DNA of 64,000 nt from an uncultured Lentisphaerales bacterium (GTDB lineage Bacteria; Verrucomicrobiota; Kiritimatiellia; RFP12; CAYQJG01). The stretch is taken from positions 29,297 through 93,296 of the forward strand of contig CAYQJG010000001.1 in the NCBI GenBank assembly GCA_964417715.1. Direction: 5' to 3'. The notes under the pieces are model-generated. The model was not told the DNA's origin, did not search any database, and saw only the letters and a list, made by a program, of their open reading frames with translations. Of this stretch, positions 1 through 64,000 are shown piece by piece. Each line of letters begins with the position of its first letter. Positions within the stretch are counted from its first letter, which is position 1. Position numbers and translations under genes: made by a program.

Positions 1-1
1 C

Positions 2-295
2 GACAACGGGACCACGGCGATGACCGGAATGCAGGAGCACGCAGGCACCGGTCGCCGTCTCGACCACACGCCTGCGAACACGCTGGTGATCGAGGACGTC
101 GTACGGGCCATGGGCGTGCCCCATGTCGTCGTGATCGATCACGTCAAGGAGCCGGCGCGCCTGGCCGAAACCGTCCGGCTCGCGCTCGCCAGCGGCGAGC
201 TTTGGACGATCATCGCGCGGCGCACCTGCATTCTCGCCGTCGGCAAGATCCGGCAGTACGAACAAGCCGGATGCAACCCGCAACCTGCCCCCTGA
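2..295 (+). CDS. iorA: Indolepyruvate/2-oxoacid:ferredoxin oxidoreductase alpha subunit, C-terminal fragment (5' end lies outside the window)
   Basis: The ORF frame is open to the window start. The C-terminal sequence (…VVVIDHVKEPARLAETVRLALASGELWTIIARRTCIL) resembles the IorA C-terminus. An iorB-like gene follows 12 bp downstream. Confidence 0.55.
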   Translation, partial: DNGTTAMTGMQEHAGTGRRLDHTPANTLVIEDVVRAMGVPHVVVIDHVKEPARLAETVRLALASGELWTIIARRTCILAVGKIRQYEQAGCNPQPAP

Positions 296-307
296 GGCCC
301 ATTACAC

Positions 308-796
308 ATGAAATCATATAACATCGCCATCGCGGGCCTGGGCGGCCAGGGCATTGTCAAGGCATCAGACATTCTGGCAGATGCCGCGTTCCGAGCCGGC
401 CGGGACATCAAGAAGGCCGAAGTGCACGGCATGAGCCAGCGCGGCGGATCAGTCAGCACCGACATCCGGTTCGGACCGCAGGTCCTGAGCCCGATGGTTC
501 CCGACGGCGAGGTCGACATCCTGGTCGTGATGGAAGCGACACAAGTGGCGAACAACCGGCAACGCCTGCAGCCGGACGGACTGCTGCTGACGACGGACGT
601 ACTGGATGGCATCGCCGCGGCTGCCGGCAAGTCGGCCAATATCGCCATGCTGGGCGTGCTCAGCGCCCGGCTGGACATCCCCGAAGACGCCTGGCGTGCA
701 GCCATCTGCGACGCCCTGCCCGAGCCGAGCCACGCGACCAACCTGGCCGCTTTCGCCGCCGGGCAGGCCGTTGGATCGAGCAACAAGAAGTCCTGA
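308..796 (+). CDS. iorB: Indolepyruvate ferredoxin oxidoreductase beta subunit / pyruvate:ferredoxin oxidoreductase gamma-like
   Basis: N-terminus MKSYNIAIAGLGGQGIVKASDIL is typical of IorB/PorG. It sits immediately after the iorA-like fragment. Confidence 0.75.
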   Translation: MKSYNIAIAGLGGQGIVKASDILADAAFRAGRDIKKAEVHGMSQRGGSVSTDIRFGPQVLSPMVPDGEVDILVVMEATQVANNRQRLQPDGLLLTTDVLDGIAAAAGKSANIAMLGVLSARLDIPEDAWRAAICDALPEPSHATNLAAFAAGQAVGSSNKKS

Positions 797-801
797 CGGA
801 C

Positions 802-1764
802 TCAGTTGCCGCTGACGGTTCCGGGCAGAGGCAGATCGGGACCCGTCGCCCAGACCGAGAGTTCGGTGAGTGACGCGTTCGGCCCGAAGATCTGCGACGA
901 GAAGACAACCAGCAGGGCCAGTGTCAGCAGAATGGTCAGGACCGCCGCGAAATTGAACGCCCAGTGAGCCGTGTCGGGCGCAATCGGCACGGCGACCGCC
1001 GGCGCACCGGCAACGCCGGCGCCTTCATCCGCAGCGGCTTCGCCGCCCCCGCCGGATATGACCATAGCCGCAGGCCGTTTCACACGAATGGTGCGCTTCT
1101 GCGTGATCGGCGCGTTGTCCGAAGCCACGGCCGTGTCCGGAATCCGTGCCGTCTGGCTGGCAGGCGGTGGCGGCGCCATCAGAACGTTCATCGGCGGAAT
1201 CGGCGCCGTGGCCTTGGCTGAAACGGTCGCCAGCGAAGGGATGGACGACGTCGCGTGGGCCGACACGGCGGCGGCCGAAGGTGGCGGCACGATCGCCACC
1301 TTGACGGTCGGCATCTCGGTCGGACGCTTCAGCCGGATGGTCTTGGGCGCATCGGGCGCAGCTTGAACCCCGGCAGCCTCGGCTGCTCCGATCGCAGCAT
1401 CCAGCGAGATGCGCGAGGTCTTGGATTTGGCGGCCTGCACCTGCGCCTCGGTCGGCGGACGCGGACCATCGGGAATGGGGTTGGCCCCGGGCTGCGGCCC
1501 CACGGGCTTGATGCGGATGGTGCGCGGCGCACCGTCGGGCGCAGCGGCCATCATGGGCGGAATGGCGCCGGTCAACGGGATGCGCGACGTCCGGCGCGGA
1601 CTGCCGGGGGTGGACGCATCGGCTGCGCCCCCCAAGGGCTGCACGCGGATCGTCGTGGACGAAACCTGCCCGGCGGACGGCGCGGGGGGAATGCCCTGCG
1701 TCTTGGCAAACGGCGTCACTTTGGGCGGAATCGTGCTCTCGGGAATCGGATTTTGATCAGCCAT
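802..1764 (-). CDS. Hypothetical Pro/Ala-rich protein with a repeated (K/R)TIR(V/I/L)K(R)P motif (4 copies) and a single C-terminal TM anchor
   Basis: Full-length ORF with GC3-rich codon usage and an AAGGGG-like SD 8 nt upstream of the ATG. Composition is low-complexity. The hydrophobic C-terminal helix is AAVLTILLTLALLVVF. Confidence 0.45.
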   Translation of the reverse strand: MADQNPIPESTIPPKVTPFAKTQGIPPAPSAGQVSSTTIRVQPLGGAADASTPGSPRRTSRIPLTGAIPPMMAAAPDGAPRTIRIKPVGPQPGANPIPDGPRPPTEAQVQAAKSKTSRISLDAAIGAAEAAGVQAAPDAPKTIRLKRPTEMPTVKVAIVPPPSAAAVSAHATSSIPSLATVSAKATAPIPPMNVLMAPPPPASQTARIPDTAVASDNAPITQKRTIRVKRPAAMVISGGGGEAAADEGAGVAGAPAVAVPIAPDTAHWAFNFAAVLTILLTLALLVVFSSQIFGPNASLTELSVWATGPDLPLPGTVSGN

Positions 1765-1795
1765 GGCGCACCCCTTGTGGCAAAGACGGACGTCG

Positions 1796-2371
1796 TTAGA
1801 CGGCCATCACTTCTGCTTCCTTACTCTTCAGTTCGGCGTCAACTTTGTTAATATGTCCATCCGTGCTCTTCTGGATGTCCTCAAAGCCCTTGTCGCGCTC
1901 GTCCTCGGTGATCTTGCCGTTCTTCTGCAGCGCCTTGACCGCTTCATTGGCCTCGCGCCGCACGTTGCGGATGGACACGCGCGCTTCCTCGGACTGCCGA
2001 CGAGCGACCTTGGCGATCTCCTTGCGGCGCTCTTCACTCAGCTCAGGAATCGGCACACGAATCACGCGCCCGTCGTTCAGGGGGGTGACGCCCAGGTTGG
2101 CGGCCAGAATGGCCTTCTCGATGTCCGGCAGCGCCGTCGGGTCGTAGGAATTGATCACGAGCAGGCGCGGTTCAGGCGTCGAGATGCCAGCGATGTCGCG
2201 CAACCGGGTCGGCACGCCGTAATACTGAACCTGCACGTTATCGACCATCGCGGGTGAGGCCTTGCCGGTGCGCAACCCCGCAAACTGATCGTGCAACACC
2301 TTGAGGGTGTTGTCCATCTTCTCCTCTGCATCCATCAGCACATCGTCTAGCGTATCCATCGGTCGCGTCAC
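1796..2371 (-). CDS. frr: Ribosome recycling factor
   Basis: 191 aa with a full-length RRF-like sequence (…[32 protein letters not shown]…). It overlaps the pyrH stop by 4 bp, the classic pyrH-frr arrangement. Confidence 0.92.
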
Positions 2372-3123
2372 TCCTGTTTGTCCGGCAGCGCCGCATCATC
2401 AATCACGAGCGTGCCGATCTGTTCGCCGCGCACGATCCGGTCCAGTGCAGCCTCGTCGAAGAAATCGAAGACGATGATCGGTATCCGGTTGTCCATGCAA
2501 AGCGCAAAAGCCGCCGAGTCCATGACCTTCAGCCGGCGCTGCAAGGCCTCCTGGTGCGTGAGCACGGTGTACTTCGTGGCCAGGGGGTTCTTCTTCGGAT
2601 CAGCCGAGTAGACGCCGTCGACCTTGGTGGCCTTCAACAGCACGTCGGCGCCGATCTCGCTGGCGCGCAACGCCGCCGCCGTATCCGTGGTGAAGTAGGG
2701 GTTGCCCGTGCCGCCCGCGAAGATCACGACCCTTCCCTTTTCGAGGTGCCGCAGTGCCCGGCGCTGAATGTAGGGCTCGGCCACCTGGGGCATCTCGATC
2801 GCCGTCTGGAGCCGCGTCTCGACGCCCAGACGCTCGATGGCATTCTGCAGCGCCAGCCCGTTGATGATGGTGGACAGCATGCCCATGTAATCACCCGACG
2901 TACGCGCAATGCCCCGCGTCTCGCCCTGGGTTCCACGAAAGATATTCCCGCCGCCCAGCACGACCGCAACCTGCACGCCCGCGGCGGCCAGCCGCTGAAT
3001 TCGGCGCGCGACGGCCGCGACGACGGTGGGGTCGATGCACTCGCCTGCATCCCGGTTGCCCAGCACTTCGCCACTCAACTTGAGCAGGATGCGCCGGTAG
3101 CAGATAGCGGTCTCGCTGGCCAC
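2368..3123 (-). CDS. pyrH: UMP kinase
   Basis: 251 aa, with [10 protein letters not shown]…[10 protein letters not shown]…[21 protein letters not shown] motifs of the UMP kinase / aspartokinase fold. Confidence 0.92.
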
Positions 3124-3208
3124 GTCCGATCTTGACCTTTCTGGTTCGGAATAGGATCGTTAAACAGCGTAGCCGAAACTGCGGGGCAGGACAATAAGAA
3201 AGGGCGGA

Positions 3209-5161
3209 TTATTCCGCCGTTACACCCAGGCGCAACACCGGCAGGACCTGCCTGCGCAAGGTGGTGTCCAGATCGAACAACGCGAAGCCGGGACAGCCGG
3301 AACGGCGCACCACCTGGATCTGGTCAATCACCTGCACCGGATCGAGCCGGCTCTCGGCCGCCGTGACGCCAATGCCGGGCAACACGCGGCGCCGCAGCGC
3401 GCGCCGCGCGGTCTGGTCCGCCACCAGTTGACTGAACGCGGCCAGATCCTCGGTATAGTCCATCGGGAGCACGTAGTCGACCAGCCCCTGCCCGATCCAG
3501 TCCTGCCAGTCCTGCCCCACCGCATCGACGCAGGACGGGTACTTGCCGAACACGGCCGCGGTCAGCATCCGACCGGGCGCCTCGCGGCGCATCTGCAGCC
3601 GGGTCTCCGCCACGAAATCGGTCACCATCCCACTGCGCCAGCGCATGAACTCGGCACACCGGCTGCCGCCCAGCTTGACGTCCTGCGGCCACGCCGCCAC
3701 CGGCCCAGCGTCGCGCTCAAAGCGCGGCCTGACCGTGGGCCCCAGGCTGCCGCCGTAATCGGGATAGCGCACGAAATCGAGGTGAATCCCGTCCACCGCA
3801 TAGCGGCCGGCCATCTCGCCGACGGCACGCTGCAGGTACGCGCGGACTTCCGGCACGGCCGGGTCGAGCCAGGGACGTTCGCGGCCGTCCTCGCCGCTCA
3901 GGAGCCACCCGCGCTGGCGGAAGACGGCCATCCGATCGGCCGTCGTCTGGGTCGTGCTGAAGCACAGGATCCAGGCATGCACGCGCAGGCCAAGCGGGCG
4001 CGCCGCGGCCAGGCAAGCCGCTAACTGGTCACCTTGCTCGATGGCCACCCGTGACATGGGCAACACCTCGCTGCGGTAGTGCGCAAAACCCGGCCCGGCG
4101 ACGTTGACCATCAGGTCCGAGAAACCGGCCTCCTTGATGACCCGGCAGGTGCGCGGCCAATCTCCCGGAAAGAGCCCCATGCCGGAATGCTCCCAGACCA
4201 CACGCATCTCGCCACGCCGCGGCGTCTGCAGCAACCCGTAAACCGCGTACATTTCGGTGCGCAATTCGACCGCCGCCTCCCAGGCCTCGAACCCCCGACC
4301 GGTTCGCAGGAGTTCGCGGGCGCGAGCATCGAGGCGACCAGCGCTTTGCGCCGCCATCACGGCCTGGCCGCGGCGCGCCGGATCGCGCAGCCGGCCGGCG
4401 GCCGCTTCGGCCTCAGCCGGACTCCCGAGGCTGCCGACGCGCCGTGCATCAACGAGCAACGGCGCCGCAGCCGTGGCCCAGAGCGTGGGATCACACGCGG
4501 CGGCCAGCGCCAGCAGCAGGCGGCTCTTGGCCGCGGCATCGCCGTCCGCCAGCAGCACATGCGTCATCCAGTACCCCTGCCGGGTCACCAGCCAGGCGGG
4601 CTCCGGCATCGTGCGCCCCTGCCGGTCCGTCCACCAGGCCAGCACATCCGAGCGTCCCTGCACCGGCTGGGCGAGCATCAGGTTGGGCGAAACCTGTTCA
4701 ATCTGTTCGGGCACGCCGCGCGGCCGCGCCGCTCCGAACCGCATGCCGGACCAGCGCCCCTCGGTCGTGCCGCGCACATACCCACTCAGACGGACACCCA
4801 TCAGTTCGGCCAGCGCCGGCGAGGCGGAATAACAGACGATCAGCCGTCCGCCCCGGTCCAGAAAGCTCTTGATGGCCGCCACATGCGCAGGTTGCGGCTG
4901 GGAGACATAGACCAGAACCGCCAGGCGCCTGCCCGCCAGCGTCGCAGCCAGTTGCGAGTCGTCGCGCAGGTCGACGTCAAGCCCGGCCTCGCGGTAGCCG
5001 CGCACGGCGTTTCGTGCCAGCGCCTTGGCGAAGCCCCGCTCAACGGCAGGCACGGTTTCACTGCCGTGCACCACCACAACCGAGGTCAGGGCCGACGCCT
5101 GCCATGCGCCAAGAAAGGCCGAGAGAAGGAGCAGGCGGCGTGAAGCGATCATAGCACGCAT
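3209..5161 (-). CDS. Secreted glycoside-hydrolase-family-10-like protein (GHL10/DUF4015-type, YngK-like)
   Basis: The DGIHLDFVRYP motif and the C-terminal half resemble the GHL10 family. Start trimmed to ATG at 5161 (MRAMIASRRLLLLSAFLGAWQASA, a signal peptide). The ORF track extends it 41 codons further upstream. Confidence 0.5.
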   Translation of the reverse strand: MRAMIASRRLLLLSAFLGAWQASALTSVVVVHGSETVPAVERGFAKALARNAVRGYREAGLDVDLRDDSQLAATLAGRRLAVLVYVSQPQPAHVAAIKSFLDRGGRLIVCYSASPALAELMGVRLSGYVRGTTEGRWSGMRFGAARPRGVPEQIEQVSPNLMLAQPVQGRSDVLAWWTDRQGRTMPEPAWLVTRQGYWMTHVLLADGDAAAKSRLLLALAAACDPTLWATAAAPLLVDARRVGSLGSPAEAEAAAGRLRDPARRGQAVMAAQSAGRLDARARELLRTGRGFEAWEAAVELRTEMYAVYGLLQTPRRGEMRVVWEHSGMGLFPGDWPRTCRVIKEAGFSDLMVNVAGPGFAHYRSEVLPMSRVAIEQGDQLAACLAAARPLGLRVHAWILCFSTTQTTADRMAVFRQRGWLLSGEDGRERPWLDPAVPEVRAYLQRAVGEMAGRYAVDGIHLDFVRYPDYGGSLGPTVRPRFERDAGPVAAWPQDVKLGGSRCAEFMRWRSGMVTDFVAETRLQMRREAPGRMLTAAVFGKYPSCVDAVGQDWQDWIGQGLVDYVLPMDYTEDLAAFSQLVADQTARRALRRRVLPGIGVTAAESRLDPVQVIDQIQVVRRSGCPGFALFDLDTTLRRQVLPVLRLGVTAE

Positions 5162-5173
5162 AGGAAACAACCC

Positions 5174-5698
5174 TTGCAGGCTGCGGGTCAAGCCGTTATT
5201 TTGCGGACCGTGACCAACCATTGGCAAGTCCTGTTCCTGAAACCCCGCACCGAAAAGAAGGTGGCCGAGGTGTGCCGCGCACACCGCCTGCCCTACTACC
5301 TGCCGCTGCAGACCACCACGAAGACCTACCAGCGCCGCAAAGTCACGTCAACCAAGCCCCTGTTCCCGGGCTACCTGTTCGTCGCCGTCGCTCAGGAGCA
5401 GAAGATGCTGCTGCAGCGAACCAGCCACGTGGTGCGGTTTCTCGTGCCGCACCAGCCCTTCCACATGCTGCGCCAACTGGTGCAGGTGCGCCGGGCGCTG
5501 CGGGCCGACCCCGCGTTGCGGCCGGTCAGCGCCCTGACGAAAGGCCGGCGCGTGCGCATCATCGGCGGGCCCTTCCAGGGCATGGAAGGCACCGTCACGC
5601 GCCTGGCGAGTTCCATGCGCGTCGTGCTGACCGTCGAGATGATCGGCATGGGCGTGGCTGTCACCGCCGAGATCGCCCAGGTCGAACCGCTTCGGTAG
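5174..5698 (+). CDS. NusG-family transcription antitermination paralog (NGN + KOW domains; RfaH/UpxY-like specialised NusG)
   Basis: WQVLFLKPRTEKKV…PLFPGYLFV (NGN) followed by GRRVRIIGGPFQGMEGTV (KOW). The track start is a TTG; the true start is probably the GTG near 5209. Confidence 0.65.
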   Translation: MQAAGQAVILRTVTNHWQVLFLKPRTEKKVAEVCRAHRLPYYLPLQTTTKTYQRRKVTSTKPLFPGYLFVAVAQEQKMLLQRTSHVVRFLVPHQPFHMLRQLVQVRRALRADPALRPVSALTKGRRVRIIGGPFQGMEGTVTRLASSMRVVLTVEMIGMGVAVTAEIAQVEPLR

Positions 5699-5711
5699 AG
5701 CCTGGAAAACA

Positions 5712-5752
5712 GAAACTGGAAACTGGGGTCGTGTCCCCCGCGTTTCCAGTTT
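5712..5752. terminator. Putative bidirectional stem-loop between the convergent NusG-like gene and pckG
   Basis: Imperfect inverted repeat GAAACTGGAAACTGGGG…CCCCGCGTTTCCAGTTTC in the 79-bp convergent intergenic gap. No U-tract follows, as expected for a high-GC genome. Confidence 0.35.
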
Positions 5753-5777
5753 CAAGTCTCCAGTCTCTGGCCTTCGC

Positions 5778-7601
5778 TCAGGCCTTGGCGAGGCGGGCCT
5801 TGAGCCCTTCGAGTTCGGCCTTAAGGGCGAACGGCACCTTGTTGCCGTACTTCCGGTAGGACTCCTCGACGCTCTCGATCTCCTTCTTCCAACCGGCCAC
5901 ATCGACCTTCAGGAGTTCCTGCATGTCGGCCGTCGTGACACTGGTGCCAGTCAGATCGATGGCATCCGGCGTCGGCAGCACGCCAATCGGCGTTTCGACC
6001 GCCTTGGCGGTGCCTTCGATGCGCTCGCAGATCCACTTCAGCACGCGGCTGTTCTCGCCGTAACCCGGCCACAGCCACTTGCCTTCAGCGGTCTTGCGGA
6101 ACCAGTTCACGAAGAATACCTTGGGCAGCTTCTTCGGATCGGTGCGCAGGCCGAAACTCAGCCAGTGCAGCAGGTAGTCGCCGACGTGATAGCCGCAGAA
6201 CGGCAACATCGCGAACGGGTCGCGACGCAGCACGCCGGCCTGCCCGAGCGCGGCTGCCGTCGTCTCCGAACCGGCCGCCGAACCCATGAACACGCCGTGA
6301 TTCCAGGAGTAGGCCTCGTTGACCAGCGGGATGGTACTGGGGCGGCGTCCGCCGAAGAGGAAAGCGCTGATCGGCACGCCGGCGGGGTCTTCCCACTCGC
6401 TGGCGATCACCGGGCACTGACTCGCGGGCGCCGTGAAGCGCGCGTTCGGGTGGGCAGCCTTGACGGCCTTGCCGTCGGCATCGCGCATGGCCGGCGTCCA
6501 GTCCTTGCCCTTCCAGTCGATCGCATGCGTCGGCGCAGGCACGCCCATGTCTTCCCACCAGATGTCGCCGTCGTCGGTCAGCGCGACGTTCGTGAAGATG
6601 GTGTTCTTCGTGATCGTGTCGATCGCGTTCGGGTTACTGGCGCGCGAGGTACCGGGCGCCACGCCGAAGAAGCCGAACTCGGGATTGACGGCGTAGAGGC
6701 GTCCGTCCTCACCGATGCGCATCCAGGCGATGTCATCGCCAATGCACTCGACCTTCCAGCCGGGCAGCGTCGGCAGCATCATGGCCAGGTTGGTCTTGCC
6801 GCAGGCGCTCGGGAAGGCGGCCGCGACATAGTGTGACTTGTGTGCGGGCGAGGTGAGCTTGAGGATCAGCATGTGCTCGGCCATCCAGCCCTCGTTGCGC
6901 GCCAGCACGGAGGCGATGCGCAACGCGAAGCACTTCTTGCCCAGCAGGGCATTGCCGCCGTAGCCGGAGCCGAACGACCAGATCGCGCCATCGTCGGGGA
7001 AATGCACGATGTACTTCTTGTTCGGGTCGGGCTCGCAAGGCCACGGCACATCCTTCTGGCCCTTCTTGAGCGGCGCGCCCACGGAGTGCAGGCAGGAAAC
7101 GAAATCGCCATGCTCACCCAGCGCGTCCAGGGCCTTCTGCCCCATGCGGGTCATGATGCGCATGTTGATCACCACGTAGGGCGAATCGGTAATCTCGATG
7201 CCGATCTTGCCCACCGGCGACCCGATCGGTCCCATGGAGAAGGGAATCACGTAGAGCGTGCGACCCTTCATGCAGCCCTTGTAGAGCGCCCGCATCTCGG
7301 CCTTCATCTCGTCCGGATCGCGCCAGATGTTGGTCGGGCCGGCATCCTCCTGCCGGGCAGAGCAGATAAACGTGCGATCTTCGACACGCGCCACGTCGGA
7401 CGCATGCGAACGGGCGAGGAAACACCCGGGACGCTTGACAGGGTCCAGGCGCGTGAAAACGCCCTTCGCCACCATGATCTCGCAGAGCGCATCGTACTCC
7501 GCCTGGGAGCCGTCGCACCATTGCACAGACTCGGGCTTGCAGAGCTTGGCCATCTCGTCTACCCAGGCCAACAGCTTCTTGTTTTGAGTGGGGTTCTGCA
7601 T
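5778..7601 (-). CDS. pckG: Phosphoenolpyruvate carboxykinase (GTP)
   Basis: 607 aa with the full-length GTP-PEPCK signature (…[16 protein letters not shown]…, kinase-1a P-loop). Confidence 0.93.
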
Positions 7602-7844
7602 CGTCCTGTTCCTCCGGTTATTCCAGCAGCCCGCTCCCGGATATTCGGTACCCGGGTGAGCGAGCGGCCGTCGTGAAATGAGCTCAAGATAATATCAAAA
7701 GGGTGCTTGCTGCGCAAGACCCTCGCGACCCAAATCTACGGGGCTAAGCGCCGTTCTGCGAGGGTTGGGAAAGAGTGTTTATCGGCCCCCGCTTTTCTGC
7801 TACGTTACGCTGTCTTGCCCGCGGCGGGCAGGCGGGAGACCTTC

Positions 7845-8945
7845 ATGGCACTTGGCGTCGGTATCGTCGGCATGCCCAACGTGGGCAAGTCCACTCTTTT
7901 CAACGCGCTTACGCGGGCCCAGAACGCGGAGGCTGCGAACTATCCATTCTGCACCATCGAGCCCAACAAGGCGACCGTGCCTGTGCCGGACGACCGGTTG
8001 GCGCGACTCGCGCTGATTGCCAAGCCGGAAAAGGTGTTCCATGCCACGGTCGATTTCATCGACATCGCCGGACTGGTGCGCGGCGCCAGCAAGGGCGAGG
8101 GTCTCGGCAACAAATTCCTCGCCAACATCCGTGAGGTGAGCGCCATCCTGGAAGTGGTCCGGTGTTTCGAGGACGAGAACGTGGTGCATGTCGAGGGCGG
8201 CGTGGACCCGCTTCGCGACATCGAGGTGATCGAGACGGAACTCGTGCTGGCCGACATCCAGTCGCTCGAGAAGCGGCTGGAGCGCTTGGGGCGCCAGGCG
8301 CGCGCCGACAAGGAGCTGCGCAAGGAAGTCGACGCGATGGAGGCGCTGATGCGCCACCTGAACGCCGGCCAGCCGGCGCGCACGTTCCCGCGCAGCGACG
8401 CCGACCCGATCCTGCCGACGCTGGTCGAGTTGCAACTCCTGACCGACAAGCCGGTCATCTACTGCGCCAACGTGGGTGAAGGCGAACTCGCCGCCGACGA
8501 TGCGCCGCTGCTCAAGGTGCGCGAGCACGCCGCGCGCGCGGGAGCCGACGTCGTCGTGATCTCAGCGCGCATGGAAGCCGAACTGGCCGGCATGTCCGAC
8601 GCCGAGCGAAGCGAGTTCCTTTCGTCCTACGGCCTCAAGGAGAGCGGACTCGACCAGACCATCCGCATGGCCTATCACACGCTGGGCCTGGCCAGCTATT
8701 TCACCGCCGGCCCCAAGGAAGTGCGCGCCTGGACATTCCATCGCGGCTGGCTGGCGCCCAAGACGGCCGGCGTGATCCATACCGACTTCGAGCGTGGCTT
8801 CATCCGCGCCGAAGTCTGTGCGTTCGCGGACTATGTCCGCCTCGGCGGCGAATCCGCCTGCCGGTCGGCGGGCCTGCTGCGCGTCGAGGGCAAGGAATAC
8901 GCGGTGCAGGATGGCGACGTCATGCACTTCCTCTTCAATGTCTAA
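7845..8945 (+). CDS. ychF: Ribosome-binding ATPase YchF (Obg-family GTPase)
   Basis: MALGVGIVGMPNVGKSTLFNALT G1 motif, then a TGS-like C-terminus. Start trimmed to ATG at 7845; the track ORF begins 46 codons upstream. Confidence 0.9.
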   Translation: MALGVGIVGMPNVGKSTLFNALTRAQNAEAANYPFCTIEPNKATVPVPDDRLARLALIAKPEKVFHATVDFIDIAGLVRGASKGEGLGNKFLANIREVSAILEVVRCFEDENVVHVEGGVDPLRDIEVIETELVLADIQSLEKRLERLGRQARADKELRKEVDAMEALMRHLNAGQPARTFPRSDADPILPTLVELQLLTDKPVIYCANVGEGELAADDAPLLKVREHAARAGADVVVISARMEAELAGMSDAERSEFLSSYGLKESGLDQTIRMAYHTLGLASYFTAGPKEVRAWTFHRGWLAPKTAGVIHTDFERGFIRAEVCAFADYVRLGGESACRSAGLLRVEGKEYAVQDGDVMHFLFNV

Positions 8946-10635
8946 ACGCCTGCTCTTCCTCCAACTGCCGCGTCTCGACCCGGACGTGACGTCACCGGGC
9001 GAGAACGTCATGCTTGCGGCGGCCTGTCTCGGCAGCGCGCTGGCACGCGACGCCGAGGGGCGCGCGTGGCAGGTGGTGCCCACGCCGGCGGCACAGGATG
9101 AAGCCGACAACGCCGGTCTGCGCGCAGCCGTCCGGGCGCTGCAACCCGACGTGCTGGCCGCCACCTGCTACCTGTGGAACGTGGAGCGCACGCTGCGCGT
9201 GCTGGCCCTGCTGAAACGCGATCTGCCGGGGGTGTGCGTCATCGTGGGCGGCCCCGAGGTGGCGCTGCGACATCCCCTGCTCTATCGCGCCCGTACACCG
9301 GTCGACCTGGCCGTGGTCGGCGAAGGCGAGGCCGTGTTCCCCTCAATCCTGAGCGCCGTGCGCCGGGGCGTCACCACGGACCTGGACCGCGTCGGGTGGC
9401 GCCACGGACGGGACTGGCGCTGGGGCACGCGCGCCCGGCCGGTTCCGCCGCTGGCGGACCTCGTGCCTCCAGCCGGGCATGCGATCAACCAGCCCGATCC
9501 GCACGGCATGGCCTACCTGGAGACCAACCGGGGGTGCCCGCTGCACTGTGCATTCTGCTGCTACAACCTGCGCCGCCGCGGCTGGAGTTCGCTGCCACCG
9601 GCCGAGGTCGGCCAGCGCATCCGCATCCTGCGCCGCCGCGGCGCACGCGAAATCCGGCTGGTCGACCCGACCTTCAATGCACACCCGCAGTTCGATGCCG
9701 TGGTGGCCGCCATGGCTGCTGCAAACCGCGACCGCAGGGTGGTTTTCTTCGTCGAACTCCGCGCCGAAACGCTGACCGATGCCCAGGCGCAACGCCTCGC
9801 CGCCGCCGGCGTGGCGGAGGCCGAGGTCGGCGTCCAGAGCACCGACGCCGCCGTCCTGGCCGCCATTCACCGCCCCACCTCGCTGGCGCGCGTCGCGCGC
9901 GGCATCGCCTGCCTGCGGCGCCATGGCATCCGACCGACGATCGACTTCATGTACGGCCTGCCGCACCAGGGACTGGACGACCTGACCCGCTCGCTGGACT
10001 GGCTGGCGCGGTTTCCTGATGCGCACCCGCAATTCCTGCCGACGCTGCTGCTGCCGGGCACCGAACTGCGCGACCGCGCGGCCGAACTCGGACTCAAAGC
10101 CCAGTCCCTGCCGCCCTACCGCGTACTGTCCACCGACCGGTTGCGTCCGCGCCAACTGGCCGCCGTGGAAGCGCAGGCTGTGGCGCGACTGGGAGCCTTT
10201 GACACGCCGACCCGGCGCTTTGTCGGCACCCGCCTGCCCGACCTGTTCGCCGAGCGCGTCCGCGCCGACCTCGGCGACCCCGCCTGGCTGCCGCGCGCCG
10301 GCGGCAACCGCCGCGCGGTCATGATCGCCGACGCCGACCTGTTCAGCCGGCGCGATGAACTGGTCGCCCTGATTGCCCGCTGCATCCGTCACGAGCCGGA
10401 CATGCTCTGGCAGTTTGTGCTGGAACCGGATACCGAGGAGCCGTTGGATCTGCTCGACGCGCTGATCGCCGCCATCCGGCGCCTGCCGGGGCACTGGCTG
10501 GACCGGCTGGTCTCGCCTCCCGGCACGCGCCGTCTGGCGGCGCGCCGGGTCATGGTACACCTGCCACGCGGCCGCCGTTTCGCGGCCGACTGGCGTGAAG
10601 CCGCCGAGGCAATCCTAAGCGGGTCGTTTCACTGA
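8938..10635 (+). CDS. B12-binding-domain radical SAM protein
   Basis: An N-terminal cobalamin-binding-like domain is followed by a CPLHCAFC (CX3CX2C) radical SAM motif. The ATG at 8938 overlaps the ychF stop by 8 bp. Confidence 0.75.
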   Translation: MSKRLLFLQLPRLDPDVTSPGENVMLAAACLGSALARDAEGRAWQVVPTPAAQDEADNAGLRAAVRALQPDVLAATCYLWNVERTLRVLALLKRDLPGVCVIVGGPEVALRHPLLYRARTPVDLAVVGEGEAVFPSILSAVRRGVTTDLDRVGWRHGRDWRWGTRARPVPPLADLVPPAGHAINQPDPHGMAYLETNRGCPLHCAFCCYNLRRRGWSSLPPAEVGQRIRILRRRGAREIRLVDPTFNAHPQFDAVVAAMAAANRDRRVVFFVELRAETLTDAQAQRLAAAGVAEAEVGVQSTDAAVLAAIHRPTSLARVARGIACLRRHGIRPTIDFMYGLPHQGLDDLTRSLDWLARFPDAHPQFLPTLLLPGTELRDRAAELGLKAQSLPPYRVLSTDRLRPRQLAAVEAQAVARLGAFDTPTRRFVGTRLPDLFAERVRADLGDPAWLPRAGGNRRAVMIADADLFSRRDELVALIARCIRHEPDMLWQFVLEPDTEEPLDLLDALIAAIRRLPGHWLDRLVSPPGTRRLAARRVMVHLPRGRRFAADWREAAEAILSGSFH

Positions 10636-10642
10636 TCCGTCC

Positions 10643-11422
10643 TCAGTCCACATCGCACAACGCAAACGCGCGGCGCAGCGCCTCGATCGGGTCGCCATGC
10701 GGCTTGAACTCGTGGCCGACAAACAGATCGTACCCGCTGGCGGCGATGGCGCGACAGATGCCGGCGTAATTCAGCTCCTGCGTGTCATCCATGTCGTGGC
10801 GACCGGGGTTGCCGGCTGTGTGGAAGTGACCAATCCAGCGGATGTTCGCCCGGATCGTACGGATCAGGTCGCCCTCCATGATTTGCATGTGGTAGATGTC
10901 GTAGAGCAGTTTGACGCGCGGACTGTTGACGCGCTCGCAGACGGCCACACCCCAGGCCGTGTGATCGCACTGGTAACCGGGATGGTCGACCTTCGAGTTG
11001 AGCAGTTCGACGTTCAGGTTGATGCCGTGCTTCTCGGCATAGGGCGCGACACGCCGCAGGCCGCAGGCCACAGCGTCGATGGCGTCATCTTCCGGCTGGT
11101 GTGGCTGGCGGTTGCCGCTGAAGCAGATTAGGCCGGGAATGCCGCAACGCGCGGCGACGTCGATCGAAACCTTGAGTTCGTCGGCGATCCGGTCGTGGTT
11201 GGCGCGGACGTTCAGGCCGTCGGCCAGCGTACCGTGGCCACAGATGCTGGCCACGATCAGGCCGTGCCGGTGGGCCAGCGCAACCATCTCCTCGAAGTCG
11301 TCGCCACGCGACCATGCCTCCACCGCAACGTACCCCATGCGGGCGGCGGCGGCGAAGATGGCGTCCAGCGCGCGCTCCGGCGTCCGGAACATCGGATAGC
11401 AGACGGATTGGCGAATGCGCAT
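10643..11422 (-). CDS. Xylose-isomerase-like TIM-barrel protein (hydroxypyruvate isomerase / sugar phosphate isomerase-epimerase family)
   Basis: The sequence from MRIRQSVCYPMF to HEFKPHGDPIEALRRAF matches the Hyi/AP-endonuclease-2 fold. Start trimmed to ATG at 11422. Confidence 0.7.
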   Translation of the reverse strand: MRIRQSVCYPMFRTPERALDAIFAAAARMGYVAVEAWSRGDDFEEMVALAHRHGLIVASICGHGTLADGLNVRANHDRIADELKVSIDVAARCGIPGLICFSGNRQPHQPEDDAIDAVACGLRRVAPYAEKHGINLNVELLNSKVDHPGYQCDHTAWGVAVCERVNSPRVKLLYDIYHMQIMEGDLIRTIRANIRWIGHFHTAGNPGRHDMDDTQELNYAGICRAIAASGYDLFVGHEFKPHGDPIEALRRAFALCDVD

Positions 11423-11857
11423 GAACTTGGTCTCCCTGCGACGGTTTCGGTCGCAACACCGCGCGGAAGCATGCCATATCCGGTTGGCGCGCGCCAGCAG
11501 ATCCAGCCCGCACCGCATCCTCCGCTTGAAGCAATCTGGCCATAGTGCTACGTTTGGGGTGTGCGAACGATTCCAGAAGCGCTGGCTGACATCGAGTCCA
11601 CTCAAGACCTGCTTGAGAGGGCCATGAAGCTTTCTGGACTTGTGACAGCCGTCTTCGATGAGTTTCGCCGTTTCAAGTTGGAGGTGACCGATGAAATCGG
11701 CCTCTGATCTCAAGGTTTCGTGGACCTGGGAGGAGTGGCAGCGCAGCCGCGCGACCCGCAAGGCAATCTCCGAGAAGGCTGGCCCCGCCGAAGTGCGGCG
11801 CGGCAGCAGTTCGTCGGACCGACGCCTGCGCACCGCATTTGCCGGGAGGCGCGCACC

Positions 11858-13252
<1,395 letters not shown>

Positions 13253-13257
13253 CCTGA

Positions 13258-14397
13258 CTACACGAGGCGCCGCAGGACCAACAGCGCGGCGGCCAGCAGC
13301 AGGAAGACGACGCCCAACAGCAGTTTGGACGGCACAACGTGCTTCCTGGTCCAGTCGGTCAGCTGCTCGGTCTTCAGTCCGAACGATACCAGCGCCAGAA
13401 CAACCAGCAAGGGCATCACGAAGAGCGCATTGTAGAGCGCCAGCAATCCCCAGGCGGCATACCGTCCCTCGCGACCCATCAGCACGAGTGTCGGGGCGTA
13501 AGTCTGTCCCGAGCACACGCCCTCCAGCACCGTCACCAGGACACCTGCCACCAGGCCGGCCCCGACCACACTGGACACGGTCACGCTGCGGCGCAGCACG
13601 GTGTGGATCCGCCGCTTGATGCCGGCCGGCAGTTGCAGGCTGACATCGGCGGCGCGGCCGGTGTGCGCGTAGCGCCAGGCATCCCGAAAGCTGAGCAGCG
13701 CCAGCACCACCAGCACACCCACGGTCGCCAGCTCAATCACCCGCCTCACCACCAAGAACCCCCGCAGCGCGTGGAGCGCCTCGAGCAACCCGAGTCCGAT
13801 CACAAAGTAGGTCACGTACGAGGCGCCGGCGAACGTCAGTCCCAGCGCCAGTCGCGTCCGACGGCTGGCACCGACTTGGGCCAGAACGGACATGAAGAAC
13901 ACGAGGGTCGTGATCGCGCAGATGTTCAGACCGTCGGCAAGTCCGGCCAGAACAACGGCGCCCAGCGTGAAATCGGCATAGCGCCGGGCCACGGCCGCAT
14001 CAGCCGGTGGCACCACAAGCCCACCTGGAACCTCACCCGCCTGTCGCGCGGCGATCGCCGTGACCAGCGCGCGGTCAGCCCCGGCTTCGATCTCGGCCAC
14101 ACCGGCCAGCAGCGTGCGGTTGTCGACCAGCAGGTAGACCGTGGCATTGGCGCGCCGCTTGAAGCGCTCCTCGGTGGCCACGAGCGCCACGTAGTTCGAT
14201 TCCGCGTTCAGGTCGCGTTCGATCAGATCGAACTGGCCCTCGTATCGGGCGGTCAGGTCAGGCAGCACATGCGCTTCAACGTACGCACAATCGGCACATC
14301 CCGGTTCGCGAAAGAAATCGACCCGCACCGGAGACAACGCCGGTTCGGCGCGAACACCTGCCACAAGCAGCGCAGCCCAGGCGAGCAGTCCCATCAT
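13258..14397 (-). CDS. CcdA/DsbD-family thiol-disulfide membrane protein with an N-terminal periplasmic CxxC (CADC) domain
   Basis: Signal peptide MMGLLAWAALLVAGVRA, a CADC motif, then a polytopic domain with conserved Cys residues in two TM helices (…GLNICAITTLV…, …VLEGVCSGQTYAPTL…). Start trimmed to ATG at 14397. Confidence 0.4.
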   Translation of the reverse strand: MMGLLAWAALLVAGVRAEPALSPVRVDFFREPGCADCAYVEAHVLPDLTARYEGQFDLIERDLNAESNYVALVATEERFKRRANATVYLLVDNRTLLAGVAEIEAGADRALVTAIAARQAGEVPGGLVVPPADAAVARRYADFTLGAVVLAGLADGLNICAITTLVFFMSVLAQVGASRRTRLALGLTFAGASYVTYFVIGLGLLEALHALRGFLVVRRVIELATVGVLVVLALLSFRDAWRYAHTGRAADVSLQLPAGIKRRIHTVLRRSVTVSSVVGAGLVAGVLVTVLEGVCSGQTYAPTLVLMGREGRYAAWGLLALYNALFVMPLLVVLALVSFGLKTEQLTDWTRKHVVPSKLLLGVVFLLLAAALLVLRRLV

Positions 14398-14580
14398 GCG
14401 CGTTCGTTTCACGCCGCATGGATACCACAGCGTGCCCGCAGCGTCAACCGGATGGCGATGCATAAGCGAGGCCAAGCAAGCATGCCCGTAAACATGCAAC
14501 CGATTGCCAAAGCCCCACTCGCGGCTGGACGGATTGCATCTGTCCCGCCCTCGTCCATAGCGTCGAGCCATCCACATCCC

Positions 14581-14775
14581 AACCCGCGCGTGCGGGCCGC
14601 ATCAATCACGCTGGCGCGCCGCTCGCAGACCGCGCCGCAGGCCGTCACACGGTCCGCGACGCGGAGTCTATCCATCACCTGTCGATATTATCCCGCCTCT
14701 CGGTCGCCTCGGTCCCTCCCGCCCCGTCGCGGCCCATCTGCACCTTCCGTTCACCGAATCGTGTCACACACGTTG
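14581..14775 (+). repeat. Intergenic direct repeat, copy 1 (~190 bp), left flank of the AT-rich R-M islet
   Basis: Begins AACCCGCGCGTGCGGGCC…CACGCTGGCGCGCCGCTCGCAGACC…GGCCGTCACACGGTCCGCG…CCATCACCTGT. About 85% identical to copy 2 over the first ~100 bp, with similarity continuing for ~190 bp. Confidence 0.6.
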
Positions 14776-14806
14776 TGAGTGAACGGAGAGCGAACCGCGC
14801 AGCGGG

Positions 14807-15751
14807 TCACTCGCACGTTCGACTCACTTGTTGGGTGATGTACTCTGCTCTTTCCTCCAAGAGCATCATCTGCTCTGGCTTTGGTTCCTGCCCATGATTA
14901 TGTTTCTGGATGTTTGCCGGAAAGTTGAAAACCAGCGCCTCAACTACAGACCTACGGTTTTCGATCCTTCCTCCAGAATGGTAGAAATGGTCTCGCGTCA
15001 CGATGTTGAACTTTCTCCAAAGCGAATCAATGAAGGGATTGGAACGATAATCGTTGTGGTGCCAAGTCGAGAGTATGAACCGCGCCGGCGAGGTCGAGAG
15101 GAGCATAAACAGTCTCTCCTCATCCTCTTCCTTCCATCCGCTATAATAGTCAACATAGCGCCCGATGTAGGGCGGATCGCAGTAAATGATGTCGTCTTTG
15201 GTCGCTTCGGCAATGGCCGCCGCGAAATCCTCGACACTGAACGTCCATCCCGACTGGATCAGACACGCAACATCATGCACCTGATTCACGATCTTCGTCA
15301 CGTATGCCGGAGCGAACCGTTCTGGTTTCTGACAAAATGGTATATTCCATCCCCCTTTCCGGTTAAACCTCATCATCCCATTGAACCCGGCACGGGAGAG
15401 AAAGAGGAAATCCAGCGGGTCATGTGACTGGTTAAAACGATCTCTGACGGCTCGGAAGTGCTCGTACCCCTTGTCCGGTGCTTTTTCAAGCAGCGCCCCT
15501 TCACGCTCGAGGTACTCGCGTACACATCTCGGTGTGATCTCGCGGTTCTTGATTGCTTGGTAGAACCGAATGAGGTGGGGGTTGACGTCGCCCAGCAGTG
15601 CCTCGCGAAAACCAGAGTTGAAAGCGACAACTCCGGTTCCGAGGAAAGGTTCAATCCACCGGCCCTTAACGACTGGCACTAGCGCCTGAATCCAAGGCAC
15701 CAACTTCGTCTTAATGCCTTGACTCTTGATCGGGGGGGTAATCACGCGCAT
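14807..15751 (-). CDS. Dam-family (alpha-class) DNA N6-adenine methyltransferase
   Basis: Motif I-like EPFLGTGVVAFN and the catalytic DPPY motif (IIYCDPPYIGRY). It lies in a markedly AT-richer segment than the flanking DNA and overlaps the downstream nuclease gene. Confidence 0.8.
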   Translation of the reverse strand: MRVITPPIKSQGIKTKLVPWIQALVPVVKGRWIEPFLGTGVVAFNSGFREALLGDVNPHLIRFYQAIKNREITPRCVREYLEREGALLEKAPDKGYEHFRAVRDRFNQSHDPLDFLFLSRAGFNGMMRFNRKGGWNIPFCQKPERFAPAYVTKIVNQVHDVACLIQSGWTFSVEDFAAAIAEATKDDIIYCDPPYIGRYVDYYSGWKEEDEERLFMLLSTSPARFILSTWHHNDYRSNPFIDSLWRKFNIVTRDHFYHSGGRIENRRSVVEALVFNFPANIQKHNHGQEPKPEQMMLLEERAEYITQQVSRTCE

Positions 15752-16674
15752 ACTGCCTCGGCGGTTTTAGTCTTCTTCTTCGTTGTCATCGGCACAATCC
15801 TGCGTTTGTCCCCACGTTTGAAGTCGAGAAAGTCCTTGATTGACCTGATCGGAGATGCCTTGCCTCTCTTCAGACGCGAAGTGACTCCGTGGTTCATCCA
15901 GTATTCGTCAAACCACTCCTCCCCGAGTCGAGCGAAGACGCCGTTTCCGCTTAGTATGTCTTCAATCCAAGTGATCGACCCGATGTTTGCGGTGTTGCCA
16001 GAACCTTGCTTGTCGCTTGCGAGACGCCACTTCTCGCAAACAAAGAATTGGAAGTCCCGGACCACGGAAGCAATTGACCGAAGGTTGTCAACAGAAGTCA
16101 CGCTGTAACGATGAGTTGGTTCGGCAACTGGACCATCCTCCAACTCCTTGACATGGACAATTTCAGTGTCGGCCAAGTCCTTTGCCGCAGTTCTCGTGTA
16201 GATGATTCCCAGGCAGAAGTGACCGGAGTACTCCGAATATGGAAATTGGATGTTCTTAGTGGACGTTCGCTCCTTGAAGTAGGCGCCGTGGCTGCCGAGT
16301 GTGAACCCATTTACGTGGCCGGGGAAATCCGGATCGCGGTACGTAGTCTTAAGGTCAACAGCAAACTTGACGGTCTGGTTGCTCTGCTTGACAAAACTGA
16401 AGTCAGGATACCAGTTCTGGTGTTCGGCCAGGACGATCGAATACCCATTGTCCTGGGCGAACTGGAGAATCCTCGGGAAGAGGTGGATCTCAAGGATTTT
16501 GGAGACGATCTTAGTGTCGGAACTGATTGTGTAAATGTTCTTGAAGATGTCGATAAAACCCTTGACCGTCCACTGCCCGTTTTCAGCCGAAACATACCCG
16601 CCAAGTCCCCTAACGAAATCCGTCAGGGCGTCCGAAAACGCTTCCTTTTCCGTCTGTCGCTCTTTGTTGTTCAT
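15742..16674 (-). CDS. Putative Type II restriction endonuclease (PD-(D/E)XK-like), partner of the Dam-family methylase
   Basis: Same strand as the methylase, with a 10-bp overlap, and the same AT-rich composition. A candidate PD…DLK motif (WYPDFSFVKQSNQTVKFAVDLK) is present. Recognition specificity (GATC?) is not determinable from sequence alone. Confidence 0.5.
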   Translation of the reverse strand: MNNKERQTEKEAFSDALTDFVRGLGGYVSAENGQWTVKGFIDIFKNIYTISSDTKIVSKILEIHLFPRILQFAQDNGYSIVLAEHQNWYPDFSFVKQSNQTVKFAVDLKTTYRDPDFPGHVNGFTLGSHGAYFKERTSTKNIQFPYSEYSGHFCLGIIYTRTAAKDLADTEIVHVKELEDGPVAEPTHRYSVTSVDNLRSIASVVRDFQFFVCEKWRLASDKQGSGNTANIGSITWIEDILSGNGVFARLGEEWFDEYWMNHGVTSRLKRGKASPIRSIKDFLDFKRGDKRRIVPMTTKKKTKTAEAVCA

Positions 16675-17190
16675 TTGGTCCTTTTCATCTTCTCACTCAC
16701 CATTGAATAGGTGGCCAGACGCAATCCACCGGTTCGAGGGGGTTAACAGCGCCGATACACACGGTTCATTCTATTCTGAAGAACGGTACGAGGTCAAACT
16801 CCCGTGACAACAACTCACAACTTGCGTACCGGCAATAACTTACGAGTCTGCCGCCCCGACGAATGGCGCAGTTCGCGATAGTGACGTCATGCCCGGCCAG
16901 GCGGTGCGTAACGGCCGGACGCGATCCACGGGTGAAACGATATGAGTTCGACGCAAGCCACTGACCTGCATGACGTTGACTCCTATTGGAAAGTCGGAAT
17001 CTGGTGGACGACAGGCACCGCCCCCACTTCCTGCGATGGCTCCAACGGTTCCTGTCGGGGCCTTGGGTGCCTATTCCGATGGTTTAGCGGGGTCAAGCGG
17101 GAGTTCTCGGCCCAAAACTGCGAGAGTTGGGCGCGACACCTGTTCACGCGGCGCACTCGGGGCTCGCGCTCTGGATCGGACGAATCGCTC

Positions 17191-17375
17191 AACCCGCGCG
17201 TGCGGGCCTCAGCCGTCACGCTGGCGCGCCGCTCGCAGACCCGGCGCGGGCCGTCACACGGTCCGCGCCGAGGATTCCATCACCTGTTGCGTTTGCCTCG
17301 CGCGTCGTTCGCGTCGTTTCGCCCCGTCCAGTTGTGGTCCATCTGCGCCTTCAGCACCCACTCACGCAAGTACTT
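17191..17375 (+). repeat. Intergenic direct repeat, copy 2, right flank of the R-M islet, ~105 bp upstream of the next + strand gene
   Basis: Homologous to copy 1 and to copy 3 across ~185 bp. A separate 23-bp match (AAACTGCGAGAGTTG-GCGCGA) at 17117 recurs at 20795. Confidence 0.6.
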
Positions 17376-17479
17376 CTCACAAGACCGGAACGGGCGACGC
17401 CCCCGTTGACACCCGTCCCGATTCCTGCTAGCTCTATGTCCACATATCCGGCGCAACCCGTCAAGGAACCTGACCTGCC

Positions 17480-18658
17480 ATGTCCCCTTCATCCAGTACC
17501 GTATCGTCGCGCTTCGCGCACGTCACGCTCGTCGACCCCGCCAGCACGTTCATCGCTCCGGACGTGGACGCCGCCCGGATCGCACCCGGCAGCGTGATCC
17601 ATCCGGGCTGCCGGTTGTCGGGGGCCACGCTGTCGATCGGCCCCGGCTGCATCCTCGGCGAGGAGGGACCGCTCACCGTGCGCGACTGCCAGTTGGGCGC
17701 ACGGGTACGGCTGGGTGGCGGCTTCTTCGACCATGCCACGCTACTGGATGATGTCAGCGGCGGCAACGACGCACACGTACGTCCCGGCTGTCTGTTCGAG
17801 GAAGCCGTCACGTTCGGACACGCCGCCGGTTTCAAGCAGACGATCCTGCTGCCGTTCGTCACGACCGGCAGCCTGATCAACTTCTGCGATTGCCTGATGG
17901 CGGGCGGCACCAGCCGCCGCAACCATTCCGAGGTCGGGTCGTCCTTCGTGCACTTCAACTACACGCCTCATCAGGACAAGGCCACCGCTTCGCTGATCGG
18001 CGACGTCGCGCACGGCGTCCGGCTCGATCAGGCGCCCATCTTCCTCGGCGGTCAGGGCGGTCTCGTCGGGCCCATCCGCATCGCGTACGGAACAGTGCTC
18101 GCGGCCGGCCAGATCACCCGGCGGGACGTGACCCAGGCCGACCGGCTGATCCTGGCACCCGGCGGGTCGCCCATCGACCGGCCTCACGCGCCCGGCCGGC
18201 GCAGCGGCCTGGGCCGTGTTGTGGCCAGCAACCTGATCTACATCGGCAACCTGCTCGCTCTCGATCAGTGGTACCGTCACGTGCGCGTGCCCCGCCTGGC
18301 GGGCGCGCCCTGGCAAGCGGCCTGTTGCATGGGCGCGCTGTCCCGGCTGAGCGAAGCCTGTGAGGAACGCCTGAAGCGTCTCGACGAACTGGTTGCGTCG
18401 GTCGCCGCCCGACCCGACGCCGATGCATCGGGCAGCCGCCTGGCCGCCGGCTGGCCGGCTATCCGGCACGCCCTGGCGGATCACATCGCCGCGCGTACAC
18501 GCACCCCCGCGCCCGCGTGGGCCGTGGCCGCGCTTCAGATCATACCTGACGGCGACTACCTCCGCGGCGTCCAAAGCCTGCCGGCTGAGGTGAAGTCGGC
18601 CATCACGGCCGGACTCCAGTCGCGGGTCGACGACGTCGCGTCCCTGTGGCAGGTGTAG
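17480..18658 (+). CDS. Left-handed beta-helix (hexapeptide-repeat) protein, putative acyl/acetyltransferase (GlmU-C/LpxD-like fold)
   Basis: Multiple imperfect hexapeptide repeats (…VRLGGGFFDHATL…IFLGGQGGLVGPIRIAYGTVLAAGQ…). ATG at 17480. Confidence 0.55.
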   Translation: MSPSSSTVSSRFAHVTLVDPASTFIAPDVDAARIAPGSVIHPGCRLSGATLSIGPGCILGEEGPLTVRDCQLGARVRLGGGFFDHATLLDDVSGGNDAHVRPGCLFEEAVTFGHAAGFKQTILLPFVTTGSLINFCDCLMAGGTSRRNHSEVGSSFVHFNYTPHQDKATASLIGDVAHGVRLDQAPIFLGGQGGLVGPIRIAYGTVLAAGQITRRDVTQADRLILAPGGSPIDRPHAPGRRSGLGRVVASNLIYIGNLLALDQWYRHVRVPRLAGAPWQAACCMGALSRLSEACEERLKRLDELVASVAARPDADASGSRLAAGWPAIRHALADHIAARTRTPAPAWAVAALQIIPDGDYLRGVQSLPAEVKSAITAGLQSRVDDVASLWQV

Positions 18659-18665
18659 CCGCAGC

Positions 18666-19778
18666 CTACACGGCCAAACCGTCGACGAACCGCTGGAAGT
18701 CGCCTTCCTGCTTCTCGATCGAGCGCGCCAGCGCGAACTGGTTGCGGCACCGGCTCAGGTTCTGGTCCGGGCGGTGGATGCGGAAATACACGTCGCCCTG
18801 CAGATAGTCGGTCAGGAACCGCACGCCGCACTCAAACGTCATCAACTTGCCGCTGAAGGCCAGGTGCGCCCGTTCAGCCGGCACGAGGAAGTCGGCGGCC
18901 TCCACGTAGCCGCGCGCCAGCGCCTCGAAGATCTCGCGCCGGCTGTGAACGACCGCACTGTCGCGTTCATCCTCGGCGGCGCTGTTGGTGGCGGCACGCA
19001 CCATGTCGCCGAAATCATAGAGGGCCAGCCCGGGCATGCAGGTGTCGAGGTCGATCACGCAGATGCCCTCGCCCGTGGCCAGGTCGATCAGCACGTTGTT
19101 GATCTTGGTGTCGTTGTGTGTGACGCGCTCGGGGATCTCCTTGCGCGCGCACAGGTCCAGCAGCACACCGGCCCACCCCTCGTGCGCCAGTGCGAAATCG
19201 ATCTCGGCCCTGACCTCGCGGGCGCGGCCATGCGTGTCCTCGCGCACGGCCTGCTTCAGCGCGGCTACGCGGCGCCGGGTATCGTGGAACCCCGGAATGG
19301 TCTCGTTCAGGCGCGCGCCGGGCAGGTCCGCCAACAGGCGCTGGAACCGGGCGAAGGCCCGTGCCGCCTCATAGGCATCGGACGGCCGGTTGACGCGATC
19401 GACCGTGTGCACGCCGTCGACGTAGACGTACATCCGCCAGCACAACCCCGATTCGTCCGTATGGTAACAGCCGCCCTCGCAGGTCGGCACGAGCTGGATG
19501 GCGCGTCGCGAGGGATCCTCGGCGCATTCGCGTTCCAACCGCCGGCGCGCGTGGCGCGTGATGCCCGTGATGTTGGACATCAGCGCCGCGGGGTCGCGGA
19601 ACACGCGCGTGTTGATGTGCTGAAGCGTGAAGAACACCGTTGGCCCGCCATGGCTGGCCACGACCTTGAATGTGTCGTTGATGTGCCCCGTGCCGAACGG
19701 CTCGGCCGAACGGAAATCGGACCGCGTGTCAAAGCGGTTGAAGATGGACCGCAAATCGTAACCATGTGGAGCCGTCAT
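18666..19778 (-). CDS. APH-family phosphotransferase, probable anomeric sugar kinase (N-acetylhexosamine-1-kinase NahK / AmgK-like)
   Basis: GTGHINDTF N-terminal motif and HNDTKINNVLID / VIDLD catalytic loop of the aminoglycoside-phosphotransferase-like kinase fold. Start trimmed to the ATG preceded by a GAAAGAGGGA SD; the track start is a GTG 9 codons upstream. Confidence 0.6.
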   Translation of the reverse strand: MTAPHGYDLRSIFNRFDTRSDFRSAEPFGTGHINDTFKVVASHGGPTVFFTLQHINTRVFRDPAALMSNITGITRHARRRLERECAEDPSRRAIQLVPTCEGGCYHTDESGLCWRMYVYVDGVHTVDRVNRPSDAYEAARAFARFQRLLADLPGARLNETIPGFHDTRRRVAALKQAVREDTHGRAREVRAEIDFALAHEGWAGVLLDLCARKEIPERVTHNDTKINNVLIDLATGEGICVIDLDTCMPGLALYDFGDMVRAATNSAAEDERDSAVVHSRREIFEALARGYVEAADFLVPAERAHLAFSGKLMTFECGVRFLTDYLQGDVYFRIHRPDQNLSRCRNQFALARSIEKQEGDFQRFVDGLAV

Positions 19779-19801
19779 ACGAACACATCCCTCTTTCTCA
19801 C

Positions 19802-20725
19802 TCACGCCCAGAGCCGGGCCGGGTAGGCCCCGGCCGCCACCAGTTCGCCCAGCGCGGCCGCCACCCGCGGCCGGTCCTCACGGTACGTGACGCCGAACCA
19901 GGGGCTGTCGCTTGTCAGGACACGCACGGTGGCGCGTCCCTCCCGGACCAGTTCGTTGACGACCAGCGGAATGTACCACTCGCTCTTGGGTTCAGCGCCG
20001 TGGGCGGCCAGCCAAGCCGGAAAGCGGGACTCCAACAGCGCGAACAACGCAGGCGTGAACCCCCAGATGTTCATCGAGACGGGTTCATCGCCGGCCAGGC
20101 GCACGGGTGCGTTCGGGTCGGCCTGATTCTCGGCCCCACCCGGCACCGGCACGATCCGCGTCATCTCGGTCACCGAGGTCAGCATGCCCCCGGCATCGAC
20201 GCAACACACGCCGCGCGCGACGCTGCCATATGCGGAGAGTGTCTGCCGCAGACGATACCCGACCATCGCGAGCCGCTCCGGGCCACCGGATGCCCCGGGC
20301 GCCTCCGCGAGGAAGCCGGCCAGGCGCTGGAAGGCCTCTAACCCGTAGAAGTCATCGGCATTGATCATGGCAAACGGTTCGCGCACGATTCCTCGCGCCG
20401 CGCGCACGGCGTGCGCGGTGCCCCACGGTTTGGCCCTGTCGGCCGGCACCCGGAAGCCGCCCGGCAGGTCGTCCGCGCGCTGGAAAGCGTAATCGACGTC
20501 GATGCGCCCGGCATAGCGTCCACCGATGCGGCTGCGAAACTCATCCTCGAAATCGTGCCGGATCACGAACACGACCCGCCCGAAACCGGAGCGGATCGCG
20601 TCATAAACGGCATAGTCCATGAGCGTTTCGCCGGAAGGGCCGACCGGCTCGACCTGCTTCAGGCCGCCATACCGGCTCCCCATGCCCGCCGCCAAAACAA
20701 GAAGTGTGGGTTTCATGCACTCCAT
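19802..20725 (-). CDS. Sugar-phosphate nucleotidyltransferase (MurU/GlmU-N-like NTP-transferase)
   Basis: MKPTLLVLAAGMGSRYGGLKQ glycine-rich N-terminus of NDP-sugar pyrophosphorylases. Start trimmed (MECMKPT…); the track extends ~100 codons further into GC-rich noncoding DNA. Confidence 0.65.
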   Translation of the reverse strand: MECMKPTLLVLAAGMGSRYGGLKQVEPVGPSGETLMDYAVYDAIRSGFGRVVFVIRHDFEDEFRSRIGGRYAGRIDVDYAFQRADDLPGGFRVPADRAKPWGTAHAVRAARGIVREPFAMINADDFYGLEAFQRLAGFLAEAPGASGGPERLAMVGYRLRQTLSAYGSVARGVCCVDAGGMLTSVTEMTRIVPVPGGAENQADPNAPVRLAGDEPVSMNIWGFTPALFALLESRFPAWLAAHGAEPKSEWYIPLVVNELVREGRATVRVLTSDSPWFGVTYREDRPRVAAALGELVAAGAYPARLWA

Positions 20726-21249
20726 TCGCTGAATACGGGGCCAAACGAAAGGCCTGAATATATACCAACCGCTTCGCCGCATGCAACCCGTCGCTCCCCC
20801 CGAAACTGCGAGAGTTGCGCGCGAGGTGGGCGGAAGGCAGCCGCACGCGCGCCCGAGAGCCTGCCGGAGGTGCCGGAGCGACCGACACGCGGCGCTATCG
20901 ACCGTTCTGGGGACGGCGACGGGTAGCGGTCTCCACGACCTGCCCGGCCGTGCGTCCCAGATCGATCTGCCGCAACGCGCCCAGATTCGCGTCGCACGCA
21001 CCGGGCAGTTGCATGCCCCGGAACGCACGACTGGCCGCCGCCACGCCGCCCAGTCCGGTCACCAACCCCGCCATCGGCTCGGGTGAATTCTCGTATGGAA
21101 TCTTCCACTGGGCAGGAGTTGTTGTGCGCATGTCCGCTTGATATCAATCCACACTTGATATGGCCAAGCAGAACATTCTGTCCCCTTCAGCCCCTATTTG
21201 CAGCCGCTTCCTCAATGCGCGCTCCATACTTTCGAAAGTATGGCAACTG

Positions 21250-21470
21250 AACCGGCGCCTCCGTCCTGTCGGCGGCGCGTTCGCAGACTCCGGCGCGGGC
21301 CGCCACCACACTCACCTGTCCTCCCGGCACACCCGCGCCGCTGATTACATCCATCATCTGTTGAGGTTATCACGCGCGTCGGTCGCATCGTTCTTTCCCG
21401 TCCAGGTGCGGTCGATCCGCACCTTCCGCACGCACTCGTGCAACAGCTCTCGCAGAACGGGGACAGCGCA
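21250..21470 (+). repeat. Intergenic direct repeat, copy 3 (diverged, with a ~30-bp insertion), ~90 bp upstream of the M23 peptidase gene
   Basis: …GGCGGCGCGTTCGCAGACTCCGGCGCGGGCCGCCACCACAC…CCATCATCTGTTGAGGTTATCACGCGCGTCGGTCGCATCGTTCTTTCCCGTCCAGGTGCGGTC… aligns with copy 2 (…CCATCACCTGTTGCGTTTGCCTCGCGCGTCGTTCGCGTCGTTTCGCCCCGTCCAGTTGTGGTC…). Confidence 0.55.
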
Positions 21471-21561
21471 CGGTGCTTGACGCGACGGCGCCCATGCAGA
21501 AGAATGGGGCGCCTCACATCACCCGGCCTGAGCGCCGGGGCAAACGCATCGGCACCCGCAC

Positions 21562-22737
21562 ATGGACTTCTTCGAACCCGCCCCTCTTCGCACACCCATC
21601 CGCCCTGATCCCGCCGTCCGCCGCCGCCCGTCGCCAACCTTGGTCGTGGCGTCCCTCGCAGGACTGCTCCTTGCAGCCGGGGTCGTCTGGCTCGGCCCCT
21701 GCGGCCGGCACAAGCCGGGAACACCTGCCACACCGCCATCCGCGGCAGGCGGGACCGACTCCCCTGGCACCCCACCCCAGCCCGCGCTCCCGTCGACGCC
21801 GCTGTGCTTTGCCTTTCCCACGCCGCGCCAGAACCTGGCCGACACCAACACGCCCGGCACATTCATGCCAACCGTGTCCGGTCGCGTGGGATCGGCCCTG
21901 TTCGGCCTCGTGCGCACATCCAGCAGCGGCGGGCCCGCCTTCCACGAGGGAATTGACATCGCGCCGGTGGCGCGTGACCGGCAGGGCCAGCCGACCGACT
22001 CCGTCTTCGCCGTTGCCGAAGGAACCGTGGGCTACGTCAACCGTGTCGCCGGCAACTCCAACTACGGACTGTATGTCGTCATCGTGCACGTTGAGCCCGT
22101 TGGCGAGTTCTACACGCTCTACGCCCACCTGGCCCGCGTCGAGCCCGCCATCCGCGCGGGCACGGTGGTGCGCATGGGCGACACACTGGGTCAGATGGGA
22201 CACACGCCGGCCGGCATCCTGCCGGCAGCCCGCGGCCACCTGCACTTTGAGATCGGGCTGATCCAGAACAGCCGATTCGACCGGTGGTACCGCGCGCAGA
22301 AGCTGACGCCCGACCACGGCCTCTTCAACGGCCAAAATTTCGTCGGCATAGACCCGCAGACCATCTACCGCGAATGGAACAGGGACCACCGCTTCGCGGT
22401 GCTCGAGCACCTGCGGAGCGCGCCGCCGGCGTTCACACTGCTGGTCGCCGCGCGCCAGCCCATCAACTTCTTCACGCGCTATCCCGCGCTCTGGCAGGGC
22501 GAGGCCTTCCGCCCGGGCGTCGTGGTGCTGGACGTGGCCGAAGGCGGCGTACCGATCGCCGGGCGGATGGCCACGGATGCGGAACTCGCGGCCGCCGGCA
22601 CGCGCCGCCCGCCGTTGGTGCTGCAGGTCAGCACCGACCCGACGCTCCCCGCCCGCCGACTCGTCACACGCGGCAGAGACAACACCTGGCGTCTCTCCGC
22701 CTCCGGCACGAAATGGCTGGAGATCCTGCTCTACTGA
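21562..22737 (+). CDS. Membrane-anchored M23-family (LytM-type) metallopeptidase
   Basis: N-terminal TM helix, a Pro-rich linker, then HEGIDI…GHLHFE zinc-binding motifs of M23 peptidases. Confidence 0.75.
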   Translation: MDFFEPAPLRTPIRPDPAVRRRPSPTLVVASLAGLLLAAGVVWLGPCGRHKPGTPATPPSAAGGTDSPGTPPQPALPSTPLCFAFPTPRQNLADTNTPGTFMPTVSGRVGSALFGLVRTSSSGGPAFHEGIDIAPVARDRQGQPTDSVFAVAEGTVGYVNRVAGNSNYGLYVVIVHVEPVGEFYTLYAHLARVEPAIRAGTVVRMGDTLGQMGHTPAGILPAARGHLHFEIGLIQNSRFDRWYRAQKLTPDHGLFNGQNFVGIDPQTIYREWNRDHRFAVLEHLRSAPPAFTLLVAARQPINFFTRYPALWQGEAFRPGVVVLDVAEGGVPIAGRMATDAELAAAGTRRPPLVLQVSTDPTLPARRLVTRGRDNTWRLSASGTKWLEILLY

Positions 22738-22817
22738 GCGCTACATACTTTGTATTGCAAAGTGCTTTGCCATCTGCTACGCTCTCCCTGTTTCGAAGCG
22801 TCATCAGCGGAGGTCGC

Positions 22818-23438
22818 ATGATTGCCAGTCACGTTCACGACGCGCTCTCGCAAGTCCGGTTGCTGCAGGAAGTCATCCTGGAACGCCGGCGTTTTCATGG
22901 CTTCTCCGGACAGGCGCGCGCGGTCAGCGGCTGCGTCACGCTGCTGGCGGCGACGCTGCTCGCGAGCGGCCGCCTGCCGGACACGCCGCGCGCGCACCTC
23001 GCGGTCTGGGGCGGCGTGCTGCTCTTCGCCCTGGCGGCAAACTACGCCGCGCTGGGCTGGTGGTTTCTCGCCGACCCGCAGCGGCGGCGCGACCTGCTCG
23101 CGCTGAAGCCGGCCATCGACGTCATGCCCGCGCTGGCCGTGGGCGCCATGCTCACGCTGGCCGTGTTGCGCGACGGCCGGTACGAGCTGCTCTATGGGGT
23201 CTGGATGGGTTGCTACGGCCTGGCCCATGCCGCCTGCCGGCTCTCGCTGCCGCCCGCCAGTTTTGCAGTTGGCGTCGGCTACATGCTGGCCGGCGCAGCC
23301 TGCCTGTTCGTGCCCGGGTGGGCATTCCCAAACCCGTGGCCGATGGGCATCATCTTCTGCACCGGCGAGTTCGTCGGCGGCTGGGTGCTGTTCCGCGAAC
23401 GCTACGCCGCGCTGCATGTCAAGGAGGTCCAAGCATGA
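22818..23438 (+). CDS. Hypothetical integral membrane protein (about 5–6 TM helices)
   Basis: ATG at 22818 is preceded by GGAGG at −5. Hydrophobic segments run throughout. It overlaps the downstream regulator by 5 bp. The track's 384-aa ORF is an upstream over-extension into the M23 gene. Confidence 0.45.
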   Translation: MIASHVHDALSQVRLLQEVILERRRFHGFSGQARAVSGCVTLLAATLLASGRLPDTPRAHLAVWGGVLLFALAANYAALGWWFLADPQRRRDLLALKPAIDVMPALAVGAMLTLAVLRDGRYELLYGVWMGCYGLAHAACRLSLPPASFAVGVGYMLAGAACLFVPGWAFPNPWPMGIIFCTGEFVGGWVLFRERYAALHVKEVQA

Positions 23439-23797
23439 GCGACCCGCTCGAACGCATCTTCCACGAACCCAACCGCCTGGCGGTCATGTCGCACCTCGCC
23501 GCGGCGGCACAGGGGCTCACCTTCCCTGCCCTGCGCGACGCCTGCGGCCTGACGGACGGCAACCTCAACCGGCACCTGAAGGCGTTGGAGGAGGCAGGAG
23601 CCGTCTCCTGCGCGAAGCAGTTCGTGAAACTCAAGCCCCAGACCACCGTCCGCCTGACCGCGGAGGGACTCGCGCGCTTCAGCGATTACCTCGTCGCCCT
23701 TGAGCAGGCGCTCAAACAGGCCCAGCGCGCGCTGAAGCCGCACACGAAGGCCGCCAGCGCGCGACACCTGCCACATGGCGCCTTGGCGAACACATGA
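23434..23797 (+). CDS. Winged-helix transcriptional regulator (HTH_34 / ArsR-like small regulator)
   Basis: FHEPNRLAVMSHLAAA…LTDGNLNRHLKALEEAGAV…KPQTTVRLTAEG. AGGAGG lies 7 nt upstream of the ATG at 23434. Confidence 0.6.
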
Positions 23798-23910
23798 ACC
23801 GCAGAATATCGAACAAGAAACCGCAGAATGTCGAAGTGTCGCGCCTGCACCGGAGATCCGGACTTCGATATTCGATATTGGACCCTACCCACAACCCCAG
23901 GTAACTCCCT

Positions 23911-25350
23911 ATGCAAACACCACCCACCGATCCTCTCGCCTCGCCCACCGCGCCGCTCTTTCCGCCCACTCCACCGCCTCTCGCACCACGCCCGGCGTCG
24001 TCCGGCCGCCTGGCCTTCGGCCTCAAACTCGTCTGCATCGGCGCGCTCGCGCTGCTGCTGCTGGCGCCGCTCAGCATGATCGGCTCACGCCTGCAGGAAC
24101 GCCTCGGGCGTCGCAACGAAGCGATCCAGAACATCACCGCAACCTGGGGCAGCGAGCAGACGGTGGTCGGTCCGATCCTGGTCGTTCCCTACCGCAGACC
24201 CGTCAAGGTCAACCGCGAACGAATCGTGGACGGCCGGCGGATGTCGGTCGACGAAACGGACTTTGTCACGTCGCGGGCCTATTTCCTGCCGTCCGAACTG
24301 GCGATCCAGGGGACGCTCAGCCCAAGTCAGCTCCACCGCGGAATCTACACCGCCACGGTCTACCGGGGCGACCTGGCCGTATCCGGCACGTTCGCGCCGC
24401 CGAACCTCAAGGAACTCAAGATCGATCCGGCGTTGGTGCAGTGGGAGGATGCGGCCGTCGCGATGGCCATCACGGACCTGCGCGGCGTGCGCGATGCCCT
24501 GACGCTGACTTGGGGAGCCAAGCCGCTGGCGCTGCTGCCGGGCTCGCGCCTGCTGGGGCTGGCGTCGACGGTGCAGGCGCGGCTGGAAGGCGAGGCGTTC
24601 GCCGAAGCGGTGCCGGTGCCCTTCACGCTCGCGCTCGCGCTGAACGGCAGCGGCGACATCCGGATGGCGCCGCTCGGCGCGCACACGCGCATCGCGCTCG
24701 AGTCGACCTGGCCGTCGCCAAGTTTCCAGGGCGCCTTCGCCCCGGCCACGCGCAGCATCGACGCGTCCGGCTTCAAGGCCGAGTGGCAGATGTCGTACTA
24801 CGGCCGCACCTACCCGCAGTCCTGGACGGACGCCGAGCCGGGAAGTGCCGTCGACGCCGGCACGCTGGCGTCCTCGGCCTGCGGCGTCAGCCTGGTGACG
24901 CCGGTCGACAGCTACCGGCTGGTGGAACGGTCCATCAAGTACGGCGTGCTGTTCGTGGTGCTGCTCTTCACCGGGTTCTTCCTGTTCGAGACGCTGGCCG
25001 GGCTGCGCATCCACCCGCTGCAGTACCTGCTGGTCGGTGCGGCGCTCTGCCTGTTTTACCTGGCGTTGCTGTCGCTCTCGGAGCTGATGTCGTTCGGCTG
25101 GGCCTACCTGGCGGGCGCGGTTGCATCCAGCGGGCTGACGATCTGCTACAGCCTGGCCGTGCTCGGAAAGTGGCGGCGCGCGGTCGTGATCGCCGCGGAA
25201 CTCGCCGCCATCTACACCTTCCTCTACACCACACTGCGCCTGCAGGACTACGCACTGGTGTTCGGCACGGCCGGGTTGTTCGTCGCCCTGGCAATCGTCA
25301 TGTACACCACCCGCCGGGTGAACTGGTACGCGCAAGGCGCGGCCAACTGA
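23911..25350 (+). CDS. creD: Cell envelope integrity inner-membrane protein CreD family
   Basis: 479 aa with an N-terminal TM helix, a large periplasmic region and C-terminal multi-TM helices. The overall architecture and length match CreD. Confidence 0.65.
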   Translation: MQTPPTDPLASPTAPLFPPTPPPLAPRPASSGRLAFGLKLVCIGALALLLLAPLSMIGSRLQERLGRRNEAIQNITATWGSEQTVVGPILVVPYRRPVKVNRERIVDGRRMSVDETDFVTSRAYFLPSELAIQGTLSPSQLHRGIYTATVYRGDLAVSGTFAPPNLKELKIDPALVQWEDAAVAMAITDLRGVRDALTLTWGAKPLALLPGSRLLGLASTVQARLEGEAFAEAVPVPFTLALALNGSGDIRMAPLGAHTRIALESTWPSPSFQGAFAPATRSIDASGFKAEWQMSYYGRTYPQSWTDAEPGSAVDAGTLASSACGVSLVTPVDSYRLVERSIKYGVLFVVLLFTGFFLFETLAGLRIHPLQYLLVGAALCLFYLALLSLSELMSFGWAYLAGAVASSGLTICYSLAVLGKWRRAVVIAAELAAIYTFLYTTLRLQDYALVFGTAGLFVALAIVMYTTRRVNWYAQGAAN

Positions 25351-25372
25351 GTCGACCCGTGGCACCCGCCAG

Positions 25373-26548
25373 ATGGAAACACGCGTCCATCTCCTGCTCC
25401 TCCAGGCCGTGCTGCTGCTCGGGCTGCCGCTGACGGGCGCGTGGCTGGCGGGCAAGCCGTTGGCGCGCTATGCGGCCTTTCCGCCGCTGGCGCGCGACCT
25501 GCCGCACCCGCCGTTCGCGTGGCCCGCGTTCGGCGGCCTGCTGGCGCTGGGGTTGGTTGTACTGGGTCCCTTCATCTGGCGGCTGTGCCTGCCGCCACGC
25601 GGCCCGCGGGGCGACGACCGCACACCCGTCCGCCGGCCGTTCCCCTGGTGGGGCTGGCTGGGGATCGCGCTGGGGGGGGCCTGCTGGACCCTGGCGTGGA
25701 CGCGCTTCGGCTGGTTCGCCGCACTCCAGCGCCACACCTTCACGCCGCTCTGGCTGGCGTACGTCCTCGTGGTCAACGCGCTCGCCGTCCGTCGCCAAGG
25801 CACCTGCCTGCTGACGGCGCAGACGGGCCGTTACCTGCTGCTCTTCCCGCTCAGCGCGTTCTTCTGGTGGTTCTTCGAGTATCTCAATCGCTTCGTGCAG
25901 AACTGGTACTACGTCGGCGTGGCCGGCATGGCGCGCGGCGAATACATCTTCTTCGCCACCGCGGCCTTCTCCACGGTGCTTCCGGCCGTGGCCGCCACCG
26001 CCGACTGGCTGGCGACGTTCAGGCCATTCGCGGACAACCGGTTGGCGGGATTCGTGCGCATCCCGCTCGGGCACCGTCGCGTAGCCGTCGCCACGCTGGT
26101 GATCGCCAGCCTTGGCCTGACCGCCCTGTCGGTCTGGCCCAACGCGCTCTTCCCGCTGGTCTGGCTGGCGCCGCTGGCCGTCTTCGTGTCGCTGCAGACG
26201 CTGACCGGCCACGCCACGGCGCTGGACGACATCCGGAACGGGGACTGGCGCCTGCTGGCGCGCTTCGCGCTGGCCGCGCTGATCTGCGGGTTCTGGTGGG
26301 AGCTTTGGAATGTGCACAGTCTGGCCAAGTGGCAGTACGCCGTGCCGTTCCTGCAGCGTTTCCTGGTCTTCGAGATGCCCGTATCGGGATTCATGGGCTA
26401 CCTGCCGTTCGGAATCGAGTGCGCGGTGGTCGTGGCCTGGCTGGCACCGTCGCTGGCCGGTCGCGTGTCGCAGCCGGCAGCGCGGCGAAGCAAGAAGCCG
26501 CCTGCAACGACCTCATCGGTCGCAGCAGACGGCTCAAACAACAGGTAA
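25373..26548 (+). CDS. Hypothetical polytopic membrane protein (Trp-rich helices, WWELWN motif)
   Basis: ~10 predicted hydrophobic helices and coding-like codon usage. Co-directional with creD, 23 bp downstream. Confidence 0.4.
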   Translation: METRVHLLLLQAVLLLGLPLTGAWLAGKPLARYAAFPPLARDLPHPPFAWPAFGGLLALGLVVLGPFIWRLCLPPRGPRGDDRTPVRRPFPWWGWLGIALGGACWTLAWTRFGWFAALQRHTFTPLWLAYVLVVNALAVRRQGTCLLTAQTGRYLLLFPLSAFFWWFFEYLNRFVQNWYYVGVAGMARGEYIFFATAAFSTVLPAVAATADWLATFRPFADNRLAGFVRIPLGHRRVAVATLVIASLGLTALSVWPNALFPLVWLAPLAVFVSLQTLTGHATALDDIRNGDWRLLARFALAALICGFWWELWNVHSLAKWQYAVPFLQRFLVFEMPVSGFMGYLPFGIECAVVVAWLAPSLAGRVSQPAARRSKKPPATTSSVAADGSNNR

Positions 26549-26565
26549 CGGAGGTCTGCCGTCCC

Positions 26566-27042
26566 TTACTTGGCAGCGGCGGGGGCAACGGGAGCAACAG
26601 GGGCAACGGGGGCAACAGGGGCAGCGCCCTTCTTCTCACCCTCGCGACCCGGCTTCCGGCCTTCGCCCATCTTGTTGCGGCGTTCCTCAAAGGACTTCCG
26701 CAGCTCTTCGGCTGTCAGGGCGCCGTTCGCATCGGCGTCGAGCTTCTTGAAGAGTTCCTCGGCGTTGGGAAGCTTGGTGGCGTCAAACTTGTCGCCCATT
26801 CGCTTCTTCATCTCTTCCTGACGCTTGGCCTGGGCGGCCTTGAACTCGTCCAGCGAGATCGTGCCGTTGGCGTCGGTGTCCATCGCCTTGAACCGCTCGA
26901 CAGCCATTTCACGGGCATGCTCGGAGGGGGGCTTCACAGCCGGGGCGTCACCTGCGGGTGCGACGACATCCGCCGCCCATGCGCGGCTGCCCAGGGCGGC
27001 CACGGCCATCAACATGCAGAGAAACTTGAATGAACTGTTCAT
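26566..27042 (-). CDS. Secreted EF-hand calcium-binding protein with a C-terminal (APV)n repeat
   Basis: Signal peptide MNSSFKFLCMLMAVAALGSRAWA. Two EF-hand loops (DTDANGTISLDEF, DADANGALTAEEL). AAGGAA SD. Start trimmed to ATG at 27042. Confidence 0.6.
   Translation of the reverse strand: MNSSFKFLCMLMAVAALGSRAWAADVVAPAGDAPAVKPPSEHAREMAVERFKAMDTDANGTISLDEFKAAQAKRQEEMKKRMGDKFDATKLPNAEELFKKLDADANGALTAEELRKSFEERRNKMGEGRKPGREGEKKGAAPVAPVAPVAPVAPAAAK
26583..26628. repeat. Short tandem repeat (GCAACRGGR)n encoding (APV)n
   Basis: gcaacgggagcaacaggggcaacgggggcaacagggg is visible directly in the sequence. Confidence 0.6.
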
Positions 27043-27166
27043 GAATCGTTCCTTGTTTAGTGGGTTTGTTTGTTCTTTTGATCCGTGCCGAAAACATCCC
27101 GGTGACAGTATACATGCAGGGTAACGTCTCATCAGGCATGATTATTGTGCCGACGGGCGATCTTTT

Positions 27167-28831
27167 TCACGGTAGCGCCGCGGCAAGCGGCGCGTCAGGA
27201 GACGCGAGAGGGTGCACGAGCCGGGCCACGGCCGTCAGCACTTCGTCCGGCGTAACCGGTTTGCTCAGAATCTCGTCGACGCCTTCGGGGTACTCCTGTC
27301 GGTGCTTCATCAGGTCGCCAAAGCCGGTCAGCATGAGCACAAACGTGTCGGGCGCGACGTTCTTGACCTCCTTGGCCACCTCGTCGCCACACATGCCCGG
27401 CATGGCGCGATCAGTGACGACGACATCGAAGCCGCGCGCGCGCAGTTTCGCCAGTCCTTCGGCCCCGCCGGAGGCCGATTCGACCACGTGGCCGCCGCGT
27501 TCGAGGAAATCCACGAGCAGCGCGCGGGAGGTGTCGTCGTCATCGATTGCGAGCACCCGTTGCGGCTTTCCGGGCAAGCTTACGGCTGCGGGAAGCCCGG
27601 CGTCGGGCGGTCTGCATTCCGTCTGCACCAGCGGCAACCGGATGGTGAATGTCGTTCCGGCGCCTACCTCACTCGCGACATCGATGGAGCCACCGTACCG
27701 GTGCACCGCGCCATAGCACATGGCCAACCCCAGTCCGCTGCCGGCTTCGCCCTTGGTCGTGAAGAAGGGCTCGAAGCAGTGTCGGGTGACCTCTGCCGTC
27801 ATGCCGGCGCCGGTGTCGCTGACCTGTATGGTCGTCCAGCTGTCATCCTGCAGCGTGGATATGCGGACAACCCCTTCCTTCTCGATGGCGTCGACGGCAT
27901 TCAGCACCAGGTTGGCCAGCGCGCCCCGCAGCTCCGGTTCGTTGCCGCAGACGGCGCGCGTATCGGTTAGGGATGTCTCGATCCGGATATGCTTGCCGGC
28001 GGCCTCGGCCTGCCCTTTCCAGGCGGGTTCGGTCAGCGCCACGACGTGCTCGACGACATCACGCACGTTGAGGGGCTGGGTATCGAGCAGCCCGGGACGG
28101 TAGAACCCGCGCAGACGTCGGACGATGTCGCGCGCGTCATGGGCGGCGGCACGGATGGTCATGAGCGCCTTCTGGACGACGGGGGGGTCGGACAGGAGTT
28201 CGGGCTTGTCGAGCAGGAAGTCCGGCAGCCCCAGGATCGGCATGAGCGCGTTGTTGAAATCATGCGCGATGCCGCAGACCATCTGCGCCAGCGCGCTCAG
28301 GCGTTCGCGCTTGATCACCTCCTGCTGGGTGCGTTTCAGCTTCTCAAGCGCATCCTGCAGGAGCCGGTTGCTGCCGCGCAGGTCATGCGTGCGGTCGGCC
28401 ACCAGTTGCTCCAGTTTGCTCTGGTAGAGCTGATTCGACTCGGTCAGGCGGAATCGCTCGTCGTCCACGGCCTTGATCTTGGCCGCGCTGGCCACGGAAC
28501 GCAGCACGGCCGCCTTGGCGACCGGCTTGGTCAGATAGTCGAAAGCGCCCGCGCGGACCGCCTCGGCCGCCGTCTCCACAGTCGGCGCGCCGGTCATCAG
28601 GATGACCTGCACGCGCGCGGCCGCCTGCCGGATCAGCCGCAGCAGTTCCACGCCGGTCATCTGCGGCATGATGATGTCCGAGAGCACCACGTCGAAGCCG
28701 CCGACGCGCAGCAACTCCTCGGCCACCACGGCGTTCTCGGCCACCTCCACCTGGTGCCCGGCATCCTGCAGGAACTCCCGCAGCGTCAACCGGATGCTCC
28801 GCTCATCATCGACTAGCAGCACGCGTGCCAT
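27167..28831 (-). CDS. Hybrid sensor histidine kinase / response regulator (REC–HisKA–HATPase_c–REC)
   Basis: N-terminal receiver (LLVDDERSIR…DVVLSDIIMP), H-box (GIAHDFNNAL), G-boxes (DTGAGM…GSGLGL) and a C-terminal receiver (VLAIDDDDTSR…DVVVTDRAMPGM). Confidence 0.85.
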   Translation of the reverse strand: MARVLLVDDERSIRLTLREFLQDAGHQVEVAENAVVAEELLRVGGFDVVLSDIIMPQMTGVELLRLIRQAAARVQVILMTGAPTVETAAEAVRAGAFDYLTKPVAKAAVLRSVASAAKIKAVDDERFRLTESNQLYQSKLEQLVADRTHDLRGSNRLLQDALEKLKRTQQEVIKRERLSALAQMVCGIAHDFNNALMPILGLPDFLLDKPELLSDPPVVQKALMTIRAAAHDARDIVRRLRGFYRPGLLDTQPLNVRDVVEHVVALTEPAWKGQAEAAGKHIRIETSLTDTRAVCGNEPELRGALANLVLNAVDAIEKEGVVRISTLQDDSWTTIQVSDTGAGMTAEVTRHCFEPFFTTKGEAGSGLGLAMCYGAVHRYGGSIDVASEVGAGTTFTIRLPLVQTECRPPDAGLPAAVSLPGKPQRVLAIDDDDTSRALLVDFLERGGHVVESASGGAEGLAKLRARGFDVVVTDRAMPGMCGDEVAKEVKNVAPDTFVLMLTGFGDLMKHRQEYPEGVDEILSKPVTPDEVLTAVARLVHPLASPDAPLAAALP

Positions 28832-28843
28832 GGTCTACCCCCT

Positions 28844-30154
28844 TCACATGCCAACCGGAAGATCAAGATGAAACTGTGTGCCCTGCCCCATGACCGTCTC
28901 CATGTGCAGCACGCCCTGGTGCTCCTTGACGATCCCGTGGCTGATGGCGAGACCGAGGCCCGTGCCCTTGTCACGCGGCTTCGTCGTGAAGAAAGGGTCG
29001 AAGATGCGTTCGCGGATCTCGGGCGGAATGCCGAACCCCCTGTCGGTCACCGTCAGCCTGACCCAGTTCCGGCCCGCGCGTTCGACCTGGCCGGCCAGGA
29101 TTTGGATGCGTTTATCCTCGTGAAACCCGGGGTAGCGCTCGTTCAGTGCATCGCGCGCGTTCGTCAGCAGGTTCATGAGCACCTGCTGAATCTGCTGGCT
29201 GCAGCAGTCGACGGCCGGCAGGTCGGGCGACACGTTGACCTCGAGCACGATCTGGTCATGCCGCAGCACCGCGCGGACCAGACTCAGTGTGCCCTCGACA
29301 ATGTCAACGAGGCGTACCGGGCTGTGCACCTGCTTGTCCTGACGCGCGAAGGTCAGCAGGTTGTGGACAATGCTCGCCACGCGTTCGCCGGCATGCTCGA
29401 TCTCGCGCGCGAACTCGACGACGGAGGGATCGACGCCGGGCTTCTCGGCGATGATCTGCGCGTAATTCATGATCCCGCAGACCGGGTTGTTGATCTCGTG
29501 CGCCACGCCGCTGGCCAGTGTGCCGATGGATTCGAGCCGTTGCTGGTGGCGCAACTGCATGTCGCTCAGGCGCAACCGTTCGTCAGCCGCCCGCTGACGC
29601 TCCTGGTCGAGCAGCACCCAGCCGATGAGCGCCGTCACGGGAGGGAAGACCAGCAGCACGGGAAGCGCGATCTCGCCCAGCACCATGATGCGCCTGTCGC
29701 TCGGAAACGTGTATGTCCAGGCCAGCATGACGACGTGCACGAGAACACCGAACAGGTACAGACGCCACGGTGTGACCGCATCGGGGCAGCGCCGCCGGAG
29801 ATGGTGGTAGATCGCACCCAGCAGCCCGGAACTCGCGATCACGCCCACACCCATGAAGACGCCGTCACCCCCCAGCGACAGTCGATAGGGAATCGTCACA
29901 GCGACGGCCACGGCCGCCGCGACAAAGCCGCCGAACAACCCCGCCAGGCTGATCATGATCGACCGGCCGTCAAAGACGATGCCTGTCGAAAGCTCATGGG
30001 TCATCAGCATGGCGATCAGCGCGGCGCCGCCGAAAATCGCCCCGAAAACGAGCCGCCCCGAGAACGTGTCGCGGTCCCAGCGGAGCGCCGCCAGTCGGTA
30101 GATCACGCAGAGGGTGACCAGCAGCGTGGCGTTCTGGATAAGTCCAAGGATCAT
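28844..30154 (-). CDS. Sensor histidine kinase with an N-terminal 5TM LytS-like membrane domain
   Basis: GxxxG-rich TM bundle followed by HisKA (GVAHEINNP) and HATPase_c (DRGFGIP…GTGLGLAI). Start trimmed to the ATG that overlaps (ATGA) the stop of the upstream kinase gene. Confidence 0.8.
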   Translation of the reverse strand: MILGLIQNATLLVTLCVIYRLAALRWDRDTFSGRLVFGAIFGGAALIAMLMTHELSTGIVFDGRSIMISLAGLFGGFVAAAVAVAVTIPYRLSLGGDGVFMGVGVIASSGLLGAIYHHLRRRCPDAVTPWRLYLFGVLVHVVMLAWTYTFPSDRRIMVLGEIALPVLLVFPPVTALIGWVLLDQERQRAADERLRLSDMQLRHQQRLESIGTLASGVAHEINNPVCGIMNYAQIIAEKPGVDPSVVEFAREIEHAGERVASIVHNLLTFARQDKQVHSPVRLVDIVEGTLSLVRAVLRHDQIVLEVNVSPDLPAVDCCSQQIQQVLMNLLTNARDALNERYPGFHEDKRIQILAGQVERAGRNWVRLTVTDRGFGIPPEIRERIFDPFFTTKPRDKGTGLGLAISHGIVKEHQGVLHMETVMGQGTQFHLDLPVGM

Positions 30155-33100
30155 CAGGTGTTCCCTTCGGGTACGGGGGCAACGGGCAGATCCATGTGGA
30201 AGCGCGTGCCGCGGCCGGCCTGCGTCTCGAACGTCAGCCGACCGCCATGCTCCTGGACGATCCGCAGGCTGGAGGCCAGCCCCAACCCCACGTGCTCCGC
30301 GCGCGACTTGGTGGTGAAGAACGGGTTGAAGACGCAGGCGCGGACGTCGTCGGGCATTCCCGGCCCACAGTCGGCTACCGTCACACGCACCCATCGCCGG
30401 GTCGTCCGTGCTTCCGGCTGCGGCTCCGACAGCACGCACGCCGTCACACGCACCGTCCGGTCCGCGCCTTCAGTCGGTGCGTCCGCGCTCAGCACCTCGC
30501 GCGCATTCATCAGCAGGTGCACCAGAACCTGCTGGATCTGCTGGTTGTTGCAGACCACCTCGGGCAAACCGACCGGCAGCGTCACGTCGAGACCCAGGTT
30601 GGCCTTGTGGAACTGCGCCCGCACCAGGGCCACCGCCGAGTCGATCATCTCCGGCCAGGCGACCAACGTGCGCTTCCCGCCGTCAGGCCGTGCGAACGCG
30701 CCCAGGCTGCGCACGATCCCGGCCACGCGCTCCCCCTCGCTGATGATCATGCCGGCATACTCGCGCAGCGGACTGTCGGGAGGCAGTCGCTCCTGGATCA
30801 GCTCGGCGCATCCCAGCATGCCGCACAGCGGGTTGTTGATCTCATTGGCCACACCGCCGGCCAGTGTGCCGACCGCCGCCAGTCTGTGTTCCTGCCGCAG
30901 CAGCGACTCCATCTGTTCCTGCCGATCCTTGCTAAGCTTGCGCTCAGTCACGTCGAGAACCGAGATCAGCAGGTGCGGACGATCACCCACGCTCACGGGC
31001 GTTGCATAGAACAGGCAGACGAGAATCGCCCCGTGCTTGGTCCGGCAATCGCATTCCCATCCTCGGACACCCTCCTGCATGTTCACGGCGGACAACATGC
31101 GTTCCCGGTCGTGCGGGTTGCAGAGCAACCCCAGTTCAATCGTCGTGTGGCCGACCACCTCCGCGCGCGCGTATTCGAATAGCCGCAGGAAGGCGTCATT
31201 GGCATCGGTGTAGCGGCCGCTCTCACGCTCACTAACCAGCATGGCGATCGGGCTCTTCAGGAAGGCCGTGGCAAACCGAAGTTCGCTCTCGCGCGTGGCC
31301 TGGTGCTGCTGCACCAACTCGGCAGTCCGAATGCGGACCAGACGCTCGGCCCGGAAACGTCCCGCCGTCAGGCTGCTCAGCAACCAGCCGGACAGGACCG
31401 ACACCAACAGCCCTGCCGGCAGAACCCAGCGATATGCTGTGGCCAGGTTGGCCGCGACAAAAGCCTCCGTCGGCATAACCGTGATGATCCAGTCGCGTCC
31501 GGCCATGTCCAATGGAACCGCATAGACCCCCAGGCGGGCGGGATCGGCGACGGGCGCCGTCTGACTGAGCCGCAGCCGGCCTCCCTGTGGCGCAGACAGG
31601 TCCTCGATCCGCAGGTCGGTCCGTTCCGATGCAATCCGTGCGTCAACTGAGCCCTCGTTGACGAGGCCCGTCAGGCTGTAAACCCCCATGACGAAGCCGC
31701 GCAAGTCGCGGCGGCGTTCAGCAACCGTCGTGGGTGACTCCGCCGCGCGCGCATAGACGGGCGCAAAGACCACAAAGGTCGGCGACGATGCCGCGTCCGT
31801 TGTGTCCTGAAGCACGGGTGTGGCCCGCGCCTGCCCGGCGTCGCACGCACGCGACATCGCGGCCCAGCGATCGGGGTCGGATGCCAGGTCCCACCCCACG
31901 CTGGCCGGGCCACCGCGCGCCCGGCTCACATAGTGATAGAGGGGGAAGTACGCGCTGTGATCGCCGATCGGCACAGGCCGGCCCGCCGCGTCCCGCGCCG
32001 CGATCTGGAAACCGACCATACCCGCCTGGCGGGCATGCGCCTCGCAGTCGGCACGCCCGTCTCCCGGAATGCGCGGCACCCAGCCCAGCGCCACCACAGG
32101 CCCCGTGCCCAGACGTCCGCCCGCCAGGAGATCGAACTCGTGGCGGTCGACCTCCTCGTCGACCTCGTGGAAACGGCGGAGTTCATCCAGCGTATCCAGG
32201 CAATCCGCGGCGGCACGGGCAACAGCCCGCACGCGTGCGCCGGCCTGCGCGCGGAAGACCCCGACCAGGTCGTCGACCGCGGCACGCCGCAACTCCAGGT
32301 GGACGGCCAGAGTCAACAGCATGCCGGCCACGCCGGCGATGACAACCGGCGCCCAGTTGACCAGCGGATCGACGGCTTCGCCCTGCCGCGCCGAGGCCAG
32401 CGCCTGGCGCAGCCGACAGCTATAGCTGTAGCTGAGCAGGATCACCAGGCAGAGCAGGGCGGTGAGACTGAGCGCGACGAAACGTTGGCGCGCCACGGCC
32501 AGACGAACCTGGCCGGCGTCCTGATCAACGCCCATGACTACGACAGACGGATCGGTGCCGGCCAGGCGGACCGGGCAGAAAGCCGACAGCCAGTCGCCCC
32601 AGCGGTCGTTGTAGATGCGCGTCGTCACGGCTGCACCGGACTGAAACAGCGCGACAAGTTCGGCGGGCGCTTCGGCATAGATCTGGCCGGGCGGCGATTC
32701 ATCGGCCGAACCGGGCGCCTCGGAATCCACGAGGAAGATGACCTGCTGCGCCACTTTCCGCGCCAGATAGACGAATCGCACATGCGGCATGCTCTGCCTG
32801 AAAACACGCAACTGCTGCTTCAGCCGCCGATACTCAGGGACCGTCAGATCAGCCGGCGTACCGGTCAGGCGGGCAACTTGCGTCGTGTCGACCACCGCTG
32901 ACGCCAGCACGGCTGTCTCCAGGAGCCGGGCCGACTGCCGCCGGCCTTCGCGCGCGCCCATCCACTGGGTGGCGCTCCACCCGCACGCCAGGACGGCCAG
33001 CAGCGCGCCGGCCAGCCACGCATGCAGCCGGCGGTCGCCGGACGACGTATGGTCACCCAGCCGATTGCGTGCATTATGCAACGCGACCCCGGTTGCCAGA

Positions 33101-33726
33101 CAGCAGGCCAACAGACCACGCAGGTACTGAACGGGGAACCCGGACGCCCACGCAAACAGGCTGTGATCGAGCAGATGCGCAGCCGGCCACAGCGCGACGG
33201 GGATGACCAGCCCTTCGGCCAGGGCATACACCGACATGGCGCAGGCCGCGCACGCAAGCGTCCAGACGGTGCCCGCGGCACGACGGGCTGCACGCGCCAG
33301 CGCCCAGGCCGCCCAGAGCGCCGCCGGCAACCCCAAGGCTACGCGGATGGCGGCGTCATAGCCGGCGGGATGAACGTGTCCGCCTATGCCAGCGAGCACC
33401 AGGAACGGCAGGATGATCCAGCGCCCCGGCGCATGGCCTCCTCCCTGCCGCGTGCCGGCACGTCCGAACTCCATGAGACAGGCAAAGGCCACAACCAGCA
33501 GGCCCAGGTGCAGCATGGCCTGCCACCGGCTGTCACCCAGGCTGATCGCCAGCATGCCCAGCCACTCGTTGAGGCCATGCGTCAGGCCGAACAGGCCCAG
33601 CCAGCGCCACGGCAGACAACCCGGACCGTACGCCAGCCGCCCGCGGCACACGTCCGCCAGAAGCAGAAACGCCGCCCCGCAGACGAAGAACACCCAATCC
33701 ATCTGGCTGTTCGGAAACCCGTTCAT
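30154..33726 (-). CDS. Large multi-domain sensor histidine kinase (polytopic N-terminal membrane domain, extracytoplasmic sensor region, second TM, PAS, HisKA, HATPase_c)
   Basis: 1190 aa. PAS-like region (…SPIAMLVSERESGRYTDANDAFLRLF…), H-box (GVANEINNPL) and G-boxes (DCGPGMP…GLGLAS). Confidence 0.8.
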   Translation of the reverse strand: MNGFPNSQMDWVFFVCGAAFLLLADVCRGRLAYGPGCLPWRWLGLFGLTHGLNEWLGMLAISLGDSRWQAMLHLGLLVVAFACLMEFGRAGTRQGGGHAPGRWIILPFLVLAGIGGHVHPAGYDAAIRVALGLPAALWAAWALARAARRAAGTVWTLACAACAMSVYALAEGLVIPVALWPAAHLLDHSLFAWASGFPVQYLRGLLACCLATGVALHNARNRLGDHTSSGDRRLHAWLAGALLAVLACGWSATQWMGAREGRRQSARLLETAVLASAVVDTTQVARLTGTPADLTVPEYRRLKQQLRVFRQSMPHVRFVYLARKVAQQVIFLVDSEAPGSADESPPGQIYAEAPAELVALFQSGAAVTTRIYNDRWGDWLSAFCPVRLAGTDPSVVVMGVDQDAGQVRLAVARQRFVALSLTALLCLVILLSYSYSCRLRQALASARQGEAVDPLVNWAPVVIAGVAGMLLTLAVHLELRRAAVDDLVGVFRAQAGARVRAVARAAADCLDTLDELRRFHEVDEEVDRHEFDLLAGGRLGTGPVVALGWVPRIPGDGRADCEAHARQAGMVGFQIAARDAAGRPVPIGDHSAYFPLYHYVSRARGGPASVGWDLASDPDRWAAMSRACDAGQARATPVLQDTTDAASSPTFVVFAPVYARAAESPTTVAERRRDLRGFVMGVYSLTGLVNEGSVDARIASERTDLRIEDLSAPQGGRLRLSQTAPVADPARLGVYAVPLDMAGRDWIITVMPTEAFVAANLATAYRWVLPAGLLVSVLSGWLLSSLTAGRFRAERLVRIRTAELVQQHQATRESELRFATAFLKSPIAMLVSERESGRYTDANDAFLRLFEYARAEVVGHTTIELGLLCNPHDRERMLSAVNMQEGVRGWECDCRTKHGAILVCLFYATPVSVGDRPHLLISVLDVTERKLSKDRQEQMESLLRQEHRLAAVGTLAGGVANEINNPLCGMLGCAELIQERLPPDSPLREYAGMIISEGERVAGIVRSLGAFARPDGGKRTLVAWPEMIDSAVALVRAQFHKANLGLDVTLPVGLPEVVCNNQQIQQVLVHLLMNAREVLSADAPTEGADRTVRVTACVLSEPQPEARTTRRWVRVTVADCGPGMPDDVRACVFNPFFTTKSRAEHVGLGLASSLRIVQEHGGRLTFETQAGRGTRFHMDLPVAPVPEGNT

Positions 33727-33859
33727 GACGGTGACTCGCGGCGAGAACGCACGCGGTCCTTCTCTTCCTGGCGGATCACGCCCTGATCCATCACTTCGCG
33801 GGGCATCGTCAGAATGCGCGCCCTACCGGCAGAACGGTAGCACACAACCCGGTCGGCCG

Positions 33860-35005
33860 CTAGCGGATCTTGACCAGCAGCACGAACAACAGGGGGATCA
33901 GGAACGCCTGTACGAGCATGAAGCGCATCAGCACCTGCGCGTTGCTCCAGTGCATGTTGCGGCGGCAGTGGTCATGCAGCGGGAACCGCACGCTGTGCAG
34001 GGCCCGCACGAGCACGTGCTGCTCCGCGGCGGCGGCGGGGGTCAACTTGCCGGGCGGGGTAATGTCGAACCCGATGCGCTTCAGCATGCGCAGCAGGATC
34101 AGTTTGAACAGTCCGGTGCCGCCGTTGACCAGCACCACCGGCGAGACCACGAAGATCAGGAACGGGTTGCCGGCGGCCAGCACGGCGAGTCCGACCAGCA
34201 GTCCCAGCAGCCGCGAACCGGCATCGCCCATCAGCACACGGCTGGGTTCGGCGTTATGCCAGAGGTAGCCCGCCAGACCACCTGCCACGGTCGCCACGAG
34301 GATCGCCCAGCGCGCGCCGTCAGCCTTGTGCGGAATCAGCAGGTAATCAGAGATGGGCCGATAACCCACCACGCCGTAAAGCAGCCCCGCCAGCGCAAAC
34401 AGCGACAGCAGGGTCAATGCGCCTGCAAGCCCATCCACGCCGTCGGAGCAGTTGGTTGCGTTCATGGTGAACCACAGTACCGCCGTCGCCATGGGCAGGT
34501 AGGCCCACAGCGGCAGCACAATGGCCTGCTTGTAGACGGGCAGCCAGATCGACACGGCGTGGCCGCGACTCAGACAGAAGGCCGCCATGAGCGCCACCAG
34601 CAGGTCCAGCAACCCCTTGCGTGCCTCGCCCCAGGCCAGACTGCTGCAATCGTCGAGGTAACCGAACAGCATCGCCAGGTACAGGCTCGCGAGCGCGCCC
34701 AGTTCCCAGAACCCCATCGGCACACACAGCAGGACCACGGGCAGCATCAGGAGCGTCATCTGATAGCCGGCTCCGGTGGGCTTGCCGGCCGACTGGTGCC
34801 CGTCCTTGACCAGCACCTTGCCGCGGTCGCGTGGCAGCCGGTGCCATTGCCGCGGCAACACGCTCCAGACCAGCAGGCCGGACACGAGCGTGCCCAGCGC
34901 CAGCAGGATGATGTGCGAACTCAACAGACGGAAAGGCCCCCACACAGGGCTCAACCACGACCCCAACCAGAAAAGCATCGGTAGTACCTCGCCGGACAGG
35001 AACAC
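33860..35005 (-). CDS. MraY/WecA-family polyprenyl-phosphate N-acetylhexosamine-1-phosphate transferase (glycosyltransferase family 4)
   Basis: NATNCSDGVDGLAG motif (the NAxNxxDGxDGLA signature) and ~10 TM helices. Confidence 0.7.
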   Translation of the reverse strand: MFLSGEVLPMLFWLGSWLSPVWGPFRLLSSHIILLALGTLVSGLLVWSVLPRQWHRLPRDRGKVLVKDGHQSAGKPTGAGYQMTLLMLPVVLLCVPMGFWELGALASLYLAMLFGYLDDCSSLAWGEARKGLLDLLVALMAAFCLSRGHAVSIWLPVYKQAIVLPLWAYLPMATAVLWFTMNATNCSDGVDGLAGALTLLSLFALAGLLYGVVGYRPISDYLLIPHKADGARWAILVATVAGGLAGYLWHNAEPSRVLMGDAGSRLLGLLVGLAVLAAGNPFLIFVVSPVVLVNGGTGLFKLILLRMLKRIGFDITPPGKLTPAAAAEQHVLVRALHSVRFPLHDHCRRNMHWSNAQVLMRFMLVQAFLIPLLFVLLVKIR

Positions 35006-35079
35006 GGAAAGAGCCCAGACGCCCGGTGACGGAATAGGTTACGGAATGCGTGCGGCGAAAGCAAGACACGCCCCTCAGA

Positions 35080-35508
35080 TCATCTCCCGTTTTCCCATGC
35101 CTCCGGCGTCATGACGCGGACCACCTTGGATGCGCGTTCGATCACCTCGGCATCATTGGTCAACAGGACCGCATCCGACAGGTTTGCGACTGCCACATAG
35201 ATTGCATCGGCGCCGCGCAGGAACAGGGTGGCTGCGAAGCGCTCGGCCGTTTCTGCACACGCCTCCGAAAGTGGCTGCCAAACGTGCACGGCAGAACCGC
35301 GTACCCACGCGGCGGCCGAACGCCCCTGCCGGGCGTCGCGCGTCTTCCGGGCGATGGTGGCAGCCACCTCGACTGGCAGTAACAACGGCGAGTAGTGACG
35401 GGCTGATTGCCCAGACGCCTTCAGCAGGCAGGCGCGACAGGCTTCCGCAGCCGGATCATGAACGTCCAGCGCGCTGACCCAGACATTCGCGTCAACGGTC
35501 AGTCTCAT
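35080..35508 (-). CDS. vapC: PIN-domain ribonuclease toxin VapC
   Basis: 142 aa. MRLTVDANVW… places a conserved Asp at position 6 (PIN). It overlaps the upstream antitoxin ORF by 4 bp. Confidence 0.7.
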   Translation of the reverse strand: MRLTVDANVWVSALDVHDPAAEACRACLLKASGQSARHYSPLLLPVEVAATIARKTRDARQGRSAAAWVRGSAVHVWQPLSEACAETAERFAATLFLRGADAIYVAVANLSDAVLLTNDAEVIERASKVVRVMTPEAWENGR

Positions 35509-35783
35509 CGACGTTCCGCCTGAAGGATGTCTCGGCAGGATCGCTTGTCGACCGCTGTTCGGCCTATCTTCTCTGCCAGTTCGTTGGTCTCACGTACCCA
35601 CTTCGCGGCCCAGGCGTCCTTCTTTTTCGCCGAAGTCTGTTCTGGTTCGTCCAGCGACACACGCCCGTCCAGCCATTGCTCGTAGAGACGCTGTGTGACG
35701 GCGCGTACGGACTGTCCGTCGAGGGAGCTTTTCGACTTCACACGGCGGTAAAGCGTATCCGGCAGTTCAATCGTGGTCTTCAT
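35505..35783 (-). CDS. Putative antitoxin of the VapBC module
   Basis: 92-aa ORF immediately upstream of vapC with a 4-bp overlap. MKTTIELPDTLYRRVK… is a typical antitoxin N-terminal beta-strand DNA-binding motif. Confidence 0.5.
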   Translation of the reverse strand: MKTTIELPDTLYRRVKSKSSLDGQSVRAVTQRLYEQWLDGRVSLDEPEQTSAKKKDAWAAKWVRETNELAEKIGRTAVDKRSCRDILQAERR

Positions 35784-35909
35784 TACCTGGCCATATTCCC
35801 ATATTCCCGTATTACTGTCAACGAAAGAAGCCGTTACGGCAGGCGAGAACGGAAAACGGCCATCCCGTGATCGGGATGGCCGTGCTTGTGCAGCGTGCGC
35901 GGGTCGCGC

Positions 35910-36266
35910 TCAGACGAGTGCGGCGCGCGCGCGTTCGACAATCGCCGCGAAGCCCTGTGGATCGTGGATACCGATCTCGGAGAGCATCTTGCGGTTCAGC
36001 TGGACGTTGGCCTTCGTCAGGCCCTCGATCAGCCGGCTGTAGGTCAGGCCGAGCGGACGGCAGGACGCATTGATACGGGCGATCCACAGGCGCCGGAAAT
36101 CGCGCTTGCGGTGCTTGCGGTGGATGGTGCTCAGACGCTGGGCGCGGTTAACGGCCTCGGTCGCCTGGCGGAAGAGTTTGCTGCGTGATCCGCTAAAACC
36201 CTTCGCCAGCTCCAGGCGTTGACGCCTGCGTTCGCGTGACGCCGGGGCATTCGTTGCTCTTGGCAT
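35910..36266 (-). CDS. rplT: 50S ribosomal protein L20
   Basis: 118 aa, KRRRQRLELAKGFSGSRSKLFRQA…. Confidence 0.93.
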   Translation of the reverse strand: MPRATNAPASRERRRQRLELAKGFSGSRSKLFRQATEAVNRAQRLSTIHRKHRKRDFRRLWIARINASCRPLGLTYSRLIEGLTKANVQLNRKMLSEIGIHDPQGFAAIVERARAALV

Positions 36267-36287
36267 GGTGGAATCTCCTGGTTGGTG

Positions 36288-36482
36288 TTAGGCCTGTAGC
36301 AGACGCCGGGCACGCTTCTGCTCGGGTTTGCTGAGTACATCCATACCACGGAGATTGCGCTTGCGCTTACGCGTCTTGCACGCGTTGAGGTGGGCTTTGC
36401 CCGCCCGCGTGTACAGCACTTTACCCGTGGCCGACGTTTTGAACCGCTTCGTCGCGGCTTTCTTGGTCTTCATCTTCGGCAT
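36288..36482 (-). CDS. rpmI: 50S ribosomal protein L35
   Basis: 64 aa, MPKMKTKKAATKRFK…. Confidence 0.9.
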   Translation of the reverse strand: MPKMKTKKAATKRFKTSATGKVLYTRAGKAHLNACKTRKRKRNLRGMDVLSKPEQKRARRLLQA

Positions 36483-36499
36483 GGAGATGATCTCCGAAG

Positions 36500-36535
36500 G
36501 GCGGACATTACAGTGTCCGCGTTTTCAGGAACCCG
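36500..36535. promoter_or_regulatory. Stem-loop in the rpmI leader (GCGGACATTACAGTGTCCGC followed by GTTTTC). A second palindrome, GGAGATCATCTCC, spans the SD.
   Basis: The inverted repeats are read directly from the sequence. By analogy with L20-mediated operon autoregulation, this may be a regulatory leader. Confidence 0.3.
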
Positions 36536-36662
36536 ATTTCAACCCGCCAGGCAGCCAGCCATGGGCCCGGACGAGCGGGGTACCCGCACGGTCGCACCCT
36601 TTCAGGCACGACACAAGGGCGCTACTTATAGCAGAGGGCGACGCCGGGTGTCCATGAGGAAG

Positions 36663-38564
36663 TTAGGGCGCGTCGCCCAGCAGGCGGCGGCGCAGCTCAA
36701 AGTAGGCCGGCGTGTAGCGCGGTCCCAACTGCGCCTCGCGATGGTCGAACCCGAAGGCGCGGCGGCTGACCGCCAGAACCGGCGGCGCCTGCACGCGCTT
36801 GGCCACGGCCAGCCCCTGGTAGAGATTCCACCAGCGCTCGATATCGGCGACGAAGGCCAACGGCGTCGGAAACAGCGCGCTGACGCTCCCCTCGTAGCCG
36901 ATCTCCTGCTCCAGACGGCCCGCGGCGTACCACTGCAGCAGATCCTCGGGCGTGGCGCGATCCCAGCGCTCGACCCAGGACCGGAAGAGGCTGTCGTGGT
37001 AGGGGTAGATGAGCGGGTCGCCCTTTCCTTCGTCAACAGCCTGCGCCGCGCTCAATTCAGCCGACGGCACAATCGAGAAGATGCCCGCCGGAATGACCGG
37101 CCGGCCGTAGCACGCCTCGTTCAGGTGGCGACCAACCTCGTACACCTGCCCCTTCCAAAGATCACCGAGGTTCGCCAGCCAGCCGGCAATGTCGCCATAG
37201 AGCGTGCCGTAGCCGACGGTGATTTCGGCCTTGTTGGCGTTGCAGGTGAAGACACCGCCAAAAGCCGCCGCCGCCGCCGCCAACAGCCGGCAGCCGCGGT
37301 CGCGTGCCTGCACGTTCTCGAGGGCGAACGGCGACAAGGCCAGGCTCCCCGCCGTCCGTCCGCGCGGACCGGTCAGGGCCAGTGCAGCGAACTGCCGCCG
37401 CGTGTGTTCCACGCTGTCGCTGATCGGCAACTCGGCGTAGAGCGCGCCCAGTTCGTCGGCCAGCCCGCGCGCCAGGCCCCGCGTCGTCTGCGAACTGAAC
37501 GGCCCGGGCATGTTGACCAGCAGCAGGTCGGCTGGGTCCACGAGCTGCCCGTAGAGCGCGGCCACGACGGCCGAATCGATGCCGCCCGAGACGCCGATGA
37601 CCACGCGCCGGACGCCCAGGCGCCGCATGAACACGCGCGTCCCGAAGAGCAGCGCCCGGGTGACACCTGCCACATCGTCGCGCGTGAGCGCGACGGGTTG
37701 CCCGAATGCACGGCCGTCCAACGGCAGGTCGAACGTCAACTCCCCTTCCCCGAACGCCACCGGCCCCTCGACCACATGGCCCTGCCCGTCATAGGCGCAG
37801 CACTCGCCGTCGAAGGCATAGACGGTCTTGCCGATGTCCTGCACGCCCACGGTGTTCGTGTAGAGCAGCGGCCGGCCGACGTCGCGCGCCAGCGCGTCGA
37901 ACACGCGGTTGCGCTTCTGGTTCTTGTCACGCGTGAACGGCGAGCAGCTGGCGTTGACCAGCACATGCGCCCCCTGGGCGGCCAGGATGCGGCCCGGTGA
38001 GAGCGCGTAGTCGGCATCCCAGGCATCCTCGCACAGCAGGCAGCCCAGCCGGGCGCGCGCCGTCGCGATGGGCGCAATCAGGTCGGCCACCGGGCGGCCG
38101 CGTTCGAGCGCCAGACGACGCAGGTCGAAGAAGTGGCGGGTGTCGTCAAAGCAGCGGTAATTCGGCTGCAGCACCTTCGGGACGAAAGGCAGGCCTGTCC
38201 CGCCCGATACGCGGAACTGGCCGTCCTCGGCCACAAAGACGGCATTGTACTTGCGGACGCGGCCATCCTCGTTGCGCCGCGTCCAGTCCACGGCGACGTT
38301 GCCGAAGACGACCACGAGCCCCTGCGCGGCCTCACGCAGGCGCTCGCCACAGGCTTCGCACAGACGGAGAAACGCCGAGCGCTCCCACTCGTCGCCGAGG
38401 AGATAGCCCGGCACGGCGAGTTCAGGGAACACCAGCAGTTCGATGCCGTCGGCACGGGCCGTCGCGATCCGGAGCAGCATCCGTTCGGTGTTCTCGACCG
38501 GCCGTCCCGGCTCAACTTCGAGCTGGACGAGCCGAACGCGCATGCTCCCGCCAACCGCATCCAT
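36663..38564 (-). CDS. nadE: Glutamine-dependent NAD+ synthetase (nitrilase/CN-hydrolase domain + NAD synthetase domain)
   Basis: N-terminal CN-hydrolase domain (…LLVFPELAVPGY…LLCEDAW…) and C-terminal PP-loop (VVIGVSGGIDSAV). Start may be the ATG at 38543 (MRVRLVQL). Confidence 0.88.
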   Translation of the reverse strand: MDAVGGSMRVRLVQLEVEPGRPVENTERMLLRIATARADGIELLVFPELAVPGYLLGDEWERSAFLRLCEACGERLREAAQGLVVVFGNVAVDWTRRNEDGRVRKYNAVFVAEDGQFRVSGGTGLPFVPKVLQPNYRCFDDTRHFFDLRRLALERGRPVADLIAPIATARARLGCLLCEDAWDADYALSPGRILAAQGAHVLVNASCSPFTRDKNQKRNRVFDALARDVGRPLLYTNTVGVQDIGKTVYAFDGECCAYDGQGHVVEGPVAFGEGELTFDLPLDGRAFGQPVALTRDDVAGVTRALLFGTRVFMRRLGVRRVVIGVSGGIDSAVVAALYGQLVDPADLLLVNMPGPFSSQTTRGLARGLADELGALYAELPISDSVEHTRRQFAALALTGPRGRTAGSLALSPFALENVQARDRGCRLLAAAAAAFGGVFTCNANKAEITVGYGTLYGDIAGWLANLGDLWKGQVYEVGRHLNEACYGRPVIPAGIFSIVPSAELSAAQAVDEGKGDPLIYPYHDSLFRSWVERWDRATPEDLLQWYAAGRLEQEIGYEGSVSALFPTPLAFVADIERWWNLYQGLAVAKRVQAPPVLAVSRRAFGFDHREAQLGPRYTPAYFELRRRLLGDAP

Positions 38565-38579
38565 GGCTGATCTCCGGCG

Positions 38580-39701
38580 TCACCGCATCCCGAACATCTG
38601 CTCCTTGAGATCCAGGTAGTAGAGGTAGTCGTCGGGTTTGACATCCGGCGGGCAGCGATGGTCGCAGAAGGGAATGTAGCCGCCGCGTTCAACCAACGGC
38701 ACAACGCTCTCAACATAGGCCTTGATCGCCGCGCGTCCCTTGATCATCTCGAGCTTATCGATGCCGCCCATGATCCGCAGATCGCGACCATACTCCTTCA
38801 GCAGTTCGGCGGGATGCACGCAACTGTTGACCTCGTAGGGGAAGAGGCAGTTGATCCCCGCCTTCAGAAAACCCTTCATCAGCGGGCGCACGTCGCCGTC
38901 GCAATCGGTGTACCAGAGGTCGATGCCGTGCTTATGGAGCCGATCACCGATGCGCTGGTAACGCGGCACGACCACCCGTTCGTAGAAATCCAGCGAGATG
39001 ATCGGCCCGTTCTTGAAGCAGATGTCCTCCCACCCGGTGGCGAAGTCGAAGTCGATCTTGCCCAGCACCTGATCGAGAAAGTGCTCGGTGAGCTGGCAGG
39101 AGGTCTCCACCATATCCTCAACCATCGCGGGGTAGTCGTAGCAGGCGTAGGCCAGCCCCTCGAACGTGAGCATGTTGCGGATCGTGCCGATCATGGAGCC
39201 GCCGTTGACACCGAGCGGATAGTCGCGCGTGGGCGGATGCATCTTCTGCAGCTTGGCCACGTCCACCTTGCGCACGGGGTCATCGAGCCGGAAGCGCTCC
39301 GCCTTGACCTTCTTCCAGTCGTCGGCCGTGACGACCGTGGCCTGGATATAGTGTGGAATCGTATCGTGGCCGTCCACGGGGACCTCGGCCAGCAGACCGT
39401 CGCCGTTCTGAAGGATCTTCGTATTTCCACGGATCTCGACCACCTTGCTCTCGAAGGCGGGGTGAATCCACTGCGCGCCGCCGCAACCGGCCATGCGATC
39501 GAAGCTGAAGAACCGGTCGGCCTCCTCGTTGCTGCGCACGCCGTTCTGCTTGAAGAGCGGCCAAAGCTGGAAGTTCTCCTCCCAGTAACCGAACTCCATG
39601 TTGAAGCAGCGGTCGACCGGACGGTAATGCATCTGGTTGTTGAAGCGAACGCGATCAGTCAGCGTTCCCCTCCACTTCGGGCGGCATGGTGTGATCGGCA
39701 T
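38580..39701 (-). CDS. Uroporphyrinogen-decarboxylase (URO-D)-family protein (methyltransferase-like paralog)
   Basis: 373 aa with a URO-D-like TIM-barrel sequence. GGAG sits 4 nt upstream of the ATG at 39701. Confidence 0.5.
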   Translation of the reverse strand: MPITPCRPKWRGTLTDRVRFNNQMHYRPVDRCFNMEFGYWEENFQLWPLFKQNGVRSNEEADRFFSFDRMAGCGGAQWIHPAFESKVVEIRGNTKILQNGDGLLAEVPVDGHDTIPHYIQATVVTADDWKKVKAERFRLDDPVRKVDVAKLQKMHPPTRDYPLGVNGGSMIGTIRNMLTFEGLAYACYDYPAMVEDMVETSCQLTEHFLDQVLGKIDFDFATGWEDICFKNGPIISLDFYERVVVPRYQRIGDRLHKHGIDLWYTDCDGDVRPLMKGFLKAGINCLFPYEVNSCVHPAELLKEYGRDLRIMGGIDKLEMIKGRAAIKAYVESVVPLVERGGYIPFCDHRCPPDVKPDDYLYYLDLKEQMFGMR

Positions 39702-39820
39702 AGGGCTCCTTTGTCAGAAAGTGAATACTACAGTACCAACGACAGGATGTATCCAGCAAGCGACTACTGCGGCACCCTTTCGCGCTGGCATAGCGCCGCC
39801 GAACGCGCTAAAACTAACTT

Positions 39821-40801
39821 ATGCGCTGGGTGCCTCTCTGGTTCGTGCTCGCGTCGGCCGGCTGGGCGGCTGATCGGCTGTCCGTCTCCTCGACGACGAT
39901 CATCTCGCCCGACGGCGCGGCCACACTCGGTTCGCCGGGTCTGACCGTGGCGGCGCCGCCGCCGCTGGCCGCGACAGGGCCGCTCAGCATGTCCGAGATC
40001 CCCGCCGTGAGCCGCCCCGCGGGTTTCGTGCTGACCGATGCGGCGGGCCGCACGTTCGGCCCCTTTGCCTTCAAGGAGGGCGCCCGCGTCGGCGCCGCGT
40101 CGGCACCCTACACACTTGAGCTCACGCGCGACGGCACCTTCTCGCTGATCGACCCGCGGTCGCGCACATCGTTCGGCCCCTTTGCGGCCACCAATGGCGC
40201 ACCGGTGACGGTCGGCCGCACCGCGCTCGCGTTCGCACGGCTGCCGGGCAGCCTGCGCATCCAGCTCAGCCACCGCGGCGCCGTCGGCACGACACCCCTG
40301 GTGGCGGCCGGCGAGCTGACGCCCGCCTTGCAGGCCGCCCTCTATGAACTGCGGAACGGCCTGGTGGACGTGGCCAATCGGCTGGCGTTCGAGACGGCGT
40401 CGGTCACGATCGAGAACCAGCCGACAATCATCACGCCTTCCGGCCACCGGTACACGCCCACGGTGCGGAAGTCACTGCGCGACCGGGAGTCGGCCCGGCG
40501 CGCGGCCGACCTGGCGGCCACGGCGCTGCTGGAGACGTTCGCGCGCGCCAACCTGAGGGTTCCGCTCGCACGCGACCCGGATGGAGGCTACCGGCTGCAG
40601 CCGACTCCGTCCGGCGCCTGTCTGGTGTGCGCGCTGTGGCGCGTCAAGGATGAGGATGCCATCACCACGGCGGCCTCGCGGACAGTCGTCTGGTGGACGC
40701 CCGTGGCGGCCGAACCCATGGCCGACGTCCAGTTGAACCTGAACGATGACTGCGCGGGCGACTGGCGCAGCGTGTTTCGCCTGCCGCCGCTGCGCGACTG
40801 A
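39821..40801 (+). CDS. Hypothetical secreted protein
   Basis: Signal peptide MRWVPLWFVLASAGWA. No recognisable domain. Confidence 0.4.
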   Translation: MRWVPLWFVLASAGWAADRLSVSSTTIISPDGAATLGSPGLTVAAPPPLAATGPLSMSEIPAVSRPAGFVLTDAAGRTFGPFAFKEGARVGAASAPYTLELTRDGTFSLIDPRSRTSFGPFAATNGAPVTVGRTALAFARLPGSLRIQLSHRGAVGTTPLVAAGELTPALQAALYELRNGLVDVANRLAFETASVTIENQPTIITPSGHRYTPTVRKSLRDRESARRAADLAATALLETFARANLRVPLARDPDGGYRLQPTPSGACLVCALWRVKDEDAITTAASRTVVWWTPVAAEPMADVQLNLNDDCAGDWRSVFRLPPLRD

Positions 40802-40810
40802 GCGTCAGGC

Positions 40811-43300
40811 TCAGTGCTCGTCGCCCGTGCCCTCGCATGGCGCGATGCGCCAGATGTCGCGCGCATATTCGGTGATCGTGCGGTCGGACGAGAACCGGCC
40901 CGACCGCGCCACGTTCATCAGCGCCTTGCGGTCCCACTGCTGCGGCGTCCGGTACAGGGCGTCCAGGTGTTCCTGCGTCGCGACATACGCGCGCAAGTCG
41001 GCCAGCAGCATGTAGTAATCGCCGAATTCCAGCAGCGACTTGATGATCGGGTCGAAGGTGCCGGGCGAAAGCAGCGAGAACACGTTCCGCCGGATCATGT
41101 CGATGGCGCGGCGGATCTCCGGATCGCCCTCGTAGATGGCGCGCGGATCATAGCTGGCACGCCGCGCGGCGACCTCCTCCACGCGCAGACCGAAGATGAA
41201 GATGTTCTCGTCGCCCACTTCCTCGTGCATCTCGACATTTGCGCCGTCCAGCGTGCCGATGGTCAGCGCGCCATTGAGCATCAGCTTCATGTTGCCCGTG
41301 CCCGAGGCCTCGGTGCCGGCCAGCGAGATCTGCTCGCTGATATTGGCCGCCGGGATGATGCGCTCGGCCAGCGACACCCGGTAGTCGGGCAGGAAGACGA
41401 CGCGGATCGTGCGGCTCACGCGCGGGTGGTTGTTCACCACATCGGCCACGCCGTGAATCAGGCGGATGATCAGCTTGGCCATCGCATAGCCCGGCGCCGC
41501 CTTGGCCGCGAAGAAGAACGTCCGCGGATGGATGTCGAGATCGGGGTTGTCGGCCAGCCGGTCGAACAGCATGATGATGTAGAGAACCAGCAGCAGCTGG
41601 CGCTTGTACTCGTGCAGCCGCTTGACCTGCACGTCGAAAATCGAATCGGCGGAGACGGGGATGCCAACCTTCGCGTGCACGTAGCCGGCCAGCAGTTGCT
41701 TGTTGGCCTGCTTCACCTCGTGGAACTGGCGCATGAACGCCGCGTCATCAGCGAAACGTTCGAGTTCCCGCAGGGCATACAGGTCGGTGATCCAGGCCGG
41801 ACCGATAGCCGACGTGATCAGATTCGAGAGACCGGGATTGGCCTTGAGGAGCCACCGGCGCTGCGTGATGCCGTTGGTCTTGTTGCTGAACTGGCTGGGC
41901 GAAAACTGGTGGAAATCGCGAAACAGCGAATTCTTGAGGATCTCGGAGTGCAGCTTGGCGACGCCGTTGACGGCACAGGAGCCGATGATGGCCAGATTGG
42001 CCATCCGCACATGCTTCTCGGCGCCCTCCTCAATGATGCTCATGCGGCGCAACCGGCCGATGTCGCCCGGCCAGGCGGCCGCCACGCGCTTCAGGAACCG
42101 GCCGTTGATCTCATAGATGATCTGCATGTGCCGCGGCAGCAGGCGTTCGAGCAGCGGCACCCCCCAGCGCTCAAGCGCCTCGGGCAGGATCGTGTGGTTG
42201 GTGTACCCCATCGAGTAGCGCGTGATCTGCCAGGCATGGTCCCAGTCCAGCTTCTCGCGGTCGACCAGCAGCCGCATCAGTTCCGGGATCGCCAGCGCCG
42301 GATGGGTCTCGTTGAGCTGGATGAAAACCTTCTCGGGAAACTTGGACCAGTCCTCGTTCTCCGCCCTGAACCGGCGCAGAATGTCCTGCACGGAACAGGC
42401 CACGAAGAAATACTGCTGGCGCAGGCGGAGTTCCTTGCCTTCGAGGACATTGTCGTTCGGGTAGAGCACCTTGGTCAGGTTCTCGGCCAGCACCTTGCTC
42501 TCCACTGCCTCGACATACGAACCCCGGTTGAAGTCGTCCAGGTCGAACTCGTCGGTGGCCTGCGCCGACCAGAGCCGCAGCGTGTTCACCACCTTCGCGC
42601 CGTAGCCGACAACCGGCAGGTCATAGGGGACGCCGATGACGGGCTTGGTGTCAACCCAGCGCCATTCCGTGTGCCCCCTGTCGGTCACCGACTCGACGCG
42701 CCCCTCGAAGTTGACCGTGCAGGCGTATTCGGGACGCTCGACTTCCCACGGGTACCCGTTCTTGAGCCAGTGGTCCGGTTCCTCGACCTGGGCGCCGTTG
42801 ACGATTAACTGCTTGAAAATGCCGTAGTCGTAGCGCAGCCCATAGCCGATGGCCGGCAGGCGGAGCGTGGACAGCGAGTCCAGGAAACAGGCCGCCAGCC
42901 GACCCAACCCGCCATTGCCCAGGCCGGCATCGCTCTCGTAATCGCGCAGTTTGTTCCAGTCCAGCCCGATCTCGGCCAGCGCCTCGCGGCAGGACTCCTC
43001 CATCTGGAGGTTGATGACGTTGTTGCCCAGCAGCCGCCCGATCAGGAACTCAAGCGAAAAATAGTACACCCGTTTGACATTCTGCCGGTGGTACGCGTTC
43101 TGCGTCGCGATCCAGCGCTCAATCAGCCGGTCGCGCACGGAGAGGGCCAGCGACTGGTAGCGATCGCGATCCGTGGACGTATACTGGTCCTTGGCCAACG
43201 TGTAGCGCAGGTGCCAGGCGAAGTCCTCGCGCAACCCGTTGGTCGTCATTTCGACGCGGCGGTCGCGCAGGTGCCGGCTCGTAGTCTTGGGCGCTTCCAT
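40811..43300 (-). CDS. glgP: Glycogen/alpha-glucan phosphorylase
   Basis: EASGTGNMKLMLNGALTIGTLDGANVE pyridoxal-phosphate site. Start trimmed to MEAPK (GAGGT SD). Confidence 0.9.
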   Translation of the reverse strand: MEAPKTTSRHLRDRRVEMTTNGLREDFAWHLRYTLAKDQYTSTDRDRYQSLALSVRDRLIERWIATQNAYHRQNVKRVYYFSLEFLIGRLLGNNVINLQMEESCREALAEIGLDWNKLRDYESDAGLGNGGLGRLAACFLDSLSTLRLPAIGYGLRYDYGIFKQLIVNGAQVEEPDHWLKNGYPWEVERPEYACTVNFEGRVESVTDRGHTEWRWVDTKPVIGVPYDLPVVGYGAKVVNTLRLWSAQATDEFDLDDFNRGSYVEAVESKVLAENLTKVLYPNDNVLEGKELRLRQQYFFVACSVQDILRRFRAENEDWSKFPEKVFIQLNETHPALAIPELMRLLVDREKLDWDHAWQITRYSMGYTNHTILPEALERWGVPLLERLLPRHMQIIYEINGRFLKRVAAAWPGDIGRLRRMSIIEEGAEKHVRMANLAIIGSCAVNGVAKLHSEILKNSLFRDFHQFSPSQFSNKTNGITQRRWLLKANPGLSNLITSAIGPAWITDLYALRELERFADDAAFMRQFHEVKQANKQLLAGYVHAKVGIPVSADSIFDVQVKRLHEYKRQLLLVLYIIMLFDRLADNPDLDIHPRTFFFAAKAAPGYAMAKLIIRLIHGVADVVNNHPRVSRTIRVVFLPDYRVSLAERIIPAANISEQISLAGTEASGTGNMKLMLNGALTIGTLDGANVEMHEEVGDENIFIFGLRVEEVAARRASYDPRAIYEGDPEIRRAIDMIRRNVFSLLSPGTFDPIIKSLLEFGDYYMLLADLRAYVATQEHLDALYRTPQQWDRKALMNVARSGRFSSDRTITEYARDIWRIAPCEGTGDEH

Positions 43301-43388
43301 GGGGTCATTACCTCGCTGCATGCAGATGTCTGGTAATCTGCCATATCGCTCCCCGTGGGTCACGCGCCAAATGCCGGCCGGCGCGGCC

Positions 43389-44459
43389 TCACAGGATCAG
43401 CATGCAGTCGCCGTAGCTGAAGAAACGGTAACGAGCCGCGACGGCGGCCTGGTAGGCGGCCAGGACGCGCTCGCGCCCGGCCAGGGCGGACACCATCATC
43501 AGCAGAGTCGACTTGGGCAGGTGGAAGTTCGTCAGCATGGCATCGACGACGCGGAAGTCATACGGCGGGGTGATGAACAGCGTGCTGCGTCCGCAATCCG
43601 CCACCACGCGACCGTGCGCGGCGGCCACGGTCTCGAGCGTCCGCACGGTCGTGCTGCCCACGGCCACGACCCGGCCGCCGCCGGCTCGGCAGGCGACGAC
43701 CGCCTCGGCCGTTGCCGCCGGCACCTCGTAGCGCTCGGCATCCATGCGGTGGTCCTCCACCCGCTCAACCTTCACCGGCCGGAACGTGCCGGGCCCGACA
43801 TGCAGCGTAACGAATGTATGTTTAATGCCCCGGCCTGCGAGCGCCGCCAGCAGTTCGGGCGTCAGGTGCAACCCCGCCGTGGGGGCGGCCACGGCCCCGA
43901 TCGCGCGCGCATAGACGGTCTGGTAACGCGACCGGTCCACGTCCTGCCGCGGGTCGTCGGCCGACCGGCGGATGTAGGGCGGCACCGGCGTCAGTCCGTG
44001 GGTTTCCAGCAGGTCAAACAGCGGCCGGTCGGCGCGCAGGACCGCTTCGACCGAGCCGTCCTCCCGCCGCGCGCCGAACTCGGCGTGCAGCCCACCCGCG
44101 GCGAAAGTGGCGGCCATGCCGGGCCGCACCGGCCGTCCGGAGCCGCACAACACCTGCCACGTCGACACCTGCCACGCACCTTCGGTCCGTTCGGCCACCA
44201 GCGGCTCGATCAGCAGCAGTTCGACGCGCCCGCCGGTGTCGGCCCACTGCCCCACCACCCGTGCCGGGAAGACGCGGGTGTCGTTGAGCACGAGCAGGTC
44301 GCCGGGGCGGAGGAACCCCGGCAGGTCGGATACCTGCCGGTGGGCCACCATATCGGCGGCGCGGTCCAGCACCAGCATCCGGGAGGAGCCGCGTTCGGTT
44401 GGCGGCTCCTGGGCGATCAGGTCGGTCGGCAGGTCGTAGTCGAAGTCGGACGTCTGCAT
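43389..44459 (-). CDS. queA: S-adenosylmethionine:tRNA ribosyltransferase-isomerase
   Basis: MQTSDFDYDLPTDLIAQEP… and HLPKSTLLMMVSAL motifs. Confidence 0.9.
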   Translation of the reverse strand: MQTSDFDYDLPTDLIAQEPPTERGSSRMLVLDRAADMVAHRQVSDLPGFLRPGDLLVLNDTRVFPARVVGQWADTGGRVELLLIEPLVAERTEGAWQVSTWQVLCGSGRPVRPGMAATFAAGGLHAEFGARREDGSVEAVLRADRPLFDLLETHGLTPVPPYIRRSADDPRQDVDRSRYQTVYARAIGAVAAPTAGLHLTPELLAALAGRGIKHTFVTLHVGPGTFRPVKVERVEDHRMDAERYEVPAATAEAVVACRAGGGRVVAVGSTTVRTLETVAAAHGRVVADCGRSTLFITPPYDFRVVDAMLTNFHLPKSTLLMMVSALAGRERVLAAYQAAVAARYRFFSYGDCMLIL

Positions 44460-44465
44460 GGCGGT

Positions 44466-46406
44466 TCAGGCCGTCTGGTCGGACGACTGCATTTCGCACA
44501 GCCGGCGATACGCCCCACCTGCCGCATACAGCTCGTCGTGCGTGCCGCGTTCGACGATCCGACCCTTGTCCACCACCAGGATCAGGTCGGCGCGGCGGAT
44601 CGTGCTGAGGCGGTGCGCAATGGCGAACACGGTGCGGTTGCACATGATGCGTGTGATGGCCTCCTGCACCTGGCGTTCGGTCACCGTATCCAACGCGCTG
44701 GTGGCCTCGTCGAGGATCAGGATCGGCGGATTGCGCAGGATCGCGCGCGCGATGGCAACGCGCTGACGCTCGCCGCCGCTCAGGACGAACCCCTTCTCGC
44801 CCACCACACGCTCGTAGCCGTCCGGATGCGCCGTGATGAATGCGTGGGCGTTGGCCATCTCTGCGGCCGCGGTGATCTGCTCGGGGGTGGCTCCCGGTAT
44901 GCCATAGGCGATGTTGCTGGCGATGGTCTCGTTGAACAGGATGGTTTCCTGCGTCACCACGCCGACGAGCTTGCGCAGGTCGGCCACGGCGATGTCGCGC
45001 AGGTCGATGCCGTCCAGCGTGATGCGCCCGGTGACCGGATCGTAGAATCGCGCCAGCAGGTTGGCGAGTGTGGTCTTGCCCGAGCCGGTGGCGCCGACCA
45101 CGGCCACCACGCTGCCGCGACGGATCTCGAAACAGGCGTGATCCACCACGGGCGTGCCGTCCGCACTGTAGGTGAAGGACACGTCCTCAAACACGATGCG
45201 GTCGTCGAACGACGGTTTGGCCTTGGGATTCGGGCACTCCGGCAGACAGGTGTCGACGTCCAGGATGGCGAAGATACGGCTGAGCGAAGCGCCGCCGCGC
45301 TCCAGGGCGGGTGGAAACTTGGCGAGCTGGCGCAAGGGCTTGGCGAAGACAGCCGCCCCCAACGCAATCGGCACCATCTGAAGCAGGTTGAGGCCGCGGG
45401 AGAACCAGATCACGACAAACGCGCCGCCGAGCAGCATCAGGATGCACTCCGACAGGGGACTGAAGAGCAGTTCGGCCCGGTAGGCGCGCAGGGTGGCCTT
45501 GAACTGGCGATGGTTCATCTGGCGGAAGCGGTCGTACTCGGCCTGTTCGGTATGATACGCCTTGACCACGCGGATGCCCGTGAAATTCTCGTGCATGCGT
45601 GAAACCAGGTCCGAGATGCGCTCGAGTGCGCGGCGCGTCCACACCTTCACGCGACGACCCAGGTACTGGATGGGCAGCACGCTCGCCGTGAACACGAGAG
45701 ACGCCACCAGCAGCAGCCCGAGCATGTCGTATTCCACGGCGAATCCGACCACGAACACAGCCGCGGCCGCCATCTCGAACGGCGCCACGGCGCCTTCGGC
45801 GATGATGTTACCCATGACATGCTCGACCGTCTGCGTGTCGTACATGCACCGGCTGATCAGCCGGCCCACATCGATGCTGCCATAGAACCTGAGCGATTGG
45901 TTCTCCAGATGCAGGAAGATCTCATTGCGCAGATCGCGCACCACGCGCCCCGCCAGCCAGCGCAACGCATAGCGGTTGGTGTAGCCCATGGCCATGCGCA
46001 GGAACAGCACCAGCGGCAGGACGATCAGGCTGAGCGTCAGGCACTGCCAGGTCATGCTGCCGTCGGGCTTTCGCAACGGGATGCCATGGCGACCGGCGTA
46101 CGCTTCGGCACGGCCGAACCAGTCCGCCGTCTTGCCGCGTTCGTGCACGACCGACGTGGCCGGCGCTGGCGGCGCCCCCGGCGCAGGTGCCACGGACGGT
46201 GCAGGCGTCACGACAGGCGCCGGTAGACTCGGATTGCTGAGTTGCTTGGTTGTTCGCGAGGCAATCTGCAGCAGCGGCAGTACGCTGCCGCCGAAGATCA
46301 TGCCCGCCAGGACACCGACCAGCAGCACCAGGCGATAGGGCCGCGTGTAGCGCAACAAACGGCCGACCAACCGGCCGCTGCTGTAGGTCTGGACCGGGAT
46401 ATCCAT
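44466..46406 (-). CDS. ABC exporter, fused permease/ATPase (MsbA/ABCB-type), with a Pro/Ala-rich insert after TM1
   Basis: Walker A (GATGSGKTT), ABC signature (LSGGERQRVAIARAIL), Walker B (ILILDEATSALD). Start trimmed to MDIPVQ at 46406. Confidence 0.85.
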   Translation of the reverse strand: MDIPVQTYSSGRLVGRLLRYTRPYRLVLLVGVLAGMIFGGSVLPLLQIASRTTKQLSNPSLPAPVVTPAPSVAPAPGAPPAPATSVVHERGKTADWFGRAEAYAGRHGIPLRKPDGSMTWQCLTLSLIVLPLVLFLRMAMGYTNRYALRWLAGRVVRDLRNEIFLHLENQSLRFYGSIDVGRLISRCMYDTQTVEHVMGNIIAEGAVAPFEMAAAAVFVVGFAVEYDMLGLLLVASLVFTASVLPIQYLGRRVKVWTRRALERISDLVSRMHENFTGIRVVKAYHTEQAEYDRFRQMNHRQFKATLRAYRAELLFSPLSECILMLLGGAFVVIWFSRGLNLLQMVPIALGAAVFAKPLRQLAKFPPALERGGASLSRIFAILDVDTCLPECPNPKAKPSFDDRIVFEDVSFTYSADGTPVVDHACFEIRRGSVVAVVGATGSGKTTLANLLARFYDPVTGRITLDGIDLRDIAVADLRKLVGVVTQETILFNETIASNIAYGIPGATPEQITAAAEMANAHAFITAHPDGYERVVGEKGFVLSGGERQRVAIARAILRNPPILILDEATSALDTVTERQVQEAITRIMCNRTVFAIAHRLSTIRRADLILVVDKGRIVERGTHDELYAAGGAYRRLCEMQSSDQTA

Positions 46407-46411
46407 GCGCG

Positions 46412-47335
46412 CTAGCCTTTCGTCGTCGCCAGGTAGCGCTCGACTTCCAGCGCGGCCATGCACCCCGAGCCGGCGGCCGTCACGGCCTGCCGGTAGGTCC
46501 GGTCCTGCACATCGCCGGCGGCAAAGACACCGGCGACGCTGGTGCGGCAGTTGCGGGCAACAATGTACCCGTCGGTGTCGAGTTCGAGCGCGCGCGCGAA
46601 CGCCGCCGTGTTGGGATCATGCCCCACCGCAATGAACAGCCCCTGCAAGGCCAGCACACGCTCGGTGCCCGTGACCGTATCGCGCAACCGTACGCCAGTC
46701 ACCTCGCCGCGGGCCACGTCCAGCACCTCGCTCACGACGCTGTTCCACGCGACGGTGATCGCCGGATGCGCCAGGACGCGTTCGGTCATGACCTTGGATG
46801 CGCGAAAGGCGTCGCGACGATGAATGACGGTGACATGCGATGCCATGCGCGCGAGGTACAGGGCATCCTCCATGGCGGTATCGCCGCCGCCCACCACCGC
46901 CACATCCTGGCCCTTGAAGAAGGCGCCGTCGCAGGTGGCGCACCCCGACACGCCCCGGCCGACCAACGCCTGTTCCGACGGCAGCCCCAGATAGCGCGCC
47001 TTGGCGCCGGTTGCCACGATCACGGTCCGCGCGTCGAGCGTGGTTCCCGAGGCCAGCGTCAGCCGCTTGACGTCGCCGCCCAAGTCACATCCCGTGACTT
47101 CGTCCATCACGAGGCGCGCGCCCACGCGCTCGGCCTGTGCGCGCATCGTGTTGACGAGTTCGAACCCGCCGATCGGCTGGCTGAAGCCGGGGAAATTCTC
47201 GACGTCGGTCGTCTGTGTCAGCTGCCCTCCGGGCTGCGTGCCTTCGATCACGACCGGTTTCAGGTTGGCTCGGGCGGCGTAGATCGCGGCCGTCAGCCCG
47301 GCCGGTCCACTGCCCACGATGACGACATTTTCCAT
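46412..47335 (-). CDS. trxB: Thioredoxin-disulfide reductase
   Basis: VVIVGSGPAGLTAAIYAARA FAD site and the CATC redox-active disulfide (GVSGCATCDGAFF). Confidence 0.92.
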   Translation of the reverse strand: MENVVIVGSGPAGLTAAIYAARANLKPVVIEGTQPGGQLTQTTDVENFPGFSQPIGGFELVNTMRAQAERVGARLVMDEVTGCDLGGDVKRLTLASGTTLDARTVIVATGAKARYLGLPSEQALVGRGVSGCATCDGAFFKGQDVAVVGGGDTAMEDALYLARMASHVTVIHRRDAFRASKVMTERVLAHPAITVAWNSVVSEVLDVARGEVTGVRLRDTVTGTERVLALQGLFIAVGHDPNTAAFARALELDTDGYIVARNCRTSVAGVFAAGDVQDRTYRQAVTAAGSGCMAALEVERYLATTKG

Positions 47336-47372
47336 GGTTCCCGTTCAGATTTCCGCCGGTGCCCGGCCCGTT

Positions 47373-49079
47373 TCAGGTGTAGCGCAAGACTTCGTCCACC
47401 GTGGTATATCCGTCGAAGACATTGCGGATGCCGTCCTCGCGCATGGTGCGCATGCCGAGTTCACGCGCTTTCTCGCGAATGAACAGCGTAGGCTTGCGAT
47501 CATTGATCAACTGGCGGATCGGCTCGGTCAGTCGCAGGTACTCAAACAGGCCCTTGCGTCCCTTGTAGCCCGTGCCATTGCACAGCGAACAGCCGCGTCC
47601 GTAGTAGAACGACCGCCCCGCCACATCCGGACGCTTCAGCGACATCCGCGCCAGCACATCGTCGTCGGGCTCGTAGGCCTGCTTGCAGTTGGAGCAGATG
47701 GTCCGCACCAGGCGCTGACCCAGGATGGACTCGAGCGTGGAGGAGATCAGGTAGGGTGCCACCTGCATGTCAATCAGTCGGGTGACGGCGCCGGAGGAAT
47801 CGTTGGTGTGCAGGGTACTGAACACCAGGTGGCCCGTCAGCGAGGCCTGGATCGCGATTTCAGCCGACTCCAGATCGCGGATCTCACCGATCATCATCAC
47901 ATCGGGGTCCTGACGCAGGAAGGCGCGCAACACGTTGGCGAACGTGTTGCCGGTCAGGGGGTTGATCGGCACCTGGATGATGCCGTCGATGTCGTATTCG
48001 ACCGGTTCCTCGGCCGTCAGCAGTTTCTGGTCGATCGTGTTGATGCGGTTCAGACAGGCGTAGAGGCTGGTCGTCTTGCCCGAGCCGGTCGGCCCGGTGA
48101 CGATGATGATCCCGTTCGGCTTCTCGATGTCGAGTGTCAGCGCCTCGAACACGTCCTCGGGCAGGCCGATGTTCTCGATATCCAGCGACACGACGCTGCG
48201 GTCGAGCACGCGCAACACCACGCTCTCGCCAAAACGCGTCGGCAGGCAGGACACGCGCAAGTCGATGTGGCGGCCCGCGACCGTCAGCGAGATGCGGCCG
48301 TCCTGCGGCATGCGCCGCTCGGCGATGTTGAGGTTGGACATGACCTTCAGGCGCGAGATGATCGGCAGCGCCAGGCGCCGCGGCGGCGGCTGCATCTCGT
48401 AGAGCGCACCGTCCACGCGGTAGCGGATGCGGAACTCCTTCTCGAACGGCTCGAAGTGGATGTCCGACGCGCGGTCGGCGACGGCCTGGTAGAGCACCAG
48501 GCTCACGAACCGGACGACCGGGGCCGAACCGGCGGCCTGCTCGATCCCCTTCTCGTCCGCGGTCTCATCCACGGCCAGCGACGCATCCTGCTCGATGATC
48601 GTCTCGAGGTTGGACAGCATGTCATTGACGGTCTCGCTCTCGTCGCCATAGAACTGGTTGACGCGCGCGCGGACATCGACTTCACGCGCCATGACGAAGG
48701 CCACGTCGCGCGTCAGGACGAACATCAGTTCGTCCATGACATGCGGCTCGACCAGCATGGACGTGGCCAGCGTGATCGTGCCCGGCTGCATCGAGACGGG
48801 CACCACGTTGTACATGCGCGCCACGCTGGCCGGCAGGCTCCGGATGACGTCGGGGGTGATCTCGTAGGTGGTCAGATCGACCACGTCGCACCCCTGGTAG
48901 GCGGCCATCATGCCGAGCAGGTCGTCCTCGGTGGTGTAGCCGGTGTCGATGATCAGGTTGCGCAGCGGCTTGGCGGTGCGGTCGTGCTCCTCGCGGAGCT
49001 CCTGCGCCTGCGCTGCGTCCATGATCCCGTTGCTGACCGCAAGATCCAGAATGGAATCGAAATGCTCCGGGGTGCTCAT
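47373..49079 (-). CDS. GspE/PilB-family type II secretion / type IV pilus assembly ATPase (paralog 2)
   Basis: N-terminal GspE_N domain, Walker A (GPTGSGKTT), Asp and His boxes, and a C-terminal CxxC…CxxC zinc motif. Confidence 0.85.
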   Translation of the reverse strand: MSTPEHFDSILDLAVSNGIMDAAQAQELREEHDRTAKPLRNLIIDTGYTTEDDLLGMMAAYQGCDVVDLTTYEITPDVIRSLPASVARMYNVVPVSMQPGTITLATSMLVEPHVMDELMFVLTRDVAFVMAREVDVRARVNQFYGDESETVNDMLSNLETIIEQDASLAVDETADEKGIEQAAGSAPVVRFVSLVLYQAVADRASDIHFEPFEKEFRIRYRVDGALYEMQPPPRRLALPIISRLKVMSNLNIAERRMPQDGRISLTVAGRHIDLRVSCLPTRFGESVVLRVLDRSVVSLDIENIGLPEDVFEALTLDIEKPNGIIIVTGPTGSGKTTSLYACLNRINTIDQKLLTAEEPVEYDIDGIIQVPINPLTGNTFANVLRAFLRQDPDVMMIGEIRDLESAEIAIQASLTGHLVFSTLHTNDSSGAVTRLIDMQVAPYLISSTLESILGQRLVRTICSNCKQAYEPDDDVLARMSLKRPDVAGRSFYYGRGCSLCNGTGYKGRKGLFEYLRLTEPIRQLINDRKPTLFIREKARELGMRTMREDGIRNVFDGYTTVDEVLRYT

Positions 49080-49080
49080 A

Positions 49081-50172
49081 TCACTTTCCCCTTGCCTGCA
49101 GTTCTTCCTTGAGTTTCGCCACCAGCGTGTCCGGATCCTGCGACTTGGTGATCACGTCCTCGTAGTGGATGAGCCCCTTCAGGTAGAGCTCGAGCAGATG
49201 CGAGTCCAGCGTCGTCATGCCGTACTTGGAACCGGTCTGGATATCGGATGTGATCTGGAAGGTCTTGTTGTCGCGAATGCGCGCGCGAATCGCCGGCGTG
49301 GAGATCATGACCTCGAAGGCCGCCACGCGGCCCGGCTTGTCGGCCCGCGGCAGCAGCAACTGCGAGATCACCGCCACCAGGCCGACCGACAACTGCGTGC
49401 GCACCTGTTCCTGCCGGTCGGTCGAGAAGGCGTCCACGATGCGGTCGACGGTCGTGGCGGCGCCGGTCGTGTGCAGCGTGGCGAAGACAAGGTGACCTGT
49501 TTCGGCCGCCGTGATGGCGGCCTGCATCGTCTCGAGGTCGCGCATTTCGCCGACGAGAATCACGTCCGGGTCCTGGCGCAGGCCGCGGATGATCGCCTCG
49601 GCGAAGCTCGGCACGTCCACGCCGATCTCACGCTGCGTGACGATCGACTTCTTGTGGTTGTGGTAATACTCGATCGGATCCTCGATCGTCACGATATGGG
49701 CGTCGCGCTCGACGTTGATGATGTTGATCATGCTGGCCAGCGTGGTCGATTTGCCCGAACCGGTGGGGCCGGTAACGAGAATCAGGCCGCGCGGGCGGAA
49801 CAGCAGCTCCTTGACCTGGTTGGGCAGGCCGATCTGCTCCAGTGTGAGCAGTTTGGAGGGGATCAGACGCAGGACGACGCCCACGTTGCCCTTCTCCTTG
49901 AACACGCTCACGCGAAAGCGCGCCAGTTCGCCGAATCCGAAACCGAAGTCGGTGCCGCCGCGCTCGCGCACCTTCTGCTGATGCTCGGCCGATGTGATGC
50001 TCTTCATCAGCCGCTCGGTGTCATCGGGCGTGAGCGGCGCCGCGTCGAGCGGATTAAGCGCCCCGTGGATGCGCAGGATCGGCGGCACGCCCACGCGCAG
50101 ATGCAGGTCCGACGCGCCTTCGTCGAAGGCCAGCTGCAACAGATCGCTCATCTCAACGGCAGGGTTGCTCAT
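49081..50172 (-). CDS. pilT: Type IV pilus retraction ATPase PilT
   Basis: 363 aa. [21 protein letters not shown] Walker A and the PilT-specific C-terminal region. ATGA start/stop overlap with the upstream gspE-like gene. Confidence 0.88.
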
Positions 50173-51878
50173 CAGTCCGCGTCTCCCATCGTCGCCCGCA
50201 ACACTTCTTCCAGCGTGGTCATGCCGGAGGCCACCTTCAGCAAGCCGTCCTCGCGCAACGTCCGCATGCCCATTTCGCGCGCACGGGCGCGCAACTGGGT
50301 CGACGGCAGGTGGTCGAAGATCATGCGCTGGATGCTGTCATCAACCGGAAACATCTCGAAGATGCCTTTGCGCCCCTTGTAGCCGGTCAGCGAGCAGACC
50401 GGGCAGCCGCGACCGCGGAAGAGTTCGCCCTTGGCCGTCTCGCGCGCGGCGCTCCCGAGCATCTTCATCTCGCGATCCGTGACGACATGCCGCTCGCGGC
50501 AGCTGTCGCAGATGCAGCGCACCAGCCGCTGGGCCATCGCCGCCCGCAGGGCCGATGCCACCAGGAACGGCTTCACACCGATGTCCAGCAGACGGGTCAC
50601 CGCGCTGGGCGCGTCGTTCGTGTGCAGCGTGCTGAACACCAGGTGACCGGTCAGCGCGGCCTCCATGGCGATATCGGCCGTTTCAGCGTCGCGGATTTCA
50701 CCGATCATCACGATGTTGGGTGCCTGGCGCAGGATGGCGCGCAAGGCGTTCGAGAACGTGAGACCGACGTCGCGGTTGACCTGCACCTGGTTGACGCCCG
50801 TCATCTGGTATTCGACCGGGTCCTCGACGGTGATGATCTTGCGATCGGGCAGGTTGATCTGTCCGAGGCAGGCATAGAGCGTGGTCGTCTTTCCCGAGCC
50901 GGTCGGCCCCGTCACCAGCAGCACGCCGTCCGGCAGCGCGATCAGACGCTCGAAGCGCTGCTGGTCATCGGACAGGAATCCGAGCTGCGGCAGACCGAAG
51001 GAGATCGTCTGCTTCTCGAGCAGACGCATGACAATGCTCTCGCCGTGGTTGGTCGGCACGGACGACACGCGCAAATCCAGTTCGCGGTTGCGGACATTGA
51101 CCTCGATGCGGCCGTCCTGCGGCACGCGTTTCTCGGAGATCTTCATGCCCGCCATGATCTTCACGCGCTGCAGGATCGCCGCCTGCAGCCGCTTGGGCGG
51201 CGCATCCATCTCCAGCAGCACGCCGTCGATGCGGTAGCGCACGCGGAACCGCTTCTCCATGGGTTCCAGGTGGATGTCGGAGGCGCGCCGGCGGCAGGCC
51301 TCCATGATGATCATGCTGACGAGTTTGATGACCGGCGCGTCGGAATCCGTCGATTCGGTGCCGGCGAGCTTCTCGTCCAGCGTCTGCGACGACACCTCCA
51401 CCTCGCCGTCGGCCATCTGGCCGATCAACCCCTCCATGTCGGTTTCGGAGGGGTAGAGCTTGTCGATCGCCGCCGTGATCTCCTTGCGCGAGGCTGTCAC
51501 CGCCTCGATCCGGCACTTGAGCAGGTAGCCCAGGCTGTCGAGCGTGTCGTAGTTCATCGGATCGCTCAACGCCACGGTCAGGGCGTCGCCGTTCCGGTAA
51601 AGCGGCACGACGCCGTACTTGCGCACGGCGTCGGCGGTCATCAGGTCGCGCACGTTCTGGTCGATGGTGGCAGGGTCGATGTGCACCACCTCCATGCCGA
51701 ACTGCGTCGCCACGAGGCTGAGAACATCCGCCTCGGCGATCACCTTCATGTTCAACAGGATGTCGACGACCGTCTCGCCTTCCTGGCGCAACGACATCGC
51801 GGCATTGTCAACCTGTTCCTGTGTCACCAGGCCGTGTTCCTGCAGCAGCTGCAGCACATAATCGTCGTTCGAAGTCAC
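50172..51878 (-). CDS. GspE/PilB-family type II secretion / type IV pilus assembly ATPase (paralog 1)
   Basis: Same architecture as paralog 2, with the CDSC…CPVC zinc motif. 568 aa. Confidence 0.85.
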
Positions 51879-51919
51879 GCCGGTTCTCCTGCGCTACGGG
51901 CGGCTTGCCCGTCGCGCGT

Positions 51920-53347
51920 TCATTGCGCGGCCAACCGTTCCGCCACCAGCCGTCCCGCAAGTTTCGGGTCCGCCTTGCCACGACTCAATTTCATCACCTG
52001 CCCGACGAAAAAGGCCGCTGCGGCCTGCTTGCCGGCCTTCCAATCCGCCACCGTCTTCGGGTTCGCCGCAATCGCCTGGTCGACCAGCCGGACGACCTCA
52101 TCGCCGTCGCTCACCTGCCCCAGTCCGCGCGCCGTCACCAGCGCCGCCGGCCGGCCGCCCTGCGCGAACAGCTCGGGCAACAGTTCTTTCGCCGTCGGCA
52201 TGTTGATTGTGCCGGCGCTCACCAGCCCGATCAGCTCGGACAACGCCTCCGGCGTGAGCGCGCTGGCACCCAGCGTTTTGCCCGTCTCGGTCAGCAGACG
52301 CAGCACATCGGTCATCACCCAGTTCGAGACGGCCTTGCCATTGCCGCAGGCGCGCGCCGCCGCCTCGAAGAAGTCCGCGACCTCGCGATCCGCCGCCAGC
52401 ACCCCCGCATCATACTCCGGAATGCCGTATTCCGCCACCAGCCGTGTGCGTCGCCGTGAAGGCAGCTCGGGCAGCTCGGACCGCCACGCCTCGATCTGGG
52501 CGCGGTCGAGCACCACCGGCAGCAGGTCGGGCTCGGGAAAGTACCGGTAATCGTGCGCGTCTTCCTTGGAGCGCATCGGCAGCGTCACGCCGGCATCGGG
52601 ATCCCAGCGCCGTGTCTCCTGGATGACCCGCCCGCCGCCCTGCAGGAGGTCGATCTGGCGGCGCACCTCGAACTCCAGCGCCGCGTGCACAGCCTTGAAG
52701 CTGTTCATGTTCTTGAGTTCGGCCTTGGTTCCAAGCTGCTTCTGGCCGGCCGGGCGCACGCTGACGTTCACGTCACAGCGCAGGTTGCCCTCCTCCATGT
52801 TGCAGTCGCTGACGCCGGTGTAGAGCAGGATCTGCTTGAGCGTCTGAAGGAAGGCGACCGTCTCCTCGACCGAAGTCATCTCGGGTTCGGTCACGATCTC
52901 CATCAGCGGCACGCCCGCGCGGTTGAAATCCACGCCGCTGCACGTGCTGTGGTGGGTGCTCTTGCCGACATCCTCCTCGAGGTGGATGCGCGTCAAGGCG
53001 ATGCGGCGCGTTCCGCCAGGCACCGGAATCTCCACCGCGCCGCCCAGGCAGAGCGGCTTGTCATACTGCGAAATCTGGTAATTCTTGGGCATGTCGGGGT
53101 AGAAATAGCTCTTCCGGTCGAACTTGCTGTACGGGTTGACCTCACAGCCGAGCATCAGTCCGGACAGAACGGTCAGCCGCACGGCCTCGCGGTTCATCAC
53201 CGGCATCGCCCCGGGATAGCCCAGGCAGACCGGACAGACATGCATGTTGGGTTCGGCGCCGAAGGACGTCGCGCAGCCGCAGAACATCTTCGAGCGCGTC
53301 CGCAGCTGCACGTGCACCTCGAGACCGACTGACACGGAGTAGGTCAT
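51920..53347 (-). CDS. gatB: Asp-tRNA(Asn)/Glu-tRNA(Gln) amidotransferase subunit B
   Basis: GLEVHVQL…MFCGCATSFGAEPNMHVCPVCLGYPG motif region. Confidence 0.92.
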   Translation of the reverse strand: MTYSVSVGLEVHVQLRTRSKMFCGCATSFGAEPNMHVCPVCLGYPGAMPVMNREAVRLTVLSGLMLGCEVNPYSKFDRKSYFYPDMPKNYQISQYDKPLCLGGAVEIPVPGGTRRIALTRIHLEEDVGKSTHHSTCSGVDFNRAGVPLMEIVTEPEMTSVEETVAFLQTLKQILLYTGVSDCNMEEGNLRCDVNVSVRPAGQKQLGTKAELKNMNSFKAVHAALEFEVRRQIDLLQGGGRVIQETRRWDPDAGVTLPMRSKEDAHDYRYFPEPDLLPVVLDRAQIEAWRSELPELPSRRRTRLVAEYGIPEYDAGVLAADREVADFFEAAARACGNGKAVSNWVMTDVLRLLTETGKTLGASALTPEALSELIGLVSAGTINMPTAKELLPELFAQGGRPAALVTARGLGQVSDGDEVVRLVDQAIAANPKTVADWKAGKQAAAAFFVGQVMKLSRGKADPKLAGRLVAERLAAQ

Positions 53348-54798
53348 GGCTGCCCCTCCCGCGTCCGCTCAATCGCCCGACCCACGCGCAGCACGCGCTC
53401 CTCGCCGAAGGCGGGCCCCAGCACCTGCACCCCCACCGGCCGGCCATCGGCCGCACACCCGCATGGGACCGAGAGGCCGCAGATGCCGGCCAGGTTGGCC
53501 GTCACCGTGAAGATATCGCCCAGGTACATCTGCAGCGGATCGTCAGCCGTCTCGCCGATGCGGTAGGCCGGCACGGGTGTCACCGGCGTCAGCAGGGCGT
53601 CGCACTGCGTGAAGACCGACTCAAAATCGCGGCGGATCAGCGTACGCGCCTGCTGCGCCCGCAGGTAGTAAGCGTCGTGATAGCCGCTGCTGAGCACATA
53701 CGTCCCCAGGATGATTCGACGCTTGACCTCGTTGCCGAAGCCCGCGGCACGCGTCAGATCGTAGAGGTCGCCCGTCGAGCCCGCACCGGGCGGACGCGTG
53801 CCGTAGCGCACGCCGTCGAAACGCGCCAGGTTGGCCGATGCCTCGGCCGTCGCGAGGATGTAATAAGTAGCCACGGCGTATTCGGTGTGCGGCAACGAGA
53901 TGTCGACGATCTCGGCGCCCAGTGCCTGGCAGGTGGCCACCGCCGCACGCACGCGCGCCGCCACGTCCGGGTGCAGTCCGGCGACGAAGTACTCCCGCGG
54001 CAGACCGAGCCGCATCCCCTTGAGATCCCCGCTGCCACCATCTGCAAGCGCCTGCACGTAGTCGGGCACCGGGCGGTCGAGCGACGTGGCGTCCAGCGGG
54101 TCGCGGCCCGCCATCACGCCCAGCAGCAGGGCGGCATCCTCGACCGTGCGTGTCAACGGCCCGATCTGGTCGAGTGACGACGCATAGGCAACGAGGCCAT
54201 AGCGCGAGATGCGCCCATAGGACGGCTTGAGCCCCACGCAACCGCAGAACGAGGCCGGTTGACGGATCGAGCCGCCGGTATCCGTGCCCAGCGCCGCCAG
54301 CGCCAGTCCGCCGGCCACCGCCGCCGCGGAGCCGCCGCTGGACCCGCCCGGCACACACCCCGGCGCAGCCGGGTTCTGGGTCACCTGGAAAGCCGAGTTT
54401 TCGGACGTGGACCCCATGGCGAACTCGTCCATGTTGGTCCGGCCGACGAACAGCGCACCGGCGACGCGCAGCCGCGCGATCGCCGTGGCATCATACGGCG
54501 CCGTGTACCCGCGCAGCAGGCGCGAACCGCAGGTGCAGGGCTGCCCCATGACGTTGACGATATCCTTGATCGCCAGCGGAACACCCAGCAGCGCCCCGTC
54601 GGCACCGCCGGCCCGCGCGCGATCCGCCGCTTCGGCCTGACGCAGGGCGTCGGCTTCATCGACCCACAGGTAGGCGCGCAGTTCGGCGTCGCGCGCGGCG
54701 ATCGCCCCCAGCACCGCGCGCGTCAGATCCACTGACGAGAACGTCTTGCGCCGCAACCCTTCGGCGGCCCGACACAGACTGAGGTGCGCAATATCCAA
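53344..54798 (-). CDS. gatA: Glutamyl-tRNA(Gln) amidotransferase subunit A (amidase signature family)
   Basis: GGSSGGSAAAVA…GTDTGGSIRQPASFCG amidase signature. The true start is inferred to be a TTG (MDIAHLSL…) 2 nt after the gatC stop. The track ORF over-extends and overlaps gatC. Confidence 0.88.
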   Translation of the reverse strand: MDIAHLSLCRAAEGLRRKTFSSVDLTRAVLGAIAARDAELRAYLWVDEADALRQAEAADRARAGGADGALLGVPLAIKDIVNVMGQPCTCGSRLLRGYTAPYDATAIARLRVAGALFVGRTNMDEFAMGSTSENSAFQVTQNPAAPGCVPGGSSGGSAAAVAGGLALAALGTDTGGSIRQPASFCGCVGLKPSYGRISRYGLVAYASSLDQIGPLTRTVEDAALLLGVMAGRDPLDATSLDRPVPDYVQALADGGSGDLKGMRLGLPREYFVAGLHPDVAARVRAAVATCQALGAEIVDISLPHTEYAVATYYILATAEASANLARFDGVRYGTRPPGAGSTGDLYDLTRAAGFGNEVKRRIILGTYVLSSGYHDAYYLRAQQARTLIRRDFESVFTQCDALLTPVTPVPAYRIGETADDPLQMYLGDIFTVTANLAGICGLSVPCGCAADGRPVGVQVLGPAFGEERVLRVGRAIERTREGQP

Positions 54799-54802
54799 CG
54801 AC

Positions 54803-55123
54803 CTACTCCACGATCCGGGGAACCTTGAACTCATCCCCGATTCGCTCGGGGGCATTGGCCAGCACGCACTCGCGTGGCAGACTCGGGCGGGTCACGTCGT
54901 CCCGGAAGACATTGTAGACGGGTTGCCCATGCGAAGTCGGCTCGATGCCGGCCACGTCGAGACCAGCGATCTTGTCCACGTAAGACAGAATGGTCTCAAG
55001 CTGGCGCTGGAAGACCTCCTGCTCGGACGCCGTCAGCCGGATGTGCGCCAACCGCGCAACATACGCAACATCAATGTGTTCGGAAGCCAATGCCTCGCTC
55101 CTTCGTGTCGCATGGAGAAGCAC
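54803..55123 (-). CDS. gatC: Asp-tRNA(Asn)/Glu-tRNA(Gln) amidotransferase subunit C
   Basis: ~100 aa (…IDVAYVARLAHIRLTASEQE…). Its position ahead of gatA-gatB completes the gatCAB operon. Confidence 0.8.
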   Translation of the reverse strand: MLLHATRRSEALASEHIDVAYVARLAHIRLTASEQEVFQRQLETILSYVDKIAGLDVAGIEPTSHGQPVYNVFRDDVTRPSLPRECVLANAPERIGDEFKVPRIVE

Positions 55124-55215
55124 GTCGCAATTGACAGGGCATCATATCGACTCCCTCCCGCGGCGACAACCTGAAACTCCCCGCCCAGAGAGGCGCGCCA
55201 CGCCGGGAGAGGCCC

Positions 55216-56754
55216 TTACTGCGCAACGCGGGTGGCCGCCGCTCGCAGAACCGGCGGAGCGACCTTGATGACCTGCGGGAAGGCAAGCTCCGACTGGGCC
55301 AGCGGCAACGCCTTGGGGCTGGTGCCCGTCGCAGGCTGCAGGTAGGCGCGAACCACAATCATGAGCGGCTCGTTCATGGGTACCTGGTCTTCGGTGACCT
55401 CAAAAGTATATGGGGCATCGCTGGGCTCGCGCGTAAAGGTCACCTGCCAGACCTTGTCGGCGTCCGGGTCGCCCGGCAGGTAGGCGTCGGCGCTGCCGGC
55501 CAGTTGGTTCATCACGATGGAATAGAACGCGGTCAGTCCACTCAGACGGGTGACCGACACGTTGACGTAGGTGGCCTTGCCTGACATCTCGTGGTTGTAG
55601 CCGACGACGACCAGTTTCTCGGGCGCCGGGCCCAGCATGGCGAAAGAAACCATGTAGGGCGTGTCGCGGCAGTCGGCAAAACAGGGGACCAGCCGTTCGA
55701 TGCCGATGTACCCGTCCTCCCAGGGAACGGGTATCGCGCGGCGCACCTGACAGGATCGACGCCCATAGCGCTCGACGATGCGATCAACAAGCCGGCGGAC
55801 AGGTCGGCCGTCCTCAATATCCCCCGTGCCCTGTGCGCGCAGGGGCGGAAACGGGATGGGGACCGGCTTCTGCTGCACAACGGGACGCACGCGCAACACC
55901 GTGGCACCCGGGTCCTGAAGCCATTCATAGGTCGGCGAACCTTCAAGCAGTGCATCCGGATCGGCAATCCGCGCCAACACGGTGAGTACGTCCGACTTGT
56001 TGCCGTAGCCCATGCGGACCAGCGGCGTCACACCATCCTCCTTGAGCGTCGGAATGACCAGCGTGTTGACCATCGACTCCGGGAAACCGGCCGCGGCCAG
56101 GGCCCTGCGCGCCGCCTGCTCCGTGGCCCGGTCGCCGGTCACGATCATGGCCATCCGCTTCCCGAACGCGTCCTCGCCGGGCCCGGCCGATGTCTTGATG
56201 ACAAGCTGGTTCAACGAATCACCGAGACTCCCGAACACCTCGATCCGATCATCATAGGGCGGGTTGCCCTTCTCCCGGCGCGTGTTGTACCGGCTGAAGA
56301 CATACGCCGTGTACGAGAAGTACGGGCACGGCGGCGGCGTCGTGCCCAGGTGGATCAGGGCTTCATCGGCGCGCAGCCGGTACCCCATCCGCATGCCCTC
56401 GTCAAGGGTGTAGCGCCCCTCCGGGTCCGGGTCCGGTTCACCGGGCGCGAGCGGTACCTCCATGATCCCGTAAGGCGAGGTGGGGTTGTTCACGTAGCAG
56501 ATCGGCAGGGAGGCGCAATCCTCGATGCGGAAGATTCTGAAGCAGCCATCCTGCACGTCGAAGCGCTCCGCACTGAGCGCAGCGCGCACCCGGCTGACTT
56601 CGTCCGGGGAAATCCTGGCATGCGTCGCGGCAAGGTCACCGGAGGACGAAGGCAACCCGGAGGAGCCCCCCCCTGCGCAGCACGCGAACGCGACACCCAA
56701 CACGGCCACAGCGGGCCGACAGCACGTCTGTATGGTTCCACGCATGGCCGGCAT
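55216..56754 (-). CDS. Hypothetical lipoprotein (512 aa)
   Basis: Signal peptide with a lipobox-like VAFAC|C. No recognisable domain. Confidence 0.45.
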   Translation of the reverse strand: MPAMRGTIQTCCRPAVAVLGVAFACCAGGGSSGLPSSSGDLAATHARISPDEVSRVRAALSAERFDVQDGCFRIFRIEDCASLPICYVNNPTSPYGIMEVPLAPGEPDPDPEGRYTLDEGMRMGYRLRADEALIHLGTTPPPCPYFSYTAYVFSRYNTRREKGNPPYDDRIEVFGSLGDSLNQLVIKTSAGPGEDAFGKRMAMIVTGDRATEQAARRALAAAGFPESMVNTLVIPTLKEDGVTPLVRMGYGNKSDVLTVLARIADPDALLEGSPTYEWLQDPGATVLRVRPVVQQKPVPIPFPPLRAQGTGDIEDGRPVRRLVDRIVERYGRRSCQVRRAIPVPWEDGYIGIERLVPCFADCRDTPYMVSFAMLGPAPEKLVVVGYNHEMSGKATYVNVSVTRLSGLTAFYSIVMNQLAGSADAYLPGDPDADKVWQVTFTREPSDAPYTFEVTEDQVPMNEPLMIVVRAYLQPATGTSPKALPLAQSELAFPQVIKVAPPVLRAAATRVAQ

Positions 56755-56811
56755 GCTGCCAGAACTGCAGCAGGCAAGTCAAGAGGCGGCAGACACCCCG
56801 CACGCGCGGCT

Positions 56812-57765
56812 TCAGTCCGGCAGGACCGCGTCGAAGCCGTGCGTGGTGGCCACGCGTCCGGCCAGGCCGAACAACTGCAGCTTCACTTTCTTGTGCCGCT
56901 TGAGCTCCTGGCGCAGCGTCGTCACATCGGCAGACGCATTCAGGCTCTCATCGACCGCGTATTCGATCAGTTGCAGCGACTTGGCCTTGATCACGGAGTA
57001 AATCGACGACCCGTGCGACTGATCGCTCGTGCGCGAACCCAGGCGCAGCGGCAGACGGAACGACTTGTTGCCCACGACCAGCCTGGCCTCGGTCGCCACG
57101 ATCGCGTCCTGATACCCCTGATTGCCCACCGCCGCGCGCACAATCAAGTGCTCCGAGAACTCGCGCGCCGGCCCAAGCTTCTTGGCCAGTTCGGCGATCA
57201 GCGAGTTGACGAACGCATCCTCGGTTTCGCTCCTCGTGCGCTCGTTGCCCATCATCTCCTTGACGCGCACCAGCGTCTTCTGCGTCTCGGCGCGCAGGTC
57301 CGCCATCAAGGCGCTCCGATAGTGTTCGCGGTAGACGGGAGCCAGGCGGACCAGCAGCGCCGCATCGACCTGCTCGCCGCCCAGGGCCAGCAGATCGGAG
57401 TCGATCCTTCTGCGTTGCTGCTCCTGCAGATCGCGGTACTGCAAGGCCAGTTCATGCACCACACGGAACTCCTGAATGGTGAAGAAGTTGCCCCGGACAC
57501 ACCGCTCGAACCCCCAATGGACGCGGCTGTCGACGTAGGCCATCAGATGGCCGAACATCAGCAGGTCGGTCTGGAGTTGCACGGGCAGCGAAACGCCGTC
57601 CTCATAGCAGACCTCGGCATGGCCGACGTGCACGCGCGGCCGCGTGAAGAACCGCTCAATGAAGAAACCCGCCGGTGCGCCGATCAGGCCACCGGCCAGA
57701 CTGCCGCCAATCATAGCCACTGCATTTGCGTCCACAGACCCCTCCCCGGTTGAGCGCCCGCGCAC
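56812..57765 (-). CDS. Hypothetical protein with an N-terminal TM helix (317 aa)
   Basis: AVAMIGGSLAGGLIGAPAGFFI hydrophobic segment. No recognisable domain. Lies 57 bp upstream of the lipoprotein gene on the same strand. Confidence 0.4.
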   Translation of the reverse strand: MRGRSTGEGSVDANAVAMIGGSLAGGLIGAPAGFFIERFFTRPRVHVGHAEVCYEDGVSLPVQLQTDLLMFGHLMAYVDSRVHWGFERCVRGNFFTIQEFRVVHELALQYRDLQEQQRRRIDSDLLALGGEQVDAALLVRLAPVYREHYRSALMADLRAETQKTLVRVKEMMGNERTRSETEDAFVNSLIAELAKKLGPAREFSEHLIVRAAVGNQGYQDAIVATEARLVVGNKSFRLPLRLGSRTSDQSHGSSIYSVIKAKSLQLIEYAVDESLNASADVTTLRQELKRHKKVKLQLFGLAGRVATTHGFDAVLPD

Positions 57766-57941
57766 AGGATGACACGCGCTTCCTTGTCTCTTAGCGTAGG
57801 CTGATAGCGATCAACTGTCAACGCGGTTTCGGCCAAGCATCAGACCGGGTGCCGGGCATATCGATTGACATTCCTGATCGGACGTACAATCATCTGGTGC
57901 ACTGAGATGCTGTTACACCGGAAAGATGCTTCAACCGGCTG

Positions 57942-58817
57942 GTGGAGGAGCTCGCCATGCAGCTTCGCAAACGGATGAAACGAAGCAAGCCCGCGCCACG
58001 CAACCCCATGCATGGAGCGGTCCTGCAACTCGCACACCCGTGGAAGCAGCACGATGCGTCGGCTGTATGCGAGGCACTGGCGGGCCTGTACGTCGAATTG
58101 TGGCCGCGGCAGGCGCCGAGCGCAATCCCCGCGGGCGGCGGGGCGCGGTGCGTTGCCATCCGTTCCGAGTTGTGGGGTGGGCCGGCGGCGGGCGGAGCGC
58201 TGCGCCGCGTAGCCTGTCCGCATGGTCAGCCCTGCGCCGTCATGGTCGCGCCTGACGTGCCGGACTACAGCCTGGTGGTCCGGTTGGGCGCCTGCGGTCG
58301 CGGGCCGGCGGTGCACACAGACGCCCTGGCGTCCGACTCGGCCAACCGGGAGGCGCTGTTCGAGACCGCCGTCAACACCCTGTCGCTCATGCTCGGCCAC
58401 GTGCGCGCCGTGCCGGCGCATGGCCCCGGCGCCCGTGCCGCGACACACGACCTGTCGTTGCGGCAGAAACGGATGGTGCTGGGCGTGTGCCGTTGTGTCC
58501 ATGAACAGTACGGCGACTGCCACCTGGGCCTGCGCCGTCTGGCGCTAGAGGCCGATGTCTCTGTCTCACACCTCTGCGCCCTCTTCACACACGGCGTAGG
58601 CATCCCCTTCCGCTCGTACCTGCGGCTGTGGCGGCTGCACAAGGCGCGTGCGTGGCTGCTGGAGGACCGTCTGGAGATCAAGGAGATCGCCTTTCGCGCC
58701 GGATTCAGCGACCCGAATCGCTTACGGCTCGAGTTCAAGGCGGACACAGGCATGGCGCCGCGCGTCTGGCGCGAGACATGCCGCTGCACACCTGCGAGCT
58801 GGACGGCAGCTCCCTAA
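57942..58817 (+). CDS. AraC-family transcriptional regulator
   Basis: C-terminal HTH_18/AraC helix region (…IKEIAFRAGFSDPNRLRLEFKADTGMAPRVWRE). Confidence 0.7.
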   Translation: MEELAMQLRKRMKRSKPAPRNPMHGAVLQLAHPWKQHDASAVCEALAGLYVELWPRQAPSAIPAGGGARCVAIRSELWGGPAAGGALRRVACPHGQPCAVMVAPDVPDYSLVVRLGACGRGPAVHTDALASDSANREALFETAVNTLSLMLGHVRAVPAHGPGARAATHDLSLRQKRMVLGVCRCVHEQYGDCHLGLRRLALEADVSVSHLCALFTHGVGIPFRSYLRLWRLHKARAWLLEDRLEIKEIAFRAGFSDPNRLRLEFKADTGMAPRVWRETCRCTPASWTAAP

Positions 58818-61800
58818 GGCCGGGCCGTCCATCCGGCCAGAAGCGTGGCGACGGCGGCGCGCGCTTCGGGCGGCAGGGCATCCTGATGGTCGCGTACGTC
58901 CCGCAGCAGGGCACGCGCCTTTTCGTGCTGCCCCGACTGCCACAGGACGCGCGCCTCCGTCAGGGAGACCTGCCAGTCCTGCGGTGCCAGCGCGCGGGCA
59001 TGGGCAATGACTTCGCCGGCCTCCGTCGTCTTGTTCCGATCAAGCAGCACGCAGGCCAGGGTGTCGAGGACCGCAACACTGTTGGTGGCCATACCGAGAG
59101 CTTGTCGCGCGGCGCCTTCGGCGTCTTCCAGCGCGCCGCGCTGACGCAGCACATCGGCCAGGTTGTTCCACGCTGTCGCCGAGCCGTCGGACGCCACGCT
59201 GCAACGCAGGTGCCACTCCGCATCGGTCGTTTCACCTCGCGCAGCGGCCTGCGAACCCAGCACGAAGTGCGCCAGCCCGTTGTCAGAGTCGAGTCGCACC
59301 AGTTCGCGGGCATCGCGCTCGGCCGCAGCGAGGTCGGTCAGAACGAGATCCAGGCTCAGGATGCGCGCCAGGAGGTCCTGCCGACCGGGCTGCATGGCCA
59401 CGGCACAACGGAAGGCCTGGCGCGCCGCTGCGTACGCCGGCGGCCGCCGTCCGGCCTCGACGACGCCCTGAACCTGGAACACCAGCGGATTGCCCGCACG
59501 CCCGGCGGCCTTGATCATCCTCGGCAGGACGGCTGCCGCAGCCTCGTCGGCCCGCCCCTGCTCGACCATGGCTGTCGCCAGCAGAGCAAAGGCCTGGAGA
59601 TTACCGGGGTCTGAATCGGTCAGCGCGAGCAGCCGCGTGCACGCCGCGTCCGCATTGTGTTCGGCCAGTTCGATCGCGGCCTCTTCCAGCGCGCATGCGG
59701 GCGCAGGCAGACCGGCCACGCGCGCCCTGGCCAGCCACGTTCGCGCCGCAGCCGCATCGCGGCGTAGCAGGGACAGGCGCAGCAACCCGGTCAGCGCGCG
59801 CGGATCGGCAGGCTGACGGTCCAGCATACGGCGAAACAGCTCTTCGCCGCGCACGAAGTCGCCGGTCGTCAGACTGAACGAGGCCAGCACACCAAGGAAC
59901 GCATCGCGATGCTGACCGTCGGGCGTCACATCTGCAGCCCGGGTCAGCGCACTGCGGGCCAAGTCCGTCTGGCCGATCTGCATCCAACCCGTGCCCAGGC
60001 CAGCCAGGGCTTCGGGGGCGCGCACCTGACCATGCAACTGAACGAGGGCCAGAAATGAAGGACGGCGCTTGATTGCCGCAAGTCCGGCTTCGGCCTCGCG
60101 TTCGGCCGTCTCCTTCTCCTCCGGCGTCAGGACGCCCTGCCGCGCCAGCATCATCCGGTTCAGCAACGCGCTCGTGTTGTCAGGGTCGAGCCGCAGCGCC
60201 TGGCGGTAGGCTTCATGCGCCTCCTGCGGCCGGCGCACATCCTCAAGCAGGACGCCGCAGTCGTTCGCTACCAGCGACAGGTGCCGGCGCAAAGCCCGCG
60301 CCAGCCGGTCGATGGGGTCGCGATCCCTCTCCCCCTTGCCGTACGGCAAGGTCTGATCCATGCGCGTCCAGAATGCCTGCGCCTCCGCGAACGGCGGCAC
60401 CTGAGCCAGCCCATCGACTTCGCGCGTGCCAATGAACAGGAAGCGGTCGGGGACCGCCTGCCAACCCGCGGCGCGCCACACGTCCGGTGCACCGTACAGT
60501 GCAAGCAGACGACCGGCGGCAGGATCAACGGCCAGCCACTCCTTCACGAACACGGAGCCGCCAACCGTCGCGGCATTGGCCAGTCTCGTCCGGTACACCT
60601 GCAGCTGCGGATCGGCGTCGATGAGCGCGCGCAACTGCGCCAGTTGCGCCGGCCGGCGGTCCTGCGCCAGATTCACCAGACGCAGGACCTTCCCTCGTGC
60701 GGCAGCCAACCGGCAGAGGTGACGGTCCAGTGCGCCATCTGTGGCCAACCAGGTTCGCTCGCCAAGCTGATCGAGCACGTCGGACGCGCACCGGTCCGCG
60801 AATGCGCCGCGACGTCCGTCCGCCAGACGTCCGTTGCGCATGACGGCAAACAGCAGGACTGCGGCGAAGGCCCCGCTCATCACAAGGGAGACAGCCGTCT
60901 CGACGCGCCGCGCCTCCTCACGCCGTTGAGCGGCACCCCTCCCGACGTCATCCTCAACCGGAGCCGGCCATGGCACGAGCAGCCCGCGCAACCAGTAGGC
61001 GCAGACCCAGCCGCCCAACATGGCCGCCAGCATCATCTCCAGCACCGGCAGGCGTCCGACAGCGGCCCAGGCGGGCCAAGGGGGAATGGAAATATTCACC
61101 AGCAAGGCCAAGACGGCAAGCGTAAGTGCCACATGAAGGAAACTCACGGCCGGTGTGCGGGGGTCCGAAAGGCGCGGCCAGGCGCCGGCTTGGAGCGTCA
61201 CCCATGGCAACACGAGGATCAACAGCAGCCAGAGCCACCCCATATCCGGCAGGTAGGCACGCAAGTCACCGATCTGCACCACCTGACGCAGCAATCCCAT
61301 CCATGACGTACCGGGAGCGCGTGCGCTCAGAAACCATGCCGCCGCCGTACAGCAAACGGCCCCACACAGGCCGACGGCCGCGAGGCGACAGACGAGAGCC
61401 CATTTCAGACGATGCCGCAGGTACAGCGCGACCAGCGTGGCGATGACGAAGTACGGCGCGAGCAGCAGGAACATCGCCGTTTCGATCACGCCGGAGCCGC
61501 CCAGCAGGGCCAGGACATACACACGCCATAGCCCGTGCCGTGCAACATAACCATGGTACAAGGCGAAAGCACAGGCCACGAGCAGCACGTCGAAAGCAAA
61601 CGGGTTCAGCCGGGTGGCGGCACTCCACCCCGCCAGACTGACGCCGAACACGATGGCCGTCACCAGCCCGGAGAGGGCCGACACGAGCACGACACGCTGT
61701 TGAGCAACCGGCGTGTCGACTTCGAACCGACTGTGTACCCAACTCGCGACATGGCCACACAGCAGCCCAGCTGTGGCCGCGACCGCGACGGCGCTCGACA

Positions 61801-62050
61801 GGTTGAGCCACCACACCTGCTCCCCGAGCGGCAGATGCCCCCAAGCCGCGACCCACACGCGCCACAGCGGACGCGTGGCGTCAGGCCACGGCTCCACCCC
61901 GGTGGCCGCAGCCACCCACGCGGCTGAATCACCCGGATAGAGACCCCGGCTCAGCGTGACGACATAGAGCGCGAACAGCGTACAACCCGCAGCCGCGCCC
62001 ACCATGGCGAAGAGACGCCTGGGCTCACCTTCGCCAACCGGACTTGGCAT
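58814..62050 (-). CDS. Large membrane protein: N-terminal polytopic (DUF2723/PMT-glycosyltransferase-like) domain + C-terminal TPR repeats
   Basis: ~12 hydrophobic helices in the first ~420 aa, then Ala/Leu-rich TPR-like repeats. Start trimmed to avoid a 50-bp overlap with the PEP-CTERM gene; the exact start is uncertain. Confidence 0.55.
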   Translation of the reverse strand: MPSPVGEGEPRRLFAMVGAAAGCTLFALYVVTLSRGLYPGDSAAWVAAATGVEPWPDATRPLWRVWVAAWGHLPLGEQVWWLNLSSAVAVAATAGLLCGHVASWVHSRFEVDTPVAQQRVVLVSALSGLVTAIVFGVSLAGWSAATRLNPFAFDVLLVACAFALYHGYVARHGLWRVYVLALLGGSGVIETAMFLLLAPYFVIATLVALYLRHRLKWALVCRLAAVGLCGAVCCTAAAWFLSARAPGTSWMGLLRQVVQIGDLRAYLPDMGWLWLLLILVLPWVTLQAGAWPRLSDPRTPAVSFLHVALTLAVLALLVNISIPPWPAWAAVGRLPVLEMMLAAMLGGWVCAYWLRGLLVPWPAPVEDDVGRGAAQRREEARRVETAVSLVMSGAFAAVLLFAVMRNGRLADGRRGAFADRCASDVLDQLGERTWLATDGALDRHLCRLAAARGKVLRLVNLAQDRRPAQLAQLRALIDADPQLQVYRTRLANAATVGGSVFVKEWLAVDPAAGRLLALYGAPDVWRAAGWQAVPDRFLFIGTREVDGLAQVPPFAEAQAFWTRMDQTLPYGKGERDRDPIDRLARALRRHLSLVANDCGVLLEDVRRPQEAHEAYRQALRLDPDNTSALLNRMMLARQGVLTPEEKETAEREAEAGLAAIKRRPSFLALVQLHGQVRAPEALAGLGTGWMQIGQTDLARSALTRAADVTPDGQHRDAFLGVLASFSLTTGDFVRGEELFRRMLDRQPADPRALTGLLRLSLLRRDAAAARTWLARARVAGLPAPACALEEAAIELAEHNADAACTRLLALTDSDPGNLQAFALLATAMVEQGRADEAAAAVLPRMIKAAGRAGNPLVFQVQGVVEAGRRPPAYAAARQAFRCAVAMQPGRQDLLARILSLDLVLTDLAAAERDARELVRLDSDNGLAHFVLGSQAAARGETTDAEWHLRCSVASDGSATAWNNLADVLRQRGALEDAEGAARQALGMATNSVAVLDTLACVLLDRNKTTEAGEVIAHARALAPQDWQVSLTEARVLWQSGQHEKARALLRDVRDHQDALPPEARAAVATLLAGWTARP

Positions 62051-62051
62051 G

Positions 62052-62675
62052 TCAGCCACGCCTGAAGCAGCGGCGTAACGCCACCGTTCCCACCCCGACA
62101 AGGGCCAGGGCCAACGTGCCGGGCTCGGGAATCGTATGCACCGGCCCTGCGCCGCCGCTCACATCCTGGGTCCAGTTCTCCACCTGGGTCGGAACGCTGT
62201 CACAACGCCACCCCGTGTCGATCAGGGCGTAGACGGCGTCGGGCACATCATACCCGATGTAGTACACGCCGGCTGTCAGCGGAACACCCGCATAGTGCAG
62301 CGACCCGATCTGGAAATCCGGAGATGTCGAGACAACCTGATCGGGCGTATACGTGTCGGCCTCCACCCGCGGCCCCGGCCCCACGAGGCCCCAACCAGCC
62401 ACCGGATTGTCCGCTCCCGTGTCCGTGCTGACCCACGCTGGGGCGCCCGCGTATACCGCGCCGACGTAGAAGTCCGTCAGAACCTCGCCGACTCCGACCA
62501 CGACCTCGTATTCGACATACTTCACAAACGCGGAGTAACTGGTCTCCGTGTAATCGGGGGCGCCTGTGTTCGGGTGGCTGTCAAACACCCCGTCAAAGTT
62601 GCAGAACACCTGATAAGCCTGCGCACTGGACGCGACGGTCACCAAGAGCGCCACACCTGCGATGAGTTTTCTCAT
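62052..62675 (-). CDS. PEP-CTERM sorting-domain protein (putative exosortase substrate)
   Basis: Signal peptide MRKLIAGVALLVTVASSAQA. C-terminal …IPEPGTLALALVGVGTVALRRCFRRG is a PEP motif plus TM helix plus basic tail. Confidence 0.7.
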   Translation of the reverse strand: MRKLIAGVALLVTVASSAQAYQVFCNFDGVFDSHPNTGAPDYTETSYSAFVKYVEYEVVVGVGEVLTDFYVGAVYAGAPAWVSTDTGADNPVAGWGLVGPGPRVEADTYTPDQVVSTSPDFQIGSLHYAGVPLTAGVYYIGYDVPDAVYALIDTGWRCDSVPTQVENWTQDVSGGAGPVHTIPEPGTLALALVGVGTVALRRCFRRG

Positions 62676-62970
62676 GCTTCAACTCCCCTTTCTGGGACTC
62701 CGCCTCTTCAGTGACCGCAGCACAGGCACGATCACATAGTGTCAGCGTACAGATGCACATCATCGCGTGCAACCGTCGTTACTTCGTTTCTCCCGTCGTT
62801 ACTTCGGTGTTTGGCAACGCGGTCGGCGCACTCACGCGGCACCCTTGAGCCTTGAGCCCCGCGAGGACTCGCCTGTCGTTTTGATCGCTTTCTGGTGCGC
62901 GCCCTGTTATACCTTGGTGTAGTTCGACTGACGCATGTCTGTCGGAGCAGGAGACTTGCCCCGGCAGTGG

Positions 62971-64000
62971 ATGAGATTACCCATGGAATGGCTCCCCTGC
63001 CACCCGGCATTCCGCTGTGGCCAACTTATAGTCGTGCCGCTCCTGTTGGCGGCCACCTGCTTCCCGTGTGCGGCGCACGGCCAGAAGCCATCAGCCCGCG
63101 CATCTCTCATCGTCGTGAGTGACGACAACTATCCGCCCTATGTCTTCCGCGAAGCGAGTGGGAGAGTGCGGGGAATCATCCCGGACCAGTGGGCCCTGTG
63201 GGAGCGCAAGACGGGGGTGAAGGTTGAGCTGCGAGCGATGCCCTGGTCCGAAGCCCAGCAGACCATGCGGGAGGGCCGGGCGGACATCATCGACACGATC
63301 TTCTTCACCGAGGAGCGCGCCAAGCTCTTCGACTTCACCCCGGCCTACGCCCGGATCGAGGTTCCCGTCTATGCCCACAAGACGCTTGGCGGCATGGGTG
63401 ACTTGTCGTCGCTGAAAGGTTTCACCATTGGCGTCAAGACCGGCGACGCCGTGATCGACTTTCTCACCCTCCGTGGCATCCGCGACCTGAAGGAGTATCC
63501 CAGCTACGAAGCCATCATCCTGGCGGCCAAGAGCCAGGAGATCAAGGTGTTCTCGGTTGACCAGCCCGCAGCCGTCTATTTTCTCTACAAACACAGCATC
63601 CAGAACGAGTTCCGCCAGTCTTTCGTTCTCTACACGGGTGAGTTCCATCGGGCCGTCGCGAAGAACCACCCCGACCTGCTGCACCTGGTGCAGGATGGTT
63701 TCGAGCGAATCTCACGGCGCGAGTACCGCGCCATCGACCGGAAATGGATGGGGTCGCCATTCCTGCTCCGGGAATTCCTCCGCCAGTGGCGGCCCTGGAT
63801 CATCAGTGGGGTCGCCGCCATTCTGGCACTGGTGATGGGCAATGTGCTCCTCGGACGGCGCGTCCACGCCAGGACAGCCGAACTGCGCACCGCGGTGGCG
63901 GACCTGCGGCAGGGACTGGCCGCGCGACGGGAATCGGAGAATGCCCTGCGGGCCTCCCGCGAATATCTGGCAACGGTCTTCGATTCGATCAACGACGCCC
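62971..64000 (+). CDS. Sensor kinase N-terminal region: signal peptide, periplasmic solute-binding (SBP_bac_3-like) domain, TM helix, start of PAS. The 3' end lies outside the window.
   Basis: I translated this frame myself (MRLPMEWLPCHPAFRCGQLIVVPLLLAATCFPCAAHG…SLIVVSDDNYPPYVFRE…AMPWSEAQQTMREGRADIIDTIFFTEERAKLFDFTPAY…WIISGVAAILALVMGNVLLG…ENALRASREYLATVFDSINDA). It is open to the window end, so the ORF track omits it. Confidence 0.7.
   Translation, partial: MRLPMEWLPCHPAFRCGQLIVVPLLLAATCFPCAAHGQKPSARASLIVVSDDNYPPYVFREASGRVRGIIPDQWALWERKTGVKVELRAMPWSEAQQTMREGRADIIDTIFFTEERAKLFDFTPAYARIEVPVYAHKTLGGMGDLSSLKGFTIGVKTGDAVIDFLTLRGIRDLKEYPSYEAIILAAKSQEIKVFSVDQPAAVYFLYKHSIQNEFRQSFVLYTGEFHRAVAKNHPDLLHLVQDGFERISRREYRAIDRKWMGSPFLLREFLRQWRPWIISGVAAILALVMGNVLLGRRVHARTAELRTAVADLRQGLAARRESENALRASREYLATVFDSINDA

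Follow-up and report, generated by a model that had tools for sequence, protein, structure and literature searches.

Integron cassettes move as circles via attC recombination by the integron integrase, known attC sites measure approximately 57–141 nt, and integrons have been studied in bacteria only distantly related to lineages of the Kiritimatiellia, Lentisphaerae and Verrucomicrobia type. Solitary cassettes (SALINs), in which a lone cassette carries its single attC with neither intI nor a further attC in the vicinity, have been described together with integrase-driven insertion at genomic attG sites; the word "duplication" is absent from the text of the paper on attG insertion (bioRxiv 10.1101/2022.09.11.507474). 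Small restriction-modification (R-M) systems are enriched among integron cassettes (bioRxiv 10.1101/2024.07.02.601686). R-M units flanked by direct repeats have been assigned to "insertion with long target duplication" (Furuta et al. 2010, PMC2853133; Nobusato et al. 2000 is named alongside), based on R and M both lying in an insert of less than 20 kb, a direct repeat exceeding 30 bp, the absence of mobility genes within 5 CDS and a limit of 10 extra repeat copies genome-wide; the repeats of the published cases are 24–423 bp long and 87–100% identical (PMC2853133).

In the window (the whole 64-kb stretch of DNA analysed), the sliding GC content falls to 0.50–0.56 across approximately 14800–16900 versus 0.64–0.73 on both sides. 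This AT-rich block is probably a promoterless, integron-type cassette with an EcoRV-family R-M system, solitary and decayed, which lies between pre-existing copies of a host repeat, T. The features of the locus are as follows.

14580–14768, plus strand: T_L, the left copy of T, truncated at its 3' end (profile positions 1–187 of approximately 214), abutting the attC end, GC 0.71
14764–14836, minus strand: attC-type site, 72 nt, covering the last 30 nt of M
14771–16702, minus strand: the whole R-M gene cassette, approximately 1932 nt (1936 nt in arrays)
14807–15751, minus strand: M, Dam-family/D12-class N6-adenine DNA methyltransferase, 314 aa, with DPPY and FLGTG motifs
15742–16674, minus strand: R, EcoRV-family Type IIP restriction endonuclease, 310 aa, upstream of M
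16703–17189, no strand: spacer X, 487 nt between the 5' end of the cassette and T_R
16813–16827, plus strand: right arm of an inverted motif, ACTCACAACTTGCGT
17190–17399, plus strand: T_R, the full-length right copy of T, ending approximately 80 nt upstream of the LbH gene (17480–18658)
21259–21472, plus strand: T3, a third copy of T, ending approximately 90 nt upstream of an M23 peptidase gene

An earlier note on this DNA had read the two genes as a Dam-family DPPY methylase and a putative PD…DLK nuclease, and both readings were borne out by the profile searches. R matched the Pfam family Endonuc-EcoRV (PF09233) with an E value of 1.1e-107 and is a PD-(D/E)XK enzyme of the family that also comprises the EcoRV system of small E. 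coli plasmids (1az0, 1rve); the EcoRV PDB chains were matched with E 2e-36 (phmmer). When aligned to the solved EcoRV, the segments ypDFs/ypDFt, avDlK/aiDiK and GSGNTaNIGSI/GSGNTtNIGSI correspond to each other, and R keeps the E..PD..D-x-K catalytic residues and the GSGNTaN recognition loop, i.e. equivalents of E45/D74/D90/K92 and of the GSGNTxN loop of EcoRV. M was assigned to MethyltransfD12 (PF02086; E 4e-41) and to TIGR00571 dam (E 3e-53); PADLOC returned MTase_II for M (E 9e-114) and REase_II for R (E 1.7e-38). Compared with the pair on the E. coli plasmid NC_019982, M shows 52.8% identity across 95% of its length with the methylase adjacent to R.EcoRV, and R is 32.6% identical to EcoRV itself. 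The two systems differ in that R is approximately 65 aa longer (310 aa versus 245 aa), in that the E. coli plasmid genes lie on opposite strands whereas those of the window are co-directional (R, then M, with a 10-nt overlap), and in that the EcoRV system is plasmid-borne whereas the window unit is chromosomal, located between integron cassette sites. By homology, GATATC would probably be the target, to be methylated at N6-adenine by M and to be cut by R when unmethylated. GATATC occurs 9 times in the window (5.1 expected) and is missing from the island; no avoidance was seen in the 64 kb, which is too short a sequence to judge by. A controller (C) protein, or any other domain, was not found by profile search in the ORFs of spacer X or of the repeats.

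The two overlapping genes on the minus strand form the whole coding content of the AT-rich block, as the earlier note had stated, and its AT-rich trough was recovered as well: the cassette has a GC content of 0.520, compared with 0.71 for the T repeats and approximately 0.67 for the flanks, and the GC3 values of R (0.66) and M (0.63) are below those of most host genes (0.78–0.90). The GC3 of the cassette family ranges from 0.54 to 0.73; since the window cassette falls inside this range, it shows no amelioration. Homologues of R with 70–90% identity are present on contigs annotated from several phyla, while the closest relatives of the host flanking genes anywhere reach 72–73% identity at most; one gene of the flanks is similar to genes in MAGs labelled Kiritimatiellia, Lentisphaerae and Verrucomicrobia, the nearest relatives of this uncultured, high-GC host. 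On these sequence grounds the unit is a compact, horizontally acquired Type II R-M system, in agreement with what the note had supposed.

DNA homology to cassette copies elsewhere (79–83%) is limited to positions 14770–16699 of the window. Cassettes of the family are bounded 5' by G|TTGGGT and 3' by ...CACTCACAACG|TT; the window cassette has a degenerate 5' core with TGGTGAG at 16702–16696 in place of TTGGGTGAG. On the minus strand, its attC begins with R'' ACCCAAC (14836–14830), followed by the spacer AA, L'' GTGAGT[C]GAACG, a central stem-loop, L' CGTTCACTCAC, the spacer AAC and the G at 14771. R'' and both L boxes are intact, whereas R' has been lost, with G|TGTGTG in place of the G|TTRRRY half-site (3/7 pairs), and the central stem has two mismatches. 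The R''-L''...L'-R' arms, the extrahelical base on the L'' arm and the G|TT boundaries are common to integron cassettes and the window family. Across the family, 86.7% of cells are paired in the attC structure versus 23–47% in slid controls, with four compensatory pairs, and the DNA fold z-scores are −5.3 to −6.3 for the array copies and −2.2 and −2.75 for the window copy. A covariance model trained on non-R-M attC sites only detected the R-M attC of three other loci (L108, L092 and L095) with E 1e-4 to 1e-3; its top match in the 64-kb window was exactly 14764–14836 on the minus strand, but as this match scored 14.2 bits with E 0.35, the assignment of the window attC rests on the better-preserved homologous copies. 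Having lost R' and the 5' core, the window attC would probably fail a standard attC scan. Rfam contained no relevant family in the region or in the arrays, and no attC family match was obtained even in the latter.

The attC assignment also concerns one arm of a pair of short inverted motifs which had been noted at the inner edges of the block. The motifs exist (14766–14780 and 16813–16827, 13/15 complementary), but as these 5 kb contain nine more inverted pairs that are about as good, the pair by itself is at chance level. Its left arm is part of the attC that the earlier reader had not seen; GTTGTGAGT at 14772 corresponds to the L' box plus spacer.

The R (approximately 310 aa) to M (approximately 314 aa) module was found in at least seven unrelated contexts at approximately 80% DNA identity and with a fixed length of approximately 1.93 kb, on contigs annotated as Verrucomicrobia, Marinimicrobia, Deltaproteobacteria and Pirellulaceae; some of the close copies are located in attC arrays, others are solitary between housekeeping genes. 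In the arrays L095 and L108 (27 co-oriented genes over 18 kb), the R-M unit occupies one slot of a long attC array, is 1936 nt long in both, and nearly every intergenic region ends in a hairpin plus GTTRRRY. The attC sites of arrays span 55–84 nt. The exact reverse complement of a cassette's own 5' core precedes the 3' junction by 48–77 nt in 17 of the 22 cassettes of both arrays (20/22 if one mismatch is allowed), compared with 0/22 for the exact downstream core, and the own-core complement is also exact in the R-M cassette of both arrays and of the solitary loci L092 and L101. A complete integron has intI and attI beside its cassettes, whereas the window, L108 and L095 are without an integrase; an intI gene was found on none of the contigs that carry the cassette, including the 18-kb array L108. 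The site architecture alone would thus point to integrase-dependent movement of this cassette.

The window cassette is located in the divergent intergenic region between the gene of a DsbD-like membrane protein and that of a GlmU-C-like acyltransferase (LbH). No recombinase, transposase or integrase was present among the approximately 45 genes of the 64-kb window, and neither the pattern scan nor the covariance-model search revealed a second attC in it. The cassette is solitary in the sense of a "single attC site lacking an integrase", its own attC being sub-threshold, and it is probably fixed in place, because both cassette cores are decayed. Spacer X, with a GC content of 0.55 near the cassette and 0.62 at its far end, lacks a recognisable ORF and is not homologous to any other cassette locus. 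It contains the best sigma-70-like promoter directed towards R (TTGACC-18 nt-TAGAAT, 16797–16768, minus strand); transcription of the R-M genes would most likely start from such a promoter in the 487-bp upstream spacer.

The three copies of T lie within 7 kb in one orientation. The claim of same-orientation repeats around the islet was correct, with sharp starts at 14580 and 17190; instead of the approximately 190 bp and 85% identity given for them, T_L and T_R are alignable over 166–168 nt only and are more diverged (78.6% over 168 nt with E ~1e-33 in blastn; 133/166 = 80% in the alignment). The two repeats do flank the islet, but spacer X, approximately 490 bp at 16703–17189, is not cassette and precedes T_R. 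T3, which had been overlooked, is 71–73% identical to the other copies, lacks the first ~21 positions and contains a 21-nt insertion. The identity of T_L and T_R declines along the repeat from 92% over 85% to 71%: over the first 92 nt it amounts to approximately 90% (48/52 and 35/40), whereas at positions 93–163 T_L and T_R agree in 49/71 positions (69%), T_L and T3 in 52/71 and T_R and T3 in 54/71 (73–76%). On the aligned sequences, the specific similarity of T_L and T_R is limited to approximately 92 nt, and the rest is no closer than either copy is to T3. The repeats had been regarded as the product of an insertion that duplicated a resident element; the third copy 4 kb away and the 3' halves at 69%, unlike a closest pair, speak against a clean duplication. 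For the 19-mer common to T_L and T_R, the chance expectation in the window is 0.23 occurrences. T lacks coding capacity as well as terminal inverted repeats, and Rfam gave no match to it. As a structured RNA it was rejected: despite GC-rich stems, there is no convincing covariation across the three copies. The missing tail of T_L was sought at 16813–16845 (ACTCACAAC motif) and likewise rejected, since the alignment was no better than shuffled sequence (p ~0.6–0.7) and the reconstructed element scored no better than the sequence as it stands.

According to the proposed history, a cassette of approximately 1.93 kb (14771–16702, minus strand), with R first and M second and ending in the 72-nt attC hairpin, would have joined the chromosome with its end inside a copy of T, as suggested by the truncation of T_L where the attC end abuts. 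The T repeats most likely predate this insertion and were partly homogenised later, and would not represent a clean target duplication; this is the least certain step. Simple insertion of an attC into a genome site, as in the attG model, predicts neither the 487-bp spacer nor long direct repeats, and the window locus has both.

The strongest competing explanation for the repeats is the long target duplication known from the Kobayashi laboratory, in which the R-M unit and X would have entered a single T, duplicating approximately 187 nt, with later divergence of the copies. The topology agrees exactly, since T(1–187), insert and T(1–214) share a sharp 5' boundary and a truncated left copy, insert and full right copy is the layout that such a duplication would give; the locus also resembles the published cases in comprising R and M within an insert of 2.4 kb, host-sequence repeats of more than 30 bp that fall within 24–423 bp, and no mobility genes nearby. 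Beside the pair, one extra copy of T occurs in the 64 kb of the window. In addition, the solitary copies L092 (109 nt, 97%) and L101 (89 nt, 89%) are repeat-flanked, so that flanking repeats of at least 80 nt occur in 3/7 independent cassette contexts versus 4/358 control segments (1.1%), which argues against the repeats being mere bystanders. The window repeats are, however, more diverged (80%, 3' half 69%) than any published case, are not mutual closest relatives along their whole length, unlike insertion-made duplicates; the cassette, meanwhile, is without GC amelioration. Furthermore, T3 shows that T multiplies without any R-M unit, the R-M unit has its own site-specific recombination signature, and in L101 the repeats come from a longer repeated unit, which is found beside another, different cassette too; long target duplication is considered unlikely here. 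Campbell-type or homology-driven import, as favoured by the earlier note, would have recombined DNA of a relative (cassette, X and a diverged T) with the resident T, so that one copy would be donor-like and the other resident-like. The divergence of the copies would be as expected of homeologous partners, the host-like GC of the repeats (0.71) and of the far end of X (0.62) would fit DNA from a relative, the 92-nt stretch at 90% could be a crossover or conversion tract, and an independent assembly of the same population breaks 17–29 nt away from the T_R edge. The analysis revealed neither a plasmid or circular form nor any donor-like arrangement, though, and the conserved 26-mer of T is absent from the JGI metagenome collection; a single crossover fails to explain 3' halves that are as different as unlinked family members, and the import merely shifts the origin of the repeat-flanked structure to the donor. 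We regard it as unlikely. A divergence in L084, considered as a recombination boundary at the island, was discarded, since its mismatches are concentrated in the 5' portion of the AsnRS gene instead.

It is very improbable that T is part of a small non-autonomous mobile or recombinogenic element tied to cassette junctions, with the R-M cassette caught between two such elements. In L101, a segment of approximately 350 nt, with its end exactly on G|TT, lies ahead of the EcoRI-type as well as the EcoRV-type cassette, and the repeat begins immediately after each attC, comparable to T_L at the attC junction of the window; the three same-orientation copies within 7 kb would also be in line with such an element. 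T3, by contrast, adjoins no cassette, the features of a mobile element listed above are missing from T, and neither the repeats nor the spacers showed any similarity among the window, L092 and L101; a putative fragment of an IS110-like transposase in L101 had no Pfam support and is at most a lead. A further thought, itself improbable, is that the flanking repeats of solitary copies may be a by-product of chromosome entry, either by single-strand attC insertion in which replication or template switching would duplicate tens to hundreds of target bases, or by preferential capture of cassettes between host repeats. If true, this would provide a mechanistic basis for "insertion with long target duplication", tied to integron biology.

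An empty site with a single T was not found among the relatives located in GTDB, in the JGI metagenomes and by protein search. The best match of the LbH protein in the GTDB scan had 58% identity and was non-syntenic, and the protein search with LbH yielded only a 72% relative, preceded by a PLD-family gene; the metagenome scan with the DsbD-like protein returned only a 73% relative whose upstream ORF appeared toxin-fragment-like by eye, not LbH. Exact-protein look-ups retrieved only strain-level contigs, all of which carry the island; in the next relatives the genes are ordered differently.

In the preferred reading of a solitary, decayed cassette between pre-existing repeats, the window cassette is another instance of an already known kind of element. 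Because the window repeats are members of a host family whose similarity is mosaic, their flanking position is not itself proof of how the unit arrived; an R-M islet flanked by direct repeats alone is not evidence of Campbell integration or target duplication. The excess of flanking repeats around solitary copies represents a small, testable lead on the interaction of R-M cassettes with host repeats. The locus is a concrete natural case of the solitary-cassette route, which was experimentally described only recently: in the form of an integron cassette, a compact R-M system of the EcoRV type is in circulation among uncultured environmental bacteria, and such a cassette can end stranded and decayed, with its genes intact, amid core genes.

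The GC content falls to 0.50-0.56 over approximately 14800-16900, versus 0.64-0.73 in both flanks, and the AT-rich block in a GC-rich background reported in the earlier note is thus indeed present; as stated there, it holds two overlapping genes, the minus-strand open reading frames of 310 and 314 aa sharing 10 nt. Codon usage follows the same trend as the GC trough: third-position GC (GC3) is 0.66 in the endonuclease gene (R) and 0.63 in the methylase gene (M) versus 0.78-0.90 in most host genes of the window. The features of the region, including the copies of a host intergenic repeat family (T), are as follows.

14580-14768: T_L, left flanking copy of T, ending at profile position 187 of ~214, at the abutting attC end
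14807-15751, minus strand: M, 314 aa
15742-16674, minus strand: R, 310 aa
17190-17399: T_R, right flanking copy of T, full-length by profile alignment, 80-90 nt upstream of the plus-strand LbH gene (GlmU-C-like acyltransferase)
21259-21472, same orientation as T_L and T_R: T3, third copy of T, full-length, 80-90 nt upstream of the plus-strand M23 peptidase gene

The putative nuclease proved to be an EcoRV-family endonuclease (PF09233, E 1.1e-107); alignment with EcoRV proteins of known structure (E 2e-36) showed that it retains the catalytic PD...D-x-K residues as well as the recognition loop GSGNTxNIGSI. M is a D12/Dam-class N6-adenine methyltransferase, classified by PADLOC as a Type II methyltransferase (E 9e-114), and the proposed Type II restriction-modification (R-M) unit is therewith substantiated. 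Since M shares 52.8% identity over 95% of its length with the methylase adjoining R.EcoRV on small E. coli plasmids, and R 32.6% with R.EcoRV itself, the target is likely to be GATATC. In contrast to the E. coli plasmid system with its R and M genes on opposite strands, the window pair is co-directional with R first, as is the pair of a Rhodothermus plasmid. GATATC occurs nine times in the window, versus 5.1 expected, and nowhere in the island; there was no sign of avoidance within these 64 kb, a sample too small to judge, and missing avoidance would fit a recent arrival.

In all genomic contexts retrieved for close R homologues, the module R (~310 aa) followed by M (~314 aa) recurred within unrelated neighbourhoods, usually with the 10-nt overlap kept. 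DNA homology to the window was limited to 14770-16699, from ~25 nt upstream of R to ~37 nt beyond M, starting with (C)G|TTGGGTGA and ending with ...CACTCACAACG|TT. The last 30 nt of M contain ACCCAAC-AA-GTGAGT[C]GAACG, which pairs with CGTTCACTCAC-AAC-GTTGGGT and encloses an 11-bp central stem: the 72-nt 3' element of the module thus has the layout of an integron attC, R''-L''...L'-R', its L'' arm carrying an extrahelical base. This mobility signature was overlooked in the earlier note. The note's motif GTTGTGAGT at 14772 corresponds, on the opposite strand, to the L' box of the attC together with the adjoining spacer; the inverted motif described there exists but is not distinctive, as nine further inverted pairs of like quality lie in the same 5 kb.

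The attC assignment is supported by four tests, i.e. array slots, the relation of R'' to the cassette's own core, pairing and folding, and an independent covariance model. In two contigs (L095 and L108), the module fills a single slot in a long run of co-oriented small genes (27 genes across 18 kb in L108), and nearly all intergenic regions there terminate in a hairpin and then GTTRRRY. In 17 of 22 cassettes, R'' matches the reverse complement of the cassette's own 5' core without error (20 if one mismatch is allowed), compared with no exact match (0/22) to the downstream core; the R-M cassette, 1936 nt long in both arrays, follows this rule in each. The rule is diagnostic of cassettes with a circular intermediate and holds here. 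Among six aligned R-M attC copies, 86.7% of the cells were paired versus 23-47% with a slid partner, with compensatory changes in four pairs, and the array copies folded as single-stranded DNA gave z values of -5.3 to -6.3. The covariance model, trained on 14 attC sites that all derive from other cassettes, detected the R-M attC of L108 (E 1.2e-4), L095 (1.2e-3) and the solitary copy of contig L092 (6.5e-4) where it had been predicted, and also recovered several attC sites outside the training set. Small Type II and IV R-M systems have been documented to be enriched in integron cassettes (bioRxiv 10.1101/2024.07.02.601686).

When both strands of the 64 kb were searched, the top match of the model was exactly 14764-14836 on the minus strand, but its score was only 14.2 bits (E 0.35). 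R'' and both L boxes of this site are intact; the R' half reads G|TGTGTG in place of G|TTRRRY, the central stem contains two mismatches, the fold z values are only -2.2 and -2.75, and the 5' core of the cassette is degenerate (TGGTGAG, 16702-16696). No further attC-like sites were found in the window, and among the products of its ~45 genes there is no recombinase, whether integrase, transposase or other; the neighbouring genes belong to core metabolism and translation (PEPCK, RRF, AsnRS, GatCAB, glycogen phosphorylase, QueA, L20). The window copy fits the published category of solitary cassettes (single attC, no integrase), which are common in genomes and can arise by integron integrase insertion at non-canonical genomic sites (bioRxiv 10.1101/2022.09.11.507474). 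In two other contigs (L104:4992-6892 and L105), the R-M pair lies between serS and tilS with intergenic DNA of just 8 and 14 nt; as it has neither a recognisable attC (R'' is absent) nor flanking repeats, this copy looks fully domesticated.

Horizontal acquisition, as claimed earlier, is supported by the contrast in relatedness: R has thousands of homologues, and those at 70-90% identity include some annotated as Verrucomicrobia, Marinimicrobia, Deltaproteobacteria or Pirellulaceae, whereas the best GTDB match of the flanking LbH protein is 58% identical (MAGs labelled Kiritimatiellia, Lentisphaerae and Verrucomicrobia) and its next relative beyond the self-match in a collection of 5.8 billion proteins is 72% identical. 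No close sequenced relative of the host was found by these LbH searches. The GC3 of cassette relatives in other hosts is 0.54-0.73; the window cassette falls inside this range and has therefore not ameliorated toward its host.

The flanking repeats have the same orientation and sharp starts at 14580 and 17190, as the earlier note had it; its values of ~190 bp and ~85% identity were slightly overstated (78.6% over 168 nt by blastn, E ~1e-33; 133/166 by alignment). T has a host-like GC content of 0.71, and its three copies lack a conserved reading frame, have no match in Rfam and do not covary convincingly. T3 likewise occupies a divergent intergenic region, flanked by a minus-strand NTP-transferase gene and the plus-strand M23 peptidase gene. 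The genes that begin 80-90 nt beyond the ends of T_R and T3 both encode cell-envelope proteins on the plus strand, so that T may act in regulation or as a leader rather than as a mobile element. The similarity among the copies is mosaic: T_L and T_R agree at 48/52 of profile positions 1-52, where T3 is unrelated, and at 35/40 of positions 53-92; over positions 93-163 the values are 49/71 (T_L/T_R), 52/71 (T_L/T3) and 54/71 (T_R/T3). In consequence, just ~92 nt are specific to the flanking pair, and the remainder represents family background.

A 487-bp spacer (16703-17189) without recognisable ORF or homology to other cassette loci separates the cassette from T_R and contains the best predicted sigma-70-like promoter directed toward R (TTGACC-18 nt-TAGAAT, 16797-16768). 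In an independent, fragmentary assembly of this population (JGI 3300059473), a break between two contigs falls at ~17161-17173 of the window, 17-29 nt outside the T_R edge, which may reflect population heterogeneity at the junction or a mere assembly break. In a strain contig (L084, 97.8% identical, JGI sample 3300045131), the match breaks off at 15973 within R, shortly upstream of the codons for the recognition loop, and L084:1-51 is unrelated to the window; either a truncated R allele of that population or a chimeric contig end could account for this. Over 11860-12352, in the 5' portion of the AsnRS gene, L084 also diverges by ~15%, with near-identity elsewhere. The closest relative of the DsbD-like gene to the left of the island (73% aa identity; L081:149-352 and L082) has upstream, in place of the LbH gene, an ORF that resembles, by eye, a PIN/VapC-type toxin fragment; this region may therefore be a variable spot gathering toxin- or defence-type genes.

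How the cassette came to lie between the repeats can be explained in several ways. The searches for related genomes yielded no empty site, and all strain-level contigs (97.8-99.9% identity) contain both the island and T_L; the population is present in JGI 3300059473 and 3300045131 as well as in SRR21424279 and SRR21424292. An insertion with long target duplication, documented for all R-M types (PMC2853133; repeats 24-423 bp long and 87-100% identical), predicts precisely the observed topology of truncated T, insert and full T, and is a live alternative. However, T_L and T_R are only 80% identical overall, their 3' halves are no nearer to each other than to the unlinked family member, and the cassette is still unameliorated. 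For these reasons, we favour T copies that were already there: the insertion would have cut one of them short, and their first ~92 nt would have been partly homogenised. Campbell-type or homeologous import is likewise a live alternative.

The flanking repeats are probably not irrelevant to the cassette. The solitary copies of L092 and L101 are bracketed by locus-specific direct repeats (109 nt, 97% and 89 nt, 89%, respectively). Flanking repeats were present in three of seven independent cassette contexts; among 358 arbitrary 1.9-kb control segments, repeats of at least 80 nt in the 2.5-kb flanks occurred in four (binomial probability ~5e-5). One of these four control positives is a pair of 568-aa paralogues (~70% DNA identity over 737 nt) among three adjacent genes of T2SSE-family secretion/pilus ATPases (568, 363 and 568 aa) at 47373-51878 of the window. 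The kind of repeat varies between loci: in L092, it is formed by the 3' end of a short ORF whose product weakly matches a DnaA-C-like HTH; in L101, it belongs, together with the spacer, to a larger unit that is also present before the neighbouring EcoRI-type R-M cassette and ends exactly at G|TT. One strand of L101:2100-7150 encodes an EcoRI-type M and R pair, the EcoRV-type R and M pair and an N4/N6 methylase. Both the first and the second cassette are preceded by a copy of the ~350-nt spacer that terminates at G|TT, and each attC is followed by the 89-nt repeat. Behind the first 89-nt repeat lies a 50-aa ORF beginning MLYVGVDAHQETSQ, without Pfam match, which may resemble the N-terminus of an IS110-family transposase.

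The most fitting description of the element is a solitary integron-type cassette, decayed in part, with an EcoRV-like R-M system, situated between two of the host's three T copies in the window. Every component is already a known kind of thing; the parts deserving follow-up are the spacer and the non-random pairing of solitary copies with long flanking repeats.

Follow-up and report, generated by a model that had tools for sequence, protein, structure and literature searches.

The question raised by this locus is what kind of element a non-coding sequence represents that recurs several times within 7 kb, next to genes acting on peptidoglycan. The locus lies in a 64-kb stretch of DNA (hereafter, the window), and the first-pass annotation had proposed for the repeats a dispersed promoter or operator module, a structured 5′ leader or small RNA family, or a MITE-like element. 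As described below, we give about an even chance to the reading that the repeats are paralogous non-coding promoter-region DNA, neither RNA genes nor transposons, with a shared regulatory role acquired by promoter propagation.

Three full copies of the repeat

The three-copy non-coding family noted at first proved to be real. A repeat search and a three-copy HMM run with nhmmer located three full copies of ~210 nt each, all on the + strand of the window: c1 at 14580-14790 (nhmmer match 14581-14788, E = 5e-58), c2 at 17190-17400 (17191-17399, E = 7e-61), and c3 at 21249-21470 (21251-21470, E = 2e-52). No fourth full copy was found in the 64-kb window, where the next-best nhmmer match had an E value of 0.12. 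The modules of c2 and c3 extend to 17445 and 21515, and the genes that follow, a GlmU-C-like gene and an M23 peptidase gene, start at 17480 and 21562, respectively. The upstream position annotated for these two copies thus holds, with gaps between repeat end and start codon measured at ~80 nt (c2) and ~92 nt (c3) in place of ~100 bp.

Pairwise identity of the copies is 63-78%, and its distribution along the unit is mosaic. The left block of ~90 nt has 89.5% identity between c1 and c2, 65% between c1 and c3, and 71% between c2 and c3. The middle block of 77 nt (TCCATCA...CCTTC) is 71-78% identical in all pairs and has no indels in the three copies despite 22-29% substitutions, while the flanking blocks carry several. 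In the tail, c2 and c3 share 64% identity, whereas c1 is near random against either of them (34-50%); the overall identity of c1 and c2 is ~77%. In coordinates of the downstream genes, the 78% identity of c2 and c3 applies to 94 nt between approximately −204 and −111, and the 64% identity to the tail covering −150 to −80. With its left and middle blocks intact and its promoter-proximal tail decayed, c1 is the only copy with a random-looking tail and also the only one lacking a downstream gene on the + strand; a restriction-modification (R-M) cassette on the − strand comes next to it.

The repeat unit contains a central GC-rich inverted repeat, CGGCGCGGGCCGT/ACGGTCCGCGCCG, that would form a hairpin (17242-17270 in c2, with equivalents at 14633-14661 in c1 and 21291-21340 in c3). 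Its arms are split in c3 by a 21-nt insertion in the loop; c3 further has 4 additional nt and lacks 11 nt near the 5′ end, so that the single ~30-bp insertion described before does not apply. At the left end, the duplication of c1 and c2 has a sharp boundary at CAACCCGCGCG in both copies. The palindrome reported at 21227 also exists, albeit at 21225-21242, and can be extended to a perfect 20-mer, CCATACTTTCGAAAGTATGG (21224-21243), which abuts the left end of c3 and occurs nowhere else in the window. This palindrome may be an operator, and no counterpart was found at c1 or c2.

A conserved box and two inverted partial copies

A 23-bp box had been described upstream of copies 2 and 3 (at 17117 and 20795) as a separate element. 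The box does recur, at 17115-17136 and 20803-20824 (0 matches expected from shuffles), but it is actually the 3′ segment of the repeat in reverse complement. Indeed, a 22-nt pattern taken from c3 matched only these two boxes at ≤3 mismatches (0.06 matches expected). The corresponding sequence is CAACAGCTCTCGCAGAACGGGG at 21441-21462 in c3 and, in a degenerate form, TTCTCACAAG at 17374-17383 in c2; the 9-mer CTCTCGCAG by itself is not significantly enriched (3 observed vs 1.0 expected).

The two boxes mark two further, partial copies of the repeat on the − strand. One of them, c4 (20739-20892, with the box at 20799-20824), corresponds to the right half of the repeat and precedes a murU-like gene starting at 20716; its local alignment to positions 124-231 of c3 scores 24, compared with 12 ± 1.6 in shuffles. 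The other, c5 (17057-17165, with the box at 17111-17136), is arranged back to back with c2, facing the R-M cassette, and it shares 31 nt at 87% identity with c4. A module HMM was constructed from four promoter-proximal modules put together by eye and local alignment; c4 (nhmmer E = 9.5e-17) and c5 (E = 3e-13) are among its source sequences, and these values are hence not independent. The HMM did not match c1 and found no members beyond its own four in the 64-kb window (next best E = 3.8). The promoter modules share 37-59% identity overall, and so do the inverted partners. In total, the family in the window amounts to five members with 37-90% identity, all inside 7 kb.

Intergenic regions, neighboring genes, and promoter-like sites

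The long intergenic regions annotated before, 16675-17479 and 20717-21561, are real and non-coding: GC3 of the ORFs within them is 0.73-0.75, as opposed to 0.82-0.87 in the flanking genes, and a Pfam scan of these ORFs gave no credible match (two chance-level ones with E = 0.15-0.21, which fall well short of the curated cut-offs). When 1.84 billion proteins were searched with a profile, low-complexity matches alone were returned. A codon-phase bias was seen in only one of the three copy pairs. A protein-coding fragment or small ORF was rejected on account of the GC3 values, the Pfam scan, and the low-complexity protein matches.

Among the genes preceded by the repeats, the GlmU-C-like gene (c2) has an NCBIfam match limited to the acetyltransferase half of GlmU, and the gene downstream of c3 matches Peptidase_M23 in Pfam. 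Together with the murU/amgK-like pair, whose murU-like gene is preceded by c4, these genes all act on peptidoglycan. When the flanks were compared in six frames and as DNA, the repeats alone were in common. Because c1-c3 point to the right and c5 and c4 to the left, the two intergenic regions (c5←|→c2 and c4←...→c3) have the appearance of paralogous promoter regions that serve peptidoglycan genes in both directions.

In all members except c1, the conserved box ends 19-23 nt before a −35-like hexamer, namely 21 nt from TTGAC in c3 and c5, 19 nt from TTGCAT in c4, and 22 nt from the hexamer in c2; among homologous copies, such a common spacing is not independent evidence of function. On the + strand, c2 is followed by the −35-like TTGACA (17406-17411) with a poor −10, and the site TTGACG-17-AAGAAT (21477-21505) matches the consensus just past c3. 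On the − strand, the −35-like TTGACC of c5 (17096-17091), 21 nt downstream of its box, again has a poor −10, while c4 is followed by TTGCAT (20786-20781) and TATATT (20762-20757) with an 18-nt spacer, before the murU-like gene. This last promoter, TTGCAT-18-TATATT, is invariant between the window and two related species (L014 and L017), in which all upstream sequence differs and the box is absent. Given this conservation, the repeat DNA of c4 probably lies upstream of the promoter and not in a 5′ leader. As judged only from consensus matches, c2, c3, and c5 are also predicted to be upstream of promoters, and a search upstream of the copies found no promoter-like site.

Relatives and public collections

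In relatives whose GlmU-C-like and M23 proteins share 66-72% amino-acid identity with those of the window, both genes are placed 10-45 nt behind other genes, and neither a long upstream region nor the repeat was found before these orthologues. The copies are located where the gene order departs from that of the relatives. Three degenerate signatures of the repeat gave no exact match but only chance matches in three public collections, and neither 2.9 million viral contigs nor the genome and metagenome scans yielded a copy. Among the relatives and the three collections searched, therefore, the repeats are seen in only one uncultured Kiritimatiellia-like strain.

The R-M cassette between c1 and c2

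Between c1 and c2 lies a low-GC R-M cassette (14807-16674, − strand), in which a gene for an EcoRV-family endonuclease (16674-15742; Pfam E = 1e-107) is followed by that for a D12-class N6-adenine methyltransferase (15751-14807; Pfam E = 4e-41), with a promoter-like site of its own matching the consensus at 16797-16768 on the same strand. The cassette is horizontally acquired, and its GC content is ~50% vs ~67% in the flanks. It stands where the downstream gene of c1 would be, and c1 and c2 are hence direct repeats, 2.6 kb apart, around an EcoRV-type R-M cassette.

This arrangement recalls the insertion of R-M units with long target duplication (Nobusato 2000; Furuta 2010). If it applied here, one ancestral repeat before the GlmU-C-like gene would have been duplicated upon insertion of the EcoRV-type unit, and the family would consist only of c2, c3, and an insertion scar. 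The published definition asks for R and M homologues, less than 20 kb, no other mobile-element genes, and direct repeats of more than 30 bp (PMC2853133), and the locus has all of this structure: a type II pair of R and M genes, no mobility gene, and a low-GC segment of foreign composition and 2.4 kb between direct repeats of ~210 nt. Also, the left block of c1 and c2 is closer between them than that of either is to c3, with the sharp boundary at CAACCCGCGCG. The R-M genes have a GC3 of 0.63-0.66, higher than their own GC1 and GC2; this would fit a cassette that has long been resident, and thereby diverged flanks. The repeats in the published cases, however, are nearly identical (PMC2853133), whereas c1 and c2 are only ~77% identical overall, and the middle block of c1 is no nearer to c2 than to c3. 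The insert would furthermore have to include c5, whose box matches those of c4 and c3 in the host. The repeat is not unique either, since three more members (c3, c4, and c5) occur less than 4 kb away, which places the locus in the class of “chance insertions between repeated sequences” (PMC2853133). A genome with the empty site was not found; all retrievable contigs of the strain have the cassette, and the nearest other species differ in gene order. We therefore consider a target duplication as the source of c1 and c2 rather unlikely, albeit a possibility to be taken seriously.

Discussion

Among the readings offered in the first-pass annotation, the promoter or operator module fits best, given the box 19-23 nt before the −35 hexamer and the one promoter conserved in two species; “dispersed” is too strong a word for five members that share 7 kb and occupy two or three neighboring intergenic regions. 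The full unit consists of the left block with the GC-rich inverted repeat, the indel-free middle block, and a tail that ends in the box CAAC..CTCTCGCAG...GGG upstream of a putative sigma-70-type −35 hexamer. The copies c1, c2, and c3 are full units directed rightward, and c5 and c4 truncated units directed leftward. We propose that the box, centered near −60, and the middle block would act as DNA, possibly as a common platform for a putative regulator or as an upstream promoter element, and the GlmU-C-like, murU/amgK-like, and M23 genes would thereby be under similar control. As for the origin, promoter DNA may have been duplicated in local rearrangements (“promoter propagation”), with the mosaic identity arising from patchy gene conversion or uneven constraint. 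The copy c1 is an orphan with a decayed tail, and the acquired EcoRV-type cassette, on the opposite strand, occupies the site expected for its downstream gene. The analysis shows the copies with their orientation and placement next to promoter-like sites, the murU promoter as conserved in relatives, and no sign of coding or RNA function; regulator binding, co-regulation, and the order of events are what we infer.

Alternatively, the copies might be functionless relics, produced by two or three local segmental duplications or rearrangements of an intergenic region and now decaying, with their proximity to promoters being incidental. Neutral decay of a local duplication is conceivable given that only five members, all within 7 kb, occur in the 64 kb of genome read, and it would be consistent with the identity of 63-78%, with the orthologous genes of relatives having no repeat upstream, and with the three signatures having no exact match in the three public collections. 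Decay alone would nonetheless not be expected to spare the 77-nt middle block from indels in three copies that differ by 22-29% substitutions, nor to retain in c3, c4, and c5 both the box and the distance separating it from the −35 hexamer; furthermore, the loss of the tail is confined to the copy without a downstream gene. We thus regard relics as an unlikely explanation.

We find it quite improbable that the repeats derive from a non-autonomous mobile element or from IS ends with outward promoters, now present as remnants, like Correia elements or MITEs, recombination between which would have led to the rearrangements. As with Correia elements and promoter-bearing MITEs, short intergenic repeats could here place promoter elements before neighboring genes, and the termini of mobile elements have been named a main route of promoter mobilization (PMC3488235). 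The inverted pairs are oriented outward and have −35-like hexamers close to their ends, and the copies sit at the differences in gene order from relatives. The copies, however, share internal hairpins only and no terminal inverted repeats, recognizable target-site duplications are absent, and similarity between copies is low, with no more than 37-59% identity between inverted partners. High copy number was not seen in the 64 kb, and the scans of viral contigs, genomes, and metagenomes found no copy elsewhere. Also, none of the 23 window genes scanned against Pfam (every gene from ~5.8 to ~35 kb) is a transposase or integrase. The MITE-like reading in the first-pass annotation is accordingly not sustained.

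A structured RNA, either a cis-regulatory 5′ leader or riboswitch of cell-wall genes or a small RNA family, is very improbable. A conserved non-coding element before hydrolase and precursor genes does resemble the leader RNAs of cell-wall genes (e.g., the ydaO/c-di-AMP riboswitch before peptidoglycan hydrolases); the GC-rich hairpin is present in all three copies, with a loop in c3 tolerating the 21-nt insertion, some substitutions in a second stem are compatible with G-U pairing on the + strand by direct reading of the sequence, and the c3 region folds slightly better than its shuffles (z = −2.1). The folding energy of c2 is nonetheless unremarkable (z = −0.6), and no Rfam family reached the gathering threshold or even E ≤ 10. 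The covariance check suggested earlier gave no covariation signal across the three copies on either strand: the RNAalifold covariation term was unfavorable (+1.7 for the + strand, +2.6 for the − strand), and compensated pairs were few (3/53 and 7/63, respectively, among only three sequences). Promoter-like sites are downstream of c2-c5 and not upstream of the copies, the murU promoter below c4 is the one conserved in relatives, and c1 has no gene to lead on its own strand.

Besides the R-M units between long direct repeats discussed above, the nearest known concept to promoter-region DNA of the kind we favor is that of propagated, or “putative mobile”, promoters, defined by ≥80% identity over ≥50 nt in the interval from −50 to −150 (Matus-Garcia, Nijveen & van Passel 2012; PMC3488235). 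As in those cases, homologous non-coding DNA precedes non-homologous genes in one genome, with no homology between the neighboring coding sequences. The family is small, most of the published families having two members (PMC3488235), and the suggested role is likewise to provide relocated genes with transcription or to rewire it. Unlike them, the repeats here have 64-78% identity, below that threshold, and their best-conserved block is ~110-210 nt from the start codon, not in the interval from −50 to −150; truncation and inversion affect two of the members, and all are within 7 kb.

In conclusion, the family is a local curiosity and not a new kind of element. A bolder reading, which we consider speculative and do not expect to hold, is that the unit is a lineage-specific, portable two-way promoter/operator cassette, copied to new junctions whenever peptidoglycan genes became separated from the operons of their ancestors. 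The GlmU-C-like, MurU/AmgK, and M23 genes would then be under one putative regulator binding the CTCTCGCAG box and the 77-nt block, and the R-M cassette would also have used the unit as its site of landing or recombination. If true, the locus would document how promoter propagation can assemble a regulon in the Kiritimatiellota, a group that has been little studied.

Results

The existence of a three-copy repeat family, as proposed in the first-pass annotation, was confirmed by a repeat search, MAFFT alignment and a three-copy HMM, and ~210-230 nt were found to be alignable in register across the copies. In an nhmmer search of the 64-kb window, this HMM matched three + strand sites, c1 (14581-14788), c2 (17191-17399) and c3 (21251-21470), at E values of 5e-58 to 7e-61, or 2e-52 for c3; the runner-up had an E value of 0.12. 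Identity along the repeat is a mosaic that differs by block: namely, the left ~90 nt are 89.5% identical between c1 and c2 and 65-71% between c3 and either of them, the middle 77 nt (TCCATCAYCTGT...GCRCCTTC) are 71-78% identical in all pairs with zero indels, and the promoter-proximal tail is 64% identical between c2 and c3 and essentially random in c1. Over the whole repeat, c1 and c2 are only ~77% identical. What had been described as a single ~30-nt insertion in c3 turned out, when c3 was compared with c2, to be separate insertions of 21 and 4 nt plus an 11-nt deletion. A hairpin recurs at 17242-17270 and at the equivalent positions, and the 21-nt insertion is tolerated in its loop in c3. 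The unit shows no internal duplication, its left half being unrelated to its right half, and the rest of the intergenic regions gave no DNA- or protein-level similarity beyond the repeats. To the left of c1 is the gene of a putative secreted protein (13258-14397, - strand) with no family match, the N-terminus of which looks by eye like a signal peptide. Also, JGI annotates an 88-aa gene (14409-14678, - strand) that extends into the left block of c1. It matches no family and its frame is not preserved in c3; it is probably a spurious call.

The 23-bp box noted earlier as a separate element does recur at two sites (17115-17136 and 20803-20824; zero matches expected from shuffles) but is not separate, being the reverse complement of the 3' segment of the repeat. 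Indeed, the reverse complement of the box, GCAACTCTCGCAGTTTCGGGG, is the counterpart of GCAACAGCTCTCGCAGAACGGGG at the 3' end of c3, and a 22-nt pattern derived from c3 found, at ≤3 mismatches, exactly the two boxes in the window (0.06 expected). In local alignment, furthermore, the reverse complement of 20780-20892 aligned to the right half of c3 with a score of 24, compared with 12 ± 1.6 (maximum 16) for shuffles. As c4 (~20739-20892) and c5 (~17057-17165) contain the inverted 3' segment, the family comprises five members, three full ones on the + strand and these two partial ones on the - strand; c5 stands back to back with c2, and c4 is separated from c3 by ~360 nt. A module HMM built from the promoter-proximal segments of c2, c3 and the reverse-complemented c4 and c5 re-found its own four members in the window (E = 2e-19 to 3e-13) and no others (runner-up, E = 3.8).

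Promoter-like sites were found next to these four members at a nearly constant distance. In c3, the box ends at 21455 and is followed after 21 nt by TTGACG-17-AAGAAT (21477-21505, + strand), with the gene start at 21562; in c2, a degenerate box is followed after 22 nt by TTGACA at 17406 (+ strand), with the gene start at 17480. On the - strand, the box of c4 lies 19 nt from TTGCAT-18-TATATT (20786-20757) ahead of the murU start at 20716, and that of c5 lies 21 nt from TTGACC, with a poor -10 element and no obvious gene. An ECF-sigma or sigma-54 reading of the box was dropped, as the spacing and the -10/-12 elements did not fit by eye. The murU promoter, GGTTGCAT-18 nt-ATATATT, is invariant in the window (20757-20786, - strand) and in loci of two related species (L014, 2200-2320; L017, 85-202), at the same distance from the ATG. 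The murU-amgK DNA is 76-79% identical between the window and these species, and beyond the murU start the nucleotide similarity ends, the core promoter excepted. Because it is invariant where the surrounding DNA is unalignable, this promoter is ancestral and very probably real, and its conservation below c4 would place the repeat DNA of that copy upstream of a promoter and not in a 5' UTR; it is the strongest single item of evidence for the position of the repeat relative to promoters.

Between c4 and c3, a lower-GC stretch (21139-21243) carries TTGATAT twice as a direct repeat with a distance of 17 nt, and the first copy overlaps the sole EcoRV site within 14-22 kb (21140-21145). A 20-bp perfect palindrome, CCATACTTTCGAAAGTATGG (21224-21243; the palindrome noted earlier, 21225-21242, lies within it), abuts c3 and may be an operator; c1 and c2 have no equivalent of it.

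The repeat neighborhood encodes a hexapeptide protein (17480-18658, + strand) with similarity restricted to the acetyltransferase half of GlmU (model positions ~250-440), an AmgK-like kinase of the APH family (18666-19778, - strand), a MurU-like nucleotidyltransferase (19802-20716, - strand) and an M23 peptidase (21562-22737, + strand). Together, the first three resemble a GlmU-like gene set that has been split, or one for peptidoglycan recycling. Homologues in the thousands carry the label UDP-GlcNAc pyrophosphorylase in their sources, without any Pfam domain. JGI calls the M23 protein at 290 aa with a start near 21865; relatives at 66-72% identity span the full 391 aa, which supports the start at 21562. 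Downstream of the M23 gene are a 206-aa protein with no family match, an ArsR-like winged-helix regulator of 120 aa (23435-23797) and a CreD-family membrane protein (23911-25350). By their source names, proteins homologous to the flanking ones come from Kiritimatiellia or Kiritimatiellae MAGs, which suggests that the window belongs to an uncultured member of this PVC lineage.

In the closest relatives at hand, whose GlmU-C-like and M23 proteins show 66-72% amino-acid identity to those of the window, each of these two genes follows another gene at a distance of 10-45 nt, and neither a long spacer nor a repeat precedes it. Ahead of murU, the relatives and the window have nothing but the core promoter in common, and in the relatives a divergent tRNA-Pro(CGG) gene, ~160 nt upstream of murU (L014, 2084-2160), occupies the place of c4. 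The 64-kb window contains no tRNA gene, and the DNA upstream of the murU promoter was therefore replaced in this lineage. Judged from these comparisons, the genes have new upstream contexts here, and the repeat sits at those junctions. Four independent contigs of relatives break inside the tRNA-Pro (the starts of L015, L016, L017 and L018). Also, L014, from a relative in the same JGI sample, has two reverse-transcriptase (RVT_1) ORFs (358-1625) upstream of tRNA-Pro/murU, which possibly belong to a split group II intron or a retron-type RT.

The direct repeats c1 and c2, 2,610 bp apart, bracket a restriction-modification (R-M) cassette, in which the gene of an EcoRV-family endonuclease (15742-16674) is followed in tandem on the - strand, with a 10-nt overlap, by that of a D12 N6-adenine methyltransferase (14807-15751). 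The cassette has its own promoter-like site, TTGACC-18-TAGAAT (16797-16768, - strand). Its GC content of ~50%, against ~67% in the surroundings, indicates horizontal acquisition, and a GC3 of 0.63-0.66, well above GC1 (0.49-0.56) and GC2 (0.39-0.40), points to partial amelioration. The window shows no avoidance of GATATC (9 sites vs 5.1 expected). No cassette-free site was found among the retrieved contigs, a search for a plasmid or phage origin gave only weak coding-level matches, and no transposase or integrase was detected among the Pfam-scanned genes, which include every gene from ~5.8 to ~35 kb.

Scans with degenerate signatures of the unit gave a single chance match (Paracoccus) in 185,579 species-representative genomes, eight chance matches in the JGI metagenome contigs and none in IMG/VR; the source strain is evidently absent from these DNA collections. 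An nhmmer search of the window and all 20 fetched loci found no further genuine member. Other assemblies also contain the same strain (99.9% nucleotide identity), and the R-M cassette is present each time. Same-strain contigs (GCA_041443025.1 / JGI 3300059473, JGI 3300045131 and Logan SRR21424279) end within both repeat-bearing intergenic regions (17019, 17161-17173, 20895 and 21275), which may be due to a heterogeneous population or to GC-rich hairpins being poorly covered. One contig of 3,735 nt corresponds to window 17161-20895, its limits being the inner edge of c5 and the outer edge of c4; its reading as an invertible or excisable segment was set aside, since the assembly is fragmented generally and another contig ends inside lysS (13071).

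Discussion

The feature is real and well delimited and, in the DNA searched, low-copy and strain-specific, and the best-supported reading is that its copies are paralogous promoter-region modules. Two neighboring divergent intergenic regions would share the same two-way layout (c5<-|->c2 and c4<-...->c3) and feed peptidoglycan-related genes. Of the options raised in the first-pass annotation, a dispersed promoter or operator module thus fares best, given that four copies adjoin promoter-like sites and that of c4 is conserved; the word "dispersed," nonetheless, overstates the spread of five members within 7 kb. The concept of promoter propagation (PMC3488235) fits these copies, although they fall below the 80% identity used in that study. 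A serious rival is a neutral local duplication with no function. The fixed spacing between box and -35, the indel-free 77-nt block and the loss of the tail in the gene-less c1 alone, on the other hand, suggest constraint at the DNA level. The modules would then likely serve as a shared platform for a regulator to bind, or as an upstream promoter element, with CTCTCGCAG and the TCCATCAYCTGT block as candidate operator sequences and the ArsR-like protein as a candidate binder.

A structured 5' leader or sRNA family, also suggested earlier, is disfavored: no Rfam family was found in the 64 kb at the gathering threshold, or in 14380-21600 with the cut-off relaxed to E ≤ 10, alifold covariation terms were unfavorable on both strands (three sequences being a weak test), single-sequence folding gave z-scores of -0.6 and -2.1, and c4 lies upstream of the conserved murU promoter. 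The hairpin tolerating a 21-nt loop insertion is the sole hint of an RNA or single-strand role. That the repeats are coding can be rejected; in the six-frame comparison, a codon-phase bias is seen in c2-c3 (8/22/25 mismatches by phase) but is absent in the c1 pairs, ORFs across the repeats have a GC3 of 0.73-0.75 vs 0.82-0.87 in real genes and no credible Pfam match, and a profile of the shared + frame, run against 1.84 billion representative proteins, hit repetitive junk proteins only and brought up no real homologue. A MITE-like element is not supported, as the copies share no terminal inverted repeats and identity between the inverted partners is only 37-59%.

As to the R-M cassette, "insertion with long target duplication" is one published class of R-M insertion with structural criteria, and insertion or substitution between pre-existing repeats is an alternative class in the same paper (PMC2853133). 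The arrangement of c1, c2 and the cassette has the structure of the former; the ~77% identity, the presence of c5 inside the would-be insert and the nearby family members, however, favor the latter. An R-M system between two family members adds a case to the debate on whether movement without mobility genes proceeds via target duplication or existing repeats.

The feature fits known phenomena, namely the reuse of promoter DNA and R-M cassettes flanked by direct repeats. Strain-specific and low-copy as far as seen, it is at present useful for annotation and as a small test case rather than as a discovery. The invariant murU site, furthermore, offers a rare comparative handle on a sigma-70-type promoter of Kiritimatiellia. 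If the copies are truly reused promoter/operator DNA, they would be a natural example of relocated genes gaining new transcriptional control, here genes for three peptidoglycan functions that in relatives belong to other operons or follow a different upstream region, and the phylum in question is one of whose promoters and regulators almost nothing is known.

Follow-up and report, generated by a model that had tools for sequence, protein, structure and literature searches.

Three neighbouring genes in a stretch of 64,000 nucleotides from an uncultured Lentisphaerales bacterium (hereafter the window) raise the question of whether a sugar kinase, a nucleotidyltransferase (NT) and a left-handed beta-helix (LbH) protein that are encoded side by side also work side by side. 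The initial annotation suggested that they do: the three genes were taken as one module for amino-sugar salvage and, in effect, as a split form of GlmU. The ORF map confirms three open reading frames within 17480-20725, the quoted kinase motifs GTGHINDTF and HNDTKINN are present in the sequence, and all three genes belong to families that have already been described or predicted. Their arrangement, however, differs from the proposed one (Table 1).

Table 1. Coordinates of the genes and intergenic features at the locus, counted from the first nucleotide of the window.
Feature	Position	Strand	Description
LbH gene	17480..18658	+	392 aa; stand-alone GlmU C-terminal-like left-handed beta-helix protein; outside the operon
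Interval between the LbH and kinase stop codons (convergent)	18659..18665	.	7 nt; read from the sequence
Kinase gene	18666..19778	-	370 aa; homologue of NahK-type N-acetylhexosamine 1-kinases; operon gene 2
Spacer between NT stop and kinase ATG	19779..19801	-	23 nt; holds the purine-rich, Shine-Dalgarno-like stretch AAGAGGGA; read from the sequence
NT gene	19802..20716	-	304 aa; 3PNN/putative “GalY” family; operon gene 1
Intergenic region 5' of the NT-kinase operon	20717..21561	.	845 bp; common to the divergent M23 peptidase gene
M23 peptidase gene	21562-22737	divergent from the NT-kinase operon	M23 Pfam match

The kinase and NT genes had been described as facing the LbH gene across a promoter region. 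In fact, the kinase and LbH genes converge; their stop codons are 7 nt apart, and no promoter lies between them. A 6-bp inverted repeat (GTGTAG/CTACAC) spans this gap, in which no terminator-like site was scored. The long upstream region lies on the other side of the NT gene, and this region is the sole candidate for the promoter of the NT-kinase operon. It contains one sigma-70-like site (21477-21505, plus strand), and copy 3 of an intergenic repeat is located there as well (21324-21443). The supposed overlap of the kinase and NT genes depends on the start codon: it amounts to 4 bp for the maximal kinase ORF, which begins with a GTG at 19805, and for that start only, but is replaced by the spacer if translation begins at the ATG at 19778. 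The latter is the gene call of the collection, is preceded by the Shine-Dalgarno-like stretch and agrees with the closest relative (L168), whose kinase has 370 aa and whose spacer measures 20 nt. For the NT, the maximal ORF reaches 21028, and the start at 20725 that had been given before is set here at 20716.

NT and kinase form a conserved two-gene operon, with the NT as the first gene. A NahK-like gene is found near the NT in 22 of 80 species loci and directly downstream in 20 of them, with a median gap of 5 bp in the cluster analysis; the loci that carry this pairing belong to Verrucomicrobiota/Lentisphaerota (PVC), Bacteroidota and Acidobacteriota. The closest relative keeps the pair (identities of 79% and 86%), while the NT occurs without a nearby kinase in the other 58 loci and is adjoined by GalE in 10 of the 80. 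In the window, the pair lies outside any polysaccharide locus: around the kinase lie the LbH gene, the 3PNN-type NT and, beyond it, the M23 peptidase gene, with GalE being adjacent in some relatives only.

The kinase can be placed with some precision. Its APH fold, already recognised in the initial annotation, is borne out by a Pfam match (E 1.4e-21), and NahK of B. longum (PDB 4ocj/4wh1) is by sequence its closest solved structure and sole strong match, in a comparison set outside which AmgK lay. The match is full-length (residues 21-372, E 4.8e-73, 250 bits), with 40% identity over 338 aligned amino acids. An aminoglycoside phosphotransferase comes next among the PDB entries (E 0.03); the kinase groups with NahK and not with choline or aminoglycoside kinases. 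The catalytic loop RVTHNDTKINNVL, which includes HNDTKINN (19095-19118), aligns with RVTHNDTKLNNIL of NahK, the Mg-binding IDLD motif reads IDLDT in both proteins (19041-19055 in the window), and the N-terminal GxGHIN motif appears as GTGHINDTF (19668-19694) compared to GDGHINTTY in NahK, so that the HNDTK(I/L)NN loop, IDLD and GxGHIN are all kept. ATP-dependent phosphorylation of GalNAc/GlcNAc at O1 has been demonstrated for NahK itself and for BT4240 of Bacteroides thetaiotaomicron, a kinase with 39% identity to NahK that is inactive on the other monosaccharides tested (PMC11992087).

The NT carries the NTP_transferase signature (Pfam) and matches PDB 3pnn, a “conserved domain protein” of Porphyromonas gingivalis W83, over its full length including the C-terminal subdomain (E 7.5e-104). 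3PNN has no functional assignment, and no paper on it was found in the literature. Beyond 3pnn, the profile of the NT family matches only UTP-glucose-1-P uridylyltransferases of the GalU type (E 2e-5 to 0.4). The label “MurU/GlmU-N-like” suits the fold of the NT in general terms but not its sequence relatives, which are 3PNN and then GalU-type enzymes: orthology to MurU (PDB 4y7t) was rejected, the likeness being one of general fold only, and the probability of a match between the NT profile and E. coli GlmU is 2.8% (hhalign). A relationship to thymidylyltransferases (RmlA) was rejected as well, the next relatives after 3PNN being GalU-type. The family has more than 8000 members, including five in Akkermansia genomes (L045, L050, L051, L060 and L071), and is 50-82% identical across phyla. 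The motifs GxGSR...K, WGTAHA and ADD are invariant in it, and WGTAHA may be compared with LGTGHA of E. coli GlmU. Gene context suggests that the substrates of the NT would include HexNAc-1-phosphates.

That the third protein forms a left-handed beta-helix, as had been proposed, is supported from several sides, although not by Pfam Hexapep, which has no match to it: NCBIfam GlmU models match over model positions 253-441 (E 8e-18), the best Foldseek matches are the LbH domains of GlmU, and the AF2 model predicts periodic strands over residues 15-120 with a pLDDT near 90. Between residues 125 and 242, where conservation is highest and the putative active site is located, the model cannot be relied on. 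Judged by sequence, the family resembles the C-terminal domain of GlmU only. Its profile matches residues 256-457 of M. tuberculosis GlmU (E 4e-9), and hhalign aligns the LbH protein with residues 244-435 of E. coli GlmU at 93% probability, whereby R101, K119 and N160 are placed opposite R333, K351 and N386. All three residues are invariant in a family alignment of 14 sequences. In E. coli GlmU, R333, K351 and N386 are contacts of GlcN-1-P, with the first two holding its phosphate, and the catalytic general base is His363 (His374 in M. tuberculosis). The counterpart of this histidine is ambiguous: His363 aligns to Ser131 (hhalign) and His374 to Asp137 (HMMER), because there are two possible placements for an insertion of six residues. 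D137, H149 and H158, all invariant, lie close by. A C-terminal helical domain of ~150 aa (about residues 236-392) is confined to the LbH family.

The gene neighbourhood of the LbH family points in the same direction. In 57 of 86 loci, the LbH-family gene is adjoined on the same strand by glmM, called by TIGR01455 at 567-600 bits (cutoff 447.55). Moreover, a 750-aa fusion protein found in two independent assemblies consists of a canonical GlmU N-domain followed by a complete LbH-family protein, and in the one lineage concerned the fusion gene lies directly upstream of glmS, as does glmU in E. coli. The LbH protein is most likely the predicted GlcN-1-P N-acetyltransferase of de novo UDP-GlcNAc synthesis. 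Its public name, “UDP-GlcNAc pyrophosphorylase”, is implausible, because the protein has no nucleotidyltransferase domain.

The proximity of the LbH gene to the operon seems to be peculiar to the window. No LbH gene lies within 10 kb of the NT in any of the 80 NT loci, no NT within 10 kb of the LbH gene in any of the 86 LbH loci, and the closest relative has its LbH gene on another contig than the NT-kinase pair. A link between the two units is nevertheless conceivable: on one metagenomic contig (L110), kinase, LbH gene and glmM all point in one direction, and the two units would both supply GlcNAc-1-P to the same uridylyltransferase.

The reading that we prefer, with a probability of about 0.7, is that of an operon for a HexNAc-1-kinase and a UDP-HexNAc pyrophosphorylase located beside an independent gene for a stand-alone GlcN-1-P acetyltransferase, the two being functionally separate units that have become neighbours by chance. 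The kinase would phosphorylate free GlcNAc and/or GalNAc at O1 with ATP as the donor, and the NT would convert the resulting HexNAc-1-phosphate with UTP to UDP-GlcNAc or UDP-GalNAc, which the neighbouring GalE epimerase of some relatives could interconvert. The operon might in this way provide direct salvage of, or a catabolic entry for, N-acetylhexosamines that are released from glycans. To that extent, the salvage route suggested in the initial annotation, with an anomeric HexNAc kinase and an NDP-sugar pyrophosphorylase in one operon, remains plausible. The LbH protein, in turn, would acetylate the GlcN-1-P made by GlmM in the de novo synthesis of UDP-GlcNAc. What the analysis shows directly is homology, motifs, gene order, synteny counts and the fusion protein, from which all substrates and activities are inferred.

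The module as originally conceived is of a different kind: kinase, NT and LbH protein would jointly convert MurNAc or GlcNAc to UDP-sugars in the manner of AmgK, MurU and GlmU, bypass the de novo synthesis of UDP-MurNAc and confer fosfomycin tolerance. Gene orientation and synteny speak against most of this model, which strikes us as very improbable: the LbH gene is convergent, its adjacency to the NT-kinase pair is not conserved and its own partner is glmM, the kinase is of the NahK type, and the Pfam map of the 64-kb window revealed no genes for peptidoglycan recycling. Another reading, a split GlmU in which the NT is the housekeeping, essential GlcNAc-1-P uridylyltransferase and replaces GlmU as obligate partner of the LbH protein, with the kinase as a salvage inlet, is rather unlikely. 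It overlaps in part with the preferred reading and differs from it in the obligate partnership and in the essentiality of the NT. The strong conservation of the NT across phyla would fit a role in central metabolism, and in Kiritimatiellae, which also have an LbH-glmM pair, no kinase adjoins the NT (L007-L009). Furthermore, a search of the window and of the 10 kb around each of the 166 loci revealed no gene for a canonical GlmU N-domain, nor did the window contain a UDPGP/NagU domain; monofunctional GlcNAc-1-P uridyltransferases do exist in Bacteroidetes (GlmUCc, PMC4358021), and the co-directional genes on contig L110 fit as well. However, the absence of GlmU-N and NagU refers to 64 kb of the genome only, UAP1-like NagU is the partner proposed for PVC bacteria in the literature, and where the LbH family does occur as a fusion, it is joined to the canonical GlmU N-domain and not to a 3PNN-type NT. 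Synteny of NT and LbH gene is likewise absent outside the window. The idea of a split GlmU holds for the LbH protein, as a stand-alone counterpart of the C-terminal domain, while nothing ties the neighbouring NT to it.

Two further alternatives concern single proteins. The NT might be a “GalY”-type uridylyltransferase for Gal-1-P (or Glc-1-P) in a Leloir-like pathway and have no part in HexNAc metabolism, the kinase being independent or acting on another sugar. GalY (Amuc_0031) of Akkermansia muciniphila, an NTP_transferase-family protein, was predicted to be a Gal-1-P uridylyltransferase from phyletic patterns and from clustering with galE in 15 genomes (Ravcheev and Thiele, 2017; PMC5583593), GalE also adjoins the NT in some of the loci analysed here, and UDP-glucose pyrophosphorylases are the closest characterised sequence relatives of the NT. 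Nevertheless, we consider this reading doubtful, as no other conserved gene occurs near the NT as often as the NahK-type kinase (22/80), the characterised kinases of this type use HexNAc, with BT4240 showing the restricted specificity described above, and no galactokinase cluster was seen among the neighbours of the NT in the 80 loci; an NT of broad specificity would fit both readings. For the LbH protein, a function as another acyltransferase, or as a non-catalytic or regulatory protein, would be in line with the placement of Ser131 or Asp137 opposite the catalytic histidine, the family-specific helical domain, the low AF2 confidence over the putative active site and the diverging public annotation. 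This is quite unlikely in view of the invariant equivalents of R333, K351 and N386, the tight synteny with glmM and the fact that, in one lineage, the LbH family takes the place of the GlmU C-domain in the glmU-glmS arrangement; the public name itself carries little weight for a protein that lacks a nucleotidyltransferase domain.

A wider proposal can be put forward tentatively, as one that we regard as unlikely: in a Kiritimatiellota-like PVC lineage, GlmU may have been replaced by the unlinked LbH acetyltransferase and an NT of the 3PNN/GalY family, which would be the essential GlcNAc-1-P uridylyltransferase. If true, this would be a third bacterial route to UDP-GlcNAc, beside GlmU and UAP1-like NagU, with the NahK-type kinase passing salvaged HexNAc to the same NT. 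The orphan structure 3PNN would then have a function as well, and the step that is lacking after kinases of the BT4240 type in Bacteroides and Akkermansia of the gut would be filled.

Among known systems, AmgK/MurU of Pseudomonas follows the same logic as the NT-kinase pair, an anomeric APH-fold kinase and then a sugar-1-P uridylyltransferase, and the general folds are common to both. However, these enzymes use MurNAc, to which nothing points for the pair with its NahK-type kinase, and the MurU chain has 218 aa, whereas the NT has 304 aa and an extra C-terminal subdomain. The kinase is about as distant from NahK as is BT4240. Unlike both of them, it is encoded translationally downstream of a pyrophosphorylase-type NT, and it has neither the GNB/LNB (lnpABCD) setting of the NahK/LnpB cluster, with its GH112 phosphorylase, GalT-type transferase and GalE, nor the PUL in which BT4240 resides. 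GalY and the NT family both belong to Pfam NTP_transferase, show galE clustering and occur in Akkermansia, a likeness drawn from these features and not from the Amuc_0031 sequence. For what is probably the family of the NT, Gal-1-P is the sole published prediction; the synteny observed here, by contrast, suggests that HexNAc-1-P is one of the substrates, if not the only one. The role proposed for the NT is that of GlmUCc (Ccan_15070, UniProt F9YR13) of the glycan-foraging bacterium Capnocytophaga canimorsus, to which it is likened by function and not by sequence: this stand-alone, essential enzyme forms UDP-GlcNAc from salvaged GlcNAc-1-P, for which the paper names no kinase as the source (PMC4358021). 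GlmU, finally, is bifunctional, while the LbH protein is devoid of the uridylyltransferase domain and has the six-residue insertion in the active-site coils as well as the additional helical domain. A stand-alone form of the C-domain has been reported from PVC bacteria as “truncated C-terminal GlmU” genes (preprint by Fong et al., 2026). The LbH protein is likened to GlmU and to this form by its alignment to the C-domain alone, the equivalents of the three GlmU residues, the link to glmM and the fusion of its family to a GlmU N-domain upstream of glmS.

The three genes of this interval are best interpreted as two units whose adjacency in this lineage is fortuitous: a gene pair encoding a nucleotidyltransferase (NT) of the 3PNN family and a NahK-type N-acetylhexosamine 1-kinase homologue, and a separate gene for a left-handed beta-helix (LbH) protein resembling the C-terminal part of GlmU. 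All three genes described in the initial annotation are real according to the ORF map, and so are the two kinase motifs quoted there (GTGHINDTF, 19668-19694; HNDTKINN, 19095-19118). The proposed gene arrangement has to be revised, however: the LbH and kinase genes, which were said to face each other across a promoter region, are convergent, with their stop codons 7 nt apart, and the reported overlap of NT and kinase genes holds only for a GTG start at 19805, whereas the ATG at 19778 leaves a spacer of 23 nt. This ATG is preceded by the Shine-Dalgarno-like stretch AAGAGGGA and yields a kinase of the same length, 370 aa, as in the closest relative, in which the spacer measures 20 nt. A three-gene operon or a divergent promoter was ruled out by strands, stop-codon positions, and synteny. 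The NT-kinase operon has a single long non-coding stretch upstream, the intergenic region listed below; a promoter and terminator scan yielded nothing informative within the locus, and an Rfam scan of the whole window gave zero matches.

Coordinates of the locus and of its surroundings in the window
Feature	Position	Strand	Remarks
LbH gene	17480-18658	+	392 aa
Kinase gene	18666-19778	-	370 aa; ATG 19778 (collection gene call); maximal ORF 18666-19805
NT-kinase spacer	19779-19801	-	23 nt
NT gene	19802-20716	-	304 aa; maximal ORF to 21028
Intergenic region upstream of NT-kinase operon	20717-21561		divergently common to operon and M23 peptidase gene
Direct repeats flanking island	14580-14747 and 17190-17352		~168 nt; 79% identity; spacing 2610 nt
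D12-class N6-adenine methyltransferase	14807-15751	-	in low-GC island
EcoRV-family restriction endonuclease	15742-16674	-	in low-GC island
CreD-family membrane protein	23911-25350
Glycogen phosphorylase	40811-43363
T2SSE secretion/pilus ATPase-family ORFs	47373-49079, 49081-50172	-	Pfam
Third consecutive ORF	50172-51878	-	length equals 47373-49079 ORF
gatB and gatA-like amidase gene	51920-54855

The wider surroundings, from the T2SSE, gatB and glycogen phosphorylase genes to CreD, contain no amino-sugar genes and represent an ordinary chromosomal context. Just upstream of the LbH gene, a stretch of low GC content (14807-16674, 58-59% vs. about 67%) carries the restriction and methyltransferase genes, and, together with its bracketing repeats (14580-17352), it looks like a restriction-modification cassette whose insertion produced a long target duplication. 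A third, partial copy of its flanking repeat (75% identity) is located at 21324-21443, upstream of the M23 peptidase gene, and a 26-nt match (92% identity; 20799-20824 and 17111-17136) is common to the intergenic regions on both sides of the locus. All copies of the intergenic repeat are in + orientation; no further copies were found elsewhere in the 64 kb, and the repeat has no Rfam match.

The kinase is matched by the Pfam APH family and aligns over its full length with NahK of B. longum (PDB 4ocj/4wh1; E 4.8e-73, 40% identity over 338 residues), the catalytic loop HNDTK(L/I)NN as well as the IDLD and GxGHIN motifs all being kept between the two proteins. Because this match is strong and the second-best solved structure, an aminoglycoside phosphotransferase, reaches only E 0.03, the kinase groups with NahK among PDB chains and not with aminoglycoside kinases, in line with the anomeric kinase initially proposed; choline-kinase chains are absent from its PDB matches at E<=1. 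NahK-type kinases are already characterised: BT4240 of Bacteroides, which at 39% identity is at a similar distance from NahK as the window kinase, makes HexNAc-1-P and is needed for growth on GalNAc (PMC11992087).

The invariant motifs of NT, LAAGxGSRxGGxKQ, KPWGTAHA (comparable to LGTGHA of GlmU), and INADDFYG, suggest a uridine-nucleotide sugar-1-P transferase. The 3PNN family, named after the P. gingivalis structure PDB 3pnn, comprises >8000 members at 50-82% identity from Kiritimatiellae, Verrucomicrobiota, Lentisphaerota, Bacteroidota, and Acidobacteriota. Our literature search found no paper that mentions 3PNN. Amuc_0031 of Akkermansia (“GalY,” NTP_transferase family), which is clustered with galE, has been predicted to be a sugar-1-P uridylyltransferase (Ravcheev and Thiele, PMC5583593), and GalY and NT probably belong to the same family. 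The NT family is already known from a solved structure and, probably, from a published in silico prediction.

Among 80 species-representative NT loci, 74 of which extend at least 1.2 kb downstream of NT, a NahK-like gene is found near NT in 22, and in 20 of these it follows directly downstream on the same strand; the median gap in the cluster analysis is 5 bp. The remaining two loci carry the kinase gene 2.6 kb downstream (L037) and just upstream of NT (L064), respectively. Loci with both genes include Akkermansia, Luteolibacter, Victivallales, Opitutae, Acidobacteriaceae, and Bacteroidales, the latter with more divergent kinases. In the closest relative, the pair is present at 79% (NT) and 86% (kinase) identity and is followed by argS. 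A GalE-type epimerase gene adjoins NT in 10 of the 80 loci, and a PIG-L-like deacetylase gene in six. An M23 peptidase gene adjoins NT both in the window (21562-22737, divergent) and in an A. muciniphila MAG (L050, 1459-2604, downstream). The peptidase was rejected as a conserved neighbour: since L050 is the only such case among the 80 loci, the adjacency is likely a coincidence.

The LbH protein has no match in a Pfam scan, and NCBIfam GlmU models cover it over model positions 253-441 only (E 8e-18), far under the trusted cutoffs. The only PDB chains retrieved by a profile of the family belong to GlmU (residues 256-457 of the M. tuberculosis protein, E 4e-9), and hhalign gave 93% probability across residues 244-435 of E. 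coli GlmU. In this alignment, R101, K119, and N160 of LbH, which are invariant in a 14-sequence family alignment, correspond to R333, K351, and N386 of GlmU. The catalytic His363 aligns to Ser131 or Asp137, depending on the placement of a 6-residue insertion, and no counterpart of this histidine was recovered in the LbH protein by alignment. A Foldseek search of the PDB with the AF2 model gave no more than weak matches to GlmU; the model has pLDDT <50 over residues 125-242 and is therefore unusable for active-site mapping. Residues ~236-392 form a helical domain, which among 1.84 billion representatives is exclusive to the LbH family: all 161 matches are located C-terminally in proteins of ~380-440 aa or are fragments, and no other architecture was found in this collection apart from a fusion to a GlmU N-domain. 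Public databases label members of the family (P0004, P0013, P0040, P0065, and others) as “UDP-N-acetylglucosamine pyrophosphorylase” (NCBI) or “UDP-GlcNAc/UDP-GalNAc diphosphorylase” (JGI). Since the family lacks a nucleotidyltransferase domain and its similarity is confined to the acetyltransferase half of GlmU, the widespread pyrophosphorylase label is probably a propagated misannotation.

The genomic context of the LbH family points to de novo synthesis. In 57 of 86 LbH loci, the LbH gene is adjoined on the same strand by glmM, as called by the TIGR01455 equivalog cutoff, and glmM is absent in only about eight of the loci with adequate flanks. A 750-aa fusion protein (P0449/P0510; L170, 6001-8253), found in two independent assemblies, joins a canonical GlmU N-domain and the initial LbH coils, which together are 36% identical to E. 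coli GlmU 4-336, to a full-length LbH family member (43% identity to the window LbH). On a 1.15-Mb contig, glmS starts 22 bp after the fusion gene, which is the same arrangement as in E. coli glmU-glmS. This Rosetta-stone evidence suggests that, in UDP-GlcNAc synthesis, the acetyltransferase half falls to the LbH family. A preprint has already noted GlmU-C genes that stand alone in PVC bacteria and proposed the UAP1-like NagU as the uridylyltransferase partner (Fong et al., 2026). A NahK-like kinase gene is near the LbH gene in two of the 86 loci, and directly abuts it in one alone, a metagenomic contig (L110) that carries a NahK-like kinase (2-574), LbH (604-1860), and glmM (1969-2637) in one direction. 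The closest relative carries its LbH gene beside a phospholipase D-family gene, on a different contig from the NT-kinase pair, and in the window glmM, the usual partner of LbH, is absent.

The first unit would be a conserved operon of NT and NahK for salvage or catabolism, in which the kinase would convert HexNAc to HexNAc-1-P, NT would use this product and UTP to form UDP-HexNAc, and GalE, where encoded, could interconvert the GalNAc and GlcNAc forms. This scheme is the most economical reading of activities that we infer throughout. The second unit, LbH, would be an independent acetyltransferase gene of the de novo pathway. Since both units would meet biochemically at GlcNAc-1-P, they might alternatively constitute a split GlmU, in which the 3PNN-type NT also acts as housekeeping uridylyltransferase with LbH as acetyltransferase. 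Monofunctional uridyltransferases do occur in Bacteroidetes (GlmUCc, Ccan_15070; PMC4358021), no canonical GlmU-N gene was found within 10 kb of any of the 166 NT and LbH loci, and genes for glmS, a GlmU N-domain, or NagU/UDPGP are absent from the window, although the window covers only 64 kb of the genome. We nevertheless consider a split GlmU unlikely: NT and LbH are syntenic nowhere else, an LbH gene being within 10 kb of NT in 0 of the 80 NT loci and NT within 10 kb of LbH in 0 of the 86 LbH loci, and the sole fusion partner seen for LbH is the canonical GlmU N-domain. The suggested analogy to AmgK/MurU, with MurNAc recycling and fosfomycin bypass, found no specific support.

Neither peptidoglycan nor lipid A can be made without UDP-GlcNAc, and GlmU is regarded as a near-universal antibiotic target. 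According to recent work, GlmU is not universal, as exemplified by NagU in S. aureus and PVC bacteria and by GlmUCc in Capnocytophaga (PMC4358021). Synteny with glmM and the GlmU-N fusion provide independent genomic support for the stand-alone GlmU-C-like proteins of PVC bacteria, an earlier in silico observation, as the acetyltransferase of this pathway. Nothing reported here is categorically new, and all activities are predicted; the additions are the NT-NahK coupling across phyla, the support for LbH as an acetyltransferase, and the probable misannotation of the LbH family in databases. The cross-phylum association of NT and NahK nominates the orphan 3PNN/GalY family as a pyrophosphorylase that uses the product of NahK-type kinases. 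NT would supply the step downstream of the GalNAc kinase BT4240 in B. thetaiotaomicron, a step that also concerns mucin foragers, Akkermansia among them, and the NT-NahK route would parallel the bifidobacterial LnpB/LnpC/LnpD route while relying on a pyrophosphorylase.

Follow-up and report, generated by a model that had tools for sequence, protein, structure and literature searches.

A candidate two-tier pathway of two membrane sensor kinases and a receiver-controlled hybrid kinase in an uncultured Lentisphaerales bacterium

Three kinase genes, here called K1, K2 and K3, follow one another in the stretch of DNA analysed (the window, 64 kb in all). The reading that we favour, and to which we give slightly better than an even chance, is a two-tier kinase pathway: K1 and K2 would signal to the N-terminal receiver (REC1) of K3, and the K3 kinase would in turn serve its own C-terminal receiver (REC2), a regulator encoded elsewhere, or both. 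The apparent lack of a regulator would then be explained, because K3 would itself be the response regulator of K1 and K2, one whose output domain is a kinase. The locus would accordingly represent ordinary two-tier signalling and no new kind of system. What the analysis adds is the definition of a conserved REC-HK-REC family with its usual neighbours (upstream sensors of one transmitter type and, often, a downstream sigma54 activator) and, with it, concrete predictions of partners for lineages that are mostly uncultured.

The locus

All three genes are on the minus strand (Table 1), co-directional as a previous sequence-only reading had described them, and Pfam matched the domain contents proposed there for each protein. 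The 4-nt ATGA overlap reported at 30154 has to be corrected: the sequence reads TGATG, so that K1 and K2 overlap by 1 nt. Translational coupling of the two is plausible, and the start of K2 is confirmed by an independent gene call, on contig L003, of an identical 436-aa K2. K3 follows after a gap of 12 nt with a Shine-Dalgarno sequence (AGGGGG), and the three genes are thus packed like an operon. Scans for sigma70 promoters and terminators inside the operon gave chance-level counts (terminator-like sites within the block do not exceed chance expectation) and do not delimit the transcription unit. Matches to a sigma54 promoter in the intergenic regions were at or below chance, with no local promoter of this type found, and Rfam and tRNA scans of the whole window were empty.

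Table 1. Coordinates of the kinase genes, their domains and two flanking genes (window numbering)
Feature	Position	Strand	Remarks
Glycos_transf_4 (WecA/MraY-like) membrane glycosyltransferase	33860..35005	minus	Pfam PF00953, E 2.7e-26
K1	33726-30154	minus	1190 aa; ORF and translation
K1 CHASE	31579-32154	minus	
K1 PAS	30937-31278	minus	
K1 HisKA	30676-30870	minus	
K1 codon 961, AAT (Asn)	30844..30846	minus	phospho-acceptor His position; motif GGVA-N-EINNP
K1 HATPase	30178-30546	minus	
K1/K2 junction, TGATGA	30151-30156	minus	K1 stop TGA 30156-30154; K2 ATG 30154-30152
K2	30154-28844	minus	436 aa
K2 5TM-5TMR_LYT	29609-30076	minus	
K2 His219 codon	29498-29500	minus	
K2 HATPase	28853-29197	minus	
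K3	28831-27167	minus	554 aa
K3 REC1	28499-28822	minus	D52 codon 28676-28678; Pfam Response_reg, residues 4-111
K3 signalling helix	28292-28516	minus	
K3 DHp	28097-28291	minus	H190 codon 28262-28264
K3 CA	27626-27943	minus	
K3 REC2	27212-27559	minus	D474 codon 27410-27412; second Response_reg match
EF-hand calcium-binding protein, secreted	26566..27041	minus	158 aa; Pfam EF-hand_6/5/1/7; signal-peptide-like N-terminus

The glycosyltransferase gene, predicted on Logan contig L004 with a product of 372 aa, ends 133 nt upstream of K1 and may be the first gene of the K1-K2-K3 transcription unit; in a related locus (P0205), a Glycos_transf_4+HisKA fusion stands directly upstream of the K3 orthologue. 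The EF-hand gene lies 125 nt downstream of K3 across an AT-rich spacer, between a promoter-like site (27170-27141) and a weak terminator-like site (26563-26547), and has no counterpart at the other 15 K3-family loci. Having its own spacer and promoter-like site, and being missing from those loci, it was discarded as a component and probably does not belong to the core of the pathway. An HTH_34 regulator was likewise rejected as the output, since it belongs to a creD block that had been called divergent but is on the plus strand, opposite to the kinase operon and convergent on it.

The earlier observation that no regulator or Hpt protein lies near the kinases stands: K3 aside, the window contains neither a REC nor an Hpt nor a sigma54-activator domain. 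Pfam scans covered 46 ORFs, nearly all of those chosen by a GC3 filter, the exceptions including 62052-62678 and 62932-63999; phmmer and profile HMMs were applied to all six-frame ORFs in the window from 50 aa upwards, and an EBP AAA+ query was run by phmmer on all those of 60 aa or more. A profile built from eight Hpt homologues found none in the ORFs of at least 50 aa, and none is annotated in six related loci; an Hpt may be encoded elsewhere in the genome. For at least 27 kb in each direction from K3 there is neither a sigma54 activator nor a single-domain receiver. The window therefore offers neither the Hpt that would take phosphate from a receiver in a hybrid phosphorelay nor, next to K1 and K2, the REC-AAA+(sigma54)-HTH regulator of an NtrB/NtrC system (there is no Sigma54_activat match), and the output regulator would be encoded outside it.

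K3, a probable receiver-controlled kinase

The three proteins had been described as sensor kinases. That is apt for K1 and K2, which are membrane sensors; K3 is no sensor but a soluble protein with the architecture of a receiver-controlled kinase. Its Pfam domains are REC, HisKA, HATPase and REC (REC-DHp-CA-REC), with no TM segment and no further domain. The N-terminal receiver has an acidic pocket, a phospho-acceptor Asp and the beta5 Lys; there is no other sensor; a complete DHp-CA with a phosphorylatable His follows; and a second receiver with a conserved phospho-acceptor, as in hybrid kinases, comes after the CA domain. Among 44 aligned orthologues (alignment A1), D52, K102, H190 and K524 are invariant, D474 is kept in 43 and T502 in 42, and the CA motifs (N311, DxGxG at 339-343, the FEPFFTTK stretch and G366/G368) show little or no variation. 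At full length the REC-HK-REC orthologues share 40-59 % identity, and the family is seen mainly in MAGs of Kiritimatiellia and Lentisphaerae. A scan of a genome collection with the K3 alignment yielded, among the matches listed, relatives at 27-45 % with other architectures and no true orthologues; a custom DNA pattern, specific on known K3 loci, was then run on a metagenome collection.

The AF2 model of K3 (pLDDT 86.6) predicts, with high pLDDT, a single helix from residue 106 to 208 that carries alpha5 of REC1 through into the DHp domain. In 39 of the 44 orthologues the spacing of K102 and H190 is 74, 81 or 88 residues, that is, it changes by heptad steps, as is expected of receiver-controlled kinases with a continuous signalling helix. 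The closest fold in the PDB by Foldseek is LvrB (8vc9; Rec-DHp-CA, E 2e-23 over ~420 columns), with a large RMSD that reflects differing linker lengths. REC1 is NtrC-like, its best solved relatives being the receivers of NtrC1, NtrC4, FleR and DctD. Receivers of the NtrC type are normally paired with kinases of the HEIxNP type.

The two membrane sensors

K2 consists of a 5TM-5TMR_LYT domain (residues 27-182; PF07694, E 7.5e-23), HisKA and HATPase, and has six hydrophobic segments. What it shares with LytS/LytTR systems is the sensor module alone: its DHp is HisKA (PF00512) where theirs is His_kinase (PF06580), and no LytTR gene, nor any receiver gene other than K3, adjoins it. The H-box and alpha1 of K2 read GTLASGVAHEINNPVCGIMNYAQII, and its signature is GTLAxGVAHEINNPxxGIMNYAQLI. 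K1 has a transmitter of the same kind; the DHp-CA cores of the two proteins are paralogues at 45 % identity (E 3e-66), both with an H-box of the H-E-I-x-N-P class (AHEINNP in K2, ANEINNP in K1, AHEINNP in K1 of strain L003). This class is classically paired with NtrC-family regulators. The alpha1 specificity region of K1 is GMLGCAELI where the family consensus is GIMNYAQLI, and K1 may, to judge from this divergence, have a partner other than that of K2. Transmitters of the K2 type are very widespread and, because they also occur in phyla that lack the K3 family, such as Clostridia, they are not exclusive partners of K3.

K1 is a membrane multi-sensor histidine-kinase-like protein with a hydrophobic N-terminal module. 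Its Pfam domains are CHASE (525-716, E 7e-30), PAS (817-930), HisKA (953-1017) and HATPase (1061-1183), and hydropathy peaks at residues 9-27, 70-88, 157-175, 416-434, 461-479 and 768-786. The last two flank the CHASE domain, with the kinase core after them, as in CHASE receptors. Residues 1-460 match no Pfam family even at E 5; the unannotated domain within residues 1-415 is probably extracytoplasmic, and the N-terminal module and CHASE are common to K1 homologues.

Where CHASE-receptor kinases have a phosphorylatable His, K1 of this strain has Asn961, a feature that the sequence-only reading overlooked. A near-identical strain (contig L003, 99.9 % identical) has CAT, for His, at this codon, the underlying SNP being at window position 30846 (T here, G in L003). 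By BLASTP, K1 and its counterpart P0079 agree at 1189 of 1190 residues, N961 against H961 being the sole difference, and all K1 homologues inspected that have an HEINNP-type H-box carry His. An assembly error was considered and rejected, because the Asn961 allele recurs unchanged in the NCBI contig and in the Logan assemblies of five other runs (L004-L008), which belong to two series; H961N is thus a real allele. Since Asn replaces the phospho-acceptor, K1 in this strain is probably kinase-dead, and of the three proteins only K2 and K3 would autophosphorylate. The N, G1, F and G2 boxes of K1 are intact, and of the H-E-x-x-N phosphatase motif (PMC3510030) it retains Glu and Asn.

K3 neighbourhoods in relatives

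Kinases with the K1/K2-type transmitter lie just upstream of K3 orthologues at 9 of 14 REC1-bearing loci. They are upstream of none of 65 relatives that combine the K3-type core and REC2 with an input domain other than REC1 (Fisher p about 1e-8, a value inflated by shared ancestry, with loci that are probably from different phyla). The link of the transmitter is therefore to REC1 and not to the kinase core. K3 orthologues that lack such a kinase upstream are those of L096, L120, L188 and L193.

Regulators also turn up in relatives: a sigma54 enhancer-binding response regulator, a single-domain receiver, or both, are found 0-2 genes from the K3 orthologue. NtrC-type sigma54 activators are near K3 orthologues at 5 of 16 REC1-bearing loci (0-2 genes downstream in L090, L092/L160, L096 and P0205; upstream in L188) and near the K3 core in general at 2 of 82. 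The transcriptional regulator that accompanies the K3 family in relatives is not linked to it in this genome. The trio as such is not conserved: the closest relative of K1 other than itself (42 % identical) is in a different neighbourhood, and the best relative of K2 with the same architecture (41 %) stands alone. What does recur is a pattern of one or two such sensors followed by K3.

The proposed pathway and its alternatives

Kinase-to-kinase signalling with an output encoded elsewhere had been suggested from the window alone; it gains partial support from the co-localisation of the transmitter with REC1, from the architecture of K3 and from the regulators beside K3 in relatives. The phosphotransfer steps that follow, and the direction of regulation, are ones that we infer. 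K1 and K2 would perceive different inputs, the former through its N-terminal membrane module, CHASE and PAS, the latter through its LytS-type 5TM domain, and, with transmitters of one NtrB/DctB-like HEINNP family, would share a target in Asp52 of the NtrC-like receiver of K3. By analogy with LvrB, phosphorylation of REC1 would pass by way of the unbroken alpha5/signalling helix into the DHp domain and would switch autophosphorylation at His190. From there phosphate could reach Asp474 of REC2, a response regulator encoded separately, or the two of them; REC2 itself may serve as a relay or, as the earlier reading also proposed, as a sink. Lacking autophosphorylation by virtue of H961N, K1 of this strain would have no role beyond that of a phosphatase or modulator, so that K2 would be the sole local phosphodonor. 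Counting against this scheme are the wide and non-exclusive distribution of K2-type transmitters, the K3 orthologues without such a kinase upstream, the divergent alpha1 region of K1, the lack of a local Hpt to move phosphate on from REC2, and the fact that sigma54 activators track the REC1-bearing loci rather than the K3 core.

This last point suits a branched topology equally well. K1 and K2, as NtrB-like kinases, would then mainly target an NtrC-type sigma54 activator encoded elsewhere, with K3 as a competing receiver, a side branch or sink and not an obligatory tier. The usual pairing of the HEINNP class speaks for it, as does the NtrC-like character of REC1, which would allow the same kinases to address both receivers; and in L092/L160 the gene directly after a K2-type kinase encodes a second REC1-like receiver fused to a HisKA_3 kinase, which is one-to-many wiring. 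Adjacency of such a kinase to K3 nevertheless persists where no activator is near (none within 9-10 kb in L094, L095 and L129, nor within the 27 kb or more on each side here), and in L096 the activator directly follows K3 with no K2-type kinase nearby, which suggests that it goes with K3. We consider the branched arrangement unlikely, if less so than the other alternatives.

Might K1 and K2 instead work as one heteromeric sensor, in which K1, a pseudokinase, acts allosterically on K2 or, by means of its intact ATP-binding domain, trans-phosphorylates His219 of K2, so that inputs are integrated upstream of K3? The interaction of GacS and RetS is a precedent for contact between kinases (PMC5992135, PMC8498467), the start-stop overlap of the two genes favours co-translation in a fixed ratio, and the cores are paralogous, K1 having lost its His with the other boxes intact. 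Against this, His961 is present in the near-identical strain and in all homologues examined, so that K1 is by origin an ordinary kinase rather than a dedicated pseudokinase, and other K3 loci have one or two upstream kinases with unrelated inputs, which argues against an obligate pair. Paralogous kinases, moreover, are usually insulated against heterodimerisation. We think such a sensor very improbable, and place on the same low footing the idea that the three are independent orphans, merely adjacent in a genome rich in two-component genes, each with an unlinked partner of its own and no phosphate passing between them. The lack of conservation of the exact trio fits independence, as do extended arrays of diverse kinase and receiver genes in related genomes; the tight coupling of the three genes does not, and the strongest point against it is the recurrence of a K2-type transmitter upstream of REC1-bearing K3 in several independent contigs, with no instance among the 65 controls.

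A wider conjecture, which we rate as improbable, takes the locus as one case of an uncharacterised PVC-wide hub in which interchangeable sensors of the HEINNP/GIMNYAQLI type would feed REC-HK-REC kinases and, through them, a sigma54 activator; selection in the sampled population would have made K1, through H961N, a partner of K2 that is either a pseudokinase or active only as a phosphatase. Envelope polysaccharide synthesis might be what is controlled, given the linkage to a glycosyltransferase here and at P0205. If the conjecture were true, H961N would be the natural counterpart of the NtrB H139N laboratory allele. A natural His-to-Asn change at the phospho-acceptor within a near-identical population offers, in any case, a clean instance for studying how two-component wiring is tuned.

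Comparison with known systems

The substitution in K1 matches H139N of NtrB, which yields a phosphatase-only protein (bioRxiv 10.1101/122606): in both, His is replaced by Asn at the phospho-acceptor of an H-box of the H-E-I-x-N-P class, with the Glu and Asn retained. NtrB H139N (NRII-H139N) is an engineered laboratory allele (bioRxiv 10.1101/122606; Atkinson & Ninfa 1993, as cited in PMC3510030), whereas the change in K1 is a natural allele in metagenome assemblies. In some kinases, as PleC H610A shows, the His is needed for phosphatase activity too (PMC3510030).

For the two-tier mechanism the nearest experimental precedent is LvrA-LvrB-LvrC of Leptospira (PMC13269768, PMC5863495). Like LvrB, K3 is a soluble REC-DHp-CA protein without a sensor domain, encoded directly after an upstream kinase gene, with a continuous receiver-DHp helix and heptad-spaced linkers; in neither system do the kinases include a DNA-binding domain, the final regulator being a protein of its own in both. 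K3 differs in its extra C-terminal receiver, absent from LvrB, and the identity of the two is only about 21 %. Two membrane sensors precede K3, where one cytoplasmic PAS kinase precedes LvrB, and the neighbouring regulator is a sigma54 activator in relatives of K3 but an anti-sigma-factor response regulator in the Lvr system.

CheA3-CheS3-CheY3 of Rhodospirillum centenum (PMC4436063) and the two-tiered KipF-PakF pathway of Sphingomonas melonis (Kaczmarczyk et al. 2015, as cited in PMC5863495) likewise have what is proposed for K3: a first kinase acts on the N-terminal receiver of a second, and this phosphorylation governs the autokinase activity of the second, which then serves a separate regulator. 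In CheS3 receiver phosphorylation inhibits the kinase; in K3 it may inhibit or activate it. Unlike K3, CheS3 and PakF have HWE/HisKA_2-type cores and different partners, and no C-terminal receiver.

The GacS/RetS/LadS/PA1611 multikinase network of Pseudomonas aeruginosa (PMC5992135, PMC8498467, PMC5812489) offers a broader likeness, in that several differing sensors converge on one hub kinase whose regulator is encoded elsewhere. That network operates largely through direct DHp-DHp contacts and Hpt relays among the products of unlinked genes, whereas K1, K2 and K3 share one operon and would probably communicate by classical His-to-Asp transfer to an N-terminal receiver.

The kinase operon and its surroundings

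K1, K2 and K3, the three minus-strand signalling genes considered here, are all long ORFs with gene-like codon-position G+C (window G+C, ~66 %). The ORFs and their Pfam domains bear out the sequence-only reading of three real, co-directional kinase-type genes with the architectures listed in the table, and independent gene calls on public contigs yield the same three proteins. K1 and K2 each contain several hydrophobic segments; none was found in K3. K1 and K2 meet at TGATGA, in which the first TGA is the K1 stop and the K2 ATG uses that stop's A, making the overlap 1 nt rather than the 4-nt ATGA originally described. The K2 stop is separated by 12 nt from the K3 start, which is preceded by an AGGGGG Shine-Dalgarno sequence, and the kinase block contains no more terminator-like sites than shuffled sequence does.

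Upstream of K1 and its neighbouring glycosyltransferase gene, a PIN gene and a small ORF, probably a VapBC-type toxin-antitoxin pair, are followed further upstream by a strong terminator and rplT. On its downstream side K3 is separated by 125 nt of AT-rich spacer, within which lies a promoter-like site, from an EF-hand gene that has a weak terminator-like hairpin on its 3' side; no such gene was found at the K3 orthologue loci examined. The HTH_34/CreD block had been placed divergently from the kinases; it lies on the plus strand and is convergent with them. A search of the operon's intergenic regions for the sigma54-promoter consensus gave no match.

At the locus of P0205, one of the collected proteins, a Glycos_transf_4-HisKA fusion lies directly upstream of the K3 orthologue, with Wzz, Wzy and Poly_export genes adjoining. 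Taken with the glycosyltransferase gene of the window, this linkage hints that the kinase pathway is tied to envelope polysaccharide synthesis. Behind the K3-activator pair of the same locus there is a weak match to NusG, and a NusG-like paralogue is also present in the window. The low-G+C island of the window, with its flanking repeats, looks like an inserted restriction-modification cassette.

Features of the window, with domain boundaries in residues
Feature	Position	Strand	Remarks
K1	33726-30154	minus	1190 aa; Pfam CHASE 525-716, PAS 817-930, HisKA 953-1017, HATPase_c 1061-1183
K1 residues 1-460	32347-33726		hydrophobic N-terminal membrane module, then a domain that is probably extracytoplasmic
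K2	30154-28844	minus	436 aa from ATG at 30154; Pfam 5TM-5TMR_LYT 27-182, HisKA, HATPase_c
K3	28831-27167	minus	554 aa; Pfam, in order, Response_reg, HisKA, HATPase_c, second Response_reg
K3 codons 166-218 (linker/DHp)	28178-28334		four of five differences from L003 within 157 bp
Glycos_transf_4 membrane glycosyltransferase gene	35005-33860	minus	133 nt upstream of K1
PIN-domain toxin gene	35508-35080	minus	upstream of glycosyltransferase gene
Small ORF	35783-35505	minus	overlaps start of PIN gene
Secreted EF-hand calcium-binding protein gene	27041-26566	minus	158 aa; Pro/Ala/Val-rich tail; downstream of K3
Low-G+C island	14580-17352		~58 % G+C against 66 %; two overlapping minus-strand genes
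Dam-like N6-adenine methyltransferase gene	15751-14807	minus	motif IYCDPPYIGRY; in island
Probable restriction endonuclease gene	16674-15742	minus	310 aa; in island
Direct repeats flanking island	14580-14747 and 17190-17352		~170 nt; 71-92 % identical
Three consecutive T2SSE-family (PilB/PilT-like) ATPase genes	47373-51893		
NusG-like paralogue gene	5144-5698		

K3 as a probable Rec-controlled kinase

K3 had been counted among the sensor kinases. Its lack of hydrophobic segments and the following considerations correct that assignment. K3 orthologues form a large family of full-length proteins (~540-590 aa, with 40-59 % identity across ~97 % of their length); where a source is named, it is a Kiritimatiellia or Lentisphaerae MAG. 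Across 44 aligned orthologues, the phospho-acceptor D52 and K102 of the N-terminal receiver (REC1), the DHp histidine H190 and K524 never vary, and 43 of the 44 have D474, the phospho-acceptor of the C-terminal receiver (REC2); by this conservation both receivers and the kinase look functional. Among solved structures, those nearest to REC1 are the receivers of NtrC1, NtrC4, FleR and DctD, while the core resembles ZraS, KinB, FixL, CckA, LvrB and ShkA.

An AlphaFold2 model of K3 made from the orthologue alignment (mean pLDDT 86.6) has an unbroken helix, residues 106-208, that runs from alpha5 of REC1 through the linker into the first DHp helix, which bears H190. K102 and H190 stand 74, 81 or 88 residues apart in 39 orthologues out of 44; such seven-residue increments are what a coiled-coil signalling helix should show. 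Foldseek against the PDB ranked the six chains of 8vc9 at the top (E 2e-23, ~420 aligned columns, Rec-DHp-CA). That structure is the phosphorylated-REC form of the Leptospira hybrid response regulator LvrB, whose receiver is phosphorylated by the upstream kinase LvrA; a coiled coil then arises within the signalling helix and the CA domains come free, after which LvrB phosphorylates a separate regulator, LvrC (PMC13269768, PMC5863495). On the strength of the modelled fold, the continuous helix and the LvrB match, K3 would best be classed as a Rec-controlled kinase that carries an additional receiver at its C terminus, and it displays every sequence and structural feature of that class that was tested. 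Of the components of a hybrid-kinase phosphorelay, the receiver is present in K3, and no Hpt partner was found locally.

Kinases upstream of K3 and its orthologues

The DHp-CA cores of K1 and K2 are 45 % identical (E 3e-66), and the two belong to one transmitter family. The H-box and alpha1 of K2, GTLASGVAHEINNPVCGIMNYAQII, constitute a very widespread and strikingly conserved cassette, and this signature recurs almost letter for letter in kinases directly upstream of K3 orthologues. The upstream kinase of L090, the locus of the closest K3 orthologue (59 % identity), reads LEAVGTLAGGVAHEINNPIMGIMNYADLI; L094 and L095 each have two such kinases upstream of K3, and others are found in L092/L160, L129, L130, L131 and L181. 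Closely preceding the kinase cluster of L090 (2336-4807) are a KaiC-like ATPase gene and a pair of KaiB genes, after which comes a PAS-GAF kinase.

For six K3 orthologues the gene neighbourhood was read from precomputed gene calls. Further loci were sought in a metagenome collection with a DNA pattern derived from family-specific residues, which matched all known K3 orthologues and 1 of 80 unrelated kinase loci. The pattern found 120 loci, most of them encoding a ~750-aa protein in which a sensor precedes the K3-type core and REC2 and an N-terminal receiver is absent, and added ten true REC-HK-REC orthologues. Among REC1-bearing loci with usable upstream sequence, the window included, 9/14 have a same-strand K2-type kinase at most 6 kb upstream; among loci with core and REC2 alone, 0/65 do (Fisher test, p ~1e-8, a value that overstates independence, the two classes probably coming from different phyla). 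By this contrast K2-type kinases associate with REC1, not with the kinase core, as would be predicted of a cognate kinase-receiver pair. In L092/L160, moreover, the gene immediately after a K2-type kinase encodes a HisKA_3 kinase to which a second REC1-like receiver (153 bits) is fused, and a NarL-type regulator comes next; the succession of a K2-type transmitter and a REC1-type receiver-kinase thus recurs with a different second tier.

Co-conservation of the three kinases in relatives had been proposed as a check. The exact trio does not extend beyond near-identical strains; what is conserved is a pattern, one or two variable sensors with a K2-type transmitter and then K3. Self matches aside, the closest relative of K1 shows 42 % identity and has in common with it the N-terminal module and CHASE; its C-terminal half and its neighbourhood differ. 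For K1 residues 1-460 Pfam gave no match up to E 5; their motifs PWxWLxLFGLxHGxNEW and DSEPPGSxDESPPGQ are conserved among numerous large kinases from MAGs of Omnitrophica, Phycisphaerales and related groups. Both kinases upstream of K3 in L094 match the N-terminal module weakly (93 and 121 bits). Most relatives of K2 have an extra PAS domain; P0155 (41 %), the sole relative with K2 architecture, stands alone. K2 has only its sensor module in common with LytS-type systems.

A natural Asn961 allele of K1

K1 has the architecture of a CHASE receptor kinase and, in this allele, lacks the phospho-acceptor histidine: its H-box reads GGVA-N-EINNP against SGVA-H-EINNP in K2, and K1 homologues with this type of H-box have His. 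The protein collection contains a single 1190-aa variant, P0079 (Logan run SRR21424287), which is identical at 1189/1190 residues and differs only in having His at 961. Its 6003-bp contig, L003, differs from the window at five bases, one of them the first base of codon 961 (window position 30846; AAT in the window, CAT in L003). The other four are all in K3, three synonymous and one P216A; they are clustered, the remaining 5.8 kb differing only at the K1 codon, and the 157-bp cluster may be a small recombination tract between strains. The Asn allele recurs base for base in the SRR21424289, SRR21424292, SRR12261224, SRR12261225 and SRR12261226 assemblies and in a 179,760-bp NCBI contig, and is therefore real, recent and derived; a single run series contains both alleles.

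Every ATP-binding box is retained in K1, and so are Glu and Asn of the H-E-x-x-N motif. The same substitution in NtrB, H139N, gives a phosphatase-only protein (bioRxiv 10.1101/122606). In the HisKA kinases EnvZ and CrdS the His is dispensable or merely stimulatory for phosphatase activity, in PleC it is needed, and the Asn four residues beyond it is the key phosphatase residue of HisKA kinases (PMC3510030). We infer that K1 of this strain is kinase-dead and that phosphatase activity may persist. A random non-synonymous change would fall on residue 961 with a chance of ~1 in 1190, which suggests selection for H961N, a single SNP being no proof of it. The alpha1 sequence that follows the H-box of K1, GMLGCAELI against the family consensus GIMNYAQLI, and a core score that is the lowest among K3-associated kinases are consistent with relaxed constraint on K1.

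Output and wiring

No output response regulator or Hpt protein was found in the window, as the sequence-only reading had held. Pfam was run on 46 ORFs, which make up nearly all of those that a GC3 filter selected (all but 62052-62678 and 62932-63999 at the right-hand end), and detected neither a Response_reg beyond K3 nor any Hpt or Sigma54_activat domain. Six-frame ORFs of at least 50 aa were searched by single-sequence phmmer with the two receivers of K3 and by REC1, REC2 and Hpt profile HMMs, the Hpt profile being made from eight Hpt tails of K1 homologues; nothing beyond the three kinases came up, nor did it with a sigma54-AAA+ query in six-frame ORFs of at least 60 aa. K3 lies at 27-29 kb, so that any partner must be more than 27 kb from it in either direction. 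Its relatives provide candidates. In L090, L092/L160, L096 and the P0205 locus the K3 orthologue is followed, 0-2 genes further on, by a regulator of NtrC type (REC-Sigma54_activat-HTH_8), the two often being separated by a single-domain receiver, and in L188 a sigma54 activator lies upstream. None was found near K3 in L094, L095, L129 or the window, and no Hpt protein is annotated in the six K3 loci with precomputed gene calls.

In a linear topology, signals would pass from the sensors to K3 and from K3 to the activator, with REC2 serving as an internal sink or modulator. A branched topology, in which the sensors address K3 and the activator both, also fits, and the co-occurrence of activators with REC1 in preference to the K3 core leans toward it (within 6 kb in 5/16 REC1-bearing loci, the window included, and in 2/82 loci with core and REC2 alone). 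However, the kinase-K3 pair is kept in loci without an activator, and L096 has K3 and activator with no sensor, both of which lean toward the linear topology. The sequence data are compatible with either. Kinase-to-kinase signalling with its output encoded elsewhere, one of the possibilities originally raised, is in any case the best-supported reading of the operon.

What is noteworthy is the conserved sensor, REC-HK-REC and, in some loci, sigma54 activator module of Kiritimatiellia/Lentisphaerae MAGs, together with the natural H961N allele of K1. Kinase-to-kinase wiring with a distant output is of an already known kind, and Rec-controlled kinases have been described as frequent (PMC13269768). 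The closest matches to K1/K2/K3 are the Lvr cascade and the CheA3-CheS3-CheY3 cascade (PMC4436063), with the two-tiered KipF-PakF pathway, as cited in PMC5863495, also among them; the likeness to multikinase networks such as GacS/RetS (PMC5992135, PMC8498467) is looser.
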